Shown here in pieces: positions 1-64,000 of a stretch of DNA of 64,000 nt. The first letter of the stretch is position 1. Each line of letters starts with the position of its first letter. The notes beneath the pieces are model-generated. The model saw only the letters and a program-made list of their open reading frames with translations, ran no database searches and was not told where the DNA came from. This stretch comes from Candidatus Latescibacterota bacterium (GTDB lineage Bacteria > Latescibacterota > UBA2968 > GCA-2709665). A program made the translations under genes and the position numbers. The stretch is taken from NCBI GenBank assembly GCA_965219995.1, contig CBDCOX010000002.1, forward strand, positions 3,232,001-3,296,000, written 5' to 3'.

Positions 1-51
1 ACGTATCCATCGGATATGCTGCGCCCGGAGCGATTCAGAGGGATCGAGCGG

Positions 52-1470
52 CTAATTCTTCAACGCTTCCAACCCGAACCGTTCCGTGGTCTCGAGCGTC
101 TCCCTCACGTCGTCCCAGCTGGTGTTGTGGTTGAGGATGCACATCCTCAGCGAAAACGTCCCGTGAAGAAGCGTCGACGAAAAAAACGCCCGATCTTCCC
201 AGAACACGCGCGCAAGCACCTTCCTGTTGATTTCTTCCAATGCCGCTTCGTCCAGCTCCTCGCCGGAAGGATTCACGCGAAAACAAACCACGCCCAGCGA
301 CACGGGCGTCAGAAGCTCCAGGTTCGGACGCTTCTCCACGAATTCCCCGGCGCGGACGGCAAGCTCCATACCCCTGGATACAGCGCGCCGGAACGCCGCC
401 ATGCCGAACGTCTGCACGGACATCCAGATCTTCAACGCACGCACAGACCGGCTCAGTTGCAGGCCCCGGTCCGCGATGTTGGGATGGTTCGCGCCCCATA
501 CCGTATCCTGCAGGATATCCGGATGCACACCGAAAGCGCGCTCGAGAGTGCCCTCGTCCTTGACGAGGAGGCCGCCAGCCTCGTACGGCTGGAAGAACCA
601 CTTGTGGGCATCCAGACCGATCGAATCGGCGCGCGCGATTCCACGCAGCAACGTACTGCCACGCTCCGTCACAAGCGCGAAGCCGCCGTAGGCCGCATCC
701 ACGTGAAGCCAGATCCCTTCCGCCTCGCAGAAATCCGCCATCGCCGCCAGCGGGTCAATTGCCCCGGTGCTGCTGGTTCCCGCGTTTGCGCAGACCGCGA
801 TGGGGTTGAACCCCGCCGCGCGATCCTCGGCCACCGAGCGCGCCAGCGCGTCCACGTCCAGCCGGAACCGTTCATCGCTGGGAATCATGCGGGTACATTC
901 CGGGCGTACGCCCACGATCCCGGCCGCGCGGACGTGCGCGCTGTGGCTCTGGTCGCTCATGTAGACGGTCGCGCGATCGGGATGGCCCGCGGCTTCACGA
1001 GCGGCTACCAATGCGTCGATGCTGGCGGCCGAACCCCCGCTCGTGAGCAGGCCGCCCGCGCTTTCAGGATAGCCGACCCAGCGTCGCAGCCAGTCGATCA
1101 CCACCAGTTCAAGTTGACTCGGACCGCTGGCGACCAGCCAGGTGCACGCGTTGACATTGTATCCGGCCGCCAGGAAATCGGCGAGCACGCCCGGCCACGT
1201 GGGCGACGAGGGGATGAATCCGAAGCATCTCGGATGGTCGAGCCGAGTCGTGAATGGAAGGATCTCCTTCGCGGCCTGATCCATCACCTCCTCGGCCGGT
1301 CGCCCCGCCTCCGGGGGCGCCTCCATCAACCGATGTTCGAGTTCGCGCCGGAACTCGCCGTCCCATGCGCCTTCCTCGGGCAGGTTTTCGGCCCGCGCAA
1401 CCAGGAGTTCGGCAGCTTTACGCGCCAGTGCGAGCATCGCCTGGGGCGACATCTGAAGATCGCCGCACAC
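52..1470 (-). CDS. PLP-dependent group II (aromatic-L-amino-acid-type) decarboxylase
   Basis: HPRCFGFIP, TSGGS, SDQSHS, GTSSTGAIDPL, WLHVDAAYGG and DAHKW (PLP lysine) motifs; exact start uncertain. Confidence 0.9.
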   Translation of the reverse strand: MCGDLQMSPQAMLALARKAAELLVARAENLPEEGAWDGEFRRELEHRLMEAPPEAGRPAEEVMDQAAKEILPFTTRLDHPRCFGFIPSSPTWPGVLADFLAAGYNVNACTWLVASGPSQLELVVIDWLRRWVGYPESAGGLLTSGGSAASIDALVAAREAAGHPDRATVYMSDQSHSAHVRAAGIVGVRPECTRMIPSDERFRLDVDALARSVAEDRAAGFNPIAVCANAGTSSTGAIDPLAAMADFCEAEGIWLHVDAAYGGFALVTERGSTLLRGIARADSIGLDAHKWFFQPYEAGGLLVKDEGTLERAFGVHPDILQDTVWGANHPNIADRGLQLSRSVRALKIWMSVQTFGMAAFRRAVSRGMELAVRAGEFVEKRPNLELLTPVSLGVVCFRVNPSGEELDEAALEEINRKVLARVFWEDRAFFSSTLLHGTFSLRMCILNHNTSWDDVRETLETTERFGLEALKN

Positions 1471-1686
1471 GCCGTTGTTCTTTTTCTTATCGGATCCTAT
1501 GGCGCCGTCTCGTTGTTCTTTGTTGACTCTCGGGGATTTGCGACACGACCGCCCTGTTATTGCCGCCTGTCGGTGTTACGGAGGTTCCAGGCAGGAAGCC
1601 AGGACCCGATTAGTTCATTTATTTGCACTAAATGGGTTGACATCCCCCAGGAAAACGCACATATATAATACAAGGGAGACGCGGAA

Positions 1687-1751
1687 TTGCAAACCAGAAC
1701 CGATCAGGTCCGGCGCCGGCTGGAAAAGGAAAGGCCGGTTGGCTTGAATAA
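1687..1751 (+). pseudogene. hicA: Internally deleted HicA toxin remnant
   Basis: RBS AAGGGAG, then TTG-MQTRTDQVRRRLEKE (HicA-like N-terminus) joined out of frame to KAGWLE-stop (HicA-like C-terminus), immediately upstream of hicB. Confidence 0.6.
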
Positions 1752-1775
1752 ACGAGTTGGAAGGAGGACCCGCGC

Positions 1776-2162
1776 GTGGCTCGTTATCCCGCGCTGATCG
1801 ATGGCGAAACCGGCGCTTATGGTGTGACGTTTCCCGGTATTCCCGGCATCGTCGCCATGGGAAAAACCGTGGACGAGGCGCTGATGAACGCCGAAGAAGC
1901 GCTTCGCGACTATGTAGTCGAGGCCGAGAAGGACGGAGAGACGATACCGCCGCCAGGGGCTCTGGAACGGGTGGAGGTCCCGAACGGACAGGCGCTTGTG
2001 TCCGTCCCGCTGATTCGAATCTCCGGCCGGAACGTACGCGCCCACATGACGCTGGACGAAGGCGTCGCGGCGTTTATCGACGGTGAGGCGCGAAGACGCC
2101 GTATGACCCGCAAGGCCTATGTCGAATGGATGGTCCGACGTATCGCGGAGATGGGCGGATAG
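1776..2162 (+). CDS. hicB: HicB family antitoxin with C-terminal DNA-binding (RHH-like) region
   Basis: YPALIDGETGAYGVTFPGIPGIVAMGKTVDEALMNAEEAL; RBS AGGAGG. Confidence 0.85.
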   Translation: MARYPALIDGETGAYGVTFPGIPGIVAMGKTVDEALMNAEEALRDYVVEAEKDGETIPPPGALERVEVPNGQALVSVPLIRISGRNVRAHMTLDEGVAAFIDGEARRRRMTRKAYVEWMVRRIAEMGG

Positions 2163-2193
2163 GCGCCGCAAACGCACGCCCGGATACGGACCC

Positions 2194-3723
2194 TTATTCG
2201 AAAACGACCAGTTCGCCGTTCCTTACGACCAGCACGACCGGATCGTAAACCGCGTCGCCGCTTTCGTCGAATGAAAACGAGCCCAGAACCGTTTCCAGGT
2301 CCCTCGTACCCGCCATCGCGTCTCGAATCGCGCCCGCGTCGGTTGACCAGGCCCCGGCGATTGCTTCCGTGAGAATGTACATGGCGGCGTACGACTGCGC
2401 GGCCCACGTGTCAGGTTCAGTACCGTATTTCGTTACGTAATTCTCCACAAAGGTCTCATTGCCCGGCGTGGAAGCCGCGCCCGACCAGCTGACAAATGAA
2501 ATCGCGCCCTCCGCAGCGTCACCCGCGGCCTCGACTTCAGCCCTCGACAGAGCGGGAACGAGAAAGGTTACGTTCGAAGCTATGCCGACCTCGCGCGCCT
2601 GAATCAAAATCTCCGATAGTTCGGTACCCAGGGCCGAGACGAAGACGGCATGCGGATTCAACGCCTTGATGCGCGTTAACTGTTCCGTAAAGGTGGTATC
2701 GCCGGTGTTGATGGTTTCTCGCGCCAGGATTTCGACGTCGATTTCGGCCAGTGTGTTTCTGATCGCCTCGTCGCTGCTGCGGGAGAAGAGGTCGACCTCG
2801 TCCACGATCATGGCGACTCTACGATACCTCAGCTTTTCCTGTGTCTCCCTGACCGAGCCGGGGACAAGCGCATTGACGTTCAGTCCGGCGCGGAAGATAT
2901 AGTCGCCTATCGCGCTCAGGCCGGCCGCGGTCGACGTGGAACTGAACGCAATGACCTCGTTCCGCTGGGCGATGGGAAACGCTTCCCTGGCGGCGGTGGA
3001 AATCACAGGACCGAGTATGGCGGACACACCGTCCTTGTCGATCAGTCTGTTGAACGCTTCAACGGCTCCGTCCGCGGTACCTCGTGAATCCACGACAATG
3101 AAGCGGATGCGCGCGCCGCCAAGTTTCGATGAACCGTTGATTTCGTTCTGCGCCAGCGCAAACCCGTCTCGCGCGGGAAATCCGTATCGCGTCTGCGGGC
3201 CTGTCAGAGGAAGAACGACACCGATCGCAATCTCCGCCGGAAGCCCGCCGGGCGCCAGCATGATCGAACCCGCCACGCGGGCTCTGTCGCCGACCGGCAG
3301 TTCGACCGTCGTTTCGTAGCCGCCGTTAACGGGAATACTGGACCAGGTTCCCAGCACACGACCGCCCCGTATCGCGCGCGCGCGGTAATAACCGGTCACC
3401 CGGTCATCTCCGATATTGATCCTCGCCCGGCCGCGGGCGTTGGTTGTGCCCGACCACATGTACTCCGCGGCCCTCCCCGAAACGGATCGTCCGAGTTCCA
3501 CGGTGACGCCGCTTACCGGCGTCTGATCCCGTGTTGCGCGGGCCACCACAACCGCCAATGCCCGGTCCCCACCCGAAGCCAGTTTGCCCAGCGGCCCCAC
3601 CGCCTGCCCGTCGGCCTCCGGCAATTGAGACGTCGTCAACCGATCGCCGGCGCAACCCCATGCTGCGCATATGGCCAGAGCCGGCAACAACACACTGCGG
3701 ATACGGAAAGATTGATTACGCAT
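2194..3723 (-). CDS. Lipoprotein: RSxSGR domain plus branched-chain amino acid-type (PBP1/LivJ) substrate-binding domain
   Basis: ATG 3723 with GGGG RBS; lipobox AWGC; IGVVLPLTG, ILGPVIS, AIGDYIFR and C-terminal GSFSFDESGD. Confidence 0.85.
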   Translation of the reverse strand: MRNQSFRIRSVLLPALAICAAWGCAGDRLTTSQLPEADGQAVGPLGKLASGGDRALAVVVARATRDQTPVSGVTVELGRSVSGRAAEYMWSGTTNARGRARINIGDDRVTGYYRARAIRGGRVLGTWSSIPVNGGYETTVELPVGDRARVAGSIMLAPGGLPAEIAIGVVLPLTGPQTRYGFPARDGFALAQNEINGSSKLGGARIRFIVVDSRGTADGAVEAFNRLIDKDGVSAILGPVISTAAREAFPIAQRNEVIAFSSTSTAAGLSAIGDYIFRAGLNVNALVPGSVRETQEKLRYRRVAMIVDEVDLFSRSSDEAIRNTLAEIDVEILARETINTGDTTFTEQLTRIKALNPHAVFVSALGTELSEILIQAREVGIASNVTFLVPALSRAEVEAAGDAAEGAISFVSWSGAASTPGNETFVENYVTKYGTEPDTWAAQSYAAMYILTEAIAGAWSTDAGAIRDAMAGTRDLETVLGSFSFDESGDAVYDPVVLVVRNGELVVFE

Positions 3724-3758
3724 TGGATCCCCTTGTTCTTCGGAGTTCAGGACCTTTC

Positions 3759-3838
3759 CAGCCCGTTGAAAAAGCCCACCCGGACTGCGTCCGGCCCTTG
3801 CGGCCGAAACCCTGCGTTGCGACTTTGTCAACGGACTG
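3759..3838. mobile_element. 80-bp MITE-like element with 16-bp imperfect terminal inverted repeats
   Basis: CAGCCCGTTGAAAAAG at 3759 and CTTTGTCAACGGACTG ending 3838 (14/16 complementary); abuts the stop codon of the upstream gene. Confidence 0.55.
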
Positions 3839-5449
3839 TTACGGCTCGAACCGATAGACCACCGGCAATTGCGAAGGGTCGGTGACATTCGGATCCGTGT
3901 GGTGATAGATATTGATGCGCCCGGTTCCGCAATCTCCAAACTCATCGCTGGAGATCGTGCCGATGAGACCCTCGAATCCGGACGTGGCGAAGAGCTCCCG
4001 GCGCAGCGCGTTGCGGTCGACGATCAACGATTCGTCGTCCTGAATCGCCACGGACGCGATGGCGCTGAGCAGCAGCGTCGCGGCGTCGTAGGAGTGCGCC
4101 CAGTACGGCGTGCCCGGAAACCCGCCGTGCGCGGCTTCATAGGCGGTCAGGACGTCCTCAACGCTTTTTCCGGTTACCGCATTGACATTTGTGCCCAGGT
4201 CTGCCTCCGGCCCGGCAGCGTAAACGCCCTCGGACTGCGGGGTGGCCAGAAATTCCGAATCGAGAAGGGCCGCGCCCGTGATAAGCGTCACGCTTTCCAG
4301 GCCGTCGAATTCCTTCGCCTGCTTCGCAAATGGTATTCCTTCCTCGTCGAAGAGCGGGAAGAAGATTCCGTCCGGCCCTGCCTCGGCAAACTGCGTGAGG
4401 ACGGAGGTCATGTCCTCTTGCCCCTTGTCTATCCGGGCGCTGACCGGTACCTCGCCTCCCACGGCGGCGAACGCATCGCCGAACGCACTGACGAGGGCCG
4501 TTGTGTACGGGTCGCCGTCGTCCAGCGCTACCATGCGCCTCAGACCCAGTTCATTGTACGCGAAGTCAGCCACAGCCCGTGCCTGGTAGAGGTCGTTGAC
4601 CGCAACGCGAAAGTATCCGGGGTGGTAGTCGGAACTTGCGTTGCCCGCCAGATCGGACGTCAGCCTCGGCGACGTATTGGACGGCGAGATCATTACGAGC
4701 CCGGCTTCGCTGATCACCGGCGAGGCGGCCACGGCCGCCCCGGAGCAGGAGGTCCCGATAACCCCCAGCACCCGCGAATCCGCGACAATCTGTTCCGCCC
4801 CCGCGCGTCCGCCGTCGGGACCGCACATGCCGTCGATTGCCTCACCGAGTTCGACGCCGTGTCCATGGATCATTCCAAAATCGGCAACGGCCAGTTCAAC
4901 GGCATTTCGCGACGGATTGCCAAGCGACGCGGCGATGGTGTGCGTGAGCAGCGAACGAATGTGCACGGCCTCGCCTCCGCCAATCGTCACCAGGGTCCGG
5001 ACGTATGTACCCGTCACGCGTGCGTTTCCGCCAACGGGCAGATCGACCATGACTTCGTACCCCATGTTAACGGGTATGCTCGACCACGAACCGAGCAGGC
5101 TCCCGGCATCCATGGCGCGGACCTGATAGTAACCTCCGCCCGACGCGACTTCGACCCGCGCCAGGCCGTTCGCGTCGGTGGCGCCCGACGACTGGAAGCT
5201 GGCCGCCCGTCCTGAAATCGATCGCGCGATTTCCACCGTAACGCCGCCCAACGGCATTTGACCGTCCAGCACCCGGCCCACGACCAGGGCCGGAGTCACG
5301 TCCCCGCCGGAAGCCAGTTTGCCCAGCGGCTGACCGCCCGGTTCGCCGGACTCAGGTGCCTGCGACGTGGTCACGGGTTCCCCGCCGCAGCCCCAGGTTA
5401 CTGCTGCGACGAGTGTCAGCGCCAATAGACTGCGAGCCCGGTTAAACAT
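3839..5449 (-). CDS. Lipoprotein: RSxSGR domain plus LivJ-like substrate-binding domain
   Basis: ATG 5449 with GGAGG RBS; lipobox TWGC; DGMC...IGTSCSGA, ISPSNTSP, GYFR..ND..Q, YDAATLL. Confidence 0.85.
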   Translation of the reverse strand: MFNRARSLLALTLVAAVTWGCGGEPVTTSQAPESGEPGGQPLGKLASGGDVTPALVVGRVLDGQMPLGGVTVEIARSISGRAASFQSSGATDANGLARVEVASGGGYYQVRAMDAGSLLGSWSSIPVNMGYEVMVDLPVGGNARVTGTYVRTLVTIGGGEAVHIRSLLTHTIAASLGNPSRNAVELAVADFGMIHGHGVELGEAIDGMCGPDGGRAGAEQIVADSRVLGVIGTSCSGAAVAASPVISEAGLVMISPSNTSPRLTSDLAGNASSDYHPGYFRVAVNDLYQARAVADFAYNELGLRRMVALDDGDPYTTALVSAFGDAFAAVGGEVPVSARIDKGQEDMTSVLTQFAEAGPDGIFFPLFDEEGIPFAKQAKEFDGLESVTLITGAALLDSEFLATPQSEGVYAAGPEADLGTNVNAVTGKSVEDVLTAYEAAHGGFPGTPYWAHSYDAATLLLSAIASVAIQDDESLIVDRNALRRELFATSGFEGLIGTISSDEFGDCGTGRINIYHHTDPNVTDPSQLPVVYRFEP

Positions 5450-5987
5450 GCCAAGTCCCTCCATTCTGGCGATAATCTGCGAATTGGAAACGAAAAGAGT
5501 TCGGGCGTTTCGGAGACCTTTCAGAAACGAACATCAATGACCCGGTCACGCGGGCTTTTGCGCCAACCGGCAATTCAACCGTGGATTCGTACCCCGCGTT
5601 GATCGGGATGCTGGTCCAGGAGCCCAGTGAGATCCCTTCCTGCGTCGCCCTCACGCTATAATAACCGCTTACGCCGCTTCCTGCAATCTCCACGCGCGCG
5701 CGCCCGCGCGCGCCGGTCTTACCCGACCACGCATAGTCTGCCGCCCGCCCGGAGACGGATCGAGCGAAATGGACGGTGACGCCGCTCAGCGGCGCCTGAC
5801 CCTGCCGGACGCGAACGATGACCGAGGCCGGGGTCGTGTTGGCGTCTAAAGCGAGTTTTCCCGGCGCGCGGCGAACCCCGACCCCGCCTTCCGGAACCTG
5901 CGAGGTTGTCAAGCGTTCGCGGCCGCAGCCCAACACCAGGAATCCGGCCAACGCCAAAACGGACACACGGCGCAAGCTCTTGAGCAT
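5442..5987 (-). CDS. Lipoprotein consisting only of the RSxSGR domain (stand-alone or truncated paralog)
   Basis: ATG 5987 with AAGGAG RBS; lipobox VLGC; FARSVSGRAADYAWSGKTG...GYYSVRA...GSWTSIPINAGY followed by a short unrelated tail. Confidence 0.7.
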   Translation of the reverse strand: MLKSLRRVSVLALAGFLVLGCGRERLTTSQVPEGGVGVRRAPGKLALDANTTPASVIVRVRQGQAPLSGVTVHFARSVSGRAADYAWSGKTGARGRARVEIAGSGVSGYYSVRATQEGISLGSWTSIPINAGYESTVELPVGAKARVTGSLMFVSERSPKRPNSFRFQFADYRQNGGTWHV

Positions 5988-6050
5988 TTCAGCGCTCCTT
6001 ATCGCAGAACCTGAGAGTCCCGACTCCGGTTGTACCGTTGGGCACAGACC

Positions 6051-6088
6051 CCAAAATGACAGGCAGCGTACACTGCCTGTCATTTTGG
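6051..6088. repeat. 38-bp near-perfect palindrome
   Basis: CCAAAATGACAGGCAG-cgtaca-CTGCCTGTCATTTTGG, perfect 16-bp arms. Confidence 0.85.
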
Positions 6089-6328
6089 CGAAACATTCAC
6101 CAGGTTAACCTTGATTCGTCATTTTCCGGTGACGTTACATCGTATATACGCAAGTCAACAACGGCGATTCGACGTCGGATTTTCTGGAACCTTCAGGTCA
6201 CTGGAGGTGAACGGAAAAAACGTCCGTTTCGACGACCTCTTCGGCCCAATTCGGAAGATCTTGCCGCGGTGCAGCGTTGCTTTTTTTTCTCGAATTCCGG
6301 AATCTACTCCCGAGCGCCGCGGAGCGCA

Positions 6329-7945
6329 TCACGGTCCGAACCGATAGACCACGGGCAACTGCGCCGGGTCTACGATGCTCGTGTCCGTGTGGTGATAGAT
6401 GTTCACGACACCGGTGCCGCAGTCTCCGAACTCGTCACAGGTGAGTTCCCCGATGAGACCGGGGAAGCCGGCTGTGGCCCCGATTTCCGCGCGCAGCGCA
6501 ACGCGGTCAATGTACAATTTCCCGCCATCGGTCACCGCAACGGCGTTGATGGCGCCCAGCAGCAGCGTCGCCGCGTCGTACGCGTGCGCCCAGAAGGGAT
6601 TGGTATGGGTCCCGCCGTAGATTGACTCGATCTCCGCAAGAACCGCACTTCCGCTCTTGCCGGTGGCGATATTGACGTTTTCGCCGTGAACCGGCTCCGG
6701 CCCGGCAAAATAGACGCCCTCGGACTGCGGCGTGCCGAGGAACTCCGAAAGGAGGAGGGCCGCGTCCGTGAGGAGCGTCGCGTCTTTCAGACCGTCGACC
6801 TCCCGAACCTGCACGGCGAATGGCGAGCCCTCTGCGATGAAGAGAGGAAAGAAGATGCCGTCGGGTTCGGCATCCGAAAATTCCGCAAGGACGGACGTCA
6901 TGTCCGTCTGTTCTTTCTCGATCCGGGCATTGACCGGGACCTCGCCGCCCAATTCACGGAACGCATTGCCGAACGCAGTGGTGAGACCCATGGTATACGG
7001 GTCGCCGTCGTCGATGGATACCATCCGCCGAAGGCCCAGTTCGTTGTATGCGAAGTCGGCGACGGCCTGCCCCTGGTACAGGTCGTTGTTGGCCGTGCGA
7101 AAATAGCCCGGGTGATAGTCCGGACTGGCGTTGCCGAAGAGGTCGGACGTGAGCGTCGGCGACGTGTTGGCCGGCGAGACCATCACCAGGCCCGCCGCAC
7201 TCAGCAGAGGTGAAGCCGCCACCGCGGATCCGGAACACAACGTGCCGATGATGCCGAGCGCCTGTGGATTGGCGATGACCTGCTGTGCGCTGGCGCGGCC
7301 GCCTTCGGCCGAACACATGCCGTCTATGGGATCGCCAAGCTCAACCTCGCGACCGTGGATCGGGCCGAAATCCCGAATGGCCAACTCGGCGCTGTATCGC
7401 GCCCAATCCGAAACCGAAGGCACGATGACGTGCGCAAGCACGGTACGGATTTGCACAGCCTCGCCCTCGCCATACGGTACCACGTCCCGAACGCTTGAAC
7501 CCGTCACGAGCGCCCCGCCGTCAACGGACAGTTCGACCTGCGTTTCATATCCTTCGTTAACCGGAATGCTCGACCACGAACCCAGAACGTTGTCGTCCTG
7601 CGTCGCCCGCGCCTGGTAGTATCCCCCCACCCGGGCGCCGCCGATAACAACCCTTGCCCGGCCGCGGGCATCGGTTGTGCCCGACCACTCAAAGTTCGCG
7701 GAACGGCCCGATACCGAACGCGAGAACGCCACGGTGACGCCTTCGACGGCCGTCTCGCCATCTTGCACGCGGGCCAGAACCGCGGCCTGCTCGACGTCTC
7801 CGCCGGGAGCCAGCTTTCCGAGCGCCTGCCCCGGCTGATCCTCTGCCTCAGGCATCTGTGACGTCGTCACGCGCTCACCACCGCAGCCCCACGCCAGAAC
7901 TGCGACAAGCGCCGGCAAAAACAAACTGCCGTTTCGTGAGAACAT
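6329..7945 (-). CDS. Lipoprotein: RSxSGR domain plus LivJ-like substrate-binding domain (close paralog of 3839-5449)
   Basis: Lipobox AWGC; long near-identical stretches with 3839-5449 (ADFAYNELGLRRMV, QLPVVYRF). Confidence 0.87.
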   Translation of the reverse strand: MFSRNGSLFLPALVAVLAWGCGGERVTTSQMPEAEDQPGQALGKLAPGGDVEQAAVLARVQDGETAVEGVTVAFSRSVSGRSANFEWSGTTDARGRARVVIGGARVGGYYQARATQDDNVLGSWSSIPVNEGYETQVELSVDGGALVTGSSVRDVVPYGEGEAVQIRTVLAHVIVPSVSDWARYSAELAIRDFGPIHGREVELGDPIDGMCSAEGGRASAQQVIANPQALGIIGTLCSGSAVAASPLLSAAGLVMVSPANTSPTLTSDLFGNASPDYHPGYFRTANNDLYQGQAVADFAYNELGLRRMVSIDDGDPYTMGLTTAFGNAFRELGGEVPVNARIEKEQTDMTSVLAEFSDAEPDGIFFPLFIAEGSPFAVQVREVDGLKDATLLTDAALLLSEFLGTPQSEGVYFAGPEPVHGENVNIATGKSGSAVLAEIESIYGGTHTNPFWAHAYDAATLLLGAINAVAVTDGGKLYIDRVALRAEIGATAGFPGLIGELTCDEFGDCGTGVVNIYHHTDTSIVDPAQLPVVYRFGP

Positions 7946-8040
7946 AACGAGTCACCTCCAATTTTTCAGACGTCGAAAAACGGAATCCATACCCGAAAGC
8001 GGCGACTATGGACGCCGGAACCTGCCGGCGATTTTAACGT

Positions 8041-8076
8041 AAAACAGCCTCCGGACACATTGGCATCCGGAGGCTG
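8041..8076 (-). terminator. Probable intrinsic terminator or stabilising hairpin
   Basis: 11-bp stem CAGCCTCCGGA/TCCGGAGGCTG followed by TTTT on the minus strand, just after the stop at 8092. Confidence 0.55.
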
Positions 8077-8091
8077 GAGACGTGTACTTGA

Positions 8092-9609
8092 TTACTCGAA
8101 CGGCTCGAATGCGCCGTCCCGGACGATCAGCACGATGGGATCGTAGACCGCGTCGCCGTCGTCGTTGAACGAGAAGGTGCCCAGAATCGTGTCGACGTCC
8201 CGGGTAGCAGCCATTGCATCCTTTATTGCGCTCGCGTTCGTCGATCCGGCGTTTGCGATCGCATCCGCGAGTATGTTCAGCGAGGCGTACGAAAGCGCGG
8301 CCCACGGACCCGGTTCACTGTCGTGTTCCGCCATATAACTATCAATGAAGGTCTGATTCCCAGGCGTGGAAGCATTGGTTGCCCAACTCGTAATGCTGAT
8401 CACGCGTTCCGCGGCCTCTCCGGCGGCGGCGACTTCAGTCAACGTCATTTCCGGGATAATGATGGGAATATTCGAGGGTATGCCAACTTCACGGGCCTGG
8501 ACCATAATTTGAATCATTTCCGCTGCCAGACACGAAACGAAGAGTGCGTGCGGATTCAGATCTTTGATATTGTTCAACTGGTCCGCGAACGATGTATCTC
8601 CCGTCGCAAAGGTCTCCCGGCCCAGAATCTCAACCTCGCCTTCCACAAGGGAATTGCTTACGGCCTCGTCCAGGCTCCGGGAATAGACGTCGGCGTCGTC
8701 AACCATTGTGGCTACCCTGCTGAACCTCAGTTTCTCCTGCAATTCCTTGACGGCGCCGGGAACCAGCGTACCCACGTTGAGGCCGGAGCGGAAAATATAA
8801 TCGCCGATCGCGCTCAGGCCAACAGCGGTTGAGGTCGAACTGAATGCCAGGACTTCGTTCCGTTGGGCGATCGGGAACACTTCCTTTCCGACGGTGGAAA
8901 TGCCGGGGCCCAGGATGACGTTCACGCCGTCTTCGTTGATGAGTTTGTTGAACGCCGCGGTGGCAGCGTCGACCGTACCTTCCGTATCCTCGACGATAAA
9001 TTCGATACTTGCGCCGCCGAGCCTCGCAGAGTTGTTGATTTCTCCTTGAGCCAACTCAAAGCCTTCCAGCGCCGGCACGCCGTACACGTCCTGAGGACCC
9101 GTAAGCGGCACGGCGACACCAATGGCGATCTTTGCGGGCAGACCGCCTGGCGTCAGCGCGATCGAACCGGTCGCGCTCGCCTTGTCGCCGATTGGCAGTT
9201 CAACTGTCGACTGATACCCGCTGTTGATCGGTATGCTCAACCACGAACCGATCTCGCTTCCGCCACTCATGGCCCGCGCCGCATAGTAGCCCGTTACACC
9301 GGCGCCGCCGATATCCACGTACGCCTTGCCCCGCACGTTGGTCGTTCCGGACCATTTGAAATCGGCCGCCCGACCGGAAACCGAACGCGAGAACTCGACG
9401 GTAGCGCCGCTGACCGGCATGCCGCCGTCCTGCACGTTCGCTACGACCACGGCCCGCATCATTCCGTTCAGGGCCAGCTTGCCCAGGGGTTGGCCGGCGC
9501 CGTCCCCTGCCTCCGGTATCTGCGACGTTGTAAGGCGCTCGCCGCCACAACCCCATATCAGACCTGCGGAAAGCGCAAACAGCAACACACTGCGAACACT
9601 CCGAAACAT
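8092..9609 (-). CDS. Lipoprotein: RSxSGR domain plus PBP1 substrate-binding domain (paralog of 2194-3723)
   Basis: Lipobox IWGC; shares FPIAQRNEV.AFSSTSTA.GLSAIGDYIFR and GDAVYDP with 2194-3723. Confidence 0.87.
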   Translation of the reverse strand: MFRSVRSVLLFALSAGLIWGCGGERLTTSQIPEAGDGAGQPLGKLALNGMMRAVVVANVQDGGMPVSGATVEFSRSVSGRAADFKWSGTTNVRGKAYVDIGGAGVTGYYAARAMSGGSEIGSWLSIPINSGYQSTVELPIGDKASATGSIALTPGGLPAKIAIGVAVPLTGPQDVYGVPALEGFELAQGEINNSARLGGASIEFIVEDTEGTVDAATAAFNKLINEDGVNVILGPGISTVGKEVFPIAQRNEVLAFSSTSTAVGLSAIGDYIFRSGLNVGTLVPGAVKELQEKLRFSRVATMVDDADVYSRSLDEAVSNSLVEGEVEILGRETFATGDTSFADQLNNIKDLNPHALFVSCLAAEMIQIMVQAREVGIPSNIPIIIPEMTLTEVAAAGEAAERVISITSWATNASTPGNQTFIDSYMAEHDSEPGPWAALSYASLNILADAIANAGSTNASAIKDAMAATRDVDTILGTFSFNDDGDAVYDPIVLIVRDGAFEPFE

Positions 9610-9952
9610 AGCGAACCCTCCCGATGTTGTGGGCTACCGGCGAAACAGAGCCAGGAAGCGGCAAACGGCAAGCGCAAGAAACCTACCCGTCCGAATCGGC
9701 CCCCGACTCGTCGACACATTACGTATATAAACAGAATGCCACAACCTGAATATCGAACAACCTGCCGACAGCGTTCGACTGCGCCGCGCTATTTGGCAGT
9801 AATATTGAATATAAGCGCATTTCGCGTGTACACAAGGGCATATTGAAATTTCTTTTTCAATATTGCGGCGGTTTTCCGAATGCGGAAGCCGTCGCGGCGG
9901 CGATTTGACGTCCTCCAGGTCCGGCCTGGACGGTTGCACGGCAGGACCTGTA

Positions 9953-11575
9953 TCAGATGCCGAGGATCCCTCGCGCTGCCTGGCGCGCGTCTTCCAGCGT
10001 TTCGACAACGCGGTGCCTGGGTAGATGTCTCAGGATGCCGAGCGCGTTCAGGGTTCGCGGAACCAGGCCGGACAGACCCATTACAATGCATTCGGTCTGC
10101 TCGCCTTTGGCGATATCCATGAGTTGCCCGATGACCATGGCTGCGCTGTCGTCGAGATAGTTGGCCCCTGAAAAGTCGAAGATGACCACATCGTGGTCTT
10201 TGATGTCCGCGCCAATGACGCCGGCCAGCTTGTGGGAGGATGCGACGGTGAGACTTCCTCTGAGCGCGACCAGACCGACCCGCGCAGAGTACGGACTCAG
10301 CGCGTCGGCGTCCATGTCTTCCTCCTCGGCGAAGAACGCCCGGTCCAGCAGCGGCACGGAGACCACGCTGTCCAGCTCCAGTCGTTCCAGTTGCCGGGCG
10401 TGCACCATTCCGGCGGCGATCAGACCGATTGCCACGGCCGTTACCAGATCGACAAATACCGTGAGTCCAAGCGTAATCATCATGACGATGAGATGCTCCC
10501 GCCGCAGCCGGTGAACGCGGGTAAGAAGACGCCAGTCGACGACATCCCATCCGACCTTTATCAGAATGCCGGCGAGAACCGCATGGGGAATCGGCTCCAC
10601 GTACCGCCCGAGACCCAGCATCAGAAACAGCAGGAGTAACGCGTACAACGCACCGGAGACCGGCGTCACCCCGCCGGCGCGTATATTGGTTACTGTCCCG
10701 GTGGTGGAACCCGCGCCGGGCAGCCCGCCAAACAATCCCGATACCATGTTGCCGATCCCCTGCCCAACGAGTTCCCGGCTCGCGTGGTGCCTCGTGCCGG
10801 TCAGTGAATCGGCAACCAGTGAGGTGAGGAGGCTGTCCACCGAACCGAGAAGCGCGAGGATGAGCGCAGGTTCCAACGCCATCATCAAGAAGGAGACCGT
10901 GGGCAGCGTCAGTTGCAGATCGGGCAATCCCGTGGGTATCCGGCCGATAACCGGTACGTCTTTCAGCCAGAAGACGCCGAGCAGCGTCCCGGCAAGCAGC
11001 GCCAGGAGCGGGCCGGGCAGATATCTTGCGAAGCGTCGCGGCCAAAGCACTCCGACGGCGAGCGCGACCGTGGCGATGGCCAGCGCGTTATAATTGACAT
11101 TGTCCACCGCATCCAACACAGCGCGAATCGTGCCCACGACGCCGCCCGGCGCCGCGGGGGATCCCAGAAACGGCAGGATGTGAATCACCATGATGATGAT
11201 TCCGATCCCCGACATGAACCCGGAGATGACCACGTGCGGCGTATAGGCGACGAATCGGCCGATCCTCGACAAGCCGAGTAGCACCTGCAGCAGACCGGCC
11301 ATGACGACCACTGTCAGGGCTTCTGAAAGGTTGGACGTGTAGCCCGAAACTATGACCACCAGGGCAACCGTCATCGGCGCAGTGGGGCCCGAAATCTGGG
11401 TCCGGGTACCGCCGAATACCGCCGCGAAAAAACCCACCGCGATCGCGCCGTACATCCCCGCCGCCGCGCCCATTCCCGACGCGACGCCCAGGGCCAACGC
11501 CACGGGCAGCGCCACCACGGTTGCCGTGATGCCGCCGAAAATGTCGCCCCGCAGCGCACTCAAGTCATATTTCAT
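9953..11575 (-). CDS. SulP family anion (sulfate/bicarbonate) permease with STAS domain
   Basis: GDIFGGITATVVALPVALALG, ISGPTAPM, ELVGQGIGN; C-terminal STAS motif DFSGANYLDDSA. Confidence 0.92.
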   Translation of the reverse strand: MKYDLSALRGDIFGGITATVVALPVALALGVASGMGAAAGMYGAIAVGFFAAVFGGTRTQISGPTAPMTVALVVIVSGYTSNLSEALTVVVMAGLLQVLLGLSRIGRFVAYTPHVVISGFMSGIGIIIMVIHILPFLGSPAAPGGVVGTIRAVLDAVDNVNYNALAIATVALAVGVLWPRRFARYLPGPLLALLAGTLLGVFWLKDVPVIGRIPTGLPDLQLTLPTVSFLMMALEPALILALLGSVDSLLTSLVADSLTGTRHHASRELVGQGIGNMVSGLFGGLPGAGSTTGTVTNIRAGGVTPVSGALYALLLLFLMLGLGRYVEPIPHAVLAGILIKVGWDVVDWRLLTRVHRLRREHLIVMMITLGLTVFVDLVTAVAIGLIAAGMVHARQLERLELDSVVSVPLLDRAFFAEEEDMDADALSPYSARVGLVALRGSLTVASSHKLAGVIGADIKDHDVVIFDFSGANYLDDSAAMVIGQLMDIAKGEQTECIVMGLSGLVPRTLNALGILRHLPRHRVVETLEDARQAARGILGI

Positions 11576-11609
11576 TGCAACGTTTCCTTCGTGTCCTTTC
11601 GGATCGCAT

Positions 11610-12076
11610 AAAAGCGGTGAGACGGTAGAGAAAAGCGGTGAGACGTAAGAGGGTAGACGGTAGATGATAACGTTACCACAGTGTTTTCAAGCTAACCGTG
11701 CCTGTTTTTTTACCGAAATGGTAACGACAAGAAAGACCATAGGGCACTGATGTCATCTCCCGTCTCACGTCTACCCTCTCACCGCTTTTGACGGGCCGGG
11801 GGGAGAGGTCTGCGTAAATTCGGTGAGACGTAAGAGGGTAGACGGTAGAGGAAGACATTTACAGCAGTGTTTCCCTACAAACCGTGCCTGATTATTTACC
11901 GCTATCGTAACGACAAGAAAAACCATACGGCATTGATTTCACGTCACGTCTACCCCGGAGTTGAAGGGTTGTGGGGAGAGGTCCGCCCGTATCGCTGATA
12001 GATTTCGCCAGTCCATATCGATATCCTGCAGGCACGGTGTCATCATCTCACCTCTCACGTCTTACGTCTCCCCCGG
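11610..12076. repeat. Cluster of composite repeat elements with heptamer-built inverted arms
   Basis: CGGTGAGACGTAAGAGGGTAGACGGTAGA at ~11636 and ~11821 with complementary arms at ~11752-11789 and ~12040-12076; two diverged copies of the internal core. Confidence 0.8.
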
Positions 12077-12107
12077 AGGGGAGGTGCGGGGTGGCGATGT
12101 CCCAGGC

Positions 12108-12135
12108 TTGACAATGCCCCAACATACCGTATCAT
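12108..12135 (+). promoter_or_regulatory. Putative sigma70 promoter
   Basis: TTGACA-16 nt-TATCAT about 40 nt upstream of ATG 12177. Confidence 0.5.
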
Positions 12136-12176
12136 TATTGTTGGACATGATCTTTCAAACCTGAAAGGAAGGACCG

Positions 12177-12833
12177 ATGCTGAGATTCCCCGAAGAACTC
12201 ATGCTCCTGATACTCGACGACGAGAACGGGAGGTTCGCCCGTGTTCCGGACCAGTCCCTGCGTTATGCGCTCGCCGGCGGGGTGCTGATGGACCTGGCGA
12301 TGGAGAACCGCATTGACACCGATCCGAAGCAGCTTGTTCTTGTGGATTCGACTCCCGTAAACGACAGCCTCCTCGATCCGACGCTCGCCGACATCTCGCA
12401 GGCTGAAGAAACACACGACGCGCGCTATTGGGTGGAACGCACCGCCATCAGCAGCGCCGCGGGCATTCGAGAGACGTCTCTGGACCGGCTGGTTGAAAAA
12501 GGAATCCTGGAACGCCGTGACGACCGGTTTCTGTGGGTCTTCCGGTCACGGCGGTATCCCGTCGTGGACGACCAGGCCGAGCGGGAAGTCAAGCTCAGAA
12601 TTATGGAGATCCTGTTCAGCGACCAGATTCCCGACCCTCGCGACGTGGTGATCATCAGCCTTGCGCACGCCTGCAACCTCTTCAGCCAGATATTGTCCGC
12701 CAGGGAACTGGCGCGCGTGGCCCCCCGGATCAACCAGGTGCGGAAGCTCGATCTGATCGGCCAGGCGACGTTCCGGGCGATCACGGAAATTGAACTGTCG
12801 CTCGCTATGGCCGTACAGATGCGTCCGTATTAG
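12177..12833 (+). CDS. GPP34/GOLPH3 (Vps74) family protein
   Basis: EELMLLILDDENG, ALAGGVLMDLAMENRI, LVEKGILER...FLWVF...RYP; RBS AAGGA. Confidence 0.8.
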   Translation: MLRFPEELMLLILDDENGRFARVPDQSLRYALAGGVLMDLAMENRIDTDPKQLVLVDSTPVNDSLLDPTLADISQAEETHDARYWVERTAISSAAGIRETSLDRLVEKGILERRDDRFLWVFRSRRYPVVDDQAEREVKLRIMEILFSDQIPDPRDVVIISLAHACNLFSQILSARELARVAPRINQVRKLDLIGQATFRAITEIELSLAMAVQMRPY

Positions 12834-12872
12834 CGTCCGGTCGGCCCGGTTTCGCAGCCCCGTTCGCCTCCA

Positions 12873-14615
12873 TTACGACGCGTCCTCCACCCGAACGGTA
12901 ACGATGTCCAGATCGTGATACTTCTGGTGGCGCACCGTCGAAGCGTAATGGCGTAACAGCCTGAACGATATTTCATGCTCGTCCAGGATCTCCGGCTGTT
13001 CACTCAGATACGCCAGCCTGTCTTCCAGGTTTTCTCCCGCCGCAGCCGCCAGAAACTCCAGTTCCGCAGTCTCGTCCACTTGCCGGGCGGTGATGACGAG
13101 CAGCCGCCCACCCTCACGCGCACTCTCACCGGCCTGTTCTATCAGAATCGACAGGGTCTCCTCGCCCGCGGCGCACAGCCGGCCGGTTGCCGGCTCCGTC
13201 CAGCCGATACCTGCCCCAAACCCGCGGATGAACTCGTCGATCCCGGGAAGTGATCCGGCGGACAATTCAACCTGGAGGCGCTTCCGGCGGCGGGCCGTCA
13301 ACTCCATGAAAGCGGTCAGCAGGATTGCCGCGAGACCGCCCGCGGTCATCCCGTTTCCAAGCAACGTCCCCCACGTCCCGCCAATCAGATCAGGAAAGAT
13401 CACCTGATTCTGAAAACCCACACCCAGCCAGAACGCCAGTCCGACCACCGTGGCTTTCCGGTGATCGATGCCGTCCTCGACAATCAGCTTCATGCCCTGT
13501 ACGAATAACAGGCCGATCAGCAACGTGACATAGGCAGCTGCGACGGGATTGGGAATGGCGATCACGAGGGCGGTTACTTTGGGGGACAGGGCCAGCAGGA
13601 CGAATATGATCCCAAGATATATCCCGACGCGGCGCGCCGCGACTCCGGTCAGTTCGGCAAGCGATATGCTGGTCGAATAGGTGGTATTGGGAGGTGTGCC
13701 GATGAGGCCGGAGAGCAGATTGCCCATGCCGTCGGCGTTGAGGGCGCCCTGCACCAGGCGGAAGTCGGTTGCACGGGGCCGGCGTCGGGAGACCCGTTGA
13801 ATGGCGACGCCGTCGCCAACGGTCTCGATCGCCCCAACGACCGTGACCACCACAAATGCCGGAAGCAGCGCCCAGAACTCCGCGCTCAGCGAGAGGTCCA
13901 GCCCCGGCCAGGCGTAATTCGGAAAACCGATCCAGGGCGCGTCGACGACAGGACGTACATCGTACAGGCCCAACAGGGCGGCGACCGCGCATCCGACCGC
14001 GATTCCGATCAGCGGCGCCCACAGCCTCAAGGACGCGGGGGCCCGCAGCGCCAGCACGACGAGCGTAACAAACGCCGCACCGGCCGCGACCGGCGGCGCT
14101 GCCGCCGGCGTCCCCTCGGGAACGTCCTTCAACAGTCCGAAAACCACAGGCATCACCGTGACGGCGATCAGCATGATCACGGTTCCGGCGACAACCGGCG
14201 TGATAATCCTGCGAAGCAACGAAAGCTTGGCGGCCAGCGCGAACTGAAATAACGAGGATACTACGATGAGGCTCGCCATCAGGGCCGGACCGCCCTTCAC
14301 CAGTGCGGTAATGCACACGGCGATGAAAGCGCCGGACGTGCCCATGATGAGCACGTGTCCCGCCCCGATGCGTCCAACCCGGACCGCCTGCAGGACCGTA
14401 CTCACGCCGCTGACCACGAGCGCCGCGAAGGCGATCCAGTTCAGGTAGCTGTCCGGTTGACCGGCCGCCCGGCCGATGATCACCGCGCTGAGCACCACCG
14501 GCGCCAGAACCACGACAGCGGCCTGAAAGCCGACGGCGGCGGCAACGGAGTGCGGCGGCCGTTCGTCCGGTTCATACCGAATGGTATCGCTTGCTGCGGT
14601 TTTTTCTTCAGGCAT
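12873..14615 (-). CDS. NCS2 xanthine/uracil permease with extra ~140-aa cytoplasmic C-terminal domain
   Basis: YEPDERPP start, many TM segments, ETVGD, ADGMGN, PNTTYSTSI...TGVAARRVG signature. Confidence 0.88.
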   Translation of the reverse strand: MPEEKTAASDTIRYEPDERPPHSVAAAVGFQAAVVVLAPVVLSAVIIGRAAGQPDSYLNWIAFAALVVSGVSTVLQAVRVGRIGAGHVLIMGTSGAFIAVCITALVKGGPALMASLIVVSSLFQFALAAKLSLLRRIITPVVAGTVIMLIAVTVMPVVFGLLKDVPEGTPAAAPPVAAGAAFVTLVVLALRAPASLRLWAPLIGIAVGCAVAALLGLYDVRPVVDAPWIGFPNYAWPGLDLSLSAEFWALLPAFVVVTVVGAIETVGDGVAIQRVSRRRPRATDFRLVQGALNADGMGNLLSGLIGTPPNTTYSTSISLAELTGVAARRVGIYLGIIFVLLALSPKVTALVIAIPNPVAAAYVTLLIGLLFVQGMKLIVEDGIDHRKATVVGLAFWLGVGFQNQVIFPDLIGGTWGTLLGNGMTAGGLAAILLTAFMELTARRRKRLQVELSAGSLPGIDEFIRGFGAGIGWTEPATGRLCAAGEETLSILIEQAGESAREGGRLLVITARQVDETAELEFLAAAAGENLEDRLAYLSEQPEILDEHEISFRLLRHYASTVRHQKYHDLDIVTVRVEDAS

Positions 14616-14655
14616 TGATCTCTCCCGATCGAGTCGAATTGGTATACTGTCCCGC

Positions 14656-15429
14656 TTACATTCGCCAGACCACGAGCATCTGCGCGATCATTTCGTCCTG
14701 GTCCGCTCCGAGCTTGTTCCGCCAATACTGGAACTCCACGCCGACCATGAACTGGTTGGTTTCGCCGGCCATCGCCTTGCCCACGTCCCACACCAGCTGC
14801 GGCTGCGCCAGAATCGAGCCGTTGACGTCGTCTCCGAATTCGTTGGAACGACCACCGATGTATTCGGCATGCCCCGTGAACGTGAACGATTGCTCGCCCG
14901 CCTCGATGGGCAGCAGCCAGCTGACGTCGAACATGAAGCTGTTGCCGGTCTTCGGAGCGCCGCCGCCGTCCACGCCGGTGTTGTCGTCAATATAGGCCGT
15001 CAGATCCGTATTCAGGAAGACAAATCCCGGCACGTTCCAGGAAGCCCTCACGCCCGGCAGGTATTTCAATACCTTGGCGTCGCCCCCCGCGTTGACGCCG
15101 GCAACCAGGGCGACGTCCCGAATGGGTCCCAGACGCACGTCCTTTCTCGCCAGCTTGCCGAAGCTCAGTGTCGGATACCATTCGGAATAGAAATCTCTGT
15201 CGTTGAAACCGTCGCTGCCGCTGTCGTCAATATAGTCCAGAAAGAAGAAACTGTCGCCCAGCTTCCATCTCGAGGCGTTCTGCACGGTAAACACCAGCGT
15301 CCAGTGGCTGGACCCCGAGAATGGATTCAATTGAGAGCCGTATTGAAGGTGGAACTCCGTCTGCGCGATCGCCGCGGTCGGAAACGCTTGCAGCACAGCC
15401 CACGCAATACCGGCGTATACCGTTTTCAT
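14656..15429 (-). CDS. Tsx/OmpK-like nucleoside-specific outer membrane channel
   Basis: Signal peptide (AIA-Q); GDSFFFLD, YSEWYPTLS, QPQLVWDVG, GVEFQYWRNKLG; lies directly upstream of the NCS2 permease. Confidence 0.7.
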   Translation of the reverse strand: MKTVYAGIAWAVLQAFPTAAIAQTEFHLQYGSQLNPFSGSSHWTLVFTVQNASRWKLGDSFFFLDYIDDSGSDGFNDRDFYSEWYPTLSFGKLARKDVRLGPIRDVALVAGVNAGGDAKVLKYLPGVRASWNVPGFVFLNTDLTAYIDDNTGVDGGGAPKTGNSFMFDVSWLLPIEAGEQSFTFTGHAEYIGGRSNEFGDDVNGSILAQPQLVWDVGKAMAGETNQFMVGVEFQYWRNKLGADQDEMIAQMLVVWRM

Positions 15430-15557
15430 TGCCCTATCCTGTTACGTTATATTGGATGCGCATTTCGAGAGTCTCGCCGACCGGCGTACCAGGCGTCGAC
15501 AATCGAATCGTTTTCCACAAACGAGGCAAAATGTACAAACTCACACAGGAGATCCTT

Positions 15558-16313
15558 ATGCGTATCGTCTGCACCTCGATGACTTGCTGTACGGAATCAG
15601 ACAATCCACGGTCTCATCCGGACAAGGTTGCCTGGGGATACGACGCCGGCAACGGACCCGACGTCTGGGGCCGGCTGAGCCCGGACTTTGCGCTTTGCGC
15701 CGACGGGACGTGCCAGTCTCCCGTCGACCTCCGGGATCCCATTGCGGAACGGCTCCCGCCAATCATCTTCAACTACCGGCCGACAGCGCTGGAAATCGGG
15801 AATACCGGACGCACCGTCCTCGCGACGCCTTCCGTGGAAAACTGGATCGTCATTGCCGGCGAAAAATACAGCCTGCTGCAGTTCCATTACCACGCGCCGT
15901 CCGAACACACGGTGGACGGGAAACCGTTCGACGTGGAGATGCACCTCGTTCACCGGAACGAAGAAGGCGCGCTGGCGGTTATCGGTGTGCTGATCGAGAA
16001 GGGAAAACCGCTCACCGCGTTCGATCGGATTCGAGCGCATCTGCCGCACGCGCCGGGCGAGAATAAACGCATTGACGGCGCCCCTGTCAACATCGGCGAT
16101 CTGCTGCCTCGAAGCAAGCGCTCCTACCGGTATGAAGGTTCCCTGACGACTCCGCCCTGCTCCGAGGGCGTCAGGTGGATTGTGATGGCAACGCCCATCC
16201 AACTCTCAGAGACGCAGATTGGCGCGTTCGAAGACATCGTTCACAAGAATAACCGGCCGGTACAGTCGCTGAACGGCCGCGAGATTTTCGTGGATATCGG
16301 AGACGGGAGTTAA
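15558..16313 (+). CDS. Alpha-class carbonic anhydrase
   Basis: WGY...GP..WG, QSPVDL, QFHYHAPSEH, EMHLVH zinc ligands, YEGSLTTPPCSEGVRW; RBS AGGAG. Confidence 0.93.
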   Translation: MRIVCTSMTCCTESDNPRSHPDKVAWGYDAGNGPDVWGRLSPDFALCADGTCQSPVDLRDPIAERLPPIIFNYRPTALEIGNTGRTVLATPSVENWIVIAGEKYSLLQFHYHAPSEHTVDGKPFDVEMHLVHRNEEGALAVIGVLIEKGKPLTAFDRIRAHLPHAPGENKRIDGAPVNIGDLLPRSKRSYRYEGSLTTPPCSEGVRWIVMATPIQLSETQIGAFEDIVHKNNRPVQSLNGREIFVDIGDGS

Positions 16314-16464
16314 TCGGGGATCGGTAGGATGAAGAAACGGGGGAAGGTCTTCCCGCGGTTCCGACTTCAAATCCGCAGATGCCGGCCTGTGCGGCTTCCT
16401 GCAAGTCCAGACTCCGGAGGCTGCCTGCCGGAATTGCCGTGCCCCAATCCGTCCGCGGTCGCGC

Positions 16465-17769
16465 TCAGGATTTACCGGCCGCGAGGATCCCGTATCGCTG
16501 TAACGTACTCGCCAGCGTGGGACGACCCAGCCGAATCCTGCCGTCGTTCAGCAGGTATGTGAACAGATATCCGACGCCGAGCATGAGGATCCCGATCAAA
16601 AAGCAATACATGACCGCTCGATCCGGATATACATCCTTGAGATATCCGACGTACAGGGGACCTGAGATGCCGGCGGCCGCCCAGGCCGTCAGGACGGCGC
16701 CGTAGATGGTGGACATCTTCTTCGTGCCGAACACGTCGAGGACGAAAGGGGGCATGGTCGCGAATCCGCCGCCGAAGCAGAGCAGGACGTAGCAGACCAG
16801 AGCCGAAAATATCCAGGGGTTGGTTTCCGTCATGAGGATGCCGAAGACGACCATCTGGCTGGCGAGGAGTACCCTGAAGACGGTAACACGGCCGAACCGG
16901 TCGGATAACAGACCCCAGAACAGTCGCCCCAATCCGTTGCAGATGGAACTGACGGCAATAAGCGTCGCGCCGTACTCAGCCAGTGTACTCGGTTCGATCG
17001 AACTGTCCGCCAGGCCCCAGATCTCCTGGAGGATTTCCGACTGGAAGCTGATGACCGAGATTCCTGCGGCGATGTTGAAGAAGAAGACGATCCACATGAT
17101 CACGAACTGGGTTGTCTTGAGGTACGATACAGCAGAATCCGGTTCCCCGTAATCCAGCGCGTCATCCGGTGCGCCGCCCGCGGGTACCGCTGACGCAGGC
17201 GGATCGCTGAGGGCCAGGCTGCAGGGAAGCAGTATGGCGCCGAATATGATCCCGAGCCAGATAAAAACAAGTGGAAGCGTGCCCGCTGTTGTTACGATCA
17301 AGAACGGCGCCAACCCCTTGCTCAAGAGGAAGGCGCCAACGCCGAAGCCCATAACGACGATACCCGTGGCCAGGCCCTTGCGGTCGGGGAACCACTTCGC
17401 TACGGTCGCGACCGGCGTGACGTATCCCAGCCCGATTCCCGCGCCGCCGATCACGCCGTAACCCAGGTAGAAAAGCGGTATGGAATCCATGTGAAGCGCG
17501 GCTCCGGAAATCAGGTATCCGCCTGAAAACAGGATGCTGCCGGTGACCGCCAGAAACCTTGGGCCCAATCGAGAGAGCATGTTGCCCGCCCAGGCCGCCG
17601 AGACGCCCAGCGTAAAAATCGCGATACTGAAGGCCCATGCCGTCTCCGTATGCGTCCAGCCGCCCTGATGCACCAGGATCGTCTGGAAGAAACTCCAGGC
17701 GTAGACCGTGCCGAAGCATACCTGCAGAACCGTGCAGAACAGCGCAATAGCGCCTCTTGGAATGCGCAA
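16465..17769 (-). CDS. OFA (oxalate:formate antiporter-like) MFS transporter
   Basis: GTVYAWSFF, GLGYVTPVATVAKWFPDRKGLATG, NGLGRLFWGLLSDRFGR. Confidence 0.9.
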   Translation of the reverse strand: MRIPRGAIALFCTVLQVCFGTVYAWSFFQTILVHQGGWTHTETAWAFSIAIFTLGVSAAWAGNMLSRLGPRFLAVTGSILFSGGYLISGAALHMDSIPLFYLGYGVIGGAGIGLGYVTPVATVAKWFPDRKGLATGIVVMGFGVGAFLLSKGLAPFLIVTTAGTLPLVFIWLGIIFGAILLPCSLALSDPPASAVPAGGAPDDALDYGEPDSAVSYLKTTQFVIMWIVFFFNIAAGISVISFQSEILQEIWGLADSSIEPSTLAEYGATLIAVSSICNGLGRLFWGLLSDRFGRVTVFRVLLASQMVVFGILMTETNPWIFSALVCYVLLCFGGGFATMPPFVLDVFGTKKMSTIYGAVLTAWAAAGISGPLYVGYLKDVYPDRAVMYCFLIGILMLGVGYLFTYLLNDGRIRLGRPTLASTLQRYGILAAGKS

Positions 17770-17783
17770 CCCCGATCCTCCGC

Positions 17784-18527
17784 TTAATCTCGCCGTTCTC
17801 CCGCCTCCCCCGACCCCTCCGTATCTGGCGAGTTCCCCGATACGTACCGAAACAGGCGCGCGAGGTCGCCGACCTCATCATCGCGGCCAAGCAACTCGTC
17901 GACCTCTGACTTCTCACGACTTCGATCCTCGGCAAGGTCCACCGCGTAGGAAAGAAGCCCTCCCAGCGGCTTTGCGGCCAGGTTGACCAGCCAGATCGAC
18001 GCCAGGACGCCAACAACAAGAAAAATACTGATGAGAATGACCTGCTGGCCGATGGCGCGCTGTATTTTGAGTGCGACAATGTCCAGGTCCATTCCAACGT
18101 GAACCGTGCCGGCAACGCCGGCCAGAATCGGGCTTCCCACCTCCAGGAAGTCGCCCAGACCGGGAATGCTTCGCTCAACCGGTTCGGTGTTGGACGGATC
18201 GCTTGCGAGAATCTCCTCGGGGATGCCGGGAACGAAGGTATGCGCCAGATACTCGCCCTCTTCGCTGGTAATATAGATGTAGCGGATGCCCTGAATCTCG
18301 ACGAACTGATCGATCATCGACTGCAGCGTTGCAAGATTCCGGTTCAGGAGGATGTCCACACTGGCGTTGGCGATGGTCTTCGCGATATCTTTGCTGTTGG
18401 ACGCGTATTCCGCCGACAATTGCGTGTCTACCGTGTAAATGCACAGGAAAGACGTCGACAGTACGATCAGCCCGAAGAGCGCGAAGATGCCGAATCTGGT
18501 CTTCTGAAACAGCTTTTGAATTTTCAT
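17784..18527 (-). CDS. Membrane protein: TM, periplasmic Cache-like domain, TM, HAMP; no output domain
   Basis: Two hydrophobic helices flanking YIYI...YLAHTF...TVHVGMD; HAMP-like KPLGGL...RDDEVGDLARLF, then stop. Confidence 0.7.
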   Translation of the reverse strand: MKIQKLFQKTRFGIFALFGLIVLSTSFLCIYTVDTQLSAEYASNSKDIAKTIANASVDILLNRNLATLQSMIDQFVEIQGIRYIYITSEEGEYLAHTFVPGIPEEILASDPSNTEPVERSIPGLGDFLEVGSPILAGVAGTVHVGMDLDIVALKIQRAIGQQVILISIFLVVGVLASIWLVNLAAKPLGGLLSYAVDLAEDRSREKSEVDELLGRDDEVGDLARLFRYVSGNSPDTEGSGEAGERRD

Positions 18528-18528
18528 A

Positions 18529-19896
18529 TTACGAAAGCCAGCTTTCCCAGTCGTCCAGAGTCACAAAGCGGCCGTCCTGAACGACGGTGTAGTAAACGGT
18601 TTGCAGACCCTGTCGCCGGTCGGGTCCGAAAGAAACCCGCTCCCCGATGCCGAGATCGAAATCCCGAACCGAGAAGACCGCGTCCTCCAGCCCCTCCCTG
18701 CTGGGAATGTCTCCCAGGCGCCGGAGAATCTCGGTCATCAGCTTCGCGTCCAGAAAGCCTTCCAGGCTGACAAAGCTCTGCTCGAACGGGCTGTAGGGCT
18801 CTTTGACCAGTTCCTTCGGAACGTCCGGATTGTAGCGCGCCATCAACTCGCGGTACTCTCTCACGGCAGGAATGGAAGTGTCCTCATAGCTGGGCACGAC
18901 CTGGGAATTGACGAGATACCGGGTGTACGTCTCGGCGTCGTCACGGCCCTCGCTGAGCAGATGCAGCAGATTCTCGCTGCCTACGAACGAAAGATTGGCG
19001 ATCGGGACCTTCAGGCCCAGGTCGATCGCGTCGCGGGCGAAAGCGGCGCACGCGGCGTATGATCCGATGCAGATGACGGCGTCCGGTGAAGCGCCTTGCA
19101 GGATTTCAACCTGGCGCCTCATGCTTCCGGTGAACCTTTGACCGCGGCGGTAGGTCGCCTCGCCGGCAATGTGTTTGCCGTGCGCCTCGATTGCCGCCCG
19201 CACGCCCGCCCATCCGCTGCGTCCGTACGCGTCGGCCTGGTAGAACACCGCGATCCGCTTTCTGCCGGTCCGGACGAAATTGTCCACAAGCCCCGCGGTC
19301 TCCTGGCGATAGGACGCCCGGAGGTTGAACGCGAAATCCCCGTATGGCGGCTCCCTCTGAGGCTGGGCGCCGGTAAACGGGAAAAACAGATAGACCCGCT
19401 CGTCCTGGAACTTCTTCAGCAGGGGAAGCGCGCGGGTCACGGTTGGCGTGCCGACGTACCCGAATAACAGGAACACCTGGTCTTCCAGCATGAGCTTCAT
19501 GGTGTTCTTCACGCATGGGTCCGGCTGGTACCCGTCGTCATAGAGCTTGAAGACGATCTGGCGGCCGCCAACCCCGCCGTTGTCATTTACGTGATTGAAG
19601 TACGATTTGGCGCCCCGGTAGAGTTCGCTGCCCAGCCCCCGCGAGGGCCCGGAAAACGCCGCGGACATGCCCAGGACGATCTTGCCGTCATATACGCCTT
19701 CAGAGCCTTCGCCGCGATCGGGGTTTTCTGTTGAAACTCCCGCTGATCCTCCTGTTTGGGCTCCTACGTCCCTCCAACCTCCCCAGGACAACGCCAGCAG
19801 CCCGAAAAGGCCTCGACGGAGGAGCGACCTTCGCGTGAGATCAAACGCGTGATTGTTCCTGGCGTCGTGTCCGTCGGTCCAATTGGGAAAATCCAT
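18529..19896 (-). CDS. PBP1-type periplasmic ligand-binding protein with probable Tat signal
   Basis: ATG 19896 with GAGG RBS; LTRRSLL; LGMSAAFSGP, DDGYQP, YVGTPT, NLRASYRQE. Confidence 0.85.
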   Translation of the reverse strand: MDFPNWTDGHDARNNHAFDLTRRSLLRRGLFGLLALSWGGWRDVGAQTGGSAGVSTENPDRGEGSEGVYDGKIVLGMSAAFSGPSRGLGSELYRGAKSYFNHVNDNGGVGGRQIVFKLYDDGYQPDPCVKNTMKLMLEDQVFLLFGYVGTPTVTRALPLLKKFQDERVYLFFPFTGAQPQREPPYGDFAFNLRASYRQETAGLVDNFVRTGRKRIAVFYQADAYGRSGWAGVRAAIEAHGKHIAGEATYRRGQRFTGSMRRQVEILQGASPDAVICIGSYAACAAFARDAIDLGLKVPIANLSFVGSENLLHLLSEGRDDAETYTRYLVNSQVVPSYEDTSIPAVREYRELMARYNPDVPKELVKEPYSPFEQSFVSLEGFLDAKLMTEILRRLGDIPSREGLEDAVFSVRDFDLGIGERVSFGPDRRQGLQTVYYTVVQDGRFVTLDDWESWLS

Positions 19897-19978
19897 TCGG
19901 TTCCTCTTCAGCTGAAATACGGATTTGCCTGCATCACCGGGGGCTTCCGCGCCAATTCGATCGCAGGCCGGCCGATCC

Positions 19979-21208
19979 TCAGAAATTGTATGTAAAATGA
20001 ATGTCGAGCCGGTTGGCGATTCCGTCGTTCGGTCCCTTGTAGGTGGTTTTCCAGTACAGATATTCGACCGCCACCTGTAATGGTTTCCAGGGCCGATATC
20101 GGCCGACAGCGTAGAAGGCGCCATTCCTGGTACGCCCGCCCGAGGGCACGGCATCCTCGTCCGGCTTCTCCATCGTTGCTCCGGCGTAGAGCTTCCACTG
20201 GGCATTGGGCATGATCACGATTTGGGCCCACCCGCCGGTGGAGGCAATCTCCTCGCCTGTCGACGTGTTGACCCCCTGGCCGATACCGCCGCGTATATCC
20301 GTGAGATTGCTCCCGGTCCAGGCTTCGCCCTGCACCATAAATTGGTCGGTAAGGGAAATCGAAGCGTCAAGACCCACCGCGGTCGAAGCGAAGCTTGTCT
20401 CGCCGCCCACGGGTTCGGCTGTCTCCTCGGCGCCCCAATGGGCCCACGCGCCCGCCTTGAATTTCGGCTGCTCGAATCCCAGACGGGCCTGCAGAAAGGG
20501 CAGCGCCGCATCCCAACCATCCAGAATGCCGTTCCTGTCCAGGTCTTTCTTGTCCACGGCCCCGGTCTGGCCTGCCGCCACCGCCAGGGAAAAGCCACCC
20601 TCCGGTTTGAACGTGAGCCTGACCTGGGGATGCCGGTCTCCCAGGTTGCCCGCGTGCCACATCAGGCCGTCGTTGTTGGCGATCGGAAAGATCGGCGAAA
20701 TCACGTCCCAGCACTGGCCGGCGAGAAAATGCCAGTCCCCCCGCTGCAGATTGAAATAGGCCTGCCGCAGCCGGAGAATCTGGCGCGATTCGCTGCCGCC
20801 GTTCTGGAAATCGATCTCGACGAGGCCGCTGATGCTGGAGATCTCGTCCAGCTTCACGGGTTTGTACCTGGCGCCCAACCGGGTCAGACGCGGGTACATG
20901 GTCAAATTGCCATCTGTTTCGGCGCCGGGATCTTCCGGCTTTACCCAGAAACCGAATTGGTGGCTTTGCATCTTCGAATCGTCGAATACGGCGTCGAAGC
21001 GGACAAAACCGTAAACCGAGAATTCTCCGGCATAGGCCGAATTTCCCCCGCTCAACAGGCAGGCCAATATTGCTGCGGCGATAGCCCTTTTCAAAAATCC
21101 GCTCCTTTGCAGAAGAGTACCCAGGTCCGACAGAACGTTGGCGGCGAAAGCTCGCGATTCCAGCATCGGGCGCCGGCGGGATCTATTCTTCAGCCGTTTC
21201 TTCCGCAC
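19979..21208 (-). CDS. DcaP-like outer membrane porin
   Basis: YGFVRFDAVFD, TRLG, VEIDF, LRLRQAY, LAGQ.W; C-terminal YNF; start uncertain. Confidence 0.7.
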   Translation of the reverse strand: MRKKRLKNRSRRRPMLESRAFAANVLSDLGTLLQRSGFLKRAIAAAILACLLSGGNSAYAGEFSVYGFVRFDAVFDDSKMQSHQFGFWVKPEDPGAETDGNLTMYPRLTRLGARYKPVKLDEISSISGLVEIDFQNGGSESRQILRLRQAYFNLQRGDWHFLAGQCWDVISPIFPIANNDGLMWHAGNLGDRHPQVRLTFKPEGGFSLAVAAGQTGAVDKKDLDRNGILDGWDAALPFLQARLGFEQPKFKAGAWAHWGAEETAEPVGGETSFASTAVGLDASISLTDQFMVQGEAWTGSNLTDIRGGIGQGVNTSTGEEIASTGGWAQIVIMPNAQWKLYAGATMEKPDEDAVPSGGRTRNGAFYAVGRYRPWKPLQVAVEYLYWKTTYKGPNDGIANRLDIHFTYNF

Positions 21209-21416
21209 CGTCGCCGTTTTGTGCGCGGATGCGTTCCACGTATGACCGGCCCCTGTTTACGGCTTTGTCCACTTTGCGTCGAACGGTCTGACGCGTTTCG
21301 ATACCGCTTCGAGGAGCCAGCATTACACCGGCGATGATTCCAAATGCCATTCCGATAATGGCGCCCAGGCCGAATATGCCCAGGCATAGACTCACGTTGT
21401 TCGTCTCGCGATCCAC
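21183..21416 (-). CDS. YtxH-domain small membrane protein
   Basis: GTG 21416 with GGGAGG RBS; GAIIG...AGVMLAPRSGIETR. Confidence 0.7.
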   Translation of the reverse strand: MDRETNNVSLCLGIFGLGAIIGMAFGIIAGVMLAPRSGIETRQTVRRKVDKAVNRGRSYVERIRAQNGDGAEETAEE

Positions 21417-21661
21417 TGAAGCCTCCCGGTCCGAAAACCATAAATATCGATGCATGGCAACGTCATTGCAGACGAAACCGAACAATCGTCGATTTTCACC
21501 AGAACCTCTAATTTATAATGCAAAGCATCCGAATAGTCAATGCATTTGGTAAAATCTGCGGGGAATCGAAGCGCGAAATTCGCGAGGCAAACAGGGATTA
21601 CCACCCAATCTGCAGGAAGGGCGTCTGCGTCCGCCCACGCGACTTCCCGGTTCCGCGCCGC

Positions 21662-22942
21662 TCAGATCCGTTTGCGATCGTAAATCCACGTCAACGGATA
21701 CACGCGCAGTACCAGTTCCCCGGGCTTTCTGGCCGTCTGCTTGCGTTCACCGAGCGTCACCGCCTCGCCGGTATCCTCATCCGGCTCCACCCAGCTTCGA
21801 TGGTACATCAGCAGCACCCGGTCGCCGTGAAACCACACGTTCGCGTAGTCGAACGTGGCGAAGTCCTCCGGCAGCGTTCCCAGTTCCGGAAGCGCGACGA
21901 CAGGACTGACCGGATACTGAGGGGGAACCCGCGCCAGGTCCTCCATGCCGCCGCTGAGTTCGATCGTCCGGAAGTGCGACCAGCTGGCCCCGTTGTCGCT
22001 CGAAACCGCGGCTGACAACCTGCCGCGCCGGTACCCTCTCAGGATCTCCTCGCGCGACGTCTGGTTCCAGACGCACATCAGGTCGCCGGTACCCGGAATC
22101 CGCCTGATCCTGGGCGGCGAATAGGAAGCGGCGAGATCGCTCGGCACCACCGGTGTCCAGGTCTCGCCTTCGTCCTCGCTGTAGCTCTGCACGAGCCGCC
22201 CCACCGTGGACCTCGCCACCATCATCAGCCGTCCATCCGGACACGCCGCCACACCGGGCTCATCCACGGCGGTAATACCTCCCCGGCCGTTCGGAATGCC
22301 CTCGGCGTCGAACCAGCCCATCAGCTGACCCCGGCACATCTGCCAGGTGCGGCCTTCGTCGTCCGAATAACTCACCGAAGCAATATCCACTTCCGGATAA
22401 TGATAGTGCCCGCTCACCTGCAGCCGCCGCCCCTTCCAGAATCCATAGCTGCTCACGCGCGCGTACTCCAGCCCCGAATGATGGTTGTTGCTGTGGCAGA
22501 TCCGGCTCGGCATTACCATCCGGCCGTTCGGCATCTGAATCATCGTATCGTAATACGGTCCGCCGAGCAGATTCATCGGCCATTCTCCGGACCAGGACCT
22601 GCCCTCGTCGTCCGATACCGAAAGGAAGAACGGGTTCCAGTTGAACATCTCCGATCCGCGATGTCGATTTCCACGTCCGAGATGCGCGAGGGCCAGCCGG
22701 CCCGACGACAACCGGATGCAGGACAGGCAGGAGGTTTCGCCAAGGGAATCCCAGTCCGGCGCTTGCGCTCTTTCCCACGTCAGACCGGAGTCTCCGGATC
22801 GGTAAACCCCGCGGCCCGCGATCATCAGCAGTCCGTCTTGTACTTCCACAACGGCCGTCGCGCTTCCGGCGCCCAGGCCGATATGCTCTGTAGCGCCTTC
22901 CGGCAAAGACTTTCGAAATACCGGCTTTCCTGGATCGGCCAT
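21662..22942 (-). CDS. Sialidase-like BNR/Asp-box beta-propeller protein
   Basis: Five Asp boxes: SGDSGLTW, SDDEGRSW, SDDEGRTW, SEDEGETW, SSDNGASW. Confidence 0.8.
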   Translation of the reverse strand: MADPGKPVFRKSLPEGATEHIGLGAGSATAVVEVQDGLLMIAGRGVYRSGDSGLTWERAQAPDWDSLGETSCLSCIRLSSGRLALAHLGRGNRHRGSEMFNWNPFFLSVSDDEGRSWSGEWPMNLLGGPYYDTMIQMPNGRMVMPSRICHSNNHHSGLEYARVSSYGFWKGRRLQVSGHYHYPEVDIASVSYSDDEGRTWQMCRGQLMGWFDAEGIPNGRGGITAVDEPGVAACPDGRLMMVARSTVGRLVQSYSEDEGETWTPVVPSDLAASYSPPRIRRIPGTGDLMCVWNQTSREEILRGYRRGRLSAAVSSDNGASWSHFRTIELSGGMEDLARVPPQYPVSPVVALPELGTLPEDFATFDYANVWFHGDRVLLMYHRSWVEPDEDTGEAVTLGERKQTARKPGELVLRVYPLTWIYDRKRI

Positions 22943-23035
22943 GCTTCTTTCCTCCCCGGTCGGTTACGCTCACATACGTGATATCATGGGCGGAATCTCG
23001 GCCCTGAAGGGTCTTCAGGGGCGCGAACCTGTCCG

Positions 23036-24418
23036 CTAGCTGAAGCGTATGGCGTAGAGGTCGGCCTCTTTCATCGCCGCGCGAAGACGCACCGGCCTTC
23101 CGGCCAGCGCCGACACGTCTGAGCCGTTATCCCAGCGAACCGTCCGCGCGATCTCGTCTCCGAAGATCTCGACACTTTCGGAGAGCGTGCGGCCGGGGAT
23201 GGGGCGGCCCTGCTCGTCCTGAATCTCGAAACGGATTTCGCCGGCCACCGAGGTCGCGTAGTTGATGGCCAGCTCACTGCCTGCGAAGGTGAAGGGCCTG
23301 GTTACGAACTCGCCTCCGCCGAAGGGCGCGTTGACGGAGACGAAGCCGTCGGTCCGAAGCACGCCTCGACGGAGCCGGCACGTCGGGTTCCGGTAGTTCT
23401 CTACGTAGTAGACCGAGATCTCCCCGGGCCCGGTGGGCACGACGCCGACGCCGGCGGCCATGTTCCGCTCATTCCAGTTCCTTGAGTCAAGGCCCGGACG
23501 GATGAACGGTCCCATAAACCGGCGGTCCCACCGGACGCCGTCCCGGCTGGTCATGAAGACCCCCTCTGACAGGCCGTCGGACACCCAGTCTCTGTGGAAT
23601 TTCCGGCCAAGCCGAAGCCGCTTGGGGAACATCAGGTAGACGTGGGGAGCGCGGAAGTAGAGGGTCGCCGCGTTGGTGTACAGGTGCTCCTTTTGCCTTC
23701 CGCCCATGTCGATCAGCTCCGGCGCGGTCCAGTCCAGGAAGTCGTCCGACTCGGCCCTCCGAATCGACCGGTATACGCCACCCTGACCGGGCTCGCCGCC
23801 ATGATCGCATTCGGGCGTGAAACCCCTCAGGTAGCTGACGTACTTGCGAATATTGACGTCCCAGAAAGCCACATTGGGGGAGTCGAAGCTGGGATGGTCG
23901 TCGGGTGGCGCGTGCAGGATCGGCACGTCCCGGATCAGCTTCCAATGGATGCCGTCGGGCGAACCATAGCCGTAAATCGTGGAGCGTTTGTCCAGCTTTT
24001 CGCCCCTCAGGAAGCCTTTGTACCGCAGAGATTCCGGTGCGGCCGGATTCGGATCCTTGAAGACGCAGGCGTTCCAGTGCACGGCCCCCATGACGATGTT
24101 GTTCTCCTTCGAGCCCTCGAACTCGTGGAGCCCGAGGGTCGGACGCTCGAAGTGGATGCCGTCCGGGCTTTCGGCGTAGCAGGTCGTCCGGTGCGTTCCA
24201 TCAGGGCCGGTGGCGCGGTACCAGAGGCGGTATCGCCCGTCGTCGAGGATAATGTTCGCGGCCCACGACGTCTCCCCTTCCCAGGATTGGTCGAAGTCGA
24301 GGGCGACCTCAGCCGGCACCGGAGGATGGAGTTTGAGGCTCGTGTCCGTCATCGTGTCGATCAGCCAGTCGTCGACGAACAGTTCAAGCCTGGAGCCAAT
24401 GTCTCTCACGCCAGCCAT
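23036..24418 (-). CDS. Putative five-bladed beta-propeller glycoside hydrolase-like protein
   Basis: ELFVDD, YAESPDGIHFERP, SPDGIHW, SRDGVRW, LRTDGFVS; C-terminal beta-sandwich ending DLYAIRF. Confidence 0.65.
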   Translation of the reverse strand: MAGVRDIGSRLELFVDDWLIDTMTDTSLKLHPPVPAEVALDFDQSWEGETSWAANIILDDGRYRLWYRATGPDGTHRTTCYAESPDGIHFERPTLGLHEFEGSKENNIVMGAVHWNACVFKDPNPAAPESLRYKGFLRGEKLDKRSTIYGYGSPDGIHWKLIRDVPILHAPPDDHPSFDSPNVAFWDVNIRKYVSYLRGFTPECDHGGEPGQGGVYRSIRRAESDDFLDWTAPELIDMGGRQKEHLYTNAATLYFRAPHVYLMFPKRLRLGRKFHRDWVSDGLSEGVFMTSRDGVRWDRRFMGPFIRPGLDSRNWNERNMAAGVGVVPTGPGEISVYYVENYRNPTCRLRRGVLRTDGFVSVNAPFGGGEFVTRPFTFAGSELAINYATSVAGEIRFEIQDEQGRPIPGRTLSESVEIFGDEIARTVRWDNGSDVSALAGRPVRLRAAMKEADLYAIRFS

Positions 24419-24464
24419 GGATCATCCTCCTGACACGCCGATACTGCACCTGCCGGCTGACCTG

Positions 24465-25688
24465 CTAATTCCAATCCACCGGCGAATGCAACTCGCCCAG
24501 AAGCACCCGCCGCACACGGTCCAGGCCCTGGATCACCGTCCACCGACGAACCAGGTCCGAGTCATCGAAGGACCGCCCCTGCTCGTTCATGCTCAGGTCT
24601 CCCGGCCCTCGAACCGCGATTACCGTCGTGTTCCCGTTGCAGGGGCCGATCATCGCCAACCCCACGCCGCCATCGGGCGCAACGCGCTCCGCCAACTCCC
24701 GCGCCGTCGTCCGGTCATCGGCGCCTCGAGGCAAGCCGTTGCGTGCGGCCGCCGTCGCCCGCTCGGCATCGCTCCCGTGCAGATCCGTGAGTACGACGCT
24801 CTGGAATCCCGCCTCGCCCAACTCCCGTGACAGTTGTCCGCCGGTAAGTCCGTCTACCAGTCCGAGCTTCAGTTCACGCTGCGTCAGGAGCCTGCCCACG
24901 ACTTCGGCAACGGTCTCTTTCTCCACACCGTAGACGGCCACACCCAGCCGGCGCCGCAGTTCGGTTTCCATACCGGCAATCAGCGCGTCGGCATCCGCTT
25001 CCGAATCGGCCCTGGCTGTCACGCGAACGTCCGTCTGCCCGGCGTGCGCCGCCAGGCCGACCGATGGGTTCGAAGACGCCATCAGGTCGCCGATGCCACG
25101 ATCGATATTGCTTTCCCCAACCGCGCACGTCCGGAGCACCCGCACCCGGATAACCTTCACCCCGCCCATCCTTTCCACGAGCAGGGGCACCACGGTATGC
25201 TCCATCATGTGCGCGAGTTCCCGCGGAACGCCCGGCAGGCAGACGATGAACCCCCGCCCTTTCGTGTCTTCGCTCAGAAAACACGGCGCCGTGCCAACGG
25301 GATTCTCCAGCGGCAACGCGCCCTCCGGAAGGTACGCCTGCCGTTTGTTGTTTGCCGCCATTTTCCGGCCGAAATTCCGGAACCGGGCGGCGATCTGCGC
25401 CTCCAGGTCGTTGCTGTAAACCAGCTTCCGTCCGGTTGCACGCGCGATCGCCTGCCGGGTCACGTCGTCAACCGTGGGTCCGATGCCCCCCGACGTAATC
25501 ACCACGTCCGACCTGTCCAACGCGAGGTCGAGGACTTCGGTGATGCGTTCCTCGTTGTCTCCCACGGTGGTCTTGTAATAGAGGTCCATTCCGATGTTTC
25601 GGAGCGCCACGGCCAGCAGATTCGCGTTCGTGTCGACGATTTCTCCAAGCAGAAGCTCGGTCCCGACCATAACAATCTCAGCGCGCAC
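24465..25688 (-). CDS. cinA: CinA family protein (MocF-like N-domain, degenerate PncC-like C-domain)
   Basis: VGTELLLGEIVDTN, VGDN, SGGIGPTVDDVTR, LPGVPRE. Confidence 0.85.
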   Translation of the reverse strand: MRAEIVMVGTELLLGEIVDTNANLLAVALRNIGMDLYYKTTVGDNEERITEVLDLALDRSDVVITSGGIGPTVDDVTRQAIARATGRKLVYSNDLEAQIAARFRNFGRKMAANNKRQAYLPEGALPLENPVGTAPCFLSEDTKGRGFIVCLPGVPRELAHMMEHTVVPLLVERMGGVKVIRVRVLRTCAVGESNIDRGIGDLMASSNPSVGLAAHAGQTDVRVTARADSEADADALIAGMETELRRRLGVAVYGVEKETVAEVVGRLLTQRELKLGLVDGLTGGQLSRELGEAGFQSVVLTDLHGSDAERATAAARNGLPRGADDRTTARELAERVAPDGGVGLAMIGPCNGNTTVIAVRGPGDLSMNEQGRSFDDSDLVRRWTVIQGLDRVRRVLLGELHSPVDWN

Positions 25689-25709
25689 AATCCCCCCTCA
25701 AGCTATTAA

Positions 25710-25848
25710 GAAGCGGTGAGACGTAAGAGGGTAGACGGTAGATGACGTCCGTGCCCGATTGGTTCTTCCTTTCTGCCTGCGGCAAGAGATGATACCGAAC
25801 AGGCATTCAAATCATCTCCCGTCTCACGTCTTACGTCTACCCGCCTTT
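25710..25848. repeat. Heptamer-arm inverted repeat element (same family as 11.6-12.1 kb)
   Basis: AAGCGGTGAGACGTAAGAGGGTAGACGGTAGATGA ... TCATCTCCCGTCTCACGTCTTACGTCTACCCGCC. Confidence 0.8.
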
Positions 25849-25857
25849 ATTCGCTTT

Positions 25858-27447
25858 TCATCGAAACATCGGCGCCGCGGCCGGTTCGATCGCCACGTTC
25901 ACGCACGCGGGAAGGCCGGACGCCACCGCGCCGTTCAGCGCGGCCGGGAGATCCGCCGCCCTGTCCACAAACGCGCCGAACCCCCCCAGCGCTTCCGCCA
26001 CCCGATCGTACCTGGTCGCGAGCAAATCGCACGCCACGGTGCGATCTGCGCCGTAGGTTTCGACCTGGAGTTGATGCTCTGCGTTCCACCTTGCGTCGTT
26101 GCCTACGATGACGACAACCGGAAGCCCGCAGCGCAATGCCGTGTCCAGTTCGATCGCATGATAACCGAATGTCCCGTCCCCCAGCAACACGAATACCGTC
26201 CTGTCCGGATGCGCCAGCCTTGCCGCCAGACCCATAGGGAGCGCACTCCCGATGGCGCCGGACGGCCCGTTGATCAACCGGGTCTCCGCCGCCAGTCCCG
26301 CCTGGGCCCACTGGCCGAACTCCCCGCCGTCGCTCACAAATACCGCCCCGGAGTCCAGGAACGGCTGCACCGCCTCGCAAACGGCCAGCGGATGCAAGCG
26401 GCCGGCCGTCCTCCGCGACAGGCCGTTCCAATCAGCCGGCACGGCGCTCAGCAAGTCTTCCACTTCCGACCGCCACGTCCCGGTATTCCACGACCGCTCG
26501 GACGCCCCGGCCGAAAGCCGCCGCGTCGTTTGCCACGGGTCAGCGCAAGAGCGCAGCGCCACGCAGGCGTCGTCGCGCAACTCGCTCTGTTCAGCGTCGA
26601 TCTGGATGAAACGTCGCTGTTCGAAAAAGAAAGGCGGCTGGCCGAATCGCAGTGAAAAATCCAGCTTCTTGCCCAGGAGCAGCACGACGTCGGCCTTCGC
26701 CAGACACGCCGTCGCCCGTCGAAGCGCGGGATCGTTCACGCCCCGAGGGCTTTCCATGGGCAGCGCGGGAATTCCCGTTATTTCCACCAGCTCCTGTACA
26801 GCCGTCCAGCGCTGCCCCCGCGTCATCGCGGGCCCGGCCAGAATCAGCGGCCGCTCCGCGTTCCCCAGCAGATCCAGCACGGCGTCCGGATTGGCGTCCG
26901 CCACGTCCTCCGTCCGTTCGAGCTGCGCAGCATTCGTACCTGGCGCCGATGCCTCCAGGACATCGGACGGCAAGCTCAGGTGCACCGGACCGGGCCGTCC
27001 GGATACGGCCAACCCCAGCGCTCTCGACAGGCCGCTCGCCAGATCTTCACGTCTCTCCACCCGCCAGGATGCCTTGGCCACGGGACGCGCGGCCGCCGCC
27101 TGGTCCATCTCCTGGAACGCTCCCCTCCCGATCTGCGCCTCGGGACAATGTCCGCTCAGCATCACCACGGGAGACTCCGCCATCAACGCCACGTAGAGCG
27201 CCGACAGCCCGTTGCAATGACCGGGGCCCGCCGTCAGCAGCGCGATGCCGGGCTCGCCGGTCAGCCGTCCCCAACCGTCCGCCATATGCACCGCCGCTGC
27301 TTCATGCCGGGTGTGGATCAGTTCGATGTCCCGACCGATGGTCGCATCGTAAACCGAGAGGATCTGATTGCCCGACAGCGAGAACAGATGTCTCACTCCG
27401 GCCGCCATCAACCCTTCGACGAGCGCCTCCGCGCCGGTTATTGACAT
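25858..27447 (-). CDS. Thiamine-diphosphate-dependent enzyme (acetolactate synthase / 2-hydroxyacyl-CoA lyase-like)
   Basis: RHEAAAVHMADG, TAGPG, GAFQEMDQ, GRPGPVHL, LGDGTFG...GNDARW. Confidence 0.88.
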   Translation of the reverse strand: MSITGAEALVEGLMAAGVRHLFSLSGNQILSVYDATIGRDIELIHTRHEAAAVHMADGWGRLTGEPGIALLTAGPGHCNGLSALYVALMAESPVVMLSGHCPEAQIGRGAFQEMDQAAAARPVAKASWRVERREDLASGLSRALGLAVSGRPGPVHLSLPSDVLEASAPGTNAAQLERTEDVADANPDAVLDLLGNAERPLILAGPAMTRGQRWTAVQELVEITGIPALPMESPRGVNDPALRRATACLAKADVVLLLGKKLDFSLRFGQPPFFFEQRRFIQIDAEQSELRDDACVALRSCADPWQTTRRLSAGASERSWNTGTWRSEVEDLLSAVPADWNGLSRRTAGRLHPLAVCEAVQPFLDSGAVFVSDGGEFGQWAQAGLAAETRLINGPSGAIGSALPMGLAARLAHPDRTVFVLLGDGTFGYHAIELDTALRCGLPVVVIVGNDARWNAEHQLQVETYGADRTVACDLLATRYDRVAEALGGFGAFVDRAADLPAALNGAVASGLPACVNVAIEPAAAPMFR

Positions 27448-27496
27448 GGAATGCTTCCTTCCTTAGCCCGTTGCGCGGGCGCACAACCCGATCAGG

Positions 27497-28720
27497 CTAC
27501 ATTCCCGGACCCGGACGCATCGGCTCGAACCTGCCCCTGATCAGCGCGTTCATCTCACGCGCCCTGCGGAACGTCTCCGCGACTTCCTCTTTCAGGTCTT
27601 CCGGCCTGTAGACCGTACCCTTGCGAACCGTCGCCACCGGCTGAATCATACGCGCGCCCATCTCCAGGTTGTCCGCGACATCCCGAAACTCGAACGCGCC
27701 TTCCCGGACCTCGAACGCCGCCAGGTCCGCCACGGTCCCCACCTTCAACGTTCCCAGTTCGTCGTCCCGGCCGATCGCCGCGGCCGGCGCCGCCGTTGTC
27801 TGGTAGACGACCTCCGGAAGCTCCATTCCGAGGTTCAGCATCTTGGATGCCGTTTCGGGCAGGCTGTGAACCGGATCGTTCAGACAGTGTACGTGCAGAT
27901 CCGTGCTGATCACGTCGGAAGGGAACCCCTGCGCAAGGGCTTTCCTGGCAACTTCGAACAGGAAACTGCCGCCGCCGTGGCCCAGGTCGAACAGGACACC
28001 CCGTTCCCGTGCCTCCCACACCTCGGGAATAACCGTCTCCTCGTTACCGAGGATGGTATCACCGCCGCCATGATAGCAGTGGGTGACGATATCGCCCGGC
28101 CGGACCTCACCCAGCACATCCGGAAGCGGAACGCCTGCACCGGCGTGTACCATCACCCTGGAATTCGAGAACTCGGCGGCTTTCACCGCGAGCTTCAGTG
28201 GCGCAACGCCGTTTTCGCCCACCTGGTGTCTGCCCTCGCGCACCTTCACGCCCACGCAGAGTTCCGGCCACGTACCAATCACATATGCCGTGCGTTCCGG
28301 GTCCGCGTACCTCATGTCCACCATTTCACCCACGGGTCCATAGGTCAATCCGATGCCGCTGATATGCACGAAGGTCAGGACCTGCGTCCGCGCGGGCGCC
28401 GCCACGTAGTCTCTGAAACCCATGAAGTTCGCCCATCCCGGACTGCCAGCATCCACGACCGTGGTCACGCCCGTCGCCAGGCACAGCGCGTCCGCCCGGA
28501 TGCCCCAGGTGGTCGCCCCGGCATAGATGTGGGTGTGGATATCGATCCAGCCCGGTGTCAGAATCTTTCCGGCGAGATCAACCGTCTCTCTGGCGGGCTC
28601 GGCAATCTCCTTCTCAACAGCGGCGATCGATTCACCGCTGACCGCCACGTCATACACCCCGTTCAATCCCTGGGCGCCGTCAATCACGGTGCCGCCTTTC
28701 AGCACCAGGTCGTAGACCAT
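27497..28720 (-). CDS. Amidohydrolase/deacetylase family metallohydrolase (dihydroorotase-like)
   Basis: DLVLKGGTVID, PGWIDIHTH, GVTTVVDAGS, THCYH, DLGHGGGSF, ISTDLH. Confidence 0.88.
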   Translation of the reverse strand: MVYDLVLKGGTVIDGAQGLNGVYDVAVSGESIAAVEKEIAEPARETVDLAGKILTPGWIDIHTHIYAGATTWGIRADALCLATGVTTVVDAGSPGWANFMGFRDYVAAPARTQVLTFVHISGIGLTYGPVGEMVDMRYADPERTAYVIGTWPELCVGVKVREGRHQVGENGVAPLKLAVKAAEFSNSRVMVHAGAGVPLPDVLGEVRPGDIVTHCYHGGGDTILGNEETVIPEVWEARERGVLFDLGHGGGSFLFEVARKALAQGFPSDVISTDLHVHCLNDPVHSLPETASKMLNLGMELPEVVYQTTAAPAAAIGRDDELGTLKVGTVADLAAFEVREGAFEFRDVADNLEMGARMIQPVATVRKGTVYRPEDLKEEVAETFRRAREMNALIRGRFEPMRPGPGM

Positions 28721-28779
28721 AGCCTCGATTCCTTGTTCGAAATGCCGGTACTCCCGCGCCTGTTCGGGATCCGGTGGTT

Positions 28780-29514
28780 TCACCGGTGCATGACGGTATG
28801 GAACCGCTTCAGCAGCAAAGCCGCGGCCAGTCCGTTTGCCGCAAGTCCTCCCAGTCCGTACCAGGCGTATCCTTCTCCGGACGCAACCAGCCAGAACATC
28901 TTCATCGGCCAGTAGGCAGGCACCAGACCCGCGAGAAGCTGCCAGTCGGACACCACAAAAAAAGCGATCACGGGAATCATGGTGATCGCGTTCAGGATCT
29001 TTACGAAAGCGAACCCGGTTACCTTGTTCTCCGCGAAACCCGCCAGTGCGAGCGCGGTCATCGGGGCATTGAACGAAGCCAACAGCGATACCGCCGTCAG
29101 ATCGGACAACGAGACCGGCATCAGACCGATCAGGCGATAGCCGGCAATGGTAACGACGAAACCGGACATCAGTGGAATCGTGATCCTGTAGGCCAGATAC
29201 CCGGCCGCCGACGCGGGTGTGACCATCAGGGCCGTCAGCATCCGGTCGTCCCGCTCGTCCAGCAGAAGAAAACCGATCACCGTGCCGATCATCCCCGGGG
29301 CCGTCATTACGTAAATGCTCATCAGCAGTGGGTAATACGGCTTCAGATCAAACGCATAGCCTTCCAGCAACCAGCTGGCCAGCGGCGGCAGGCCGAATCG
29401 ATACAGGGCGGCGATCAGCAACGGCATGGCGGCCATCCAGGCCAACAGCCTGTCGCGCTTCACATTCTTGAAATCAACCCAGCCGAGGGATCGATAGGCA
29501 GCCAGAATCTGCAA
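28780..29514 (-). CDS. ABC exporter permease (fluoroquinolone-exporter-like)
   Basis: Six TM segments; LLDERDDRMLTALMVTP, ENKVTG. Confidence 0.75.
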   Translation of the reverse strand: MQILAAYRSLGWVDFKNVKRDRLLAWMAAMPLLIAALYRFGLPPLASWLLEGYAFDLKPYYPLLMSIYVMTAPGMIGTVIGFLLLDERDDRMLTALMVTPASAAGYLAYRITIPLMSGFVVTIAGYRLIGLMPVSLSDLTAVSLLASFNAPMTALALAGFAENKVTGFAFVKILNAITMIPVIAFFVVSDWQLLAGLVPAYWPMKMFWLVASGEGYAWYGLGGLAANGLAAALLLKRFHTVMHR

Positions 29515-29529
29515 GTACCTGTACTCCGT

Positions 29530-30240
29530 CTATGCGCCCGCTTCACGGACGACAAACCGGGTAAACCGCCGCCGTGCAATGGCAAAGCCGACACCGGTCC
29601 ATGCGATCGCCGCCGCGATCGAAAGAACCGTCTCCACGATGCCGGTCGGACGAAATGCCGCCCGCATCAGTTCCATGGCCGGCTCCAACGGATGAAAAAC
29701 GAAGATCGACCGGTCCGCCAGTCCGAAATGCGGCAGCAGAGGCAGAAGCAGCGCCGTCACGTAGAGGACGGAAGGAATCAGGAACGCGTTGATCGAACCA
29801 TACCGCACAACCACGATAAACCCCGCCAACGAGTAAATCGCCCCCATCACGAATGCGCCCGCCAGCAATGGCGCCCAGTTTCCGCGGACTCCCAGAACGA
29901 CCACGACGATCAACAGGCTCTCCACGATCGCCAGCAGCGTCAATGAAACGACCTTCGAGACCAGGTACTCCAGGTCTCGAAGGGGCGTTGCCGCCAGCGT
30001 GGCCAGGATGCCCTCGCTCTTCTCGATCAGAACCAGACCGCTGATGAAGTAAAACGTCGTTACATAGAGGTTGATTGCGAAAAATGCCGGCACGACGACA
30101 CCGGCATCCGCTCGACCGATTCCAGGTATCAGGCTGAACAGCGCTCCCCAGAATATCACCATGCCGACGCCAACCGCATAGAACCTATATCTGTACTGCA
30201 ACATCGCATCCCAGCGGAGAACCGAAAACAGGCGTCTCAT
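29530..30240 (-). CDS. ABC exporter permease
   Basis: ATG overlaps the ATPase stop (ATGA); LIEKSEGILATLAATPLR..EYLVSKV. Confidence 0.75.
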   Translation of the reverse strand: MRRLFSVLRWDAMLQYRYRFYAVGVGMVIFWGALFSLIPGIGRADAGVVVPAFFAINLYVTTFYFISGLVLIEKSEGILATLAATPLRDLEYLVSKVVSLTLLAIVESLLIVVVVLGVRGNWAPLLAGAFVMGAIYSLAGFIVVVRYGSINAFLIPSVLYVTALLLPLLPHFGLADRSIFVFHPLEPAMELMRAAFRPTGIVETVLSIAAAIAWTGVGFAIARRRFTRFVVREAGA

Positions 30241-31091
30241 TTCAGCGCTCTCCCGGTCACCTGGACGAAGATATCCTCCAGCGTGGTCTCCTGGGTATGC
30301 ATCGTCTGAATGGACGCGGCGCGCAGGATTTCCATAAACTCCGGTTGATCCGCCAGACCGTCCAGAGGGAATTCCGCCCGCTCGAGGCTGTCGTCGGCAA
30401 CGTATTCCACGCGCAGCGTACGCCGGCCGTACCGCAGCTTTAACGCGCGCGGCGCGTCGACAAGCCGGATGCCGCCGTCCACGAGAAACGCCACGCGATC
30501 GCAAAGTTCATCCGCCACGGCCATATCGTGGGTTGTCAGGAATACCGTGGCGCCCGTATCACGCTGTTCCCGTACCAGGTCCCGGATCCGGCGGCTGCTC
30601 ACCGGGTCCAGGCCCGCCGTGGGTTCATCCAGAAAAAGGACTTCCGGTCTGTTCAACAGCGCCCGCGCGAAGTTCAACCTCCCGCGCATGCCCCTCGAAA
30701 ACTGCCCCACGCGTTTGTCGCCGTCTTCCTCGAGCCCCACCAGATCCAGAAGGCGCCGTGGAGTTTCCGTTTGTACTGTGTAGAGCGTACGGAAATAACG
30801 GAGATTCTCCAGGGCCGTTAATTTCAAATAGTGATTGGGAACCTCGAACGAGACCCCGATCCGCTCGTAGTAACTGTTGTCCCAGGTTCCGAGATCCCGC
30901 TCGAAGATCAGAACCCGGCCGGTGTATTCCCGAAGAAGCCCGATCAGCACTTTCTGAGCCGTACTCTTGCCGGCACCGTTGGGGCCGAGGAAGCCGAAAA
31001 TCTCCCCCTTCTCAACCTTGAAGTCAATGGAGCGCACCGCCGGCGCCGGCGCGCCCGGATAGACGTAGGTCAAACCCTCGGCTTCAATCAT
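30237..31091 (-). CDS. ABC exporter ATP-binding protein
   Basis: GPNGAGKST, FSRGM, LFLDEPTAGLDP, TTHDM. Confidence 0.92.
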   Translation of the reverse strand: MIEAEGLTYVYPGAPAPAVRSIDFKVEKGEIFGFLGPNGAGKSTAQKVLIGLLREYTGRVLIFERDLGTWDNSYYERIGVSFEVPNHYLKLTALENLRYFRTLYTVQTETPRRLLDLVGLEEDGDKRVGQFSRGMRGRLNFARALLNRPEVLFLDEPTAGLDPVSSRRIRDLVREQRDTGATVFLTTHDMAVADELCDRVAFLVDGGIRLVDAPRALKLRYGRRTLRVEYVADDSLERAEFPLDGLADQPEFMEILRAASIQTMHTQETTLEDIFVQVTGRALK

Positions 31092-31657
31092 GAAACGCTC
31101 GCCCTGCGGAATTCCGGTTCAACCTGAATACGTTCTCTCTCCGCGCCCGCTTTCGTCAGATATTTCTGAAAGAACTCCCGTGTCGAGAGGCCGGATTCCC
31201 TGTATACACGCTCGAGGTCGATCCGGTCCACCTCGGCCCCCCACGGCCAGATCCGGTCCTGAAGACAGACCACGCCGCTGACCCCGTCGAACGCATCCTG
31301 AATCCACCGGCGGTGCCACCAGACAAAGGGTTCCGGCAGGTGTTGAGGCGAATGAAAACCGGTTTCGATAACCTCCTCCGGTTGCGGTTTCAAACCCTGG
31401 CTTCGAGGAACGGCGGCGAAGACAATCGAATGATTGCCACCTTCACGCCACCTGGGGCTGGAATAGATCCCCACCAGCCGCGTCAACTCGATTTCGATCC
31501 CGGTTTCCTCCCTGACCTCCCGGATTGCCGTTTCGGCAATGGTCTCTCCCGGCTCGCTATTCCCGCCCGGAAGGGCCCAGGCATCGCAGTCCTTCCGTTT
31601 GATCAGCAGCACATTGCCCGAAGCACTGACAACCGCGCTCGCTCCGATCGTCGGCAT
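31088..31657 (-). CDS. NUDIX hydrolase
   Basis: Nudix box PGGNSEPGETIAETAIREVREETG. Confidence 0.9.
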   Translation of the reverse strand: MPTIGASAVVSASGNVLLIKRKDCDAWALPGGNSEPGETIAETAIREVREETGIEIELTRLVGIYSSPRWREGGNHSIVFAAVPRSQGLKPQPEEVIETGFHSPQHLPEPFVWWHRRWIQDAFDGVSGVVCLQDRIWPWGAEVDRIDLERVYRESGLSTREFFQKYLTKAGAERERIQVEPEFRRASVS

Positions 31658-31728
31658 ACTGTCTCCTTAATAACATGCCACTCAAGACACTCCCTGACTC
31701 CACAGCCAACACAGGAGGCGTACTCCGG

Positions 31729-32520
31729 TCAATTCCGCCGGAAATGCGGATGTTGCATCACCTCCTGCTCCGCCTCTGTCATATCCAGAATATAATCGGG
31801 ATACGTTACCGTATGCGCGCCCGCCCCGTACGCCTGGAATGAGGGACTGAACTTGTACAGCAGGGCCCGCCGTTGATGGTCGGCCGTCCACGGCAGCGTC
31901 CCGTGGGTCAGCGTCTCCGCAAAAATCACCACGTCGCCGGCGTTCCCGTTGACCTCCACCACGTGTTCCTGGTATTTCTCACCCCGAGTCAACTCCCTCG
32001 GGCACGCCAGATTCGCCTTGTGGCTGCCCGGCAACACCACCACACCCCCGTCGCCCGGCCCCTCGTCCGCCAGCAGATATTCCACGACCGTCAGCCCGCA
32101 GTAGATGCGCCCGCTCTTGAAAAAATACGCCTCGGAAAGATCCGGGCGTTCCACGCCTCCCCCGTGCAGCGTGCCCCCTTCGCAGCCCTTGTCCATGGCA
32201 ATCAGTCCGGGCCCGTGGTCCAGCCGGTATCCCTTGCCCAGAATCACGTGCAGATAGGGCATGACTCGGGGATGCACGAGCATCGCCCTGAAGGGTTCAC
32301 ACCACGGCCTCTCCCATGCCAGCATTCCGCCCAGATCCATCCTGTTCGACGAACCGCCAAGCGCCGGCGCGCCTATCGTGAGCGACCCCTCCCTCTCCCT
32401 GAGCTGATCGGCATGGCGATCGATCGCCTCGTTGCAGCGGTCGACTTCCTCCGATGTCAGGACGTCTTTGAGCACCAGGTACCCGTTCAGATCGAATAGA
32501 TATTTCTCATCGTCGGTCAT
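31729..32520 (-). CDS. Phytanoyl-CoA dioxygenase (PhyH)-family Fe/2OG oxygenase, HxG variant
   Basis: YLFDLNGYLVL, LHGGG, LPGSHK, AGDVVIF, THGT, RR...YK. Confidence 0.85.
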   Translation of the reverse strand: MTDDEKYLFDLNGYLVLKDVLTSEEVDRCNEAIDRHADQLREREGSLTIGAPALGGSSNRMDLGGMLAWERPWCEPFRAMLVHPRVMPYLHVILGKGYRLDHGPGLIAMDKGCEGGTLHGGGVERPDLSEAYFFKSGRIYCGLTVVEYLLADEGPGDGGVVVLPGSHKANLACPRELTRGEKYQEHVVEVNGNAGDVVIFAETLTHGTLPWTADHQRRALLYKFSPSFQAYGAGAHTVTYPDYILDMTEAEQEVMQHPHFRRN

Positions 32521-32627
32521 GTCATCCCTCCTCGGGTTCCTTCAGTGAGACTTCAGCGCAGAGTACGCGCCTGTCAATTTACGCTGCCTGCGTGCGGCCA
32601 GGGGTTGAAATCCCCCGGCGCTCACGA

Positions 32628-33092
32628 TTATTTGTACATCTGAATCGAGAACATCCCATAACCATGCCGCTCATAGAATCGAACCGTGCGCATCCAATCC
32701 ACGTTATTCGAACCCACCATCGAGCGGTTGATTCCTTCCGACTCCGATCTCGACAGCAACGTCGCAACGAGCCGGTCTCCTACGCCCTTTTCGCGGTGGT
32801 CGGCATGGACAAAGACCTCGTGAACGTGCAGGTATCGCTCGCCCTCGGGTTTGAATATCGAATATTTCCCGACTTTCACGACTCCCGAAGCGTACGCGAT
32901 GACGACTCCCTTATGCTCACCGACGAAAAAATAGTCGCCGTCAAGCCAGGACTGAAGATGCTCATCGCCTACCATCAACGCGACATAGCCCGTAGTACAG
33001 CCTTCCTCGGCCCAGAGTTTCGACAAACCTATGACCGAACGTACATCGTCAGTTTCTGCCGGCCTGACTTTATATCCTGAAGCATCGCTCAC
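32628..33092 (-). CDS. GNAT family N-acetyltransferase
   Basis: EVFVHADHREKGVGDRLV, FYERHGY. Confidence 0.8.
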   Translation of the reverse strand: MSDASGYKVRPAETDDVRSVIGLSKLWAEEGCTTGYVALMVGDEHLQSWLDGDYFFVGEHKGVVIAYASGVVKVGKYSIFKPEGERYLHVHEVFVHADHREKGVGDRLVATLLSRSESEGINRSMVGSNNVDWMRTVRFYERHGYGMFSIQMYK

Positions 33093-33262
33093 CTTCTTCT
33101 TGTCTCCAAATCAACACACCGGGAACCGCGCATTTTCTGGCCGCACTGTCAAGCCTCCGCATCGAAGCGGCCCGGCGGCACCATGCCTTGAATCTGCAAC
33201 CCCTCGTTCGACGTGACCTTTCCCTCCGGCACCTTCGCCCCGATCGCCAATTGACATTCGCC

Positions 33263-34312
33263 CTATCGACTGACAACGTTCTGGCGATAATCACCGTGCG
33301 AAATGAGTTCCGGCGCATAGGCGAACAGCGCGGGGTTTCCCCCGGTGTGCACGTAGACGACAGTGGATCCGGACGGAATCTCCCCCGAGCGGATGCGGTC
33401 GATCACCCCGGACATGGCCTTGCTGGTATAGACAGGATCCAGAAGGATCCCCTCCGTCCGCGCCAGCAGGTGCAATGCGTCCAGGCCCGCCTCGGTTACA
33501 ATCCCGTAGTTCTCGCCCACGTACGCGTCCGTGTTCTCCATTTCGTCGGCCGTCATTCGAATGTCCAGCTCCATCAGCGCCGCCGTTTCGTTGGCCACTT
33601 CGGCAAGCTGCGCCCGGCGTTGCGCCTCGTTTCCCCGGCTCGGCGAGAATCCCTGCGCGCGGACCGGCAATCCCAGCGCTTTCACACCCAGCGCCAGCCC
33701 CGCGTGCGTGCCGTGACCGGATGCCGTACAGATAAAGTCTGTCTGCGCGTCCATGGATTCCATCTGCGCAACAATCTCCAGCGCGCACCCGACGTACGCC
33801 ACCGTGCCCAGCACGACCGCCCGCCGCCCGATGAGATAGGGCACCTCTCCCTGCGCCCTGAGTTCTTCCAGGATTTTCTTCTTCACGTCCTCCTGGCTCA
33901 CGCCCTCGGCAACCAGCCGGACGTCCGCGCCGAGGATATTGTCCAGCAACTGATTGCCCTGGATGCCCATCAGGCTCCGATGGTCGTGACGGTTCACCAG
34001 CACGCATTTCATGCCCAGCTTCGCGGCAGCTGCCGCCGCCTGCCGGGCGTGGTTCGACTGCGAGGCCGCGCCCGTCACCAAGGCCGTCGCCCCGTTCGCT
34101 ACCGCGTCGCCAAGGGCAAGACTGAACTTTCGCGTCTTGTTCCCTCCGAACGCCAGACCGGTCAGATCGTCCCGCTTCACCAGCACCCTCACTTTCCCGC
34201 CCAGCGCTTCCGAGAACCTCGGGCAATCGTGCAGCGGCGTGGGAAGTTCGGCCAGGGCCGTTTTCGGAAAACGATCGATAACAGCCTGCAGCTCCTGAGC
34301 GCTTACAGCCAT
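33263..34312 (-). CDS. D-cysteine desulfhydrase / ACC deaminase family PLP enzyme
   Basis: PTPL, KRDDLTG..FGGNKTRK, QSNHAR, EGILLDPVYTSKA, HTGG. Confidence 0.88.
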   Translation of the reverse strand: MAVSAQELQAVIDRFPKTALAELPTPLHDCPRFSEALGGKVRVLVKRDDLTGLAFGGNKTRKFSLALGDAVANGATALVTGAASQSNHARQAAAAAAKLGMKCVLVNRHDHRSLMGIQGNQLLDNILGADVRLVAEGVSQEDVKKKILEELRAQGEVPYLIGRRAVVLGTVAYVGCALEIVAQMESMDAQTDFICTASGHGTHAGLALGVKALGLPVRAQGFSPSRGNEAQRRAQLAEVANETAALMELDIRMTADEMENTDAYVGENYGIVTEAGLDALHLLARTEGILLDPVYTSKAMSGVIDRIRSGEIPSGSTVVYVHTGGNPALFAYAPELISHGDYRQNVVSR

Positions 34313-34534
34313 GGATTCCTCCATCCGGAATGTGGAACCGGTTGTCGCGGATTGACCCCGTTTCCCTCAATCGATACGTGAGTTTTCCGCCGCAGCCGGC
34401 GGTGATGGAAAAATGGCACAGTTTCACCGGGAAGTCAAAGAAAAAGGGCGTTGTGCGCCTGCCTTCAATTCCATTGTGTCGGCCCCGATCGATTTCTATA
34501 TTCGGGAAACCGCAGTCCAATCATGGAGGTATGA

Positions 34535-35359
34535 ATGTCTATGTCCGACAACAGCGTCATCGCGAAAAACGCGCCGGCCCTGGACGACGAGACCACGCGG
34601 AAGATCGTGGAACAGTTCAACCGCGACGGGTATTATTTCATGGAGAATGTACTCGATCCCTGCGAGGTGGACGCGCTGAGAGAGGGCATGGAGCGCAAGT
34701 GGGACGATCCCCGGATCCAGGCGGACGAGGCCGGCGATCACATCCGCGGCATCAGCATGATGCGCATGTACGAATACGACCGCAATTTCCGGGATCTGAT
34801 CGAACGCGAGCCCATCGTGAGCCTGGCGGAAGCCATTCTGGGTGAGGATTGCCACATGATGTCCCAGAACGCCCTGCGTTACGAACCCGGCCAGGGCGGC
34901 GGATGGCACCTCGACGATAGGATCCACTTCCCGCTTCCCGATGGCGTTCCCCGCCATAGTCCGGATATCCCCGTCCCCTGTTTCGTGATGAACGTGATGA
35001 TCCCGCTCAGCCGGGCCGACTCCGCGGAATACGGCCTGACCCAGGTCATCCCCGGCAGCCACTATGCCGGCCGACACCCGAATGACCGCGAGAATCCGAC
35101 CTTCGAAGGCCGGAAACCGGTGTCCCTTTTTGCAAAAAAGGGCGACATATATTGGTTCCACAACCAGGTCTGGCATCGCGGTTCGCGGAACGATTCCGAC
35201 CAGGTGCGTTACGTTGGCTCAATCGTCTACAGCCAGCGGATGATCGCCCAGCGCCTCTACCCGTTCATCGATTACCGCATGCCCGACCACGTCTGGGAAG
35301 GCGCCGGCCCCCGCCTCCAGCGGCTCCTGGGCCGGCACGAAAAAGGAGCGTATGGGTAA
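34535..35359 (+). CDS. PhyH-family Fe/2OG dioxygenase
   Basis: FNRDGY, WHLD, IPGSH, GDI..F...VWHRG..N.S...R. Confidence 0.87.
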   Translation: MSMSDNSVIAKNAPALDDETTRKIVEQFNRDGYYFMENVLDPCEVDALREGMERKWDDPRIQADEAGDHIRGISMMRMYEYDRNFRDLIEREPIVSLAEAILGEDCHMMSQNALRYEPGQGGGWHLDDRIHFPLPDGVPRHSPDIPVPCFVMNVMIPLSRADSAEYGLTQVIPGSHYAGRHPNDRENPTFEGRKPVSLFAKKGDIYWFHNQVWHRGSRNDSDQVRYVGSIVYSQRMIAQRLYPFIDYRMPDHVWEGAGPRLQRLLGRHEKGAYG

Positions 35360-35363
35360 ACAC

Positions 35364-35680
35364 AAAAAGCGGTGAGACGCAAGACGCAAGAGGTGAGATG
35401 ATGACATTGCGTCCAATCGATATCGATATGGCCTGGCGATATCAACTCGCGGATGCGCAGACCTCTCCCCCCGGCCCCCTCTCCCGTGGGAGAGGGGGAG
35501 GAAGAGAAGGAATCGGCGATCAGCTTTAAGCAGTCAGCCAAAAGCAGAATCAAGAACATCTCACACGGAGACACGAAGACACAAAGGGAAAACCGGAAAC
35601 ACCTGAAAGGAGGGCAACCACAAGGGTTGCCCCTACACACCAGAATTCTGCAATCAGCTTTCAGTTGTCAGCCAGAAGGT
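35364..35680. repeat. Intergenic stack of several short repeat and palindrome families
   Basis: Heptamer arm (35364-35406), CCCCTCTCCC/GGGAGAGGGG hairpin (~35476-35497), ACACGGAG-type octamers (~35563-35586), GTAG-ended REP-like palindrome (35611-35636), TCAGC heptamers. Confidence 0.7.
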
Positions 35681-35722
35681 AAAGCCCACCCAGTTAATGT
35701 CAGCGCAAATAGGGGGCGTAGC

Positions 35723-36085
35723 GTGCCAAACGTTCAGGGAATCGGCGGGTTCTTCTTTCGGGCAAAGGACCCGGAAGGACTTGCGAAATGGTACCAGGAT
35801 CACCTCGGCATCAATCCTGCTCCAACGAACATGGAGATGGCGCCCTAGGTGACCGGGTCCGGGGTCACGGTATTCTCTCCCTTCGATGCCGACACGGACT
35901 ATTTCGCAGCGGACAAGCCTTTCATGCTGAATTTCCGCGTGGCCGATCTGGACGCGATGATCGCACAGCTGAAGTCCGCGGATGTCGAGGTCAGCCACGA
36001 AAGCGAGATGGAGGGCATCGGCCGCTTCGCCCGCATCCACGACCCGGAAGGAAACCCGATCGAGCTTTGGGAACCCGCGTCGTGA
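35723..36085 (+). pseudogene. VOC/glyoxalase family gene with in-frame nonsense codon
   Basis: VQGIGGFFFRAKDP..LAKWY..HLGI, TAG at 35846-35848, then same-frame TVFSPF...MLNFRVADLD...DPEGNPIELWEP. Confidence 0.8.
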
Positions 36086-36330
36086 GATTCGCACATATGC
36101 TGGTGGACGCGACGGCGCCCGACCCACTTGAATCGTTCCGCGTTTCCGCTTGTGAGACAGCAATCCCTCGTAAACGAACGAGTATTCAATAGTGCGAAGG
36201 ATCACAACGGCCTCAAAACCCGTCTAACTGTTTTATCCGAAGAATATCGGCAATTGGAGTTGATTTTTCGGAAGTCAATGCACTCATTCAAGGGGCTGCA
36301 TATTCCGGCAATCTGAATTCGCCTTCGCCC

Positions 36331-36359
36331 TTGCCACAGTCTTCCATTGTATGTATAAT
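36331..36359 (+). promoter_or_regulatory. Putative sigma70 promoter
   Basis: TTGCCA-17 nt-TATAAT upstream of 36480. Confidence 0.5.
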
Positions 36360-36479
36360 TTCATTCGCCACCCGGAATGAGCTTAGTTTTGGGATAGTCA
36401 ACTCAGTGTGTGTACAGACGATGTGTTATATTTGTAGTCGACTCAATGACGCACGCACGAGGGTGAGAAGGGACCTGCC

Positions 36480-36695
36480 ATGGCGCGAAAATCACAAGCA
36501 TCCAATTGCAAGAGAGTGCACGTCATCTCAAGAAGAGATCGCTGGGTCGTCAAGAAGGAAGGGAATTCCAGAGCGTCGAAAATCTACGATACCAAGTCTG
36601 CTGCCGAAAAAGGCGCCAGCGAAATATCGAATGGCAGTGATGTTGTGATCCATAGACGAGATGGAACTGTACAAAAATGGATAAAGGCTAAGTGA
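36480..36695 (+). CDS. DUF2188-like small protein
   Basis: HVI....WVVKKEGNSRAS..YDTK..A...A...VVIHRRDG. Confidence 0.75.
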   Translation: MARKSQASNCKRVHVISRRDRWVVKKEGNSRASKIYDTKSAAEKGASEISNGSDVVIHRRDGTVQKWIKAK

Positions 36696-36974
36696 ACAGC
36701 CGCGGGGATCGGATGACGTAGAGTAAAACCGGGAGTTAATGGGTCCAACCTCTTGTGAGATTTCGCACGAGGTTTTCGTTTATTCAGGTCGAGCCATCAG
36801 ATACTCCAGGCGTGCGTCCTGCTCGAACCAATTCCACAATCTACTGCCGAAACTCCGTCGCTTGCGAAGAACATGCCTGTGTCACGGTGCGCCGTCTTTC
36901 CTCCCATTAGAAATCGAGAAGGTGAGTTTCCCACAAATCTGCTGAAGTCCTGACTTGCATAATTGCGGGTTTTC

Positions 36975-37439
36975 ATGATACCTAAGGTGTACATTGACAC
37001 ATCGGTGATCGGCGGATATTTGGATGACGAATTTCGTCTGCATTCAAGACGTCTGTTTTCCGATTTTCAAGCGGGTCGATTCAAGGCCGTGCTATCGAAT
37101 GTTACCTTTGCCGAACTTCGCCAGGCCCCGGATGCCATTCGTGCCCTTTTGCAACACCCAGTTCTCAATGACGCGGAGCGGGTGTTTCTGGATCATGAAG
37201 CAATTATGCTCTCTGAGGCATACATTGAGGACGAGGTCGTTGGCCATGCCCATCGTGTTGATGCCCAGCATATCGCGATTGCCACGGTTCAACGAGTGGA
37301 CATCCTGGTCAGTTGGAATTTCCAGCATATTGTCAAGTGGAGTCGCATTCGCGCTTTTAATGCTGTAAATCTGAAACAGGGGTACCCCCCATTGGAGATT
37401 CGCTCTCCTCAGGAGGTCTACTATGAAGACGAACCATGA
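36975..37439 (+). CDS. PIN-domain (VapC-like) protein
   Basis: VYIDTSVIGG..D.EF, DAQHIAIAT...VDILVSWNF.HIV. Confidence 0.85.
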   Translation: MIPKVYIDTSVIGGYLDDEFRLHSRRLFSDFQAGRFKAVLSNVTFAELRQAPDAIRALLQHPVLNDAERVFLDHEAIMLSEAYIEDEVVGHAHRVDAQHIAIATVQRVDILVSWNFQHIVKWSRIRAFNAVNLKQGYPPLEIRSPQEVYYEDEP

Positions 37440-37596
37440 GAATAACCCTGTGCAATTGATGAGGACCCTCCGTGATCAGATGAGTGAGGAAATGAGAGGA
37501 ATGACTCCTCAACAGCAGATTGCGTACATTGAAGAACGATCGGGCTTGAAACGGGACGATCATAAGGAACCGTCAAGAGACACGAGCACGAGCTGA
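37423..37596 (+). CDS. 57-aa putative antitoxin partner of the PIN protein
   Basis: AGGAGG RBS, ATG overlapping the PIN 3' end; MKTNHENNPVQLMRTLRDQMSEEMRGMTPQQQIAYIEERSG...; below the ORF-track cutoff. Confidence 0.6.
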   Translation: MKTNHENNPVQLMRTLRDQMSEEMRGMTPQQQIAYIEERSGLKRDDHKEPSRDTSTS

Positions 37597-37793
37597 TCGT
37601 CCACTTCCCATCACACTTAGTGAATGGAGATTTGCGCCAGCAAAATGGTTTTACCTGCTGGTGTTTTCCGGATGGTGCTGGCCTCATCAGTACACTCCCG
37701 GGATTCGACTTGAAATATCCGTCAACGAGAAACACGACGAATTCTGCCGTCTGTCTTCGTGCATTGACGCCATAACCAGCGAAAGGAATCACC

Positions 37794-38864
37794 ATGACAC
37801 AATCCGATCCGTATGAAAAAGGTCTCGCGGCAGGTGAAGCGGCCGTGGCCGCCGCCGGAGGCAATTCGCAGGCATCGCCGAACGGCGGGCGCATGTACGT
37901 GCGCACGCAGAGCTTCGGGTCCACCGATGCCGAACTGCGCTTTCTGCAGCGCTGCGGCGTGCGCCACAAAGCCGTCGTCTTTCCGTTCCACGAAGACCGA
38001 GGCTGGGATCTCGACGAACTGGTCCAGGTACGGGAGCGCCATGAGGCGTTCGGGATCACGCTGGATATGAGTTCGCTGCCCATATACGAGCGTTTTCCCA
38101 ACATCATCTATTATGGCAGGAGCCCGGAGCGCGACCGGGAGATCGACATCGTATGCGAAATGATCCGGACCGCTTCGCGCGCGGGCATCGACTCGCTGCG
38201 ATACAACACCTGCGTGCTGCCCATCGACCGCACAGAGCCGGAAGAAGGCCGCGGCGGGTTCTACCATACCGCGTTCCGCCTGGAGAAAGTCCCGGCGGAA
38301 GACCAGGCCAGGCTGACCGAGGCCGGGCGCGTCACGGCCGACATGTACTGGGAAAGAATCGAGTATCTGCTGGAACGCATGATTCCGGTGGCGGAAGAAT
38401 TCAAGGTTCGAATGGGCAATTCCCAGGAGGACCCCGCCACACCCCCCGGCTACCGGGGCGTTGACAAGGTCCTCAATGACTTCGAGGGCATGAAGCGTTT
38501 CATCGAGATACAGCGCGGTCCGTATCACGGCTGGAACTTCTGCGTGGGCTCCGTTGCCGAAGGGCTCAAAGACCCGGCCAGTGAAATCTACCCGATCATT
38601 GAGTACTTCGGCAGCCGGAATACGATCTTCCTGGTCCACTACCGCAACATCATCGGGGGCCAGTACAGCTTCCGCGAGTCTCTGCCCGATGAAGGCGACA
38701 TGGACTTCCACCTCGTCTTGAAGGCGCTGAAGGACACGGGCTACCGTTACGGCATCGATCCGGACCACGTCCCTTGGACCGACGACGATCCGAACCGCTC
38801 CTACCAGTCCTACGCTTACTGCTTCGGGTACATCAACGCCATGATTCAGGCGGTGTACGGTTAA
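37794..38864 (+). CDS. uxuA: Mannonate dehydratase (UxuA) family protein
   Basis: PERDREID, YLLERMIPVAEE..VRM...EDP, FCVGS..E, VHYRN, F.E...DEGDMD, PDHVP. Confidence 0.75.
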   Translation: MTQSDPYEKGLAAGEAAVAAAGGNSQASPNGGRMYVRTQSFGSTDAELRFLQRCGVRHKAVVFPFHEDRGWDLDELVQVRERHEAFGITLDMSSLPIYERFPNIIYYGRSPERDREIDIVCEMIRTASRAGIDSLRYNTCVLPIDRTEPEEGRGGFYHTAFRLEKVPAEDQARLTEAGRVTADMYWERIEYLLERMIPVAEEFKVRMGNSQEDPATPPGYRGVDKVLNDFEGMKRFIEIQRGPYHGWNFCVGSVAEGLKDPASEIYPIIEYFGSRNTIFLVHYRNIIGGQYSFRESLPDEGDMDFHLVLKALKDTGYRYGIDPDHVPWTDDDPNRSYQSYAYCFGYINAMIQAVYG

Positions 38865-38900
38865 CACATACGCAGGCGGGCCAGGGCAAAGGACAGACAC

Positions 38901-39746
38901 ATGGAACCGGCTGAAATAGCTCACCGTATCAGGGAAAACGGCTACTGCATCATTGAGGACGTCATCCCCTCTGGGGAAGTGGGTACGATCCGCGAGCGCG
39001 TTGTGCGGGCGCAGGCCGCACAGAACGCCGCCCACCAGGCCAGGGAGAAGGCGACTCGAGCCAGGGGCCACCGCGTCGGAGCCCGCGGCGTGGGCGTGCT
39101 CAAGCAGGCGCTCAATGAAGACCAGTCGTTCGCACCGTACCTGGCCGACCCGCGGATCATCGGGACCCTCGAGATCTTCTTCGGTCCCTGGCTGCGGATC
39201 TCCTGTACCGACGCCGTGGTAAACCACCCGGGGAACGAGCGCGGCTACTGGCACGCGGACTGGCCGTTCAACCAGACGAACGCCTCCAATGTCCCCGCCC
39301 CGTACCCGGACGTGATGATGCACGCGTCGTCGCTGTGGATGCTGACCGATTTCTCCCATGCCAACGGCGGGACGCTGATGTTGCCGGGCACGCACCGGAA
39401 GAACCGCAATCCGGCGACGGGAGACCTGCCCGGCTTCGACAATGAGGCGCCGCAGCCGGACGAGATCAACGCCCAGGGCAGGGCGGGATCCGTGCTGCTC
39501 TACGACAGCCGGCAATGGCACGCGGTTGCGCCCAACCGGAGCGGAAGCCCCCGGGTGGCCCTGATCGTGCGCTACGCTCCCTGGTGGCTGAACCTGAATC
39601 CCACGCACGTAGGCACGCCGGAGCACGAGATGATGGTGGTGGAGACCGGAGGGAAGAACTACGAGATGGAACCCCTTCGCCGCGACGTATACGACGGGCT
39701 TCCGGAGGACGTGAAGCCGCTCTTCAGGCATTTCGTGGGCAAATAA
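38901..39746 (+). CDS. PhyH-family Fe/2OG dioxygenase
   Basis: ENGYCIIE, WHADWPF, WMLTDF...NGGT..LPGTH, AGSV..YDSRQWH...N.S...R. Confidence 0.87.
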   Translation: MEPAEIAHRIRENGYCIIEDVIPSGEVGTIRERVVRAQAAQNAAHQAREKATRARGHRVGARGVGVLKQALNEDQSFAPYLADPRIIGTLEIFFGPWLRISCTDAVVNHPGNERGYWHADWPFNQTNASNVPAPYPDVMMHASSLWMLTDFSHANGGTLMLPGTHRKNRNPATGDLPGFDNEAPQPDEINAQGRAGSVLLYDSRQWHAVAPNRSGSPRVALIVRYAPWWLNLNPTHVGTPEHEMMVVETGGKNYEMEPLRRDVYDGLPEDVKPLFRHFVGK

Positions 39747-39764
39747 AGCCACGGTAAACCCTGA

Positions 39765-39823
39765 CCGACCCTTCGACCCTTCGGCAGGCTCAGGGCACCG
39801 CAAGCTCAGGGATCTACTCAGGA
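39765..39823. repeat. CCCTTCGAC/GCTCAGGG-type repeat; inverted copy at ~60970-61028
   Basis: CCGACCCTTCGACCCTTCGGCAGGCTCAGGGCACCGCAAGCTCAGGGA closely matches the reverse complement of 60970-61028. Confidence 0.75.
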
Positions 39824-39857
39824 CAACGCACACGGTGCTGGATTATGGACCGGAAAC

Positions 39858-39902
39858 TGCTGCTTCGTCTACATCAATGGGATGATTCAGGCGGTCTATG
39901 GA
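39858..39902 (+). pseudogene. Remnant 3' end of a second uxuA-like gene
   Basis: Encodes CCFVYINGMIQAVYG versus YCFGYINAMIQAVYG at the end of 37794-38864. Confidence 0.6.
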
Positions 39903-40016
39903 TGGTCCATATGCAGGATGTTCCGGCCGGCAGCGCCATATCTCGAGCAACTTGCACCTCGTCGGGAAGGGCGGGATGGAGATCAGACGCACGAACTGAA
40001 ACCGCGAGGAGGGATT

Positions 40017-40214
40017 ATGAGGTATAAAATCGCGCTTCACAAATCTGAAGAAGGCTATAGTGTCTCCGTACCCGGCCTGCCTGGTTGCTGGTCGCAGGGA
40101 GCCACAGAAGTTGACGCGATTGCAAACATCGAGGCGGCCATACGCGAGTATCTTGAAGTTGTTGACAAATTGCTGGACAATGTAGAAGTACGAGAAATCG
40201 AGCTGACGGTATAG
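40017..40214 (+). CDS. hicB: HicB family antitoxin
   Basis: YKIALHKSEEGYSVSVPGLPGCWSQGATEVDAIANIEAAIREYL. Confidence 0.88.
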   Translation: MRYKIALHKSEEGYSVSVPGLPGCWSQGATEVDAIANIEAAIREYLEVVDKLLDNVEVREIELTV

Positions 40215-40215
40215 C

Positions 40216-40428
40216 ATGCCGAGACTGCCAGGAGTAAACCATTTGGATGCAGTCCGTGCATTAGAGAAAGCAGGATTTTACCTGGCACGCCAAAGCAAGC
40301 ACGTAGTTATGACAGATGGCGTGCGCATTCTGACAATCCCGCGAAACAACCCTGTGAATGCCTTTACGATGGGAGGAATCGTCAGGGACGCGGGATTATC
40401 TATTGAGGAATTTCGCAAGCTCTTGTGA
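40216..40428 (+). CDS. hicA: HicA family toxin
   Basis: LPGVNHLDAVRALEKAGF...RQSKHVVM...TIPR...TMGGIVRDAGL. Confidence 0.88.
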   Translation: MPRLPGVNHLDAVRALEKAGFYLARQSKHVVMTDGVRILTIPRNNPVNAFTMGGIVRDAGLSIEEFRKLL

Positions 40429-40643
40429 TGGCCAAACTTCGGTACTGAAAATTCCCTGCCATCGGCGGATCTTGCGGTCCACATTCGGCTGTAGACGTGG
40501 CCGACCGATCTCAATCTGACGATGCCGGGTTTTTCGCAGGGACGACTGGAAGGTCGGCATTACCCAAACGTAGAGGCGTTCGTTCAAGACACAACTTTGA
40601 AACAGGCGAAACGCTGATCTGACCGGATCAGGAGGCAACGCCC

Positions 40644-41399
40644 TTGGAATGGTATGAAGACGAGTCGTTCTGGAAAGCGACGTATCCGTTTCTTTTTTCC
40701 GAGGCGAGGTTTGACGCCGCCGAGACGCACGTTGAGAACATTCTGAATCTGGTCGGCCTGGACTCGGGGCCGGTTCTCGACCTGTGTTGCGGCCCGGGCC
40801 GCAGCGCGATCCCCCTGGCGCAGCGCGGGTTTCAAGTCACCGCGGTAGACAGGAGCCCGTTTCTTCTGGTCAAAGCGAAGGCGAGGGCGGCGCACGAGAA
40901 TCTGAACATTGAATGGATCGAGAGCGATATGAGGAAGTTCGAGCGGCCGGCTGCCTTCGATCTGGTCCTCAATCTCAACACCTCATTCGGGTACTTTGAC
41001 GACAAGGACGAGGACGTCGGGGTGCTGCGAAAGATCTTCGGCAGCCTGAAGCCCGGCGGTCGTCTCGTCATGGATCTCATGGGCAAGGAGAAGTTGGCAC
41101 GAATCTTCGAGCCGACGACGTCCGAGAAGCTTGAAGACGGCACCCTGCTGGTGCAGCGGCACGAGATCTTCGACGAGTGGACACGCGTCAGGAATGAATG
41201 GATCATCATCAAAGGTTCGGAGGTCCGCGCCTTCGAATTTCACCACACGATATATTCCGGACAGGAACTGAAAGACAGATTGCTTGCCGTTGGATTTGGC
41301 GACGTGAAACTCTACGGGAGTTTCGAAGGGGAGGAATACTGCAGGGAATCCAACCGGTTTGTAGCCGTCGCCGGGAAACCCACTCTGACCGATGCCTGA
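40644..41399 (+). CDS. Class I SAM-dependent methyltransferase
   Basis: VLDLCCGPGR, VTAVD, SDMR, TSFGYF, LKPGG. Confidence 0.88.
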   Translation: MEWYEDESFWKATYPFLFSEARFDAAETHVENILNLVGLDSGPVLDLCCGPGRSAIPLAQRGFQVTAVDRSPFLLVKAKARAAHENLNIEWIESDMRKFERPAAFDLVLNLNTSFGYFDDKDEDVGVLRKIFGSLKPGGRLVMDLMGKEKLARIFEPTTSEKLEDGTLLVQRHEIFDEWTRVRNEWIIIKGSEVRAFEFHHTIYSGQELKDRLLAVGFGDVKLYGSFEGEEYCRESNRFVAVAGKPTLTDA

Positions 41400-41463
41400 T
41401 CATACGTCTGGAAAAGCTCCAGCCCGGCGATGACGTCAGACCCCATTTCGAGCGACAGAACTC

Positions 41464-41889
41464 ATGGACATACTCGACGTGACCTCGATCAGATACCAGA
41501 ATACTCTTGAGGGGATCGACTCCGACAATCTCGGGGGGCATTTCCAGGGTTGGCCGAATCCGCCCTCGCCGGATGCGCATCTGAGGATTCTTCAGGGCAG
41601 CGATTACCTCGTTCTGGCTGTTTCTCCGCAAGGAACGGTCGTCGGCTGGATTTCAGCCATCTCGGACGGCGTGTCCTGCGCATATATTCCACATCTAAGC
41701 GTACTGCCCGCATACCAGGGGAAGGGCATCGGCGCCGAGCTTGTCAGGCGGATGCGCGAACAGGTTGGACACCTTTACATGATCGACCTTGTGTGCGACC
41801 GGGACGTGGTTGATTTCTACGTCAAGCAGGGTTTCTCGGAATGCGTGGGGATGGTTGTACGAAATTTCGAGCGCCAGAACTGCGAATAG
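41464..41889 (+). CDS. GNAT family N-acetyltransferase
   Basis: SAISDG, LSVLPAYQGKGIGAELV, FYVKQGF. Confidence 0.82.
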   Translation: MDILDVTSIRYQNTLEGIDSDNLGGHFQGWPNPPSPDAHLRILQGSDYLVLAVSPQGTVVGWISAISDGVSCAYIPHLSVLPAYQGKGIGAELVRRMREQVGHLYMIDLVCDRDVVDFYVKQGFSECVGMVVRNFERQNCE

Positions 41890-41896
41890 GGCCGTA

Positions 41897-42616
41897 ATGA
41901 CGCCTCACTCCCGCGACGGGATATCCGAAGAAACGGCTCGATACTATGCCGCGCGTGCTCCGGAATACGACCGCAGCGCGGGGTATCTGACGCTCGACGC
42001 ACATCCTTACCGCGCTGAGAAAAAGAAACGATACCAGCAACTGTTCAAGGGCCATGACGTCCTCGAAGTTGCGTGCGGGACGGGATATTGGACGGAAGCC
42101 CTGGCGGAAACCGCGAGGTCGGTTGTTGGCGTTGACGTCAACCCGGAGATGATCTCCCGAGCGGGCTCCAGGTGCGAACATCTCCCGCACGTGAAATTCC
42201 GTCTGGCTGACGCGTTTTCCCTGGACCCCTCGGTCGGCACATTCACCGCGGCGTTCGCTGTCTGGTGGTGGTCCCACGTCCCCAGGTCCCGCCTGCGGCA
42301 GTTTCTGCAATCGCTTCACCGCAGGCTGATTCCCGGAGCGCTTGTGCTGTTTTCGGACCAGCTTGAATATGAAATTCCCAGGGTTGACGGAATGGCCACG
42401 CAACGGCGCGAGGATTCCAACGGCGATACCATCGAGCGGCGTGTTCTCTCGGATGGGCGGGAGTACGATATCGTGAAGAATTTCCCGACCGAGCAGGAGC
42501 TTGTTTCAGCCGTGAGTGGCTTCGGATCGGACATTCAGTATCGGGAGTGGCCGGGGGAAAAGCATTGGGAACTGACGTACAAGTCCGGCAAAACGCAAGA
42601 TAGGGCAAAACCCTGA
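41897..42616 (+). CDS. Class I SAM-dependent methyltransferase
   Basis: YYAARAPEYD, VLEVACGTGYWT, WWSHVP, LSDG..Y.IVKNFP. Confidence 0.85.
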   Translation: MTPHSRDGISEETARYYAARAPEYDRSAGYLTLDAHPYRAEKKKRYQQLFKGHDVLEVACGTGYWTEALAETARSVVGVDVNPEMISRAGSRCEHLPHVKFRLADAFSLDPSVGTFTAAFAVWWWSHVPRSRLRQFLQSLHRRLIPGALVLFSDQLEYEIPRVDGMATQRREDSNGDTIERRVLSDGREYDIVKNFPTEQELVSAVSGFGSDIQYREWPGEKHWELTYKSGKTQDRAKP

Positions 42617-43060
42617 ATAGCATCTACTGTCCTGTCCCAAAAATACCTCACCATTCTTCCGCCGATTCATCCCGTCTCGCGGCGTTGCCTTCGCTCGCCG
42701 ACCTGGCCAGGTCGCCTGCGCTCTGGCGCCTTGCGAGCCGGGCGACTCGACGGCCGAATTCAGGCAACTTATTTCCGGGACAGAACACTACCAACTCCTC
42801 GAGTATTGCGAGATCGCATTCTCTCTCCGCGATTTTCCGCGGGAGGTAGACGTTCTGGAGGAGGCCGCCCGTCGCTTTTCAGAGATCCCTGTCAAGACCT
42901 TTCTCGAGATCGGATGCGGCAACAGCCCCCTCATGGAAGAGCTGGCAGGCAGAGGCTACGATTTCATAGGAATCGACACAAGTGACGAAATGCTCACGTA
43001 CTCGAAGGAGAATGCCAGGAACAGGGGAGATCACGCGCGGTTTGTGAAGGCGATCATGGA
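42613..43060 (+). pseudogene. SAM methyltransferase pseudogene, MITE-interrupted and 3'-truncated
   Basis: Removing the MITE restores NSIYQLLEYCEIAFSLRDFPREVD...FLEIGCGNSP...GIDTSDEML; methyltransferase-like sequence is lost after FVKAIM. Confidence 0.7.
42625..42790. mobile_element. ~166-bp MITE with TA target duplication (Correia/IS630-like)
   Basis: TACTGTCCTGTCCCAAAAATA ... TATTTCCGGGACAGAACACTA (17/21 inverted match); internal CGGCGTTGCC...CGCCTTG. Confidence 0.75.
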
Positions 43061-43131
43061 AGGCCGTTCTCTGCGTTCTCCGCGGGCTCTGCGGGCAAAA
43101 AAAAACGGTACGGATTTTGGAGATCATCGCT

Positions 43132-45390
43132 ATGATCAAGCCAAGTCACGAGTGGGTACGGCGGGCGCGCACCTTTCAGATAGAGCAATACCACCCGCCC
43201 TTCTGGCCCGATATCGATTTTGACGCGAAGCAGCTCGTCGATGTCGTGCGGAAATACCACGCCAACGCTATCCGGTTCGGCAGCGCGGGCAAATGGGCGG
43301 TCTTCCCCAATGAGTTCTTTCCCCCGCACCCTCAATTAGGTGAGCGCGACCTGCTCGCCGAGACCATCGCCGAGGCCCATGCGCGGGACGTCCGCGTCAT
43401 CGGGTACATTCCCGTGGGGCACATTATTCCCGAAGACAACATGCTGATCCATCATCCGGAGTGGATGTACCGCCCCAGCCCCGAAGGCAACGCTCCTGTC
43501 CTGAGGCACCACGGCGGCGGATTTCACCGGCACGTCTGCTTCAACACACCGTACCGAGAGGCCATCTGCGCTTTCATCGCACAAGTGGTGGACCACGACG
43601 TCGACGCGATCTACACCGATTCTGCCTGTCCTTACCATTCGCACCACACCCCGCAGTCGCCCTTGTGCTACTGCGACTATTGCCTCGAGAAGTTCGAGAG
43701 GCAATTCGGCTGCCCAATGCCGTATGCACCCGATCCGCACAGCCTGCCTCGGGAAGACCGGGAGATGCTGGAAGAGTGGAGTCTGCAGTACGGCAGGATC
43801 GTCGGCGATGTCTTTCTCGAATTCGCCGCTGCGACGCGAAAGAAGAAGGACATCCCCGTGCTGACGCACGGCCTGGGTGTGGGCGACTGGCCCGAACGCA
43901 GGATCGTGGAGGTGCACGATGGATTCCTCTACGAGGCCGGGGGCGACTTCCTTCATCGGCTAGAGGCGGCCAGTCTGGCCGAGTCGTCGGGTTGGACCAT
44001 GTGGCAATACGTCGGCGCCTTGACGGGCTGGTCGCGGGCGCAGTGCTTCGGCATGGAACTCGTCGAGGAGGCGGCAGCCAGCTTTGCTTCCGGAGGGGGC
44101 GTCCTGGTGGCGTGCGGCGTGAACCTTTGGCTGTCGCCTCCCCACAAAGCCAATCGTGAGCTGGCGGAGCTCCTTGAGATCCTGGAGAGGAATGAATCAC
44201 TCTTCGAAGATCTCCACCCGTCACCGTTTGTTGCGATTCCATTTGTTTTGCCGGTGCGGGTGTATGAGATGCTCGAGCGGTTGCGGTTCCGCGCCGAGCC
44301 CCTGGTGATGCGCGATCGTCCGCGCGATGTCATCGGCCAGTCCAGGCAGGACCTCGCCGACCGCCCGGGGGAGCTTGAGGCCCCGCTCTCCGAGGCGGGC
44401 TATCTCGTACGCACGCCCCCGCAGCAATCCTGCCGTCGCGGGGCCTTCTCGGCCATGCTGGCCAACCATTTGCCGACATCGGTGATCGAGGAGCGGGTTC
44501 TCTCCGATCCAGCGGCGTTGGCAAAGTATCCTGTTCTGTTTCTGCCCAACGTCGGCCATCTCACGCGGGAGGAAGTCGAGGGCATCACGGAATATGTGAA
44601 TGCGGGCGGGCGGCTCCTGGCGACGTACCGGACGAGCCTGTACGGTGCCGAGCCCGATGAGATGCGCGACAACTTCGCCCTGGCGGACCTTCTGGGCGTG
44701 GACCGCGTGGACCCGAACCCCGACCAATTCGCTGATTACGAACAACACCTCTGGGCCGCCGGGACGTTCGACACGTACGGCTGCTGCGTTCCGGGTCAAT
44801 GGCTGGCCGAGGGGTGCTCGCATGAGCTGTGGCCGCTCAATCGGTTCGAGTTCGTCCAGGCGCGGCCGGGAACCGACGTGGTGGCGAACATCGTCTTCGG
44901 CGGGCGCGAGGACGACGCTCTGTGTCCCGCCGTCACCTGCCGGACGGTTGGCAAGGGCCGCGTCGTCTATCTGGCCGCGCCGGTGGAGGAGCTTCATTTC
45001 GAATATCGCCTGCTGGTGATCCGCGATCTTCTGGGCGCCGTGGTGGATTGGCTATACCCGGAGGGCCGGCCTCTGATGACCGACGGCCCGAACCAACTCG
45101 TGATGATTCCGAATGAGAAACCGGGAAGCCAGGTGTTGTTTCTGATCAATCACACCGGCGAGCGCGTCGAGCATCTGCCGGAGATCTGGCCGCGCTTCAG
45201 CCCACAGTTTGACTATGTGACCACGATACCCGAAGTGAACCTGCGCTGGCAGCTCACGGAGCGGGGCACTCCTCGTCGCGTGTGGGACGTTTGCACGGGA
45301 GATGACCTGGAGGTCACGTTCGACGGAAACCACCTGGAAACCATATTAACGAACATCGGACAGTACGCGATGATTGCCGCTGAGTTCTGA
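43132..45390 (+). CDS. Putative glycoside hydrolase (GHL6/GH42-like TIM barrel plus beta-galactosidase trimerisation-like domain)
   Basis: FDAKQLVD, RDLLAE....AH...VRVI.Y, HPEW, CFNTPY, CYCDYC..KF, LFLPNV..L......I.EYV.AGG.L.AT..TSL. Confidence 0.7.
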   Translation: MIKPSHEWVRRARTFQIEQYHPPFWPDIDFDAKQLVDVVRKYHANAIRFGSAGKWAVFPNEFFPPHPQLGERDLLAETIAEAHARDVRVIGYIPVGHIIPEDNMLIHHPEWMYRPSPEGNAPVLRHHGGGFHRHVCFNTPYREAICAFIAQVVDHDVDAIYTDSACPYHSHHTPQSPLCYCDYCLEKFERQFGCPMPYAPDPHSLPREDREMLEEWSLQYGRIVGDVFLEFAAATRKKKDIPVLTHGLGVGDWPERRIVEVHDGFLYEAGGDFLHRLEAASLAESSGWTMWQYVGALTGWSRAQCFGMELVEEAAASFASGGGVLVACGVNLWLSPPHKANRELAELLEILERNESLFEDLHPSPFVAIPFVLPVRVYEMLERLRFRAEPLVMRDRPRDVIGQSRQDLADRPGELEAPLSEAGYLVRTPPQQSCRRGAFSAMLANHLPTSVIEERVLSDPAALAKYPVLFLPNVGHLTREEVEGITEYVNAGGRLLATYRTSLYGAEPDEMRDNFALADLLGVDRVDPNPDQFADYEQHLWAAGTFDTYGCCVPGQWLAEGCSHELWPLNRFEFVQARPGTDVVANIVFGGREDDALCPAVTCRTVGKGRVVYLAAPVEELHFEYRLLVIRDLLGAVVDWLYPEGRPLMTDGPNQLVMIPNEKPGSQVLFLINHTGERVEHLPEIWPRFSPQFDYVTTIPEVNLRWQLTERGTPRRVWDVCTGDDLEVTFDGNHLETILTNIGQYAMIAAEF

Positions 45391-45498
45391 TTCAGCGACA
45401 AAGCGGGCTTACCGAACCATTTCGTTCCGATGATTGTCACATCCCACTAACAAACTCAAATCGCAAATGCGACGATCTGTGAGAGAAAGGGTTGCCTC

Positions 45499-47079
45499 AT
45501 GACCGAAACGGAAAAATACCTCTTCAATGTTCCACGGAGCGGGTCCAGGGCGCCGATGACCGAGGAGCAGAGGTGGGCCTTCGAGCTCGACGGCTATATC
45601 CTCCTCCCGAGCCTGCTCGGCGCGCCGGCAGCGGCGCACGCCACACCCGCCGCTCTGGCTGAGCATCCGGACTTGCTGGCTGCGATTGATCAGCTGGCTG
45701 GCGGGGAGTTACCGCTGTGGCATCGCGCTGCGTACGACGGTACTGAAGGGAAGGAACAGGAGTTCCACACGATCAAGTTTGAGCTGGACCGGCCGTCGCG
45801 CCGCCTGACCAAAGAGGGGCAGTGGGCCAATGATCTGACGGTGGATGAGCAGCGCCGGCTGGGCTACGACACGACCAGCCGGCCCGACCGGGTGTGCGTC
45901 TGGGGGCTGCGCGCGCTGTGGGCCGTGGGCGACAGCTGCGTGGTGGTGTGCCCTGCGTCGCACAAAGCCAACGTCCAGCCGCCCCCGAGCATGGCGCGCG
46001 CCGAGGAGCTCGGGGCGACGGAGCGCGTGCAGCTCCGCGCTGGCGACTGTCTGCTCGCGGTTGCCACCACGCTGGTCGGCGCCGCCCCAGGCTCCTCGCT
46101 GCAGGAGTGCATCTTTTGCGACGACTCCCGCTACCCTGGGGGGGCCATCGGCCACGGCGCGACGGGTGTGGACAGCTGGCTGGATGAGCTCACGCCGGCG
46201 CGCCGAGCGCTGGTGGCCGGCCCACCACGCGGCCTCGGCCACGACGGCCAGCCCCTCAGCAACGAGCAGCAGCTGGCGCCGTCGCTGCTGGACGTCAACA
46301 CGCGGCCTGACGCTCCGAACCACGAGGAGGTCTGGTTCTGGGACCTGAGAGGCTACCTGGTGCTGCCTGGCGTGATGGACCGTGAGTGGTTAGCGCAGTG
46401 CAATGCAGCGCTCGACTCGCCCTTCGCCGAAGCCAACCGTCGGCCGGTGAGCTTTTCGAGCAGTGTCGTGGGCGAGTACCCGGACTACGAGGGCTGTTCG
46501 CAGACTATTGCCCCGGCCCCGGGCACGCGCTGCACCGAAGAGCGCGTCTCGCAGACCTGGACCCATCCCCCACCCTTCAGCGACGGCTTTCGTCGCATGA
46601 TCGACAATCCGCTCGTGAACGCGCGGCTGAAGTGGATGATTGACCCGGGCTTCGTCATGACGGCGTGCTACACAATCGTCAGCCGCGACGGGGCGGCCGG
46701 CCAGCCTCTACATGGCGGCTGGTTTTACGGCGCCGGCCCTAACTATCATTTCCGGGACGGACAGCCTCGTACGGAGCAGGTGAACATCGGCTGGCTGCTC
46801 CAGGACGTCGAGACGGCGACGGGCGACGGCGGACTGATGTTGGTCCCCGGAAGCCACAAAGCGCGGCTACCGCTGCCGCGCCCGAAGCAAACCAGCTGCG
46901 ACCTGCCGCAGGTCAAGCATATGCAGGGCGTTGCCGGGACGGTGATCATGTACCCAGGCACGACGACGCACGGCGTGCGCAGCTGGCGCAACCCCAATCG
47001 CGAACGGCGCTTCGTCAACACCAAAGCGGGACCCAATATACGGCGGCCGGAGCACGGGGCGGCGCAACCGAGCCCCTGA
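45499..47079 (+). CDS. Two-domain PhyH-like Fe/2OG oxygenase
   Basis: Two PhyH starts (WAFELDGYILL; WFWDLRGYLVL), PASHK/PGSHK, LHGG, THGV..W....ERR. Confidence 0.75.
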   Translation: MTETEKYLFNVPRSGSRAPMTEEQRWAFELDGYILLPSLLGAPAAAHATPAALAEHPDLLAAIDQLAGGELPLWHRAAYDGTEGKEQEFHTIKFELDRPSRRLTKEGQWANDLTVDEQRRLGYDTTSRPDRVCVWGLRALWAVGDSCVVVCPASHKANVQPPPSMARAEELGATERVQLRAGDCLLAVATTLVGAAPGSSLQECIFCDDSRYPGGAIGHGATGVDSWLDELTPARRALVAGPPRGLGHDGQPLSNEQQLAPSLLDVNTRPDAPNHEEVWFWDLRGYLVLPGVMDREWLAQCNAALDSPFAEANRRPVSFSSSVVGEYPDYEGCSQTIAPAPGTRCTEERVSQTWTHPPPFSDGFRRMIDNPLVNARLKWMIDPGFVMTACYTIVSRDGAAGQPLHGGWFYGAGPNYHFRDGQPRTEQVNIGWLLQDVETATGDGGLMLVPGSHKARLPLPRPKQTSCDLPQVKHMQGVAGTVIMYPGTTTHGVRSWRNPNRERRFVNTKAGPNIRRPEHGAAQPSP

Positions 47080-47125
47080 TGACCTCTGGCATTTTGTCGT
47101 GGTTCCTGCCGAAGGATAAAGAAAA

Positions 47126-47962
47126 GTGATACAAGTACAGCCCACCAAAACGCGATTCGTTGATATTCATCACCTGAACTGGGATCTGAAGTGGTCCATC
47201 CAGTTTCCGGAAGTCATCACGTCGATGAATGGTGTGACGATGATGTGGCAGAAGATCTGCCCTCAATGGACCAGGACCGGAGATAACGCGTGGGCATACG
47301 AATGGCAAACGACGCCTGAGTATATCGAGAAGCAACTGGCATACCGTCAAACGGATCCCTCAGGGAAGGTGATTCGACACAACTTCATAACAGGTCTTGT
47401 TCTCAGAGCAGCGTTGTCCGGACGCGAGGACAGCGTCGAATTGACGTTGACCCTCACGAATCAGTCATCCGCGAAATTCTATGACGTCGCTTCCGATGGT
47501 GGATGTCTCCAGGCAAAGTCATCCGATTTCATCGATCAGGATGAAGTCAGACGATCGTACATCCTGGTCAAAGGCAAGCCGGAAAACATGGGCGATCTTC
47601 ACAGAACGGTGGATATTCGGACCGCGTATCATGCGGATCTTACGGACTACGAAAAAGAGTGGGTAAACAGTACCGAGTGGTTCTGGGGAAGAAGCAACAC
47701 GGCCATAGATCAACCGGCCATCCTGGGCGCCGTTTCTCACGACAGGTCCAGGGCAGTGGCGTTGGGATATGAGTGCGCAACTTCGGCTTTGCAGAACGCT
47801 GACGGGCATCATTGCCTGCATAGCAGACCTCATTTTGGTGATATCGAACCGGGGCAGTCAGTGACCCGCAAAGGCTGCATCCTGTTCGGCAGCGAGTTCC
47901 CTTCGCTGGCAAAGCGACTTGGCAAACAACTCACCAGACCGGACACGTCAAAACCTGAATAA
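47126..47962 (+). CDS. Hypothetical protein
   Basis: 278-codon ORF filling the gap between recognised genes; no family recognised. Confidence 0.55.
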   Translation: MIQVQPTKTRFVDIHHLNWDLKWSIQFPEVITSMNGVTMMWQKICPQWTRTGDNAWAYEWQTTPEYIEKQLAYRQTDPSGKVIRHNFITGLVLRAALSGREDSVELTLTLTNQSSAKFYDVASDGGCLQAKSSDFIDQDEVRRSYILVKGKPENMGDLHRTVDIRTAYHADLTDYEKEWVNSTEWFWGRSNTAIDQPAILGAVSHDRSRAVALGYECATSALQNADGHHCLHSRPHFGDIEPGQSVTRKGCILFGSEFPSLAKRLGKQLTRPDTSKPE

Positions 47963-48064
47963 TTCACAAAAATGGAATCGTTTCCTTTCCCAAGTCACTA
48001 AACGACCCTGTTCCGGCGCACTCTAGGCGGAGAAGCTCGGATATGGGGTTCTGGAGAGTTGAAA

Positions 48065-48256
48065 ATGAGAAATGAATTCACGGCAGTGATCGAACAAGAC
48101 GACGAATGGACAATTGCCTATTGCCCTGAGATCACGGGCGCCAATGGACAGGGCAAGACCAAGGATGAAGCCCTTGAAAGCTTGCGAGATGCGATATCGC
48201 TTATCCTCAAGGATCGTCGGGAGGATGGACTTCGCGCCTCAAAACAAAGTTCTTGA
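48065..48256 (+). CDS. hicB: Orphan HicB-like antitoxin, possibly 3'-truncated
   Basis: EFTAVIEQDDEW.IAYCPEI.GANGQGKT.DEA..SL.DAI.LIL.DRREDGLR; no adjacent hicA seen. Confidence 0.7.
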   Translation: MRNEFTAVIEQDDEWTIAYCPEITGANGQGKTKDEALESLRDAISLILKDRREDGLRASKQSS

Positions 48257-48390
48257 TGAAATGGAGTCCGCGTCGTATATTTCGAATCGACAGACAACGG
48301 GTCGCCAACGTCCCGCCGACGCAAATTTCGCAAAAACGGCCTTTCAATCGGAGGATTTTCGGTATTTAGGTAATCCGACATTGCGATAGT

Positions 48391-48543
48391 AATTCCGGAT
48401 TCAGGTTACAAAACAGGGAAAACGGTGAAAATCCGTTGCGGTCCCGCCGCTGTAACTGGGGATGTTTCTCGCAACGACGCCACTGGTTAACTACCGGGAA
48501 GGCGCGGGAAACAGGTGATCCAGGAGCCAGAAGACCTGCCTGA
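48391..48543 (+). ncRNA. Cobalamin (AdoCbl) riboswitch
   Basis: AGGT..AGGGAA..CGGTGAAAATCCG..GTCCCGCCGCTGTAA..GCCACTG..CGGGAAGGC..B12 box AGCCAGAAGACCTGCC, upstream of B12 uptake/salvage genes. Confidence 0.93.
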
Positions 48544-48623
48544 GTCTCAGACCATATGTTTTTCCTCGTGGATTTGGGAAACGGTGACACAAACGCGTGC
48601 TTCGGCCGCGTGGTTGGTTATGA

Positions 48624-48658
48624 CCCTGATTTCCGCCAGGAAATCGGGGATTTTTTTT
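48624..48658 (+). terminator. Intrinsic terminator, probable riboswitch expression platform
   Basis: CCCTGATTTCC-gcca-GGAAATCGGGG followed by A and T8. Confidence 0.7.
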
Positions 48659-48844
48659 AAGGCGGGGAGAGGTGAGACGGGAGAGGTGAGAGGAAAACCC
48701 TGCTCCACCGGATCACCGAATAAAGCGAGATGTGAATCGTACAAGGGGCAGGTTACGGTTTGCGCCATGTAATTGGCTACGAATGACCTGAAGTCTCTCC
48801 TGGAGCTATTGAGGGTCGAATGCGGATCGTTGGAGGCTGATTTA

Positions 48845-49969
48845 ATGTTGGATTTCAGATTCTGGACACGATTGCTCTGTTGCATCGGCATGTGCGGGAC
48901 GGCGGTACCCGTTAGCGCGGAAGTGTCATTGCGATACGCCGAGGGGTTTCGCGTTGACTATTTCGACGGGTACAAGGTCGCGACCGTCCTGGCGCCGGGG
49001 ACGGGCGCGAGGGATACGCTTCGGTACGTCCTGGTATCGCGCGACGGGAAATCGCCGGATGGTTATGCAGGGGCGCCGAGGATACGGATTCCCGTGAGGT
49101 CGCTGATCACCACGTCCACAACGCACCTGCCGCATATCGAAAAACTGGACGAGATTCAATGCCTCGTTGCGGTGGACAACGTCAAATTCGTCAACTCGAA
49201 GGCCGTCAGACAGCGGTTCGCGGCAGGGAAAATAGAGGAAGTCGGCAGGGGAAGGTCGATCGATTTGGAGCGGGTTCTCGTACTCCAGCCCGAACTCGTC
49301 ATCATCGACGCGCCGTCGCAGGACAACGCATTCCATTCGCTTCAGCAGGCGGGCGTGGCCGCCGTGGTGAATGCCGCCTATGCCGAACCGACGCTGCTCG
49401 GGCGCGTGGAGTGGCTCAAATTCATGGGCGCCTTTTTCAACAAGGAAGCAATGGCCGCCGCGCAATTCGACAGTATCGCGGCCAGGTACGAGGTGCTCAG
49501 ATCGTTGACCGGGAATGTGCCGCGCCAAGAGAAGCCGACCGTTTTCGTGGGATCCCTGTGGCGCGGGACGTGGTTTATGTCCGGCGGCAAGTCCTATCCC
49601 TCGCAACTGCTCGAGGACGCCGGCGCGAATTACCTGTGGGGAGACAATGAATCGCGACGGAGTTTGTCGCTGGACTTCGAAGCGGTTTACGAAATAGCGC
49701 ACAATGGCGATTTCTGGATCACCATGAGGAACGAATGGCTATCCATAGACAACGTCGTCGCGGAAGATGAACGATACGGGCAATTCAAGGCGGTCAGAAC
49801 GGGGAACGTCTTCAACGCCAACGCGAGGCTCAACGCAAATGGCGGCAACGATTATTGGGAAACCGGCCTGATCGAGCCGGACGTTCTTCTGGCCGACATC
49901 ATTAAGATCCTGCATCCCGACCTGCTGCACGATCACCAGCTCAAATATTATCGAAAGCTGGATCCATAG
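48845..49969 (+). CDS. Cobalamin/iron-chelate ABC substrate-binding protein (BtuF-like)
   Basis: Signal peptide; YAEGF, IPVR....STTH, EPTLLGRVEWLKF, DAGANY, NDYWE.G...PD..LAD. Confidence 0.85.
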   Translation: MLDFRFWTRLLCCIGMCGTAVPVSAEVSLRYAEGFRVDYFDGYKVATVLAPGTGARDTLRYVLVSRDGKSPDGYAGAPRIRIPVRSLITTSTTHLPHIEKLDEIQCLVAVDNVKFVNSKAVRQRFAAGKIEEVGRGRSIDLERVLVLQPELVIIDAPSQDNAFHSLQQAGVAAVVNAAYAEPTLLGRVEWLKFMGAFFNKEAMAAAQFDSIAARYEVLRSLTGNVPRQEKPTVFVGSLWRGTWFMSGGKSYPSQLLEDAGANYLWGDNESRRSLSLDFEAVYEIAHNGDFWITMRNEWLSIDNVVAEDERYGQFKAVRTGNVFNANARLNANGGNDYWETGLIEPDVLLADIIKILHPDLLHDHQLKYYRKLDP

Positions 49970-49972
49970 CCT

Positions 49973-52168
49973 ATGCGAATCATGCGATCCCTGATATTCC
50001 TGACTCTCTGTGCAAGTACGCCGCTTCAGGCAGCGGAGATTACGGGCCGCGTCATCGATGCGGACACCCAAATGCCCGTCGCCGATGCGCGCGTTCGCGT
50101 TCTCAACGCCGACCTCGCGGCGGTGACGGATGACCGCGGTCATTTTTTCATTCGCGACCTCGCGGCCGGCATCCATACGCTCGCCATCACGCACATCGCG
50201 TATCGGTCCGGGCAACGCAGGGTCCACGTGAGTGACGAGATTTACGTTGCCATCGAGCTGACGCCGCGGGCGTTTCCCCTCGATGAGTTCCCCGTGATTG
50301 CCGATCCGACGGGACCCGGCGACATCCACAGAAGTCCGGCCTATGCCACCGTGATCACGCGCGAGAGCTTCGAGGGAAGAGAGACGACCCTTCCGGACGT
50401 CCTGGCCGAGGCCACGGGCGTACACGTCAAGCGCCTGGGCGGGCTGGGCGCATTCAGCACGATTTCCCTACGGGGTTCGTCCGCCGATCAGGTCGAAGTG
50501 TATCTCGACGGCGTTCTTTTAAATGCCGCCTTCGGCGGGGGCGTGGACCTCGGCAACCTGCCGCTCGCGCACGTCGGGCAGATCGAAGTGTATCGAGGCG
50601 CGGGCGCCCGGGGCAACGGCCTGGGCGGGGCGGTGCACGTACGCACGCGTCCCACGCAGGCACCGTGGCGCCATGACGTTCGCGGTTCGTGGGGGGCTTT
50701 CGACACACGGTTGATGAGCGGCATGATCGCGGGCGGGCTCGGGCGGTCGGAGTTTCTTGCCGTGGCCGACTATGCGCAAAGCGACAACGATTTCGGATTT
50801 CTGGACGACAATGGAACCGAATACAATGCCGATGACGACGTCTGGTCCAGGCGCCGGAACAACCACCACCGGTCCCTCAATCTGCTGGGGAAATGGCGAC
50901 GCGCGCTCGGGGAAAACAGCGAAGTGTCCCTCCACGAGACGATGTACTGGAAGGACCAGGGCATGCCGGGCATCAGTAACAATCAATCGCGGAATGCACA
51001 GTTGGATGCCTTCCGGACGATGACGGAGATCACATACGAGAATCGGGCGCTGGCGGGTGCCATGAGTACGCGCCAGTCGTTTTACGTCACACACACCAGG
51101 GAGCGATTCCGCGATCCCGACGGCGAAGTTGGGATTGGAAGGCAGGATAACGAATATCGCACGCGCACGTATGGATGGCGGGGCCGCATCAGAACCGTTC
51201 TGCTGTCCCGATGCGATGTCTCGGCGGCGACCGGCGTCCGCAGAGAGTCCTACTTCCCGACTACGCGCATCCGCAACATCGCGAATTTCTTCGACAGCCG
51301 GCGATGGGTCGTATCCGCACGTTCGGGCGCAGACGTTACCCTGCCGGGGATATCCGGCGTCTGGTCTCTTAATGCCGAACACCGGCTCATCCACAGTTCG
51401 TTTACGGGAGCCAATCCATTCGATTTTTCGCCGCTTGCGCCCGATTCGGCGAATACCCGCAATCTAACGAGCGTTCGTACGGGCGTTCGACTGGATCTGA
51501 CGTCCCGCCTTGCGTTCAAGGCCAATGCAGGGCGCGTATTCCGGATTCCCTCGTTCTTCGAGCTCTTCGGCGACCGCGGCGGCGTGGTAGGCAACGTCAA
51601 TCTCCGGCCGGAATGCGGTTTTGCGTTGGACGGGGGCCTGCGCTGGTCCGGCGAGGCGAACTCGTTGGAGTTTGCGGTTTTCGATCACCGCTATGAAGAC
51701 CTGATCCAGTTTGTCCACACGTCGCAAGCCACGTCTCGCCCCGTAAACATCGGCAGCGCCCGGGTGTACGGGATCGAAATCTCCGCGCAAAGACGCCTCG
51801 GTCGCTACGTCAACGTCTCCGGAAATTACACGTATCAGGATGCCAGAAACCGATCGGAAATCCCCTACCTGTCCGGCAACGTACTGCCCAATCGACCGCC
51901 CCACGCGCTGTTCGTCCGTGCGACGGCGCAACTGGGACGCTTTACCGCCGCGTATGACTACAGCCTGGAGGACGGCAGCTTTCTCGATCAGTCGAACCGG
52001 CGCCCCCTTTCGTCACGGCACATTCACAACGCCGGCGTGAAACTGAATACCGGACGGCGGTTCCAAATCGGAATGGAGGCAAAGAATATCGCCGGCGCCC
52101 AAGTTGCCGATACATGGGGCTATCCGTTACCCGGGCGCGCGTTTTTCGTGAGCGTGAATACGGAATAG
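49973..52168 (+). CDS. TonB-dependent receptor (BtuB-like) with N-terminal carboxypeptidase-regulatory-like domain
   Basis: GRVIDA.T..PV.DA; plug ISLRGS..QVEVYLDGV, IEVYRG; FR.PSF.EL, GN.NLRPE; YPLPGR. Confidence 0.88.
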   Translation: MRIMRSLIFLTLCASTPLQAAEITGRVIDADTQMPVADARVRVLNADLAAVTDDRGHFFIRDLAAGIHTLAITHIAYRSGQRRVHVSDEIYVAIELTPRAFPLDEFPVIADPTGPGDIHRSPAYATVITRESFEGRETTLPDVLAEATGVHVKRLGGLGAFSTISLRGSSADQVEVYLDGVLLNAAFGGGVDLGNLPLAHVGQIEVYRGAGARGNGLGGAVHVRTRPTQAPWRHDVRGSWGAFDTRLMSGMIAGGLGRSEFLAVADYAQSDNDFGFLDDNGTEYNADDDVWSRRRNNHHRSLNLLGKWRRALGENSEVSLHETMYWKDQGMPGISNNQSRNAQLDAFRTMTEITYENRALAGAMSTRQSFYVTHTRERFRDPDGEVGIGRQDNEYRTRTYGWRGRIRTVLLSRCDVSAATGVRRESYFPTTRIRNIANFFDSRRWVVSARSGADVTLPGISGVWSLNAEHRLIHSSFTGANPFDFSPLAPDSANTRNLTSVRTGVRLDLTSRLAFKANAGRVFRIPSFFELFGDRGGVVGNVNLRPECGFALDGGLRWSGEANSLEFAVFDHRYEDLIQFVHTSQATSRPVNIGSARVYGIEISAQRRLGRYVNVSGNYTYQDARNRSEIPYLSGNVLPNRPPHALFVRATAQLGRFTAAYDYSLEDGSFLDQSNRRPLSSRHIHNAGVKLNTGRRFQIGMEAKNIAGAQVADTWGYPLPGRAFFVSVNTE

Positions 52169-52301
52169 GAAACCGGGATCCGGCGAGCGCAGGACCGGAA
52201 GGCGCATCCCCCGCTTTTTGTCCGAAGCCTTCTTAACCTTGATTCGTGAAGAATAACACCAGGGTAGCACTCCTTTACACATTTCCCGACGGGAGGTTTG
52301 A

Positions 52302-53543
52302 ATGAGGTGGTTTCTGCTGGTTCTGTTCCTTGCAACCGATGTACTGGCGAATCAGGCGGTGATGACGACGACGGATTACGCCACGGGTGGACTTTCGAGC
52401 CTGGACCTCGACACAAATACGGCTGTAAACGACCATCTGACGATTCATTCAGACGCGGTGGTTCGCACGTATCGAGACAAGGTGTATGTACTCAACCGCC
52501 TTGGGCAGGATAACGTCATTGTTCTGAGCGGGGATGATTTACAGACGCCACTGACGCAGTATTCCACGGGAAACGGCACGAATCCCCACGACATCGCGTT
52601 TGTCAGCGAGGAGAAGGCGTATATTTCGCGATATGGCCGAACCCATCTCCTCGTCGTCAATCCCGTCACGGGCGATTCGCTGGGTACGGTCGATCTTTCG
52701 ACGTTTGCGGATGCCGACGGCCTTCCCGAAACCTCTCAACTCGCCGTGCACGGCGCGCATCTGTTCGCGGCGTGTCATCGTCTTGACAGGGAGAACGGAT
52801 GGGTCCCGACCGAATTTTCGGCGATTGCCGTCGTGGACGTGACATCCGACCAACTCGTGGACGTGGACCCGGACGCTGAGGGCATGCAGGGGATTGTCAT
52901 GACCGGCAGCAATCCCTCAGGGGCGGTGCTGCGGGGCAGCAGGTGGTATTTGAGCGCCGTCAATACGTACACCGATTTGACCGACGGCGGCATCGAGGTG
53001 ATCGATCTGGCGAACTTGCGAAGCGAAGGAATCGTGCTCGATGGGACGACCGTGGGCGGCAATCCGGGTTCGCTGGTGATGACTTCCGAGAGTGACGGGT
53101 ATGCCGTCATTACCGACGAGAATTTCGTGAATTCCGTCAAACGCCTGGATCTGGCGACGCAGTCGGTGTCCCCGGGCCTGGAGGGGCTCTCTGGCGGATT
53201 TGTGCCCAGTCTGGGCCTGTTCGGCACGCGGCTGTTTGTTCTGGATCAGGGGAGTTTCGGCGATCCGGCCTCCGCCGGCGTGAAGGTCTACGACGTGAAT
53301 TCGAACGACCTTCTGGCCGGTCCGATCAGCATGGGCCTGCCGCCGTCGAGCATTGCGTTCCTGGGCAGTGTGGCGGATTTCAATGGCGATTGTATTGTGG
53401 ATTTCAGCGATTTCGTGGCATTCGCCTCCACGTTTGGCGGAACCGTCTCTGACGATGATTTCGATCCCAGATTCGATCTGAGTGGAAACGGAGAGGTCGA
53501 TTTCCAGGATTTCCTGATCTTCGCTTCCGAATTCGGGCGATGA
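52302..53543 (+). CDS. Secreted YncE/BtuG-like beta-propeller with C-terminal dockerin/EF-hand-like pair
   Basis: Signal peptide; VYVLNR, NPHDIAFVSEEKAYI, GGIEVID; tail ADFNGDCIVDFSDFVAFA...DLSGNGEVDFQDFLIFA. Confidence 0.7.
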   Translation: MRWFLLVLFLATDVLANQAVMTTTDYATGGLSSLDLDTNTAVNDHLTIHSDAVVRTYRDKVYVLNRLGQDNVIVLSGDDLQTPLTQYSTGNGTNPHDIAFVSEEKAYISRYGRTHLLVVNPVTGDSLGTVDLSTFADADGLPETSQLAVHGAHLFAACHRLDRENGWVPTEFSAIAVVDVTSDQLVDVDPDAEGMQGIVMTGSNPSGAVLRGSRWYLSAVNTYTDLTDGGIEVIDLANLRSEGIVLDGTTVGGNPGSLVMTSESDGYAVITDENFVNSVKRLDLATQSVSPGLEGLSGGFVPSLGLFGTRLFVLDQGSFGDPASAGVKVYDVNSNDLLAGPISMGLPPSSIAFLGSVADFNGDCIVDFSDFVAFASTFGGTVSDDDFDPRFDLSGNGEVDFQDFLIFASEFGR

Positions 53544-53547
53544 GAGT

Positions 53548-53664
53548 CGGTGAGTCACGTAAGACGTGAGACGATAGATGAATTCGGGGAGATGTGGATG
53601 TTGAGTTTGAAGTTGATTTTTGTCGTTGCTTCAAGCTGACTGCTGAACGCTGAGAGCTGATAGC
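53548..53664. repeat. Heptamer repeat tracts between operon genes
   Basis: CGGTGAGTCACGTAAGACGTGAGACGATAGATG and GCTGACTGCTGAACGCTGAGAGCTGATAGC. Confidence 0.55.
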
Positions 53665-53669
53665 TTCTT

Positions 53670-54794
53670 ATGGATGAATATCTGGATCGCCACGAACACT
53701 ACGATCTGACGCGCGACGGCCGTTTTCTGATCGCCGAGCTGCGGTCGCCCCACCAGGTGCTGAGTACGTCGGCGCATCGCGGCGGCTTGTACACGGGCAT
53801 CCGCTTTCTGGTGAATCACCAGAGTTGCGAGGGAACCGGGCACGATGCGCGATTCGCGTTGATGAGGAAACTCGGCCAGGCGGGCTATCACCGCCGCGTC
53901 TGCGCGGAACGCGGCCTGCCCCCCGATGGGGTCGCGATGATGGGTACGGCCGCGAACATGAACTGCGCGGCGCATGTCGTGAAAACCCATGCCGAATTGC
54001 GCGTGTGCGCGGTTGTGACGGCGGGCGTGGAGGGCAACGCGGGTTGTGCGGGCGATCCGGCAACCTGGCATGAAGAGGATGAAAAATGGATCGAAACGCA
54101 TCCGAACGCGGGTACGATCAACACCATGCTACTCATCAATTGGCCGCTCACGCCGGGCGCGATGGCGCGGGCGGCGATCACGATGACCGAGGGCAAGTCC
54201 GCCGCGCTGCGCGACCTCGCTGTGTCGAGTCGGTATTCTCGCGACCTCGCCACGGGCACCGGCACCGATCAGTACTGTATTGCCGCGCCATTGGACGAAA
54301 CGAGAACGTCGAAGACCAACACGGGCCACCACTCGAAATTGGGGGAATTGATCGGCACGGCGGTACGCGAAGCCACACGCGAGGCGCTGCGATGGCAGAA
54401 CGGTCTCGAGCCGTCCCAGACGAGAAGCCTCTTCCATGCGCTGATGCGGTACGGGTTCCGCCGCGACCGGTTCCTGGCGGCGATGCATAAGCGTCTGACG
54501 GAAGCCGATTGCGCCCTGCTGGAAAAAAACCTCAAGTCCGTTGTATACGAACCGCGGGTGTCGGCGGCGGCATACGCGTTCGCGGCGATTTGGGACCGTG
54601 TGCGATGCGGCGCGATTCCTTATTCGCTGGCCGAACCGGTATTCCGGCAGCAGGCCGCGACATTGGCGTCCTCGCTCGCAGCGAGACCGGGGGAGTGGCC
54701 GGCCTGTCACGAACAGCTCCGCGCCAGCGACGACAATCCCCTGGAACTCGTCTTCGATGCCCTTGCGCTGGGTTGGCGTCTGAAATGGACCTGA
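53670..54794 (+). CDS. cbiZ: Adenosylcobinamide amidohydrolase
   Basis: VLSTS...GG, MGTAANM, VTAGVEGNA, GTINT, TEGKSAAL..L, ATGTGTD, GHHSKLGELIG. Confidence 0.88.
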   Translation: MDEYLDRHEHYDLTRDGRFLIAELRSPHQVLSTSAHRGGLYTGIRFLVNHQSCEGTGHDARFALMRKLGQAGYHRRVCAERGLPPDGVAMMGTAANMNCAAHVVKTHAELRVCAVVTAGVEGNAGCAGDPATWHEEDEKWIETHPNAGTINTMLLINWPLTPGAMARAAITMTEGKSAALRDLAVSSRYSRDLATGTGTDQYCIAAPLDETRTSKTNTGHHSKLGELIGTAVREATREALRWQNGLEPSQTRSLFHALMRYGFRRDRFLAAMHKRLTEADCALLEKNLKSVVYEPRVSAAAYAFAAIWDRVRCGAIPYSLAEPVFRQQAATLASSLAARPGEWPACHEQLRASDDNPLELVFDALALGWRLKWT

Positions 54795-55765
54795 CCCTGC
54801 TTGCGCCGGACCCGGTTCTGCTCATCGGCGCCGTTCTCCTGGACGGCGTGTTCGGCGACCCGGTCTATGCCTGTCACCCCGTTCGCCTGATAGGCGGCAC
54901 GCTTTCCGTTTTCGAACGGAACCTGCGTCGGCTTGGTCTGGACGGATACGCCGGAGGTTGTACTCTGGCGTTGCTGCTCTCCACGTTCTGGCTGGTCATC
55001 ATCTGCGGCCTGGCAATCGTGCTGAGTCAGGTTCATCCCGCGGTCGGCTGGGTTTTTCAGTTATATATTATATATAGTATGATTGCGCTCAAGGACCTGT
55101 GCAAGCACGGGTTGGCCATCGATCGCGCCGGCGATCCGGACGGCGCCCGGAGGGCTGTCTCACAACTCGTTGGGCGCGATACCGATACAATGGACGCCGC
55201 GGCCTGCCGCAGGGCGGGCGTGGAGAGCCTGAGCGAGAACGCCGTCGACGGGTTTATTTCGCCCGTTTTCTGGTATATTATATTTGGTATTCCTGGAGTT
55301 GTATTCTTCAAGGTGATCAGCACCATGGATTCCATGGTGGGTTTCAAAACCCCGCGATACCGCGCTTTCGGATGGTGCGGCGCCCGGCTGGACGACGTGC
55401 TCAATTACCTGCCGGCGAGATTGACTTATCTCTGGATGGTGCTGGTCGCGCTGTTCCTGCCCGGTTGTTCCGCACGCAAGGCGATGCTTGTCGGCTGGCG
55501 GCAGCACGGGCTCGTTCCGGGACCCAATGCCGGATGGAGCGAAGCGACGGCTGCGGGTGCGTTGCAGCGCCGGCTGGTCGGCCCCGTCCGGCAGGACGGA
55601 ACACTGATTACAGAGCTGTGGCTGGGTGTTGAATCCGATCCGGAAGGCGGCCAACCCGGGGACATGCGCCGCGCGTGCTCATTTGTTATCGGCACCTGTG
55701 TGCTCGCAACGGGTCTCGGGGGCGCTTATCTTTTTGTTCTACGCCCGCACGTATTGACTTTCTGA
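54785..55765 (+). CDS. cbiB: Adenosylcobinamide-phosphate synthase (CbiB/CobD)
   Basis: LD..FGDP....HPV, LVGRDT, ESLSEN.VDG..SP, TMDSMVG, ARLDD..NYLPARL, PNAGW.EA..AGAL. Confidence 0.92.
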   Translation: MDLTLLAPDPVLLIGAVLLDGVFGDPVYACHPVRLIGGTLSVFERNLRRLGLDGYAGGCTLALLLSTFWLVIICGLAIVLSQVHPAVGWVFQLYIIYSMIALKDLCKHGLAIDRAGDPDGARRAVSQLVGRDTDTMDAAACRRAGVESLSENAVDGFISPVFWYIIFGIPGVVFFKVISTMDSMVGFKTPRYRAFGWCGARLDDVLNYLPARLTYLWMVLVALFLPGCSARKAMLVGWRQHGLVPGPNAGWSEATAAGALQRRLVGPVRQDGTLITELWLGVESDPEGGQPGDMRRACSFVIGTCVLATGLGGAYLFVLRPHVLTF

Positions 55766-55782
55766 TGTCCCGCCGCTATCTT
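55754..55782 (+). promoter_or_regulatory. Putative sigma70 promoter for the Cache-domain gene
   Basis: TTGACT-17 nt-TATCTT overlapping the cbiB 3' end. Confidence 0.45.
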
Positions 55783-55831
55783 CATCTGCCGCACTCAACC
55801 GAACCAAAGAGCATGTTACCAGGAGAGGGCG

Positions 55832-57421
55832 ATGATGAAATCTCTAACTGCCGGCTTGACTCTGGCGGCGATCTGCATGTCTTTAAATCCTGTCTTTGCA
55901 CAGGACAACAGGACGACGGCAGGCGATGTGGTGGACCGTGAGACCCTGATGGCCTTTGTGGAAGGGGCAAAGGACTCCCTGGAGGGAGCAGCCGACTTCG
56001 CCGCGGTCGGGCGATTGACCGAGGCGTTCAGGACCGAAGGCGACTGGAAGGCCGGGCCGGTCTATCTCGTGATTCTGACCGGCGAGGGACTCGTGCAATT
56101 TCACGCGGCCGACGTTATGATCGAAGACACGAACGTAATTGATCTCGAGGATGACAGAGGCGCGAAAATTGTGCGGGACATGCTCGCCGCTGCCGCTGAG
56201 GACGGCGGCTTTGTCGAGTACTATTGGGACGATCCTACCGTGGAGGACGATGATTTACCCAGGCTGACCTTCTCGGTTCCTGTTACCATAGTCGGGCTGG
56301 AATTCGTCCTTGTCGGCGGTTTTCACATGGACCTGTCGGACGTCGATGCCGAGCCGAACATCTTTGAACTGCTGGAGGTAACGGCCCGGGACGTCAAGGA
56401 CAGGGCATCCCTCATGTCGTTTGTGGAGGGCCTGCGGGTGCTCGTTCCCTTCATCGAAGAAAGAGGGTATCCCTACCTGGCAACCGTGCAGGCCGCCATC
56501 CGGACCGAGGGCGAGGATTTCAAACACGGTTCGATGTACATCTTTGTGATCAACACGTCGGGCATACTGATCTTTCACGGCACGGCGGACGCCAGTTCCT
56601 TCGGCGAGAACATGATCGACGTGGAGGACGTCAACGGAGTCAAAATCGTCCGTGAAATTATCGCGACGGCCGAAGCCGGCGGCGGGTTCGTGAAATATTA
56701 CTGGGACAATCCGGCGGTCATCGGAGACGAGGACACCAGGTCGCCCAAGCTCAGTTACGTGATCCCGATTCACATTTTCGGTCAGACGTTTGTCGTGGGC
56801 GCGGGCATCTATCTGGAGAGCGATATCGCATTCGAAGAGGTCGCGCAGGTGGATGTACAGGTCGTCGGCGACGGCGACCCGAGCGGACTGACGGTGCAAG
56901 TTTCGCGGTCGATTTCAGGACGCGCGCCCGTCTATGCGTGGCGCAAGACGACCGATGAGACGGGGCGCGCCGTGGTGAGAGTCACGCCGGACGAACAGCG
57001 TCGCGTCAACGGCATGTACCGGGCGCGCGTGCGCACGTCCGAGGGCGCGACCGTCGCAAGCTGGAGCAGCATTCCGCTGATGCCGGGAAGGCGCGTGACC
57101 TATGAGGTCAATCTGAATGGCGATGTACGTGCCATTGCGTCGCTTGCGGCTTCGCTGGGGCCGAACCGTCCGAATCCGTTCAACCCCGCAACAACCATAC
57201 GCTATTCACTGAACGAATCGGCGGACGTGAAACTGGCAGTCTACAACCTGCTGGGCCAGGAAATCCGTTCGCTGGTTCAGCAGTTCCAGCCGGCGGGCAG
57301 CTACACGGTCGTGTGGGACGGACGGGACGCCGCCGGACGGCAGGTGAGTACGGGTTTGTACCTGTATCGGCTTCAGGCAGGGGCGGACGTTGTCACGCGC
57401 AAGATGGTGTTGGCGAAATAG
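55832..57421 (+). CDS. Secreted protein: two Cache-like repeats, RSxSGR domain and FlgD-Ig-like C-terminal domain
   Basis: Signal peptide (VFA-Q); duplicated TA.DV.DR..LM.FVEG...YL/I...G...FH...GGFV.YYWD.P; VSRSISGR...WSSIP; PNRPNPFNP.TTIRY.L...WDGRD..G..V.TG.Y.YRL. Confidence 0.8.
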   Translation: MMKSLTAGLTLAAICMSLNPVFAQDNRTTAGDVVDRETLMAFVEGAKDSLEGAADFAAVGRLTEAFRTEGDWKAGPVYLVILTGEGLVQFHAADVMIEDTNVIDLEDDRGAKIVRDMLAAAAEDGGFVEYYWDDPTVEDDDLPRLTFSVPVTIVGLEFVLVGGFHMDLSDVDAEPNIFELLEVTARDVKDRASLMSFVEGLRVLVPFIEERGYPYLATVQAAIRTEGEDFKHGSMYIFVINTSGILIFHGTADASSFGENMIDVEDVNGVKIVREIIATAEAGGGFVKYYWDNPAVIGDEDTRSPKLSYVIPIHIFGQTFVVGAGIYLESDIAFEEVAQVDVQVVGDGDPSGLTVQVSRSISGRAPVYAWRKTTDETGRAVVRVTPDEQRRVNGMYRARVRTSEGATVASWSSIPLMPGRRVTYEVNLNGDVRAIASLAASLGPNRPNPFNPATTIRYSLNESADVKLAVYNLLGQEIRSLVQQFQPAGSYTVVWDGRDAAGRQVSTGLYLYRLQAGADVVTRKMVLAK

Positions 57422-57446
57422 CGGCCGCGTGCGAATTTGCGGTTCA

Positions 57447-57475
57447 TTGACTTTCCGAATTCAGTCCGTTATTCT
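57447..57475 (+). promoter_or_regulatory. Putative sigma70 promoter for hicBA
   Basis: TTGACT-17 nt-TATTCT. Confidence 0.45.
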
Positions 57476-57562
57476 TTCACAGTGTTCTGCAGCCACCGAG
57501 CATGATTGAGGGGATTTTACTATTGTCGTCATTTTCGTGAAAACATCCGTTCTGAGGAGAAT

Positions 57563-57832
57563 ATGAAGACGTATCTATTCAAGGCAGTCCTTGAGAAAGA
57601 CAAATGGCCCGATGAGCCGGATTCAAAGGCCGTGTGGCGAGCGTATATTCCTGCGCTGGAGCATAGGGGGGCCGCAAGCTGGGGAGATACTCAGAAAGAG
57701 GCTTTGGAGAATTTAAGGAACGCTGTCGATCTTCTCGTTGCGTACCTGCTGGAGAATGGAGAAGAGATACCCTCCGAGCCATCTTCGCAGATTGAGGTCA
57801 GCGATGTGCCCATGGTCACCGTAGCTATCTGA
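57563..57832 (+). CDS. hicB: HicB family antitoxin
   Basis: GAGGAG RBS; W.AYIPAL...GAASWGDTQKEALENL..AV.L....L.E.GE.IP. Confidence 0.82.
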   Translation: MKTYLFKAVLEKDKWPDEPDSKAVWRAYIPALEHRGAASWGDTQKEALENLRNAVDLLVAYLLENGEEIPSEPSSQIEVSDVPMVTVAI

Positions 57833-57833
57833 T

Positions 57834-58085
57834 ATGGCTATCGATTATAGCAGACTTCGTTCGCTGACAGCACGAAGATTGATACGAGCACTAAATAGAG
57901 ACGGGTTTCGCGAATACAGAAGGAAAGGCGCGACCCGTTTTTTTGTGCACGTGGATGGGAGAGTGACAACCGTCCACCTGCACAACTTGAATCAGATTTT
58001 TGCAGTGGGTACGCTCAAGTCAATCGTCGAGCGTCAAGCTCAGTGGGGAGAGGATGACCTTGAGCGCCTTGGGCTGTTGAAGTGA
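57834..58085 (+). CDS. hicA: HicA family toxin
   Basis: LTARRLIRALNRDGF...R.KG....F.H.DGR..TV..H.....F..GTLKSI. Confidence 0.78.
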   Translation: MAIDYSRLRSLTARRLIRALNRDGFREYRRKGATRFFVHVDGRVTTVHLHNLNQIFAVGTLKSIVERQAQWGEDDLERLGLLK

Positions 58086-58110
58086 AGTCTTTGATTCTTC
58101 CGGAGGTGCG

Positions 58111-59157
58111 GTGACTGAGGCGATTCTGACTGCCCGTACGCTGTCCATCGGATACACAGGCGGCCGCCGGCCGGCTCGCGTTGTGGCGCGGGATATCGAC
58201 GTTTCGCTCGATTCCGGAGACTTTGTCTGTCTCCTGGGGCCCAATGGCGCGGGGAAATCCACGCTTTTGCGGACGCTTGCCGGGGTGCAGCCGCCGCTTG
58301 ACGGCCACGTCCGTATCGCAGGAAGAGACACCTCGGAGATGTCCGCGACCGAAGTCGCTCAACTCCTCAGTGTGGTCCTAACGGACCGCGTCAGCGCGGG
58401 CGCCATGACGGTGCGCGACCTGGTGGGCCTGGGTCGGCATCCGCATACGGATTGGATCGGACGTTTCGCTCCTGAAGATGAACAGGCCGTTTCATGGTCG
58501 ATCCGGGCGGCGCGGGCTGAAGACCTTGAACACCGCAATGTCGCCGAACTGAGCGATGGCGAGCGCCAGCGGGTGATGATTGCGCGGGCGCTGGCGCAGC
58601 AGCCCGACCTGATGATTCTGGACGAACCCACCGCCTTTCTCGATCTGCCCCGCCGCGTGGAAATCATGGCGCTGTTGCGAGACCTTGCACATACGACCCG
58701 GAAGGCGATTCTCCTCTCCACGCACGACCTGGACCTGGCGCTGCGCTGTGCGGACCGCATCTATCTCCTGCCGTCAGAAGGCGAACTGCGGACCGGTGCG
58801 CCCGAGGACCTGGTCCTGAACGGCGCTTTTGAAGCGGCATTCGGGAGCGACGGCGTGCGCTTCGACGCCGACACGGGCGCCTTCAGGCTCACGCCGGAGC
58901 GAGGCCAGGCCGCGGTTTCCGTGTCGGGACAGGGACGGCGGGCGTATTGGACAAAGCGCGCGCTGGAACGCGCAGGGTTCCAGGCGGATGACGCGGAATC
59001 CCCGTGCCGCATCAACGTCGTCGACGGCACCAACGGCTCGTGGCGATTCGAACGTGGCGAAACAACCCGAAATTTCCATTCCATTTACGACTTGATTGCA
59101 GCGCTTAAAGTAGAATTTGGAATAGATACGGTGGCAAGATCGGGAATTGCAGGATGA
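58111..59157 (+). CDS. Cobalamin/iron-chelate ABC ATP-binding protein (BtuD/FepC-like)
   Basis: GPNGAGKSTLLR, LSDGERQRVMIARALAQ, LDEPTAFLD, STHDL. Confidence 0.9.
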   Translation: MTEAILTARTLSIGYTGGRRPARVVARDIDVSLDSGDFVCLLGPNGAGKSTLLRTLAGVQPPLDGHVRIAGRDTSEMSATEVAQLLSVVLTDRVSAGAMTVRDLVGLGRHPHTDWIGRFAPEDEQAVSWSIRAARAEDLEHRNVAELSDGERQRVMIARALAQQPDLMILDEPTAFLDLPRRVEIMALLRDLAHTTRKAILLSTHDLDLALRCADRIYLLPSEGELRTGAPEDLVLNGAFEAAFGSDGVRFDADTGAFRLTPERGQAAVSVSGQGRRAYWTKRALERAGFQADDAESPCRINVVDGTNGSWRFERGETTRNFHSIYDLIAALKVEFGIDTVARSGIAG

Positions 59158-60221
59158 GATCTGATCTGAAAAGTGAAGCGCGGGAGGGACCGCGGTGCTC
59201 GATGATCGTTCCAGGACTGTTTCTGCTGCTTCTTGTTGCGTTCGGCCTGAGCCTTTCGCTCGGGTCGGTCCGCATTCCTCTGGCCGGACTGTTCGTTATA
59301 CTGATGGGCGGAGAGCCCGCCTCTCCGGCATGGTCGATCATCATTCACACCATTCGCCTGCCGAAGGCGATTACCGGCGTGCTGGCCGGCGCCGCCCTGG
59401 CTGTGAGCGGACTGCAGATGCAGACGTTGTTTCGCAATCCACTCGCCGATCCGTTCGTGCTTGGCATCAGCGCGGGCGCCAGTCTGGGCGTGGCGATCGT
59501 GGTATTGACGGCGGGCGCCGTCGGCAGCGCGCTGATCGCCGGCCTGGGCTTCCTGGGCGACCTCGGCCTGGCTTTTGCGGCGATCCTCGGCGCCGCCGCG
59601 GTGCTGGGGGGTGTGCTGCTGGTTTCCCGCAGCGTGAGCAGCGTGATGACGCTGCTCATCCTTGGGTTGATGTTCGGATACGCAACCGCCGCGTTCGTCA
59701 GCATTCTGATTTACTTCAGCGTGCCCGAACAGATTCAGTCGTACATCCTTTGGACGTTCGGCAGTTTCGGCAGCGTGACGTGGCGCCAGGTCCCCGTGCT
59801 CGCCGGCGCCATTTTTCTTGGCCTCGTGCTCGCGTTGCTGTGTATCAAACCCCTGAACGCACTGCTGCTGGGCGAAGACTACGCCCGAAGCATGGGCCTG
59901 AACGTGAAACGCGCGCGGCTTTGGATCCTTGTCAACGCGTCGATTCTCGCGGGCGCCACCACCGCGTTCTGCGGCCCCATCGCCTTCCTGGGCCTGGCGG
60001 TGCCGCACCTGTGCCGAAGCCTGTTGCACTCGTCGGACCATCGCGTGCTCATGCCCGCCGTCATCTGCCTCGGCGCAACCCTCGCGCTGCTGTCCGATCT
60101 GTTCGCGCACCTGCCGGGCAGCCAGTACGTGCTGCCGCTCAACGCGGTGACCTCCCTCATCGGGGCGCCCGTCGTCATCTGGTTCATCCTGCACCGGAAG
60201 AACCTTAACCGGACGTTTTGA
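59154..60221 (+). CDS. FecCD/BtuC family ABC permease
   Basis: IRLPKA, MQTLFRNPLADP..LGIS.GASLG, LLLGE.YA.SMG, GPIAFLGLAVPHL.R. Confidence 0.92.
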   Translation: MRSDLKSEAREGPRCSMIVPGLFLLLLVAFGLSLSLGSVRIPLAGLFVILMGGEPASPAWSIIIHTIRLPKAITGVLAGAALAVSGLQMQTLFRNPLADPFVLGISAGASLGVAIVVLTAGAVGSALIAGLGFLGDLGLAFAAILGAAAVLGGVLLVSRSVSSVMTLLILGLMFGYATAAFVSILIYFSVPEQIQSYILWTFGSFGSVTWRQVPVLAGAIFLGLVLALLCIKPLNALLLGEDYARSMGLNVKRARLWILVNASILAGATTAFCGPIAFLGLAVPHLCRSLLHSSDHRVLMPAVICLGATLALLSDLFAHLPGSQYVLPLNAVTSLIGAPVVIWFILHRKNLNRTF

Positions 60222-60312
60222 AACCTGCAGGCGGGAAGAAACATGGATGGACAGGATGGGCAGGATGAAGGCCAAAAACAGGGACAAACCCGGTGGATGA
60301 TGGCGCACAATG

Positions 60313-60777
60313 GAGCGATTTTCCGACTTCAGAGGGAGGTCAATCACCCGTCAAAGGCAACGAACATGGATGCACGGGATGGGCGGGATAAGAGCAAGAA
60401 CCGGATCAGGATTTGAACGATTAAGCAGGATTAGAATCCAGGAACAGGATCGAGACATTATGCAGGAAAAAGCCCGCGCCATCTCGGTAGCGGGGCTGAT
60501 TTATTCTCCAGCCTGCAATCTACATGGATAATCATGGATGAACAGGACAAAGGCAGAAAGAGGGGAAAACAGGAGGGCGATGCCGTAGAACTGAGCAATT
60601 TTCCGACTTCAGAGGTAAGTCAACTACCCGTCAAAAGCAACGAACATGGATGGACAGGACGGGCAGGATGAGAGCAACAACCGGATCAGGATTTGAACGA
60701 TTAAGCAGGATTAGAATCCAAGAACAGGATCGAGACATGATGCAGGAAAAAGCCCGCGCCATTTCGGTAGCGGGGCT
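60313..60777. repeat. Direct repeat, two ~185-bp copies at 280-bp period
   Basis: 60313-60497 and 60593-60777 align without gaps (TTCCGACTTCAGAG...GGATCAGGATTTGAACGATTAAGCAGGATTAGAATCC...GCGGGGCT). Confidence 0.9.
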
Positions 60778-60929
60778 CTTTGATTCACCGGGTGGGTTCA
60801 AACGTTGATGGAAGGGATAAAACCAATAGAGCGCCAGAAATCAGGCGGCAGCAACCTATAGCGGCGTCGCGTTGTTCAGCCGCAACCGAATAGATTGAAG
60901 TGGACGTCTGGGCCCTTTTGAAAGTCGAT

Positions 60930-61070
60930 CACTCCCCCCGTGAGGGGGAGTCGCAGAAGCCGAGCCGTTCCCTGAGCCGCTCCCTGAGCATGCGGTGCCC
61001 TGAGCTTGTCGAAGGGTCGAAGGGTCGGCGAAGGGTAGCGAAGCGCGGGCGTTTCGACAAGCTCAACGAC
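60930..61070. repeat. Composite palindromic repeat cluster
   Basis: CTCCCCCC-GTGA-GGGGGAG hairpin, three CCCTGAGC units, GAGCTTGTCGAA/TTCGACAAGCTC inverted pair. Confidence 0.65.
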
Positions 61071-61142
61071 CACGCTTCGGTAAGCCGTGCCGGAAAGCTT
61101 GACGCATAAGGTTCTTTCTGCATGTGTTACAAACCCAAACGA

Positions 61143-62399
61143 TCAGTTGTTTGTTTGCCGGATTATCTCATTTACGCTACACTCCGGTTTGGTCACGTCA
61201 AACGGAACACAGATCAACGATAGCTCTTCGTCAAATTTGTAATGTAATGGATCGTCGAATTTATCCGTCTTCGGATAGATCAGCGCGACTTTACTGCAGC
61301 CGTATTTCTTCCCGTATACGAACATCTGGTACATGTCGGCCTGGTTGACGCCGCGTTTCAGGTCGCCGTCCTCCGCGTTTACGCGCTTCCATTTTGTGTC
61401 CAGAATTAATACAGCGTTGTCATCGGACATCAGGCTGATATCCGGTTTCATATAAAAGACACCCTCGTTGCCATGGTGGGCTAACGGCGTCATCGGACCC
61501 TGTTTACGCACTGAATAATCACCTTGATGTCGCCGAAAACTGGCCGCCACGAAGTCCTCAAATATCTCCCACATCGGAAATAACAACGTCTGGTTGACGT
61601 GTCTCCCGGAGAACGTGGTCAGGCCGTGATTGAAGAGAAACAGGCCGACCCACTGCATCACCGCGTCGTAATGTTGAATCGTTCGATCCAGAGAGTGCCG
61701 GTCCCAGTCGCTCCGCGGGTGCGTTGACAACGGAATATCGGAAAAACCGATTCGCAGCTGATGCAACATCTGCTGGTTTCCAGGCTGGCGAACCGTTCGG
61801 TTCAGTTTGTCAATCGTGCTATGGATCAATCGATTGGCGGGTCGGTTTGCGCTGAACACGTCATAGCCCACGTAGAAACGTGCGCGGTTAGCCACGTTCT
61901 CGCGAATGTGTTGTGGAAATCGGATGCGTCCGCGGAGGCATGGCAGGTTCTCCTCCACCGGTTGATATTTGCGGGCAAGACCGCGTTGCGTGAGCATCAC
62001 GAGGTTGTTCAGGAACAGGTGGACGAAGACTTCCAGCATATTGAAGTGTCGCACGGCGTTGATCTGGCTCTCGTTGAATACAGCCTGCGACTTGAATCCA
62101 CGCCACGTGCGGAGCATGGAATAAAAGATCCGTTTGGTTTCGGATTTGTCGTCGTCGTCATCGACGAAGTCAACCTTTGGCAGAATTTCAAGCACCGTTC
62201 TCTTGCGGGTTTCGATAATTCCGACGTAGTTTCCCGCGAATAACCTGCTGTTCCTGGCGTGTAACACCGGCCTGTAGTTGCCGGGTACATCGTGTTGATT
62301 CTCCAGAGCAAACTCTTTCAGGTCTTTCAGTTCGTCCGTACTCAGGTCGGTTAGAGCTTCGTGTTCTTTGACGACCAGTGGTTTTTTTCTTGGCGGCAT
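61143..62399 (-). CDS. mcrC: McrC family restriction endonuclease subunit
   Basis: NYVG, EILPK, LRGRI.F, N..NRLI, M..IFE.FV, MKPDI...ILDTKWK, DMYQM..Y. Confidence 0.9.
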   Translation of the reverse strand: MPPRKKPLVVKEHEALTDLSTDELKDLKEFALENQHDVPGNYRPVLHARNSRLFAGNYVGIIETRKRTVLEILPKVDFVDDDDDKSETKRIFYSMLRTWRGFKSQAVFNESQINAVRHFNMLEVFVHLFLNNLVMLTQRGLARKYQPVEENLPCLRGRIRFPQHIRENVANRARFYVGYDVFSANRPANRLIHSTIDKLNRTVRQPGNQQMLHQLRIGFSDIPLSTHPRSDWDRHSLDRTIQHYDAVMQWVGLFLFNHGLTTFSGRHVNQTLLFPMWEIFEDFVAASFRRHQGDYSVRKQGPMTPLAHHGNEGVFYMKPDISLMSDDNAVLILDTKWKRVNAEDGDLKRGVNQADMYQMFVYGKKYGCSKVALIYPKTDKFDDPLHYKFDEELSLICVPFDVTKPECSVNEIIRQTNN

Positions 62400-62401
62400 G
62401 G

Positions 62402-64000
62402 TCAGGAGCCTGGTTCGGTTTCAGGGGTATCTTCCTGTGGTGATAGTTTCCCGCCGTAGATCGACTGGTAGCTCGCGGGATCTTTCCATCTGCTATTATC
62501 CGCGGGCAAGAATTCATAGACTTTCCTTTCTTCATCGATCAATTGTTGTTCGCCTCGCAGGTTTTCTGGGACTCCACGTTCTTTAATAAACCCGTTGCGA
62601 TTCAAGACCAGGTGGATTTTCTCCCAATTGTCGTAAAAGTATTCCTGAAGAAGGGGTAATATTCTATTCTTGAATCGTTCCTCAAGCGATTTCAAGTCAT
62701 CAATATTCATGAAATACGTATGCCCGATTTGATGCTCGCGATCAAGAAGGAAACGGATACGTTCATTCATTGCTTCAAGTAAACTCCGACAGTCCACGCC
62801 CCCAACATCGTCCGGGACGAGTTCAGGATCTGGCATCATCTCCACAAAATCAAAACGCCGCCGTAGCGCTGTATCCAGCAAAGCGATAGAACGATCGGCG
62901 GTATTCATCGTGCCGATTATGTACAGGTTGTCCGGCACACCGAATTCCTCTCCGGAGTAAGGGAGCGTGGCGGTTGTCTTATCATCAGCGCCGATCCGTT
63001 TGGAAGGTTCAATCAACGTTATCAACTCGCCGAATATCTTGGCGATGTTTCCACGATTGATTTCATCGATGATCAGGACATAATTCTGCTTCTCTACAGA
63101 CGCCGTCCTGTCTGTCGTCCATTCGTTATCGTGGAATTCTTTGACTTTTTTGAACAGCTCGAAGTAGAATCTCGCATTTCCGTGATAGCCCCGGCTGGAT
63201 TTATGCGTAGGTTTGATGTCCTTTAGAGACTTGATGTCACCATTGTAAAAAGCCTCGTAATCCCGCTTTATCATCCTCTTTGACAGTCTCTGATCCGATA
63301 ACATACCGCCAAGCTGTACTGATCGGAAGCTGCCCCTTGACCAATGTATCTTCGCAATCGTGACGCCACTCCTGTGATCCGGCGGGAAAAGCCTGATTTC
63401 ATCCTCTGATTCCAACCTCTTCGCTATCGACTGGGCATATTCCTCAAGTAGCTCATCAATATCCCACGACTCGTCACCCGCTTGCTCAGACTGCCTCCTG
63501 TTTTCGTCGGCCCGTATTGAAATCTTCTTGAATACGCCTTCAGACAGTTCATATTCTATATTTCCATTCCCGTCGTCATCTAGGTCCGGCCTGATACCCT
63601 CGATAAAATCCTCATAGTTATAGCTCTGGTGAAACGTCACCATATCGATCTGGCCTTTCACTTTCAGTTCATTAAATCGATGCAATTTGTCTTTTCGGAC
63701 ATCCTCGTTCTCTTTGACAAGCGGATCCACCGTTTTTTTACGTTTTATAATCGCCAGCGCATGATTGATCGTGTGCCATGTCTTGCTTGTACCTGGAGGA
63801 CCATACAGGATCTGATTCAAGGGATGTATCCTGGAATCTTGCCCCATCTGCGTGTTGTTGGCGGGATCTGGTTCCGTGTTGTTCTCAGATGAATCGTCTC
63901 TCAATGTCTCGATTAAGTCAATCGAGTTTTTATAGCCATCGGTCTTTTCGAAAAGCGAATAAACCCCTCCTTTGTACGTCTGGCTAAAGCCAGGTTGTCG
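62402..64000 (-). CDS. mcrB: McrB family AAA+ GTPase (5'-partial)
   Basis: NQILYGPPGTSKT, TFHQSY.YEDFIEG, IIDEINRGN, GTMNTADRS, DTALRRRF; frame stays open to position 64000. Confidence 0.9.
   Translation of the reverse strand, partial: RQPGFSQTYKGGVYSLFEKTDGYKNSIDLIETLRDDSSENNTEPDPANNTQMGQDSRIHPLNQILYGPPGTSKTWHTINHALAIIKRKKTVDPLVKENEDVRKDKLHRFNELKVKGQIDMVTFHQSYNYEDFIEGIRPDLDDDGNGNIEYELSEGVFKKISIRADENRRQSEQAGDESWDIDELLEEYAQSIAKRLESEDEIRLFPPDHRSGVTIAKIHWSRGSFRSVQLGGMLSDQRLSKRMIKRDYEAFYNGDIKSLKDIKPTHKSSRGYHGNARFYFELFKKVKEFHDNEWTTDRTASVEKQNYVLIIDEINRGNIAKIFGELITLIEPSKRIGADDKTTATLPYSGEEFGVPDNLYIIGTMNTADRSIALLDTALRRRFDFVEMMPDPELVPDDVGGVDCRSLLEAMNERIRFLLDREHQIGHTYFMNIDDLKSLEERFKNRILPLLQEYFYDNWEKIHLVLNRNGFIKERGVPENLRGEQQLIDEERKVYEFLPADNSRWKDPASYQSIYGGKLSPQEDTPETEPGS

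Follow-up and report, generated by a model that had tools for sequence, protein, structure and literature searches.

A lineage-restricted domain with a predicted transthyretin-like fold lies beside putative lipoprotein and type IX sorting anchors in Candidatus Latescibacterota

Results

The window analysed here is a stretch of 64,000 nucleotides from an assembled Candidatus Latescibacterota genome. Five minus-strand genes, all co-oriented, span positions 2194–9609, and gene calls and alignments bear out the sequence-only reading, which had proposed that they encode lipobox proteins sharing a domain, here delimited to about 105 amino acids. In all five products the N-terminus is composed of a hydrophobic stretch ending in [WL]GC, a conserved tether of about 27 residues (GGER.TTSQ.PE...PLGKLA in the alignment of the array products) and the domain. 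Gene A (2194–3723) encodes a predicted lipoprotein signal (Cys24), the tether, the domain (3253–3570) and a HAAT/LivJ-type PBP1 head (about 2248–3234; Peripla_BP_6 E 9.5e-56); its signal peptide starts from the ATG at 3723 and not from the earliest ATG in the frame (3945). Gene B (3839–5449), also with a predicted lipoprotein signal (Cys21) and tether, carries the domain at 4994–5305 and a divergent PBP1 head at about 3947–4933 (E 1.8e-36). The domain-only gene (5442–5987) encodes 181 amino acids: a predicted lipoprotein signal, the tether, the domain (5526–5843) and an unrelated tail of 28 amino acids. The same signal (Cys21) and tether are found in gene B' (6329–7945), with the domain at 7484–7801 and a PBP1 head at about 6443–7402 (E 7.2e-29), and in gene A' (8092–9609), with the domain at 9151–9468 and a PBP1 head at about 8146–9129 (E 5.6e-56). 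The order A-B-(domain only)-B'-A' with four LivJ-type heads, already described from the sequence, stands, all four Peripla_BP_6 matches being above the Pfam cut-off (E 5.6e-56 to 7.2e-29). The heads are 62.7% identical between A and A', 64.8% between B and B', and 25–27% between A and B, and the N-terminal modules of the array genes are 51–61% identical in every pair. In the AlphaFold2 model of full-length A' (pTM 0.84), the domain and the PBP are confidently modelled and residues 1–49 are predicted to be disordered (pLDDT <50).

The array is flanked by a PLP decarboxylase, a HicB-like gene and a SulP transporter; as first noted, no ABC permease or ATPase is present among these neighbours. A stretch of the window was found in metagenome runs that two studies label as sponge, and the organism is uncultured. 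Contigs of the metatranscriptome library X20 (90–97% alike) cover parts of genes A and B' only; such cover does not show transcription, and the gap over the domain-only gene is uninformative. A read-depth peak at 6044–6327, considered as a sign of expression, was rejected as its source is a dispersed repeat. An Rfam scan of window positions 1–12000 gave just two sub-threshold, chance-level matches.

The 28-amino-acid tail of the domain-only gene overlaps the start of gene B. This gene was considered as a conserved architecture and rejected, as each of the 22 best relatives of its product from other species continues into a larger C-terminal part (one of them is cut short in the stored locus). 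Furthermore, a genome of the same genus carries A-B-B'-A' with the same flanks and without a domain-only gene. From these two observations, the domain-only gene is probably what is left of a third, truncated A-type gene. An assembly error does not account for it, since contigs of DNA runs X5 and X6 span the region, with 7 and 3 differences respectively.

The sixth copy of the domain, previously noticed in an unrelated secreted protein, was indeed found there: it lies at 56825–57154 in a plus-strand gene (55832–57421) encoding a predicted Sec signal, two Cache domains (dCache_2, 4e-30), the domain and a T9SS type A C-terminal sorting domain at about 57170–57409 (FlgD_ig, 1.3e-12; TIGR04183, 41.5 bits for a cut-off of 23). 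The six copies align with a mean column identity of 64%, and a genome search with a profile made from them recovers those copies at E 1e-40 to 1e-50, well outside what chance would give. This search identifies 20 copies in the genome, 11 after a lipobox and 9 before a sorting domain. The sixth copy and the 8 other copies of the sorting-domain type are predicted T9SS type A cargo, as they score above the TIGR04183 cut-off in a genome that encodes the machinery: SprA is detected at 628 bits, and a PorV/PorQ-family gene (155.8 bits, cut-off 90) lies directly upstream of three tandem head-domain-sorting-domain genes, while PorU-like and PorV matches to equivalog models are below their cut-offs in this genome. 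Proteins of this kind, with a head and a sorting domain but without a signalling output, are encoded in tandem arrays (three genes at C2:4567863-4573984) and by the gene of the sixth copy. The domain is absent from 12 of the 21 proteins with a sorting-domain match in the genome, and is therefore not a general T9SS requirement. A literature search found no paper joining 'Latescibacter' and 'type IX secretion', and a term search of a sponge Latescibacterota genome paper gave no mention of lipoproteins, substrate-binding proteins or secretion systems (PMC12993501).

Among 1.84 billion (1.84e9) protein representatives, 513 match the domain at E<=1e-3, and almost all the named matches are from Candidatus Latescibacterota. 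Within the phylum, 85 of 168 genomes match, and the matches are concentrated in families f1–f4 (84/131) as opposed to ten other families (0/36). Two queries yielded 28 loci, of which 25 are titled Latescibacterota or Latescibacteria, two come from one MAG titled Gemmatimonadota and one is from an 'uncultured bacterium'; a third query, the distant member P0144, gave no locus among genome contigs. The domain is thus a lineage-restricted family of one class of Candidatus Latescibacterota, in agreement with the lineage-specific module that had been proposed. In addition, the domain profile cross-matches 24 giant proteins over the first two thirds of Big_1/CarboxypepD_reg repeats, and all seven of these that were scanned carry such repeats. 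Six residues, R28, G32, W39, W76, S78 and P80, are 92–99% conserved among 134 copies, which otherwise diverge to 31% identity.

The AlphaFold2 model of the domain (pLDDT 91.6) has eight strands. In VIA-align its best match is 3e8v_A (Z 10.1; 81 aligned, rmsd 2.3), followed by YedX (Z 10.0), transthyretin (Z 9.8), transthyretin-like domains of carboxypeptidase D (Z 9.4 for 5aq0, 9.0 for 1qmu) and the SusC N-terminal extension 9hfj (Z 8.1); the best Foldseek matches are also transthyretin, with a TM of only 0.45–0.51. The domain is thus modelled as a beta-sandwich of the transthyretin/CarboxypepD_reg type, and the earlier guess of a prealbumin or carboxypeptidase-regulatory sandwich was correct at this level (Z ~10). 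The relation to transthyretin and 5-hydroxyisourate hydrolase is one of fold only, with no sequence relation to solved members: the six-copy profile finds no match at E<=1 among all PDB sequences. The nearest named ESM clusters are PF13620, and hhalign aligns the 134 copies with the 17 genuine CarboxypepD_reg domains of the genome over 77 columns at 67.4% probability (E 5e-5), a suggestive value below the usual 90–95%, compared with 6.6% for the control with the genome's T9SS sorting domains. PF13620 scores of the genome and window copies are 17.2–18.9 bits and the best of 110 relatives reaches 30.6, for a cut-off of 32.3; a genome-wide PF13620 search gives 28 matches at E<=1e-3, of which 17 pass the cut-off, and the 20 domain copies are not among the matched places. 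The Big_1 (PF02369) cut-off of 34.9 bits is likewise unreached (13.5–21.4 for the genome copies, 28.7 for the best relative), and a generic Big_1 repeat was rejected for this reason and because the fold matches transthyretin-like domains. NCBIfam has no model for the domain. RSxSGR lies within an eight-residue loop (S-x-S-G-R...Y.W) inserted relative to canonical CarboxypepD_reg, and W.SIP on a predicted beta-strand. The motifs had not been recognised from any named family, and indeed no Pfam or NCBIfam threshold is reached; however, they sit in a CarboxypepD_reg-like frame, so that the domain is more likely a new subfamily within a known superfamily than a new domain without relatives.

Among 120 representatives, the domain is proximal to a lipobox in 57, directly before a sorting domain in 37 and in both positions in one; 9 are truncated fragments and 16 are of other kinds. 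It is separated from the sorting domain in four representatives, by another domain or by some 160 residues (Laminin_G_3 in three). The heads are diverse, with binding proteins, Cache, SodC, SnoaL, esterases, cytochromes, LRR, WD40, NHL, lectin-like domains and others. Small-molecule-binding heads had been suggested to be the main partners, but PBP, OpuAC or Cache heads account for only 22 of the 110 family members scanned, 43 having other recognisable heads and 45 no recognised head, so that the domain is not confined to binders of small molecules. In a tree built from 111 domain segments, copies of the lipobox type group separately from those of the sorting-domain type, with 14 changes at the fewest compared with a shuffled mean of 35.2; this tree is poorly resolved (57 of 108 inner branches are open) and its well-supported branches force only one change of anchor type, so the 14 switches are not established. 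Because the two types cluster apart, they could represent two functionally distinct subfamilies.

In the array products, the hydrophobic stretch leads to the Cys of the putative lipobox at residue 21–24 (28 in the domain-only protein); position -1 is G, and position -2 is L or W, the latter being unusual there. The same pattern is found in 58 relatives, and LspA is encoded in the genome. The residues after the Cys are most commonly GGER (17 of 58 relatives), then SGDR, GSER and GGDR. The Bacteroidota lipoprotein export signal, C-X-K-(D/E)2-X or Q-A-(D/E)2 directly after the Cys (PMC5080379), is not found in the 58 relatives, which have no acidic pair after the Cys.

The solved structures closest to the four heads, 4gnr, 4nqr, 3td9 and 1z15, are binders of branched-chain or hydrophobic amino acids (E 1.8e-28 for A', 5.3e-17 for B'), which suggests that these heads are probably amino-acid-binding proteins of the HAAT family. 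This genome (98.6% complete) has 14 Peripla_BP_6 matches (PBP1 genes) and no match to the LivH/M-type permease PF02653, while the control is positive in 12 of 14 genomes. PF02653 is absent from all 15 genomes of the genus and present in 5 of 7 from sister genera; these binding proteins therefore cannot feed a canonical Liv transporter.

Discussion

With moderate confidence, we propose that the domain acts as a stalk next to the anchor, within a cassette for display at the envelope or surface. A sandwich of about 105 amino acids would sit between the membrane anchor and the functional head and hold the working part off the membrane, the anchor being either an N-terminal lipidated Cys with its flexible tether or a C-terminal T9SS sorting domain, and the heads would be interchangeable and self-sufficient in function. 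The word 'display' in the sequence-only reading suits these observations, as the domain sits on exported proteins beside an anchor. The array in the window would present four HAAT-family heads on stalks, and because the genus is devoid of a LivH/M permease the most likely role of these heads is ligand capture or sensing at the cell surface or envelope, and not the supply of a Liv-type ABC importer. PBP1, OpuAC and SodC heads are classically periplasmic, and for this reason the lipoproteins may face the periplasm, with only the T9SS cargo outside.

The strong conservation of R28, G32, W39, W76, S78 and P80 hints at a specific contact and counts against a pure spacer, for which a loop motif would be dispensable. 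The domain might then be a docking or oligomerisation handle, whose RSxSGR and W.SIP face ties all carriers to one partner (a PorV/PorQ-type barrel, LPS, peptidoglycan or an S-layer) or pairs the carriers with each other, in the manner of transthyretin, which dimerises through edge strands. The persistence of these family-specific residues in copies that otherwise diverge so far, the 51–61% identity of the A and B N-terminal modules where the heads keep only 25–27%, the transthyretin-like fold at Z ~10 and the PorV/PorQ-family gene adjoining one tandem array all go in this direction. Nevertheless, the nine other loci examined have no partner gene in common on a consistent basis, and several conserved positions hold residues usual in the core or in turns (Trp, Gly, Pro, Tyr). 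We regard a docking role as rather unlikely.

We give less credit to a cis-acting aid to export or processing, in which the domain, together with the tether motif, would be read by the T9SS sorting and sortase machinery or by a lipoprotein surface-flipping route. In its favour, 37 of the 120 representatives have the domain directly against the sorting domain and 57 have it directly against the lipobox tether, and the tether, although predicted to be disordered, keeps the motifs GGER.T and L[GSA]K.A. This hypothesis is difficult to reconcile with the 12 of 21 sorting-domain matches that do without the domain, with the unrelatedness of the lipoprotein and T9SS export routes, or with a tether unlike the Bacteroidota signal C-X-K-(D/E)2 (PMC5080379). 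Least probable of all is an adhesive or carbohydrate-binding module that would bind a host or matrix glycan and so hold cells or their enzymes on the sponge matrix. Weaker structural matches to CBM41 (2j71, Z 8.2), CBM26 (6b15, Z 7.3) and pilin or adhesin CnaB-type domains (Z 7–8), the sponge metagenome runs of two studies and the many eukaryote-like repeats among the partner heads are compatible with it; yet Z 7–8 is background for beta-sandwiches according to VIA-align's own note, and the anchor side is the least exposed place for an adhesin.

The proposed anchor-proximal stalk can be compared with several known systems. PF13620 CarboxypepD_reg domains, in the transthyretin clan (5aq0, 1qmu, the Bacteroides fragment 3e8v and the SusC-type extension 9hfj), have the same sandwich fold (Z 8.1–10.1), their TDxxG turn and G-Y-Y strand align with the stalk domain, and both are accessory domains on envelope proteins. 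The stalk domain differs from them by its eight-residue inserted loop and its W.SIP.N strand, by scores below the Pfam cut-off, by its restriction to one Latescibacterota class, and by its use beside predicted lipid or T9SS anchors. In Bacteroides, SusE, SusF and surface glycan-binding proteins have a lipid anchor, an N-terminal Ig-like sandwich, thought to project the binding part outward, and binding domains, i.e. the same order of anchor, sandwich and binding part as in the array lipoproteins; in contrast, they belong to another phylum and family, carry the acidic export signal that is missing here, and have glycan-binding heads encoded beside SusC/D. LivJ/HAAT binding proteins are matched above cut-off by the four array heads (Peripla_BP_6), but the latter are predicted to be lipid-anchored through an extra N-terminal domain and are not encoded beside livHMGF, in a genus without a LivH/M-type permease. 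In the Porphyromonas gingivalis proteins RgpB, Kgp and PPAD, an IgSF domain proposed to be a spacer or insulator precedes the T9SS C-terminal domain (available part of PMC4804311). It is likewise a small beta-sandwich directly before a type A sorting domain, between head and anchor, but its fold is Ig and not transthyretin-like, no sequence relation to the stalk domain was found, and that part of the source does not report it at a lipoprotein N-terminus.

A more speculative model, to which we assign a low likelihood, makes the lipobox-tether-sandwich and sandwich-sorting-domain units two forms of one phylum-specific surface display cassette, with which sponge-associated Latescibacterota would expose, outside the outer membrane, their solute-binding proteins (PBP1, OpuAC, Cache), their redox enzymes (SodC, cytochromes) and proteins with eukaryote-like repeats. 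After the loss of LivHM in the genus, the PBP1 lipoproteins encoded in tandem would serve as receptors for amino acids outside the cell, handing host-derived ligands to non-ABC uptake or to sensor kinases, with the RSxSGR/W.SIP face docking to a shared outer-membrane partner.

This work names a recurrent, uncatalogued piece of Latescibacterota exported proteins, about 100 residues that are now unannotated in hundreds of proteins. As the domain marks proteins with predicted lipid or T9SS anchors, it offers a way to catalogue the proteins that these uncultured sponge symbionts display. The lack of a Liv permease throughout the genus, beside the many putatively lipid-anchored LivJ-type proteins that are retained, provides a clear-cut natural example in which binding proteins are uncoupled from ABC import. 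One gene with the domain and a PBP lies directly after an operon encoding a SpoIIE-type response regulator, an RsbW-like protein, a PBP6 and a HAMP histidine kinase, and in another genus a hybrid histidine kinase gene comes after the A-B-B array.

The five-gene array

Five genes on the minus strand, at 2194-3723 (A), 3839-5449 (B), 5442-5987 (domain-only), 6329-7945 (B') and 8092-9609 (A'), encode products with an N-terminal hydrophobic stretch that ends in [WL]GC, followed by a tether with the conserved sequence GGER.TTSQ.PE...PLGKLA and then by a domain of ~105 amino acids, the stalk domain. The signal peptide of gene A is read from the ATG at 3723, within an open frame that extends to 3945. 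The six copies of the stalk domain in the window have 64% mean column identity when aligned. Four of the five products match Peripla_BP_6 well over the Pfam cut-off (E 5.6e-56 to 7.2e-29), and these PBP1 heads are of two types, as A and A' are 62.7% identical in the head, B and B' 64.8%, and A and B only 25-27%. The frames, alignments and head identities thus bear out the sequence-only reading, which had described five co-oriented lipobox genes sharing a motif-bearing domain, four of them fused to LivJ/PBP1-type heads of two paralogue types. It was also right that no permease or ATPase is adjacent: the array is flanked by genes for a PLP-dependent decarboxylase, a HicB-like protein and a SulP transporter, and no ABC permease or ATPase adjoins it. 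Any two of the N-terminal modules share 51-61% identity (62-70% at the DNA level), and therefore no recent gene conversion has taken place in the array.

The domain-only gene encodes a stalk domain with no head. Its closest relatives, at 22 loci in other species (one of them incomplete as stored), all have a larger C-terminal part, mostly an A-type PBP. A genome of the same genus has the order A-B-B'-A' with identical flanks and no domain-only gene, and other genomes of the genus have runs of six closely spaced stalk-domain matches. Through the 28-residue tail of its product the domain-only gene overlaps the start of gene B, and it is found in independent DNA runs. From these comparisons we read it as the probable remnant of a third A-type gene.

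Between B' and the domain-only gene lies a dispersed intergenic repeat of ~140-190 bp (6103-6300), with ~39 more copies in the genome, at 70-87% identity and on both strands, one of which (C2:1922338-1922480 of that genome) is just upstream of another domain-PBP gene; its dispersed copies account for a spike of read depth at this place. A 38-bp palindrome (6051-6088) is located beside the repeat. At 12177-12833 the window carries a GPP34 (Golgi phosphoprotein 3-like) gene, which is syntenic in another genome of the genus; this family is tied to sponge symbiosis in an excerpt of a 2025 paper (PMC11706023).

Fold and relatives of the stalk domain

The AlphaFold2 model of the stalk domain, built on a 36-row alignment, has eight strands (pLDDT 91.6, pTM 0.82). 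Foldseek against the PDB places transthyretin on top (E ~1e-4), with a TM of only 0.45-0.51. VIA-align against 48,161 chains, where Z <8 is background according to the tool's note, gave 3e8v_A as the best match (Z 10.1, 81 aligned, rmsd 2.3), then YedX (Z 10.0), transthyretin (Z 9.8), the SlaB S-layer stalk protein (Z 9.6), the transthyretin-like domains of carboxypeptidase D (Z 9.4 and 9.0) and the SusC N-terminal extension (Z 8.1), with CnaB pilin domains and carbohydrate-binding modules at Z ~7-8. The model and the Z values of ~10 to 3e8v_A, YedX and transthyretin show that the earlier guess of a prealbumin/carboxypeptidase-regulatory fold was correct. By ESM features the domain adjoins PF13620 clusters (scores 0.92-0.94).

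Stalk-domain copies and their relatives stay below the Pfam cut-offs for CarboxypepD_reg (at most 30.6 bits against 32.3) and Big_1 (at most 28.7 against 34.9), NCBIfam has no match on the domain, and no PDB sequence matches the profile at E<=1. The PF13620 model recognizes 17 genuine domains in the window's genome, mostly on frames of ~1000 amino acids, and none of the 20 stalk-domain copies. Profile-profile comparison of 134 copies with these 17 CarboxypepD_reg domains gave 67% probability (E 5e-5, 77 columns), a suggestive value below the usual 90-95%, compared with 6.6% for a control with the genome's sorting domains. In this alignment the two families have in common a TDxxG turn and a G-Y-Y strand, and differ in the S-x-S-G-R...Y.W stretch, by which the stalk domain is 8 residues longer between strands 2 and 3. 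The residues most conserved in the 134 copies are R28 (96%), G32 (98%), W39 (92%), T43 (97%), G47 (99%), G60 (100%), Y62 (97%), W76 (98%), S78 (99%) and P80 (96%). A relaxed RSxSGR pattern is found in 78 of 114 representatives and W.S[IVL]P in 104 of 114, and all 20 genome copies carry both of these patterns. The most fitting description of the stalk domain is that of an uncatalogued offshoot of the CarboxypepD_reg/transthyretin superfamily, specific to this lineage.

Size and range of the family

Searched with a profile of the six copies, the window's genome yields 20 copies (E 4.7e-50 to 2.0e-21), and 1.84 billion protein representatives yield only 513 matches at E<=1e-3, a number that falls to 259 at 1e-10 and to 25 at 1e-30. 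The best 150 of the 513 include one junk repeat and 24 giant proteins that match only profile positions ~5-72 and have no motifs; the seven giant proteins scanned were all Big_1/Invasin_D3/CarboxypepD_reg repeat proteins. We dropped 30 of these 150 (giant repeat proteins, partial matches and the junk repeat) and kept 120. Two queries yielded 28 loci in named genomes. The title is Candidatus Latescibacterota or Latescibacteria for 25 of them and 'uncultured bacterium' for one, and a single MAG titled Gemmatimonadota accounts for the other two; a third query, the distant family member P0144, found no locus in named-genome contigs. Of 168 genomes of the phylum, 85 have matches at E<=1e-5, with 1 to 21 copies each. 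By family, the matching genomes are 21 of 21, 30 of 31, 3 of 3 and 30 of 76, all in the window's class, and at the same threshold none of 36 genomes from ten other families matches. These genome counts and the titles of the 25 loci agree with the lineage-specific domain that had been supposed. The window stretch itself occurs in DNA runs from two studies with the label sponge metagenome and from one with the label marine metagenome, and long contigs of two DNA runs (X5 and X6) cover it with few differences.

Position of the domain and its partner heads

In the window's genome 11 of the 20 copies follow a lipobox and nine immediately precede a T9SS sorting domain, which for one of the nine is in another frame, indicating a frameshift. 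The same two placements prevail among the 120 representatives: the stalk domain is within 70 residues of the lipobox Cys in 57 and within 45 residues of the sorting-domain motif in 37; one has both placements, nine are truncated fragments and 16 are 'other', among them four with a domain or ~160 residues between stalk and sorting domains (Laminin_G_3 in three) and several more that resemble fragments. The tether from Cys to domain has a median of ~27 residues and carries the motifs GGER.T and L[GSA]K.A. In the full-length model of A', residues 1-49 have pLDDT <50, and confidence is high for the domain, the junction and the PBP; a pTM of 0.84 for 505 residues, 49 of them disordered, suggests a rigid placement of the sandwich relative to the PBP. 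The tree built from 111 domain segments requires at least 14 changes between anchor contexts, against a mean of 35.2 after shuffling (none of 500 shuffles was as low); since its well-supported branches force one change only, we regard exchange of the domain between lipobox and sorting-domain contexts as possible.

By Pfam, the 20 copies of the window's genome are joined to six PBP1 heads, one Cu/Zn superoxide dismutase (Sod_Cu, 2.3e-38), one OpuAC glycine-betaine-type binding head (4.6e-37), one NigD_C-like head, seven Cache-type heads (strong for the sixth window copy, dCache_2 just below the cut-off for four of the six others, no Cache match for two), a 1366-amino-acid protein with choice-of-anchor I and 5'-nucleotidase domains, and two heads without a Pfam match, the domain-only gene being headless. 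A Pfam scan of 110 family members (E<=1e-5) recognized small-molecule binders (11 Peripla_BP_6, 1 OpuAC, 10 Cache), 7 SnoaL, 3 esterases/lipases, 2 Exo_endo_phos, 5 LRR, 5 WD40, 4 NHL, 4 with Laminin_G_3, 3 cytochromes (P460, MtrC-like, CCP_MauG), 3 Temptin_C, one Sod_Cu on its own (a further SOD is fused to a PBP) and 6 others; 17 members have only a sorting domain, one only a weak Big_1, and 27 nothing. The proposal that the heads bind small molecules is therefore too narrow, as such binders are common (22 of the 110 members, and 22 of the 65 whose head is recognized) but not the rule.

Export machinery and sorting-domain genes

The secreted protein in which a sixth copy had been noticed at ~56.9 kb is encoded by the gene at 55832-57421 on the plus strand; it has a Sec signal, two Cache domains, the stalk domain (56825-57154) and a sorting domain of T9SS type A, for which TIGR04183 gives 41.5 bits (cut-off 23). 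The window's genome has 21 sorting-domain matches, nine of which fall on stalk-domain genes. This genome also encodes SprA (628 bits, with neighbouring pieces), a PorU-like protein that scores under the cut-off, LspA, and proteins of the PorV/PorQ family. One gene of this family (155.8 bits, cut-off 90) is located immediately upstream of a tandem of three head-domain-sorting-domain genes. The tether has no match to the lipoprotein export signal of Bacteroidota, C-X-K-(D/E)2 as given in an excerpt of PMC5080379.

The PorV/PorQ-family gene and the three tandem paralogues, each with a 400-amino-acid Cache-like head, a stalk domain and a sorting domain, occupy L028:3369-10985 (a locus of the window's genome, G000:C2:4566368-4573984). 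A DUF6785/DUF6784 membrane protein is encoded downstream, and two more DUF6785 genes flank another stalk-domain copy, at locus L024. At L027:5078-6703 (G000:C2:4251865-4253702) a conserved Cache-type N-terminal part, on which the Pfam scan gave no match in that copy, is followed by a stalk domain, with the sorting domain in a different frame; this is either a frameshifted gene or a sequencing error.

Possible roles of the stalk domain

The best-supported reading, towards which we lean, is that the domain acts as an anchor-proximal stalk: a lipid or T9SS anchor would be followed by the rigid sandwich, and this by an interchangeable head. The T9SS delivers its cargo to the outside of the outer membrane, and the module is common to both kinds of anchor, which suggests that the lipoproteins are perhaps surface-exposed too. 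Such exposure runs counter to the location of PBP1, OpuAC and SodC proteins, which is classically periplasmic. The placement is comparable to that of the Ig-like domain ahead of the sorting domain in RgpB, for which its authors propose, in an excerpt of PMC4804311, a role of spacer or insulator.

The domain may instead serve in docking or oligomerisation, which would fit the strong conservation of the inserted loop; we hold this to be unlikely. That it is an aid to export or processing seems to us more doubtful still, and a glycan-binding module is the least probable of these roles. For the anchor-proximal stalk that we prefer, the transthyretin-like fold and the principle of a small sandwich next to an anchor are already known. 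What is new relative to Pfam and NCBIfam at threshold is the family, its inserted motif loop, the dual use with lipobox and T9SS anchors, and the restriction to one class of Latescibacterota; we found no account of the family in the literature.

Orphan binding proteins and their neighbours

The closest solved relatives of the heads are HAAT-family amino-acid binders (4gnr and 4nqr for A', E ~2e-28; 3td9 for B', 5.3e-17). The window's genome, 98.6% complete, has 14 Peripla_BP_6 matches and none to BPD_transp_2 (PF02653, LivH/M), in a search whose control matched in 12 of 14 genomes. No match to this permease is found in any of the genus's 15 genomes, of which several are single contigs, and two or three matches are present in five of seven genomes of sister genera. 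No ABC importer is beside the stalk-domain gene at nine other loci examined. The window array (decarboxylase at 52-1470) and the OpuAC fusion (L021:3178-4581) both adjoin a group II PLP-dependent decarboxylase, which may be a hint that the binding proteins are linked to the metabolism of amino acids or amines. This flank of the array is kept in the same-genus genome.

Signalling genes also occur nearby. A cluster at L023:6775-14595 (G000:C2:1946774-1954594) combines partner-switching and two-component functions: STAS, a response regulator-SpoIIE protein, an RsbW-like kinase, a plain PBP1 (PBP6) and a HAMP histidine kinase. The gene of a stalk-domain PBP1 lipoprotein directly follows this operon, and a hybrid histidine kinase comes after the A-B-B array of another genus. 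Elsewhere in the window, 18529-20205 encodes another binding protein without an ABC partner, a Tat-signal PBP1 protein whose likely start is the methionine of MDFPNW; its gene adjoins those of a membrane sCache_3_2 protein (17784-18527) and an MFS transporter (16465-17769).

Follow-up and report, generated by a model that had tools for sequence, protein, structure and literature searches.

A tandem-Cache protein with a T9SS tail in a cobalamin-riboswitch operon of a Candidatus Latescibacterota bacterium: a possible accessory capture protein of corrinoid salvage

What is the function of a gene that places two Cache domains on a soluble chain ending in a secretion tail? No extracellular sensor module is commoner in prokaryotes than the Cache domain, which has been examined almost solely as a receptor input. 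Such domains normally sit in membrane receptors. The gene in question lies in a 64,000-nucleotide stretch of a Candidatus Latescibacterota genome (contig CBDCOX010000002.1), called the window below. In window coordinates the gene and its parts are as follows.

55832–57421, + strand: gene under study, encoding a 529-aa secreted tandem-sCache_2/transthyretin-like/T9SS C-terminal domain (CTD) protein (ORF, Pfam, NCBIfam, AlphaFold)
55832–55900, + strand: Sec-type signal peptide, aa 1–23, ending ...VFA/QDN (inspection and hydropathy)
55919–56326, + strand: sCache_2 module 1, aa ~30–165, pocket Y78/H91/Y130/R144 (Pfam, 2qhk sequence match, VIA, residue mapping)
56384–56830, + strand: sCache_2 module 2, aa ~185–333, pocket Y236/H249/Y289/K306 (VIA, alignments, conservation)
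56843–57148, + strand: RSxSGR module, aa 338–439, seven-strand transthyretin-like beta-sandwich (array-only HMM, alignment, VIA)
57170–57412, + strand: T9SS type-A C-terminal sorting domain, aa 447–527 (TIGR04183, FlgD_ig, VIA)

The open reading frame starts with ATG downstream of the Shine-Dalgarno-like stretch AGGAGAGGG. The N-terminus of the product, MMKSLTAGLTLAAICMSLNPVFA|QDN, has the appearance of a Sec signal peptide by inspection and hydropathy. The AlphaFold model had a mean pLDDT of 84.2, with residues 1–24 below 50, and its inter-module geometry is uncertain (pTM 0.52). The sole further hydrophobic stretch, residues 145–165, corresponds in the model to a beta-strand of Cache module 1, so that the protein has no transmembrane helix. 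Neither Pfam nor NCBIfam found a signalling or output domain, and the layout of a Cache receptor, with flanking transmembrane helices and a cytoplasmic output domain, is absent. The original prediction, made from the sequence alone, had described a signal peptide, two Cache-like repeats and an FlgD-type tail, with no transmembrane helix or signalling domain, and had suggested profile searches and a structure prediction as checks. This outline stands: the N-terminus is Sec-like, hydropathy, model, Pfam and NCBIfam agree on the absence of membrane and signalling parts, the model recovered the Cache folds, and the sCache_2, dCache and FlgD_ig profiles all matched. The best explanation of this architecture is a non-signalling, exported binding protein, both export and binding being predicted.

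The two repeats are true Cache folds. The sCache_2 profile (PF17200) matched two stretches with 95.8 bits for a cut-off of 25, and dCache_2 also matched two stretches with 105.4 bits, its best stretch covering profile positions 90–185 of 298 only. A canonical dCache has one long stalk helix and two dissimilar modules. In the canonical form the helix runs across both modules. The model, with its uncertain inter-module geometry, gives each module its own helix pair, and the repeats are 39.9% identical to each other over 153 aa (E 2e-33). The VIA matches of module 2 were 2qhk (Z 17.0), 4exo (16.2), 4k08 (15.9) and 5g4y (15.2); module 1 matched PctC 5ltv (Z 9.8) in VIA and 2qhk (E 2.2e-6) in the PDB sequence search. 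Both modules have the PAS-like alpha/beta Cache fold (VIA, model).

The carboxylate-binding residues of PscD are Y90/H103/Y143/K156 (PMC5062169), and they align with Y236/H249/Y289/K306 in module 2 and with Y78/H91/Y130/R144 in module 1. The module 2 residues were conserved in 12 of 12 orthologs and in at least 50 of 52 other family members; in module 1 an arginine replaced the pocket lysine in eight of 12 orthologs. The alignment shows that both predicted pockets keep the residues that hold a carboxylate in the C2/C3-carboxylate sensors. The sCache_2 chemoreceptor domains (PscD 5g4y, Adeh_3718 4k08, the V. parahaemolyticus MCP 2qhk/4exo and TlpB 3ub6-9) thus have in common with the protein both the fold (VIA Z 15.2–17.0, rmsd 2.4–3.0, ~132 aa aligned) and the Tyr/His/Tyr/Lys carboxylate-binding residues. 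Unlike them, the protein carries tandem modules on a soluble chain, without flanking transmembrane helices and without an MCP or kinase output, and its fusion to a transthyretin-like module and a T9SS tail predicts export in place of anchoring in the inner membrane. Outside subscription journals, no literature was found that joins an sCache domain with T9SS or a Cache domain with a cobalamin riboswitch, no paper among the matches listed joined Cache with T9SS, and a search for stand-alone or secreted Cache proteins returned no relevant report.

The tail matched TIGR04183, the NCBIfam model of the T9SS type A sorting domain, with 41.5 bits (cut-off 23) and Pfam FlgD_ig with 48 bits; Pfam Por_Secre_tail, at 25.8 bits, was slightly below its cut-off of 27. 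The VIA comparison with the PorU CTD 6za2 gave a Z of 10.9. Together with the Sec signal seen by inspection, the TIGR04183 match over cut-off places the protein among T9SS type-A cargo. The genome contains 21 ORFs with TIGR04183 tails over cut-off and a SprA_N match of 105.7 bits, also over cut-off. A PorU-like frame of 1964 aa (217 bits) and a PorV-like match (102 bits) were below the curated cut-offs of 420 and 250, respectively. GldM gave no match in this genome, in a search whose control likewise matched in no genome. After Sec export, the T9SS would recognise the tail, and the protein would be displayed on the outer surface or released from it. In RgpB-type cargo an Ig-like domain stands ahead of the C-terminal domain. 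Similarly, in type-A cargo (PorU CTD 6za2) and in the present protein, a C-terminal beta-sandwich of ~80 aa is preceded by another beta-sandwich. The protein differs from typical cargo in that this preceding sandwich is a strongly conserved transthyretin-like module also found after lipoprotein signals, and in that its passenger is a Cache binding module, whereas that of type-A cargo is an enzyme or an adhesin.

The preceding sandwich, the RSxSGR module, was said in the original prediction to be the same domain as in an array of genes at 2–10 kb, joined here to a different export route.

2194–9609, − strand: RSxSGR array, five lipoprotein-like genes with N-terminal RSxSGR domains, four of them with Peripla_BP_6

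The array is real, each of the five genes having a lipoprotein-like xWGC/LGC signal and an RSxSGR domain. An HMM was built only from the five array domains and searched against all 48,360 stop-to-stop ORFs of the genome. The RSISGR...SWSSIP segment of the double-Cache protein matched it with an E-value of 7.6e-16 (59.7 bits) and is homologous to the array domains; the difference in export route is also borne out, with a T9SS CTD here and a lipoprotein-type signal in the array. The alignment of 20 sequences had nine invariant columns, and the invariant motif of the family is R..G....T...G...G..W.S.P. The VIA comparison with transthyretin (Z 9.1–9.6, rmsd 3.4–3.7, ~97 of ~115 residues aligned) yielded a seven-strand prealbumin-like sandwich, and the moderate Z shows, for the modelled structure, similarity at the level of the fold only. 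This sandwich is common to the transthyretin-like/CarboxypepD_reg clan. The module is unlike the clan in having its own invariant motif, in having no Pfam or NCBIfam model over cut-off, and in forming a small family (752 cluster representatives at E ≤ 1e-3 among 1.84 billion). Sub-threshold matches to CarboxypepD_reg (E 0.0095, in one array member), Big_1 and bMG3 occurred in array and genome members and none in the protein itself; ESM Atlas scores of 0.80–0.84, all to CarboxypepD_reg-type clusters, are leads only.

The genome-wide list of RSxSGR architectures, which the original prediction had proposed, was compiled and contains 20 ORFs with mixed partners. In this genome the partners are Peripla_BP_6 (6), OpuAC, Cu/Zn-SOD, NigD_C and choice-of-anchor-I with 5'-nucleotidase, and several carriers have no Pfam match. 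Across the wider genome collection they include SnoaL, peptidase inhibitor I42, Exo_endo_phos, di-haem peroxidase, esterase and WD40/PD40 propellers. Solute-binding domains are among these partners, but the view of the module as a recurrent companion of small-molecule-binding domains is not supported, as the superoxide dismutase, nucleotidase, SnoaL, peroxidase and propeller partners illustrate. The module always adjoins an anchor, either after the lipoprotein Cys or before the T9SS tail. Because this position is constant and the nature of the partner varied, a generic anchor-proximal module fits better than a ligand-binding partner. In this lineage the sandwich would form an anchor-proximal stalk beside a lipid anchor or a T9SS tail. 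The module also provides a handle for cataloguing the surface proteome of these organisms, since 20 proteins of this genome, all predicted to be exported, carry it.

The passengers joined to the RSxSGR-plus-CTD cassette are highly varied, as would be expected if the protein were a structural or adhesive surface protein, one of many simply displayed by the cassette, with Cache modules that no longer bind ligand. We regard this as highly improbable: the strict conservation of the pocket residues in 12 of 12 orthologs and the high confidence with which the Cache modules were modelled argue for a maintained binding site.

The strongest functional clue, absent from the original prediction, is the corrinoid operon under a cobalamin riboswitch in which the gene is embedded.

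48386–48557, + strand: cobalamin riboswitch aptamer (Rfam RF00174, 114.7 bits)
48624–48649, + strand: terminator-like hairpin after the aptamer, 11 pairs and a T-run (consensus scan only)
48773–49969, + strand: BtuF-like substrate-binding protein, Peripla_BP_2 (Pfam, 75 bits)
49973–52168, + strand: TonB-dependent receptor, CarboxypepD_reg + Plug + barrel (Pfam, NCBIfam)
52302–53543, + strand: BtuG-like seven-bladed beta-propeller with dockerin/EF-hand-like C-terminus (model, VIA, PDB sequence)
53670–54794, + strand: CbiZ adenosylcobinamide amidohydrolase (Pfam, 193 bits)
54785–55765, + strand: CbiB, CobD_Cbib (Pfam, 269.7 bits), likely ATG at 54785, overlapping the cbiZ stop
57563–58085, + strand: HicB-HicA toxin-antitoxin pair (Pfam), variably present between the gene under study and btuD
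58111–59157, + strand: BtuD-like ABC ATPase (Pfam)
59154–60221, + strand: BtuC-like FecCD permease (Pfam)

The aptamer was the single RF00174 match of the whole-genome search, in which 150 of 489 candidates were scored, and the hairpin behind it is likely the expression platform of the riboswitch. From 48773 to 60221 all genes lie on the + strand with short gaps, in the order BtuF, TonB receptor, BtuG-like propeller, CbiZ, CbiB, double-Cache protein, HicBA, BtuD, BtuC; 66 nt separate cbiB from the double-Cache gene. The best NCBIfam match of the TonB-dependent receptor was the B12 receptor, below its cut-off. The BtuG-like protein was modelled with a pLDDT of 83.7 and a pTM of 0.82. Its top 11 VIA matches were all BtuG entries (Z 29.5–31.1), with PDB sequence matches at E ~3e-3; the PDB codes of these entries were checked against PMC10404256. 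The NCBIfam model dockerin_GC matched its tail below cut-off. Docking of this dockerin/EF-hand tail on the RSxSGR module was considered and rejected, the tail being absent from the 26 Dockerin_1 matches of the genome. The presence of a BtuG-like gene after the TonB receptor identifies a Bacteroidota-style B12 gate, and such gates are known to recruit accessory surface binders (PMC13616437, PMC10404256).

An alternative is indirect sensing, in which the Cache protein, once loaded with ligand, would bind to a membrane receptor or to the TonB receptor and so signal that the ligand is available, in the manner of solute-binding proteins with some chemoreceptors and kinases. All of the closest structures are ligand-binding domains of chemoreceptors, and in nearly every characterised case a Cache domain serves as a sensory module. 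Moreover, solute-binding proteins are known to stimulate signalling proteins (abstract of PMC8050422). Such a role is nevertheless quite improbable here. A T9SS tail takes its cargo across the outer membrane and so out of reach of receptors in the inner one; within the annotated 43–64 kb neither a kinase or MCP nor an anti-sigma factor or a signalling extension of the TonB receptor was found; and the N-terminal domain of the TonB receptor is CarboxypepD_reg, not STN.

We propose, tentatively and with slightly less than even confidence, that the protein is displayed on the cell surface and captures ligand as an accessory to corrinoid salvage. The extracellular ligand capture suggested in the original prediction is plausible. 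In our model the protein would bind a carboxylate-bearing ligand outside the cell. This ligand would matter to corrinoid salvage; candidates are a small metabolite and an incomplete corrinoid on which a side-chain carboxylate is still free, cobyric acid for example. Its capture would raise the local ligand concentration for the BtuB/BtuG-like gate of the outer membrane. Direct binding of B12 in the canonical pocket is unlikely, because cobalamin lacks a free carboxylate and the known ligands of sCache_2 pockets are far smaller. The protein would thus work like BtuH, BtuJ and BtuK of Bacteroides by means of a different fold and a different export route. As with BtuG, BtuH, BtuJ/DUF4465 and BtuK, its gene is a variable extra gene of a cobalamin-riboswitch btuB-btuG locus. 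The Bacteroides accessory lipoproteins (PMC13616437, PMC10404256) are exposed outside the outer membrane, as predicted for our protein, and capture their ligand and hand it over to the BtuB-BtuG gate, as we propose for it. They differ from it in fold (beta-propeller or beta-jellyroll, as opposed to Cache) and in export (lipoprotein signal, as opposed to a T9SS C-terminal domain), and the pocket of our protein seems, from its residues, suited to a carboxylate and not to a whole corrin. No homology of the protein to the BtuG propeller or to DUF4465 was found, its folds being Cache, transthyretin-like and CTD only, and the review PMC13616437 has zero mentions of Cache, T9SS or 'type IX'. CbiC, CobS and CobU were not found in the genome, which is 98.6% complete, and this counts against the proposed corrinoid role.

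A soluble tandem Cache with a secretion tail in a B12 operon points to a reuse of Cache domains for extracellular capture. If the proposal is true, it would extend the multi-protein extracellular cobamide relay of gut Bacteroides to an uncultured phylum (MAGs labelled Latescibacterota or Gemmatimonadota), in which the propeller is BtuG-like and the accessory protein has another fold. A bolder version, which we think unlikely and which would make this the first Cache domain shown in nutrient capture instead of signalling, is a Cache-fold, T9SS-exported 'corrinophore' that would scavenge carboxylate-bearing incomplete corrinoids of the cobyric-acid type, or a salvage metabolite, and feed the BtuB/BtuG gate with CbiZ-CbiB, the RSxSGR module being a lineage-specific surface tether of lipoproteins and T9SS cargo.

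The distribution of the gene bears on its tie to the operon. The survey of the order covered 53 genomes, 20 of which had an ortholog of at least 73% identity; 12 of these belong to genus g1 and eight to genus g11, genera of different families. In 19 cases riboswitch and ortholog shared strand and contig, the ortholog being 6.1–10.0 kb downstream; in the 20th the two were on different contigs. No ortholog was found outside the operon among the 53 genomes. Between g1 and g11 the protein has diverged (73–76% identity) about as much as its neighbours CbiZ (74–77%), the TonB receptor (~72%) and BtuD (~74%). With only two genera behind the 20 orthologs, the conserved synteny may partly reflect shared descent, relatives not being independent. 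In species-representative genomes, 17 of 41 related loci had the gene run with the double-Cache gene in the same slot (72–94% identity to our protein). The other 24 loci (at most 69% identity) had no btu/cbi neighbours; they were flanked by Pec_lyase-like, AhpC/thioredoxin-like, PhyH, PLP-decarboxylase and Peripla_BP_6 genes and often contained tandem Cache arrays. The wider double-Cache family is without a B12 link, which counts against the corrinoid reading. Among the 30 g1/g11 operons examined, 15 had the gene and CbiZ/CbiB, two had it without intact CbiZ-CbiB, four had CbiZ-CbiB without it, and nine had neither, showing that its presence goes largely with CbiZ-CbiB. The gene is missing from 13 of the 30 operons, four of which keep CbiZ-CbiB; it is therefore optional and dispensable for the core system. 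HicBA lies in the same variable slot, so unrelated genes can lodge there. Two copies of a short motif flank the gene.

55753–55782, + strand: promoter-like motif TTGACT-17 nt-TATCTT, spanning the cbiB stop immediately 5' of the gene (scan)
57446–57475, + strand: second motif copy, a 27-nt direct repeat, 74% identical, 25 nt after the stop of the gene and before hicB

The 9-mer of this motif was found upstream of the gene with at most one mismatch in 17 of 17 orthologous loci and was invariant in a 13-sequence alignment. At one locus (L020) only the last ~52 codons of cbiB are left and the motif is kept. Because it is conserved and retained where cbiB is mostly deleted, the gene may have its own sigma-70-like promoter and escape riboswitch control.

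These observations must be weighed against a rival reading, which we judge possible but somewhat unlikely. The protein would be a general extracellular binder of carboxylates of the acetate, pyruvate, lactate or propionate type, lodged in a variable slot with its own promoter and having no corrinoid role. The carboxylate tetrad is conserved family-wide whatever the genomic context, paralogs occur in many non-B12 contexts, and the conserved promoter-like motif, the absence from 13 of 30 related operons and the lodging of HicBA in the slot would all be accounted for. This reading leaves unexplained that all 20 orthologs are in the operon and none elsewhere, and that two genera of different families both retain the gene in this position, with a divergence matching that of the neighbours. 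It also sits poorly with the co-occurrence counts, the gene being present in 15 of 19 operons with CbiZ-CbiB compared to two of 11 without.

The second motif copy was present at the equivalent position in six of 17 orthologous loci (repeat family D1, scan). Loss of the gene by recombination between the flanking 27-nt repeats is a lead and no more: loci lacking the gene had a single 27-nt copy, next to cbiB, but copy variants occur in a mixture and copy 2 goes together with HicBA.

The ORF at window position 55832–57421 (+), encoding a double-Cache protein of 529 aa, lies in an operon for corrinoid uptake and salvage that is headed by a B12 riboswitch. A genome-wide search, in which 150 of 489 candidates were scored, gave no second cobalamin riboswitch; a terminator-like hairpin of 11 pairs follows the one found. 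From the riboswitch through position 60221, all the genes are on the + strand, in the following order.

48386–48557, + strand: cobalamin riboswitch (Rfam, 114.7 bits)
Gene 1, + strand: BtuF-like protein (Peripla_BP_2)
Gene 2, + strand: TonB-dependent receptor (best NCBIfam match the B12 receptor, below cut-off)
Gene 3, 52302–53543, + strand: BtuG-like seven-bladed propeller, 413 aa, otherwise unannotated (model and VIA-align)
Gene 4, + strand: CbiZ
Gene 5, + strand: CbiB, likely start overlapping the cbiZ stop
Gene 6, 55832–57421, + strand: double-Cache protein, 66 nt past the cbiB stop
Genes 7–8, 57563–58085, + strand: HicB-HicA toxin-antitoxin pair, between the double-Cache gene and btuD
Gene 9, + strand: ABC ATPase (BtuD)
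Gene 10, + strand: FecCD permease (BtuC), ending the run at 60221

The model of the BtuG-like protein (pLDDT 83.7, pTM 0.82) was compared with known structures by VIA-align. The top 11 rows were all BtuG entries with Z scores of 29.5–31.1 (3dsm, 8okv, 8bai, 8blw_B, 8bmz, 8bmy, 8ptf, 8ptd, 8bn0, 8bmx_D and 8p97_B; BtuG codes confirmed from the data-availability passage of PMC10404256), the margin over the generic seven-bladed propellers next below (Z about 27–29) being modest. The PDB sequence matches (E about 3e-3) and the gene position were also consistent with BtuG, and together these observations identify the locus as a Bacteroidota-style BtuB-BtuG gate. Order-wide, the gene follows the riboswitch-controlled receptor at 45–53% identity. 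The signal of the protein is, in most relatives, Sec-type and not of the lipoprotein kind, and the C-terminal 55 aa or so are dockerin/EF-hand-like. Dockerin_1 had 26 matches in the genome, 25 over cut-off and mostly in large ORFs, which suggests an extensive dockerin-based surface assembly. Directly downstream of the operon, a McrBC-type restriction system (McrBC 266 bits; AAA_5 ATPase) occupies positions 61143–63904 (-), and the GC content falls to 0.48–0.54 across 60–64 kb.

The original prediction had read the double-Cache protein as a signal peptide, two Cache-like repeats, an RSxSGR domain homologous to those of the array (five lipoprotein-like carrier genes, window 2194–9609, -) and a FlgD-type tail, with neither a transmembrane helix nor a signalling domain; this architecture held throughout. 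A Shine-Dalgarno-like AGGAGAGGG precedes the ATG, and the N-terminal MMKSLTAGLTLAAICMSLNPVFA/QDN resembles a Sec signal peptide. The one further hydrophobic stretch (aa 145–165) is a beta-strand within the first Cache module, and the protein thus has no transmembrane helix. Searches of Pfam and NCBIfam found no output domain. In Pfam, sCache_2 (95.8 bits) and dCache_2 (105.4 bits) each matched over two stretches, FlgD_ig matched aa 454–516 (48 bits) and Por_Secre_tail was slightly below its cut-off of 27 (25.8 bits), while aa 447–526 matched the NCBIfam T9SS type A sorting domain TIGR04183 (41.5 bits, cut-off 23). The two Cache repeats share 39.9% identity (153 aa, E 2e-33).

An AlphaFold2 model from a 64-sequence alignment (mean pLDDT 84.2, pTM 0.52) gave VIA-align matches among candidates from Foldseek, backed by Foldseek itself and by PDB sequence searches. 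Module 2 (aa 188–332) was closest to the sCache_2 chemoreceptor domain 2qhk (Z 17.0, rmsd 2.5, 134 aa), followed by others of this type (4exo, Z 16.2; 4k08, Z 15.9; 5g4y, Z 15.2), and module 1 (aa 34–164) matched PctC 5ltv (Z 9.8). In the model, the N-terminal helices come as one pair per module, so that a tandem of two sCache_2 modules would describe the protein better than a canonical dCache. The RSxSGR module (aa 338–439) resembled transthyretin (Z 9.1–9.6, rmsd 3.4–3.7, about 97 aa) and aa 436–529 the PorU C-terminal domain 6za2 (Z 10.9).

An HMM built from the five array domains only, searched against all 48,360 stop-to-stop ORFs in the genome (5.44 Mb), recovered the double-Cache protein at E 7.6e-16 (59.7 bits) and 20 carriers in all, itself included. 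When the 20 domains were aligned, positions R, G, T, G, G, W, S and P proved invariant. On the module, all Pfam and NCBIfam models stayed below cut-off (Big_1, CarboxypepD_reg and bMG3 were sub-threshold only), and the CarboxypepD_reg clusters of the ESM Atlas, with scores of 0.80–0.84, are leads only. The carriers form two positional classes. In 11 of them the module follows a lipoprotein-like signal (xWGC/LGC) at a distance of about 40 residues and precedes Peripla_BP_6 (six carriers), OpuAC, Cu/Zn-SOD, NigD_C or no recognisable domain. In the other nine it stands directly ahead of the FlgD_ig/T9SS tail: the double-Cache protein, a choice-of-anchor-I and 5'-nucleotidase protein, four proteins with weak dCache_2 and three without a passenger-domain match.

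Library-wide, the profile matched 752 cluster representatives at E<=1e-3 among 1.84 billion. Of 150 matches listed, 148 were re-scanned, and among these the module was N-terminal in 54, short or stand-alone in 23, C-terminal in 32, internal in 6 and in multi-repeat giants in 9, the leftovers being unclassified by the rules used. Partners of the N-terminal class, among the same matches, were Peripla_BP_6 (10/54), SnoaL (7), Cache (5), Sod_Cu, Inhibitor_I42 and Exo_endo_phos (2 each), and singletons including a di-haem peroxidase, a cytochrome P460 and an esterase; in the C-terminal and internal classes, FlgD_ig occurred in 30 of the 38 listed and WD40/PD40 propellers in 7–9. The module had been proposed as a mobile one repeatedly joined to small-molecule-binding domains. 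Its mobility was confirmed; the restriction to small-molecule binders was not, since the partners, with Cu/Zn-SOD, nucleotidase, SnoaL and propellers among them, are too diverse. The unvarying trait is adjacency to an anchoring element, from which we infer an anchor-proximal stalk or tether. The module thus appears to be a generic, mobile, transthyretin-like anchor-proximal domain; given its strongly conserved surface motif, it may also have a specific binding role.

All five array proteins share CGGER[LV]TTSQxPE...GKLA directly after the lipid Cys and before the module, a stretch that might be the lineage's lipoprotein surface-export signal. One member (5442–6083, 213 aa) consists of the module alone. 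Elsewhere in the genome (G000:C2:4566533-4573984), three tandem paralogs of about 620–640 aa (L009, L014 and L008) with weak dCache_2, the module and a T9SS tail follow immediately downstream of a match (42.8 bits, under cut-off) to a PorV-like protein of the outer membrane.

The double-Cache protein had 219 homologs at E<=1e-3 (8000 scored). We compared 41 related loci from species-representative genomes, titled Latescibacterota or Gemmatimonadota MAGs or similar. In the 17 with 72–94% identity the gene order was always kept: BtuF, receptor, BtuG-like, (CbiZ), (CbiB), double-Cache, (HicBA), BtuD, BtuC, with HicBA varying among operons. The remaining 24 (<=69% identity) had no such B12-operon neighbours. 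Among 53 genomes of the order, 52 had the riboswitch and 20 an ortholog (>=73% identity); these 20 comprise 12 genomes of genus g1 and 8 of genus g11, two genera from different families. In 19 of them, ortholog and riboswitch shared a strand, with the ortholog 6.1–10.0 kb downstream; in the last, the two were on separate contigs. The g1–g11 divergence of the protein (73–76% identity) equals that of the neighbour genes.

Twenty riboswitch regions from 18 genomes without an ortholog were also inspected. Those of g1 and g11 invariably contained the core of BtuF, receptor, BtuG-like, BtuD and BtuC, and the slot between the BtuG-like gene and BtuD was empty in 8 or held HicBA only (1), CbiZ-CbiB (2) or CbiZ-CbiB-HicBA (2). 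Outside g1 and g11, the genes after the riboswitch are those of the receptor and the BtuG-like protein, at 45–53% identity. Over 30 g1/g11 operons, the double-Cache gene was present with both CbiZ and CbiB in 15 and without an intact pair in 2 (in one, L020, cbiB is reduced to its last 52 codons or so), and absent with the pair in 4 and without it in 9, counts that are descriptive and not a statistical test because the genomes are related to one another. The double-Cache gene is therefore an optional accessory gene, travelling mostly with CbiZ-CbiB.

Immediately ahead of the double-Cache gene, a sigma-70-like motif, TTGACT-17 nt-TATCTT, overlaps the stop of cbiB. Its 9-mer was found upstream of the gene in all 17 orthologous loci with at most one mismatch, was invariant in a 13-sequence alignment, and was retained in L020 despite the loss of most of cbiB. 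In view of this conservation, the gene may be transcribed from its own promoter. The motif is repeated directly over 27 nt (74% identical), so that copies at 55753–55779 and 57446–57472 flank the gene, each resembling a -35/-10 promoter. The second copy, after the gene and ahead of hicB, has an equivalent in 6 of the 17 orthologous loci, and relatives without the gene have one copy, at the cbiB end. The repeats could mark cassette-wise gain or loss, although the variants of the copies are mixed.

PscD binds its carboxylate through Tyr90, His103, Tyr143 and Lys156, between Trp92 and Trp145 (PMC5062169). HMMER alignments to 5g4y, 4k08 and 2qhk placed Y236, H249, Y289 and K306 (flanking F238 and W291) at these positions in module 2, and Y78, H91, Y130 and R144 in module 1. 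In the 64-sequence alignment, the module 2 tetrad was kept in 12/12 orthologs and at least 50 of 52 others, and the module 1 Lys position was Arg in 8/12 orthologs and Lys in 47/52 others. This conserved pocket makes a carboxylate-bearing ligand most likely for the whole family. Cobalamin has no free carboxylate; incomplete corrinoids do, for example cobyric acid, the product of CbiZ and the substrate of CbiB. The pocket may thus be linked to such incomplete corrinoids. The genome, 98.6% complete, encodes both CbiZ and CbiB, but searches for CbiC, CobS and CobU gave no match, the same searches being positive in 6, 9 and 5 of 14 control genomes; the organism looks like a corrinoid auxotroph.

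The suggestion of extracellular ligand capture stands as plausible, and the corrinoid operon provides a setting absent from the original prediction. We rate the protein as a putative accessory surface binder of the btu locus, new in both its fold and its route of export: it differs from the Bacteroides btu accessory binders in its Cache fold and its T9SS tail. Our literature searches gave no paper on sCache together with T9SS and none that combines 'Cache domain' and 'cobalamin riboswitch', and a review of the Bacteroides relay (PMC13616437) mentions neither Cache nor T9SS. T9SS support in the genome is partial, with SprA over cut-off, PorU-like and PorV-like matches below theirs, and 21 type-A tails over cut-off.

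The distant double-Cache homologs were mostly of about 330–375 aa with a signal peptide and no tail, often in tandem arrays of 2–5 genes neighbouring Pec_lyase-like, AhpC/thioredoxin-like, PhyH, PLP-decarboxylase and Peripla_BP_6 genes. Others were 546-, 706–710- and about 910-aa forms with FlgD_ig tails, and in other phyla some were fused to autotransporter beta-domains. In view of this variety, non-signalling exported Cache proteins form a broader, little-discussed class with at least three export or display routes. The autotransporter fusions, a third display route, were seen at L048:9929-13801 and L051:9569-11581, whose MAGs belong to other lineages and are titled only 'bacterium' in one case and Alphaproteobacteria in the other; the L051 gene divergently adjoins a TonB-dependent receptor. 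One relative (L035:6186-14602) groups a Peripla_BP_6 gene of the RSxSGR type with three Cache genes and a PLP-dependent decarboxylase, and the ORF at window 52–1470 (-), which abuts the Peripla_BP_6 array, resembles by eye a group II PLP decarboxylase.
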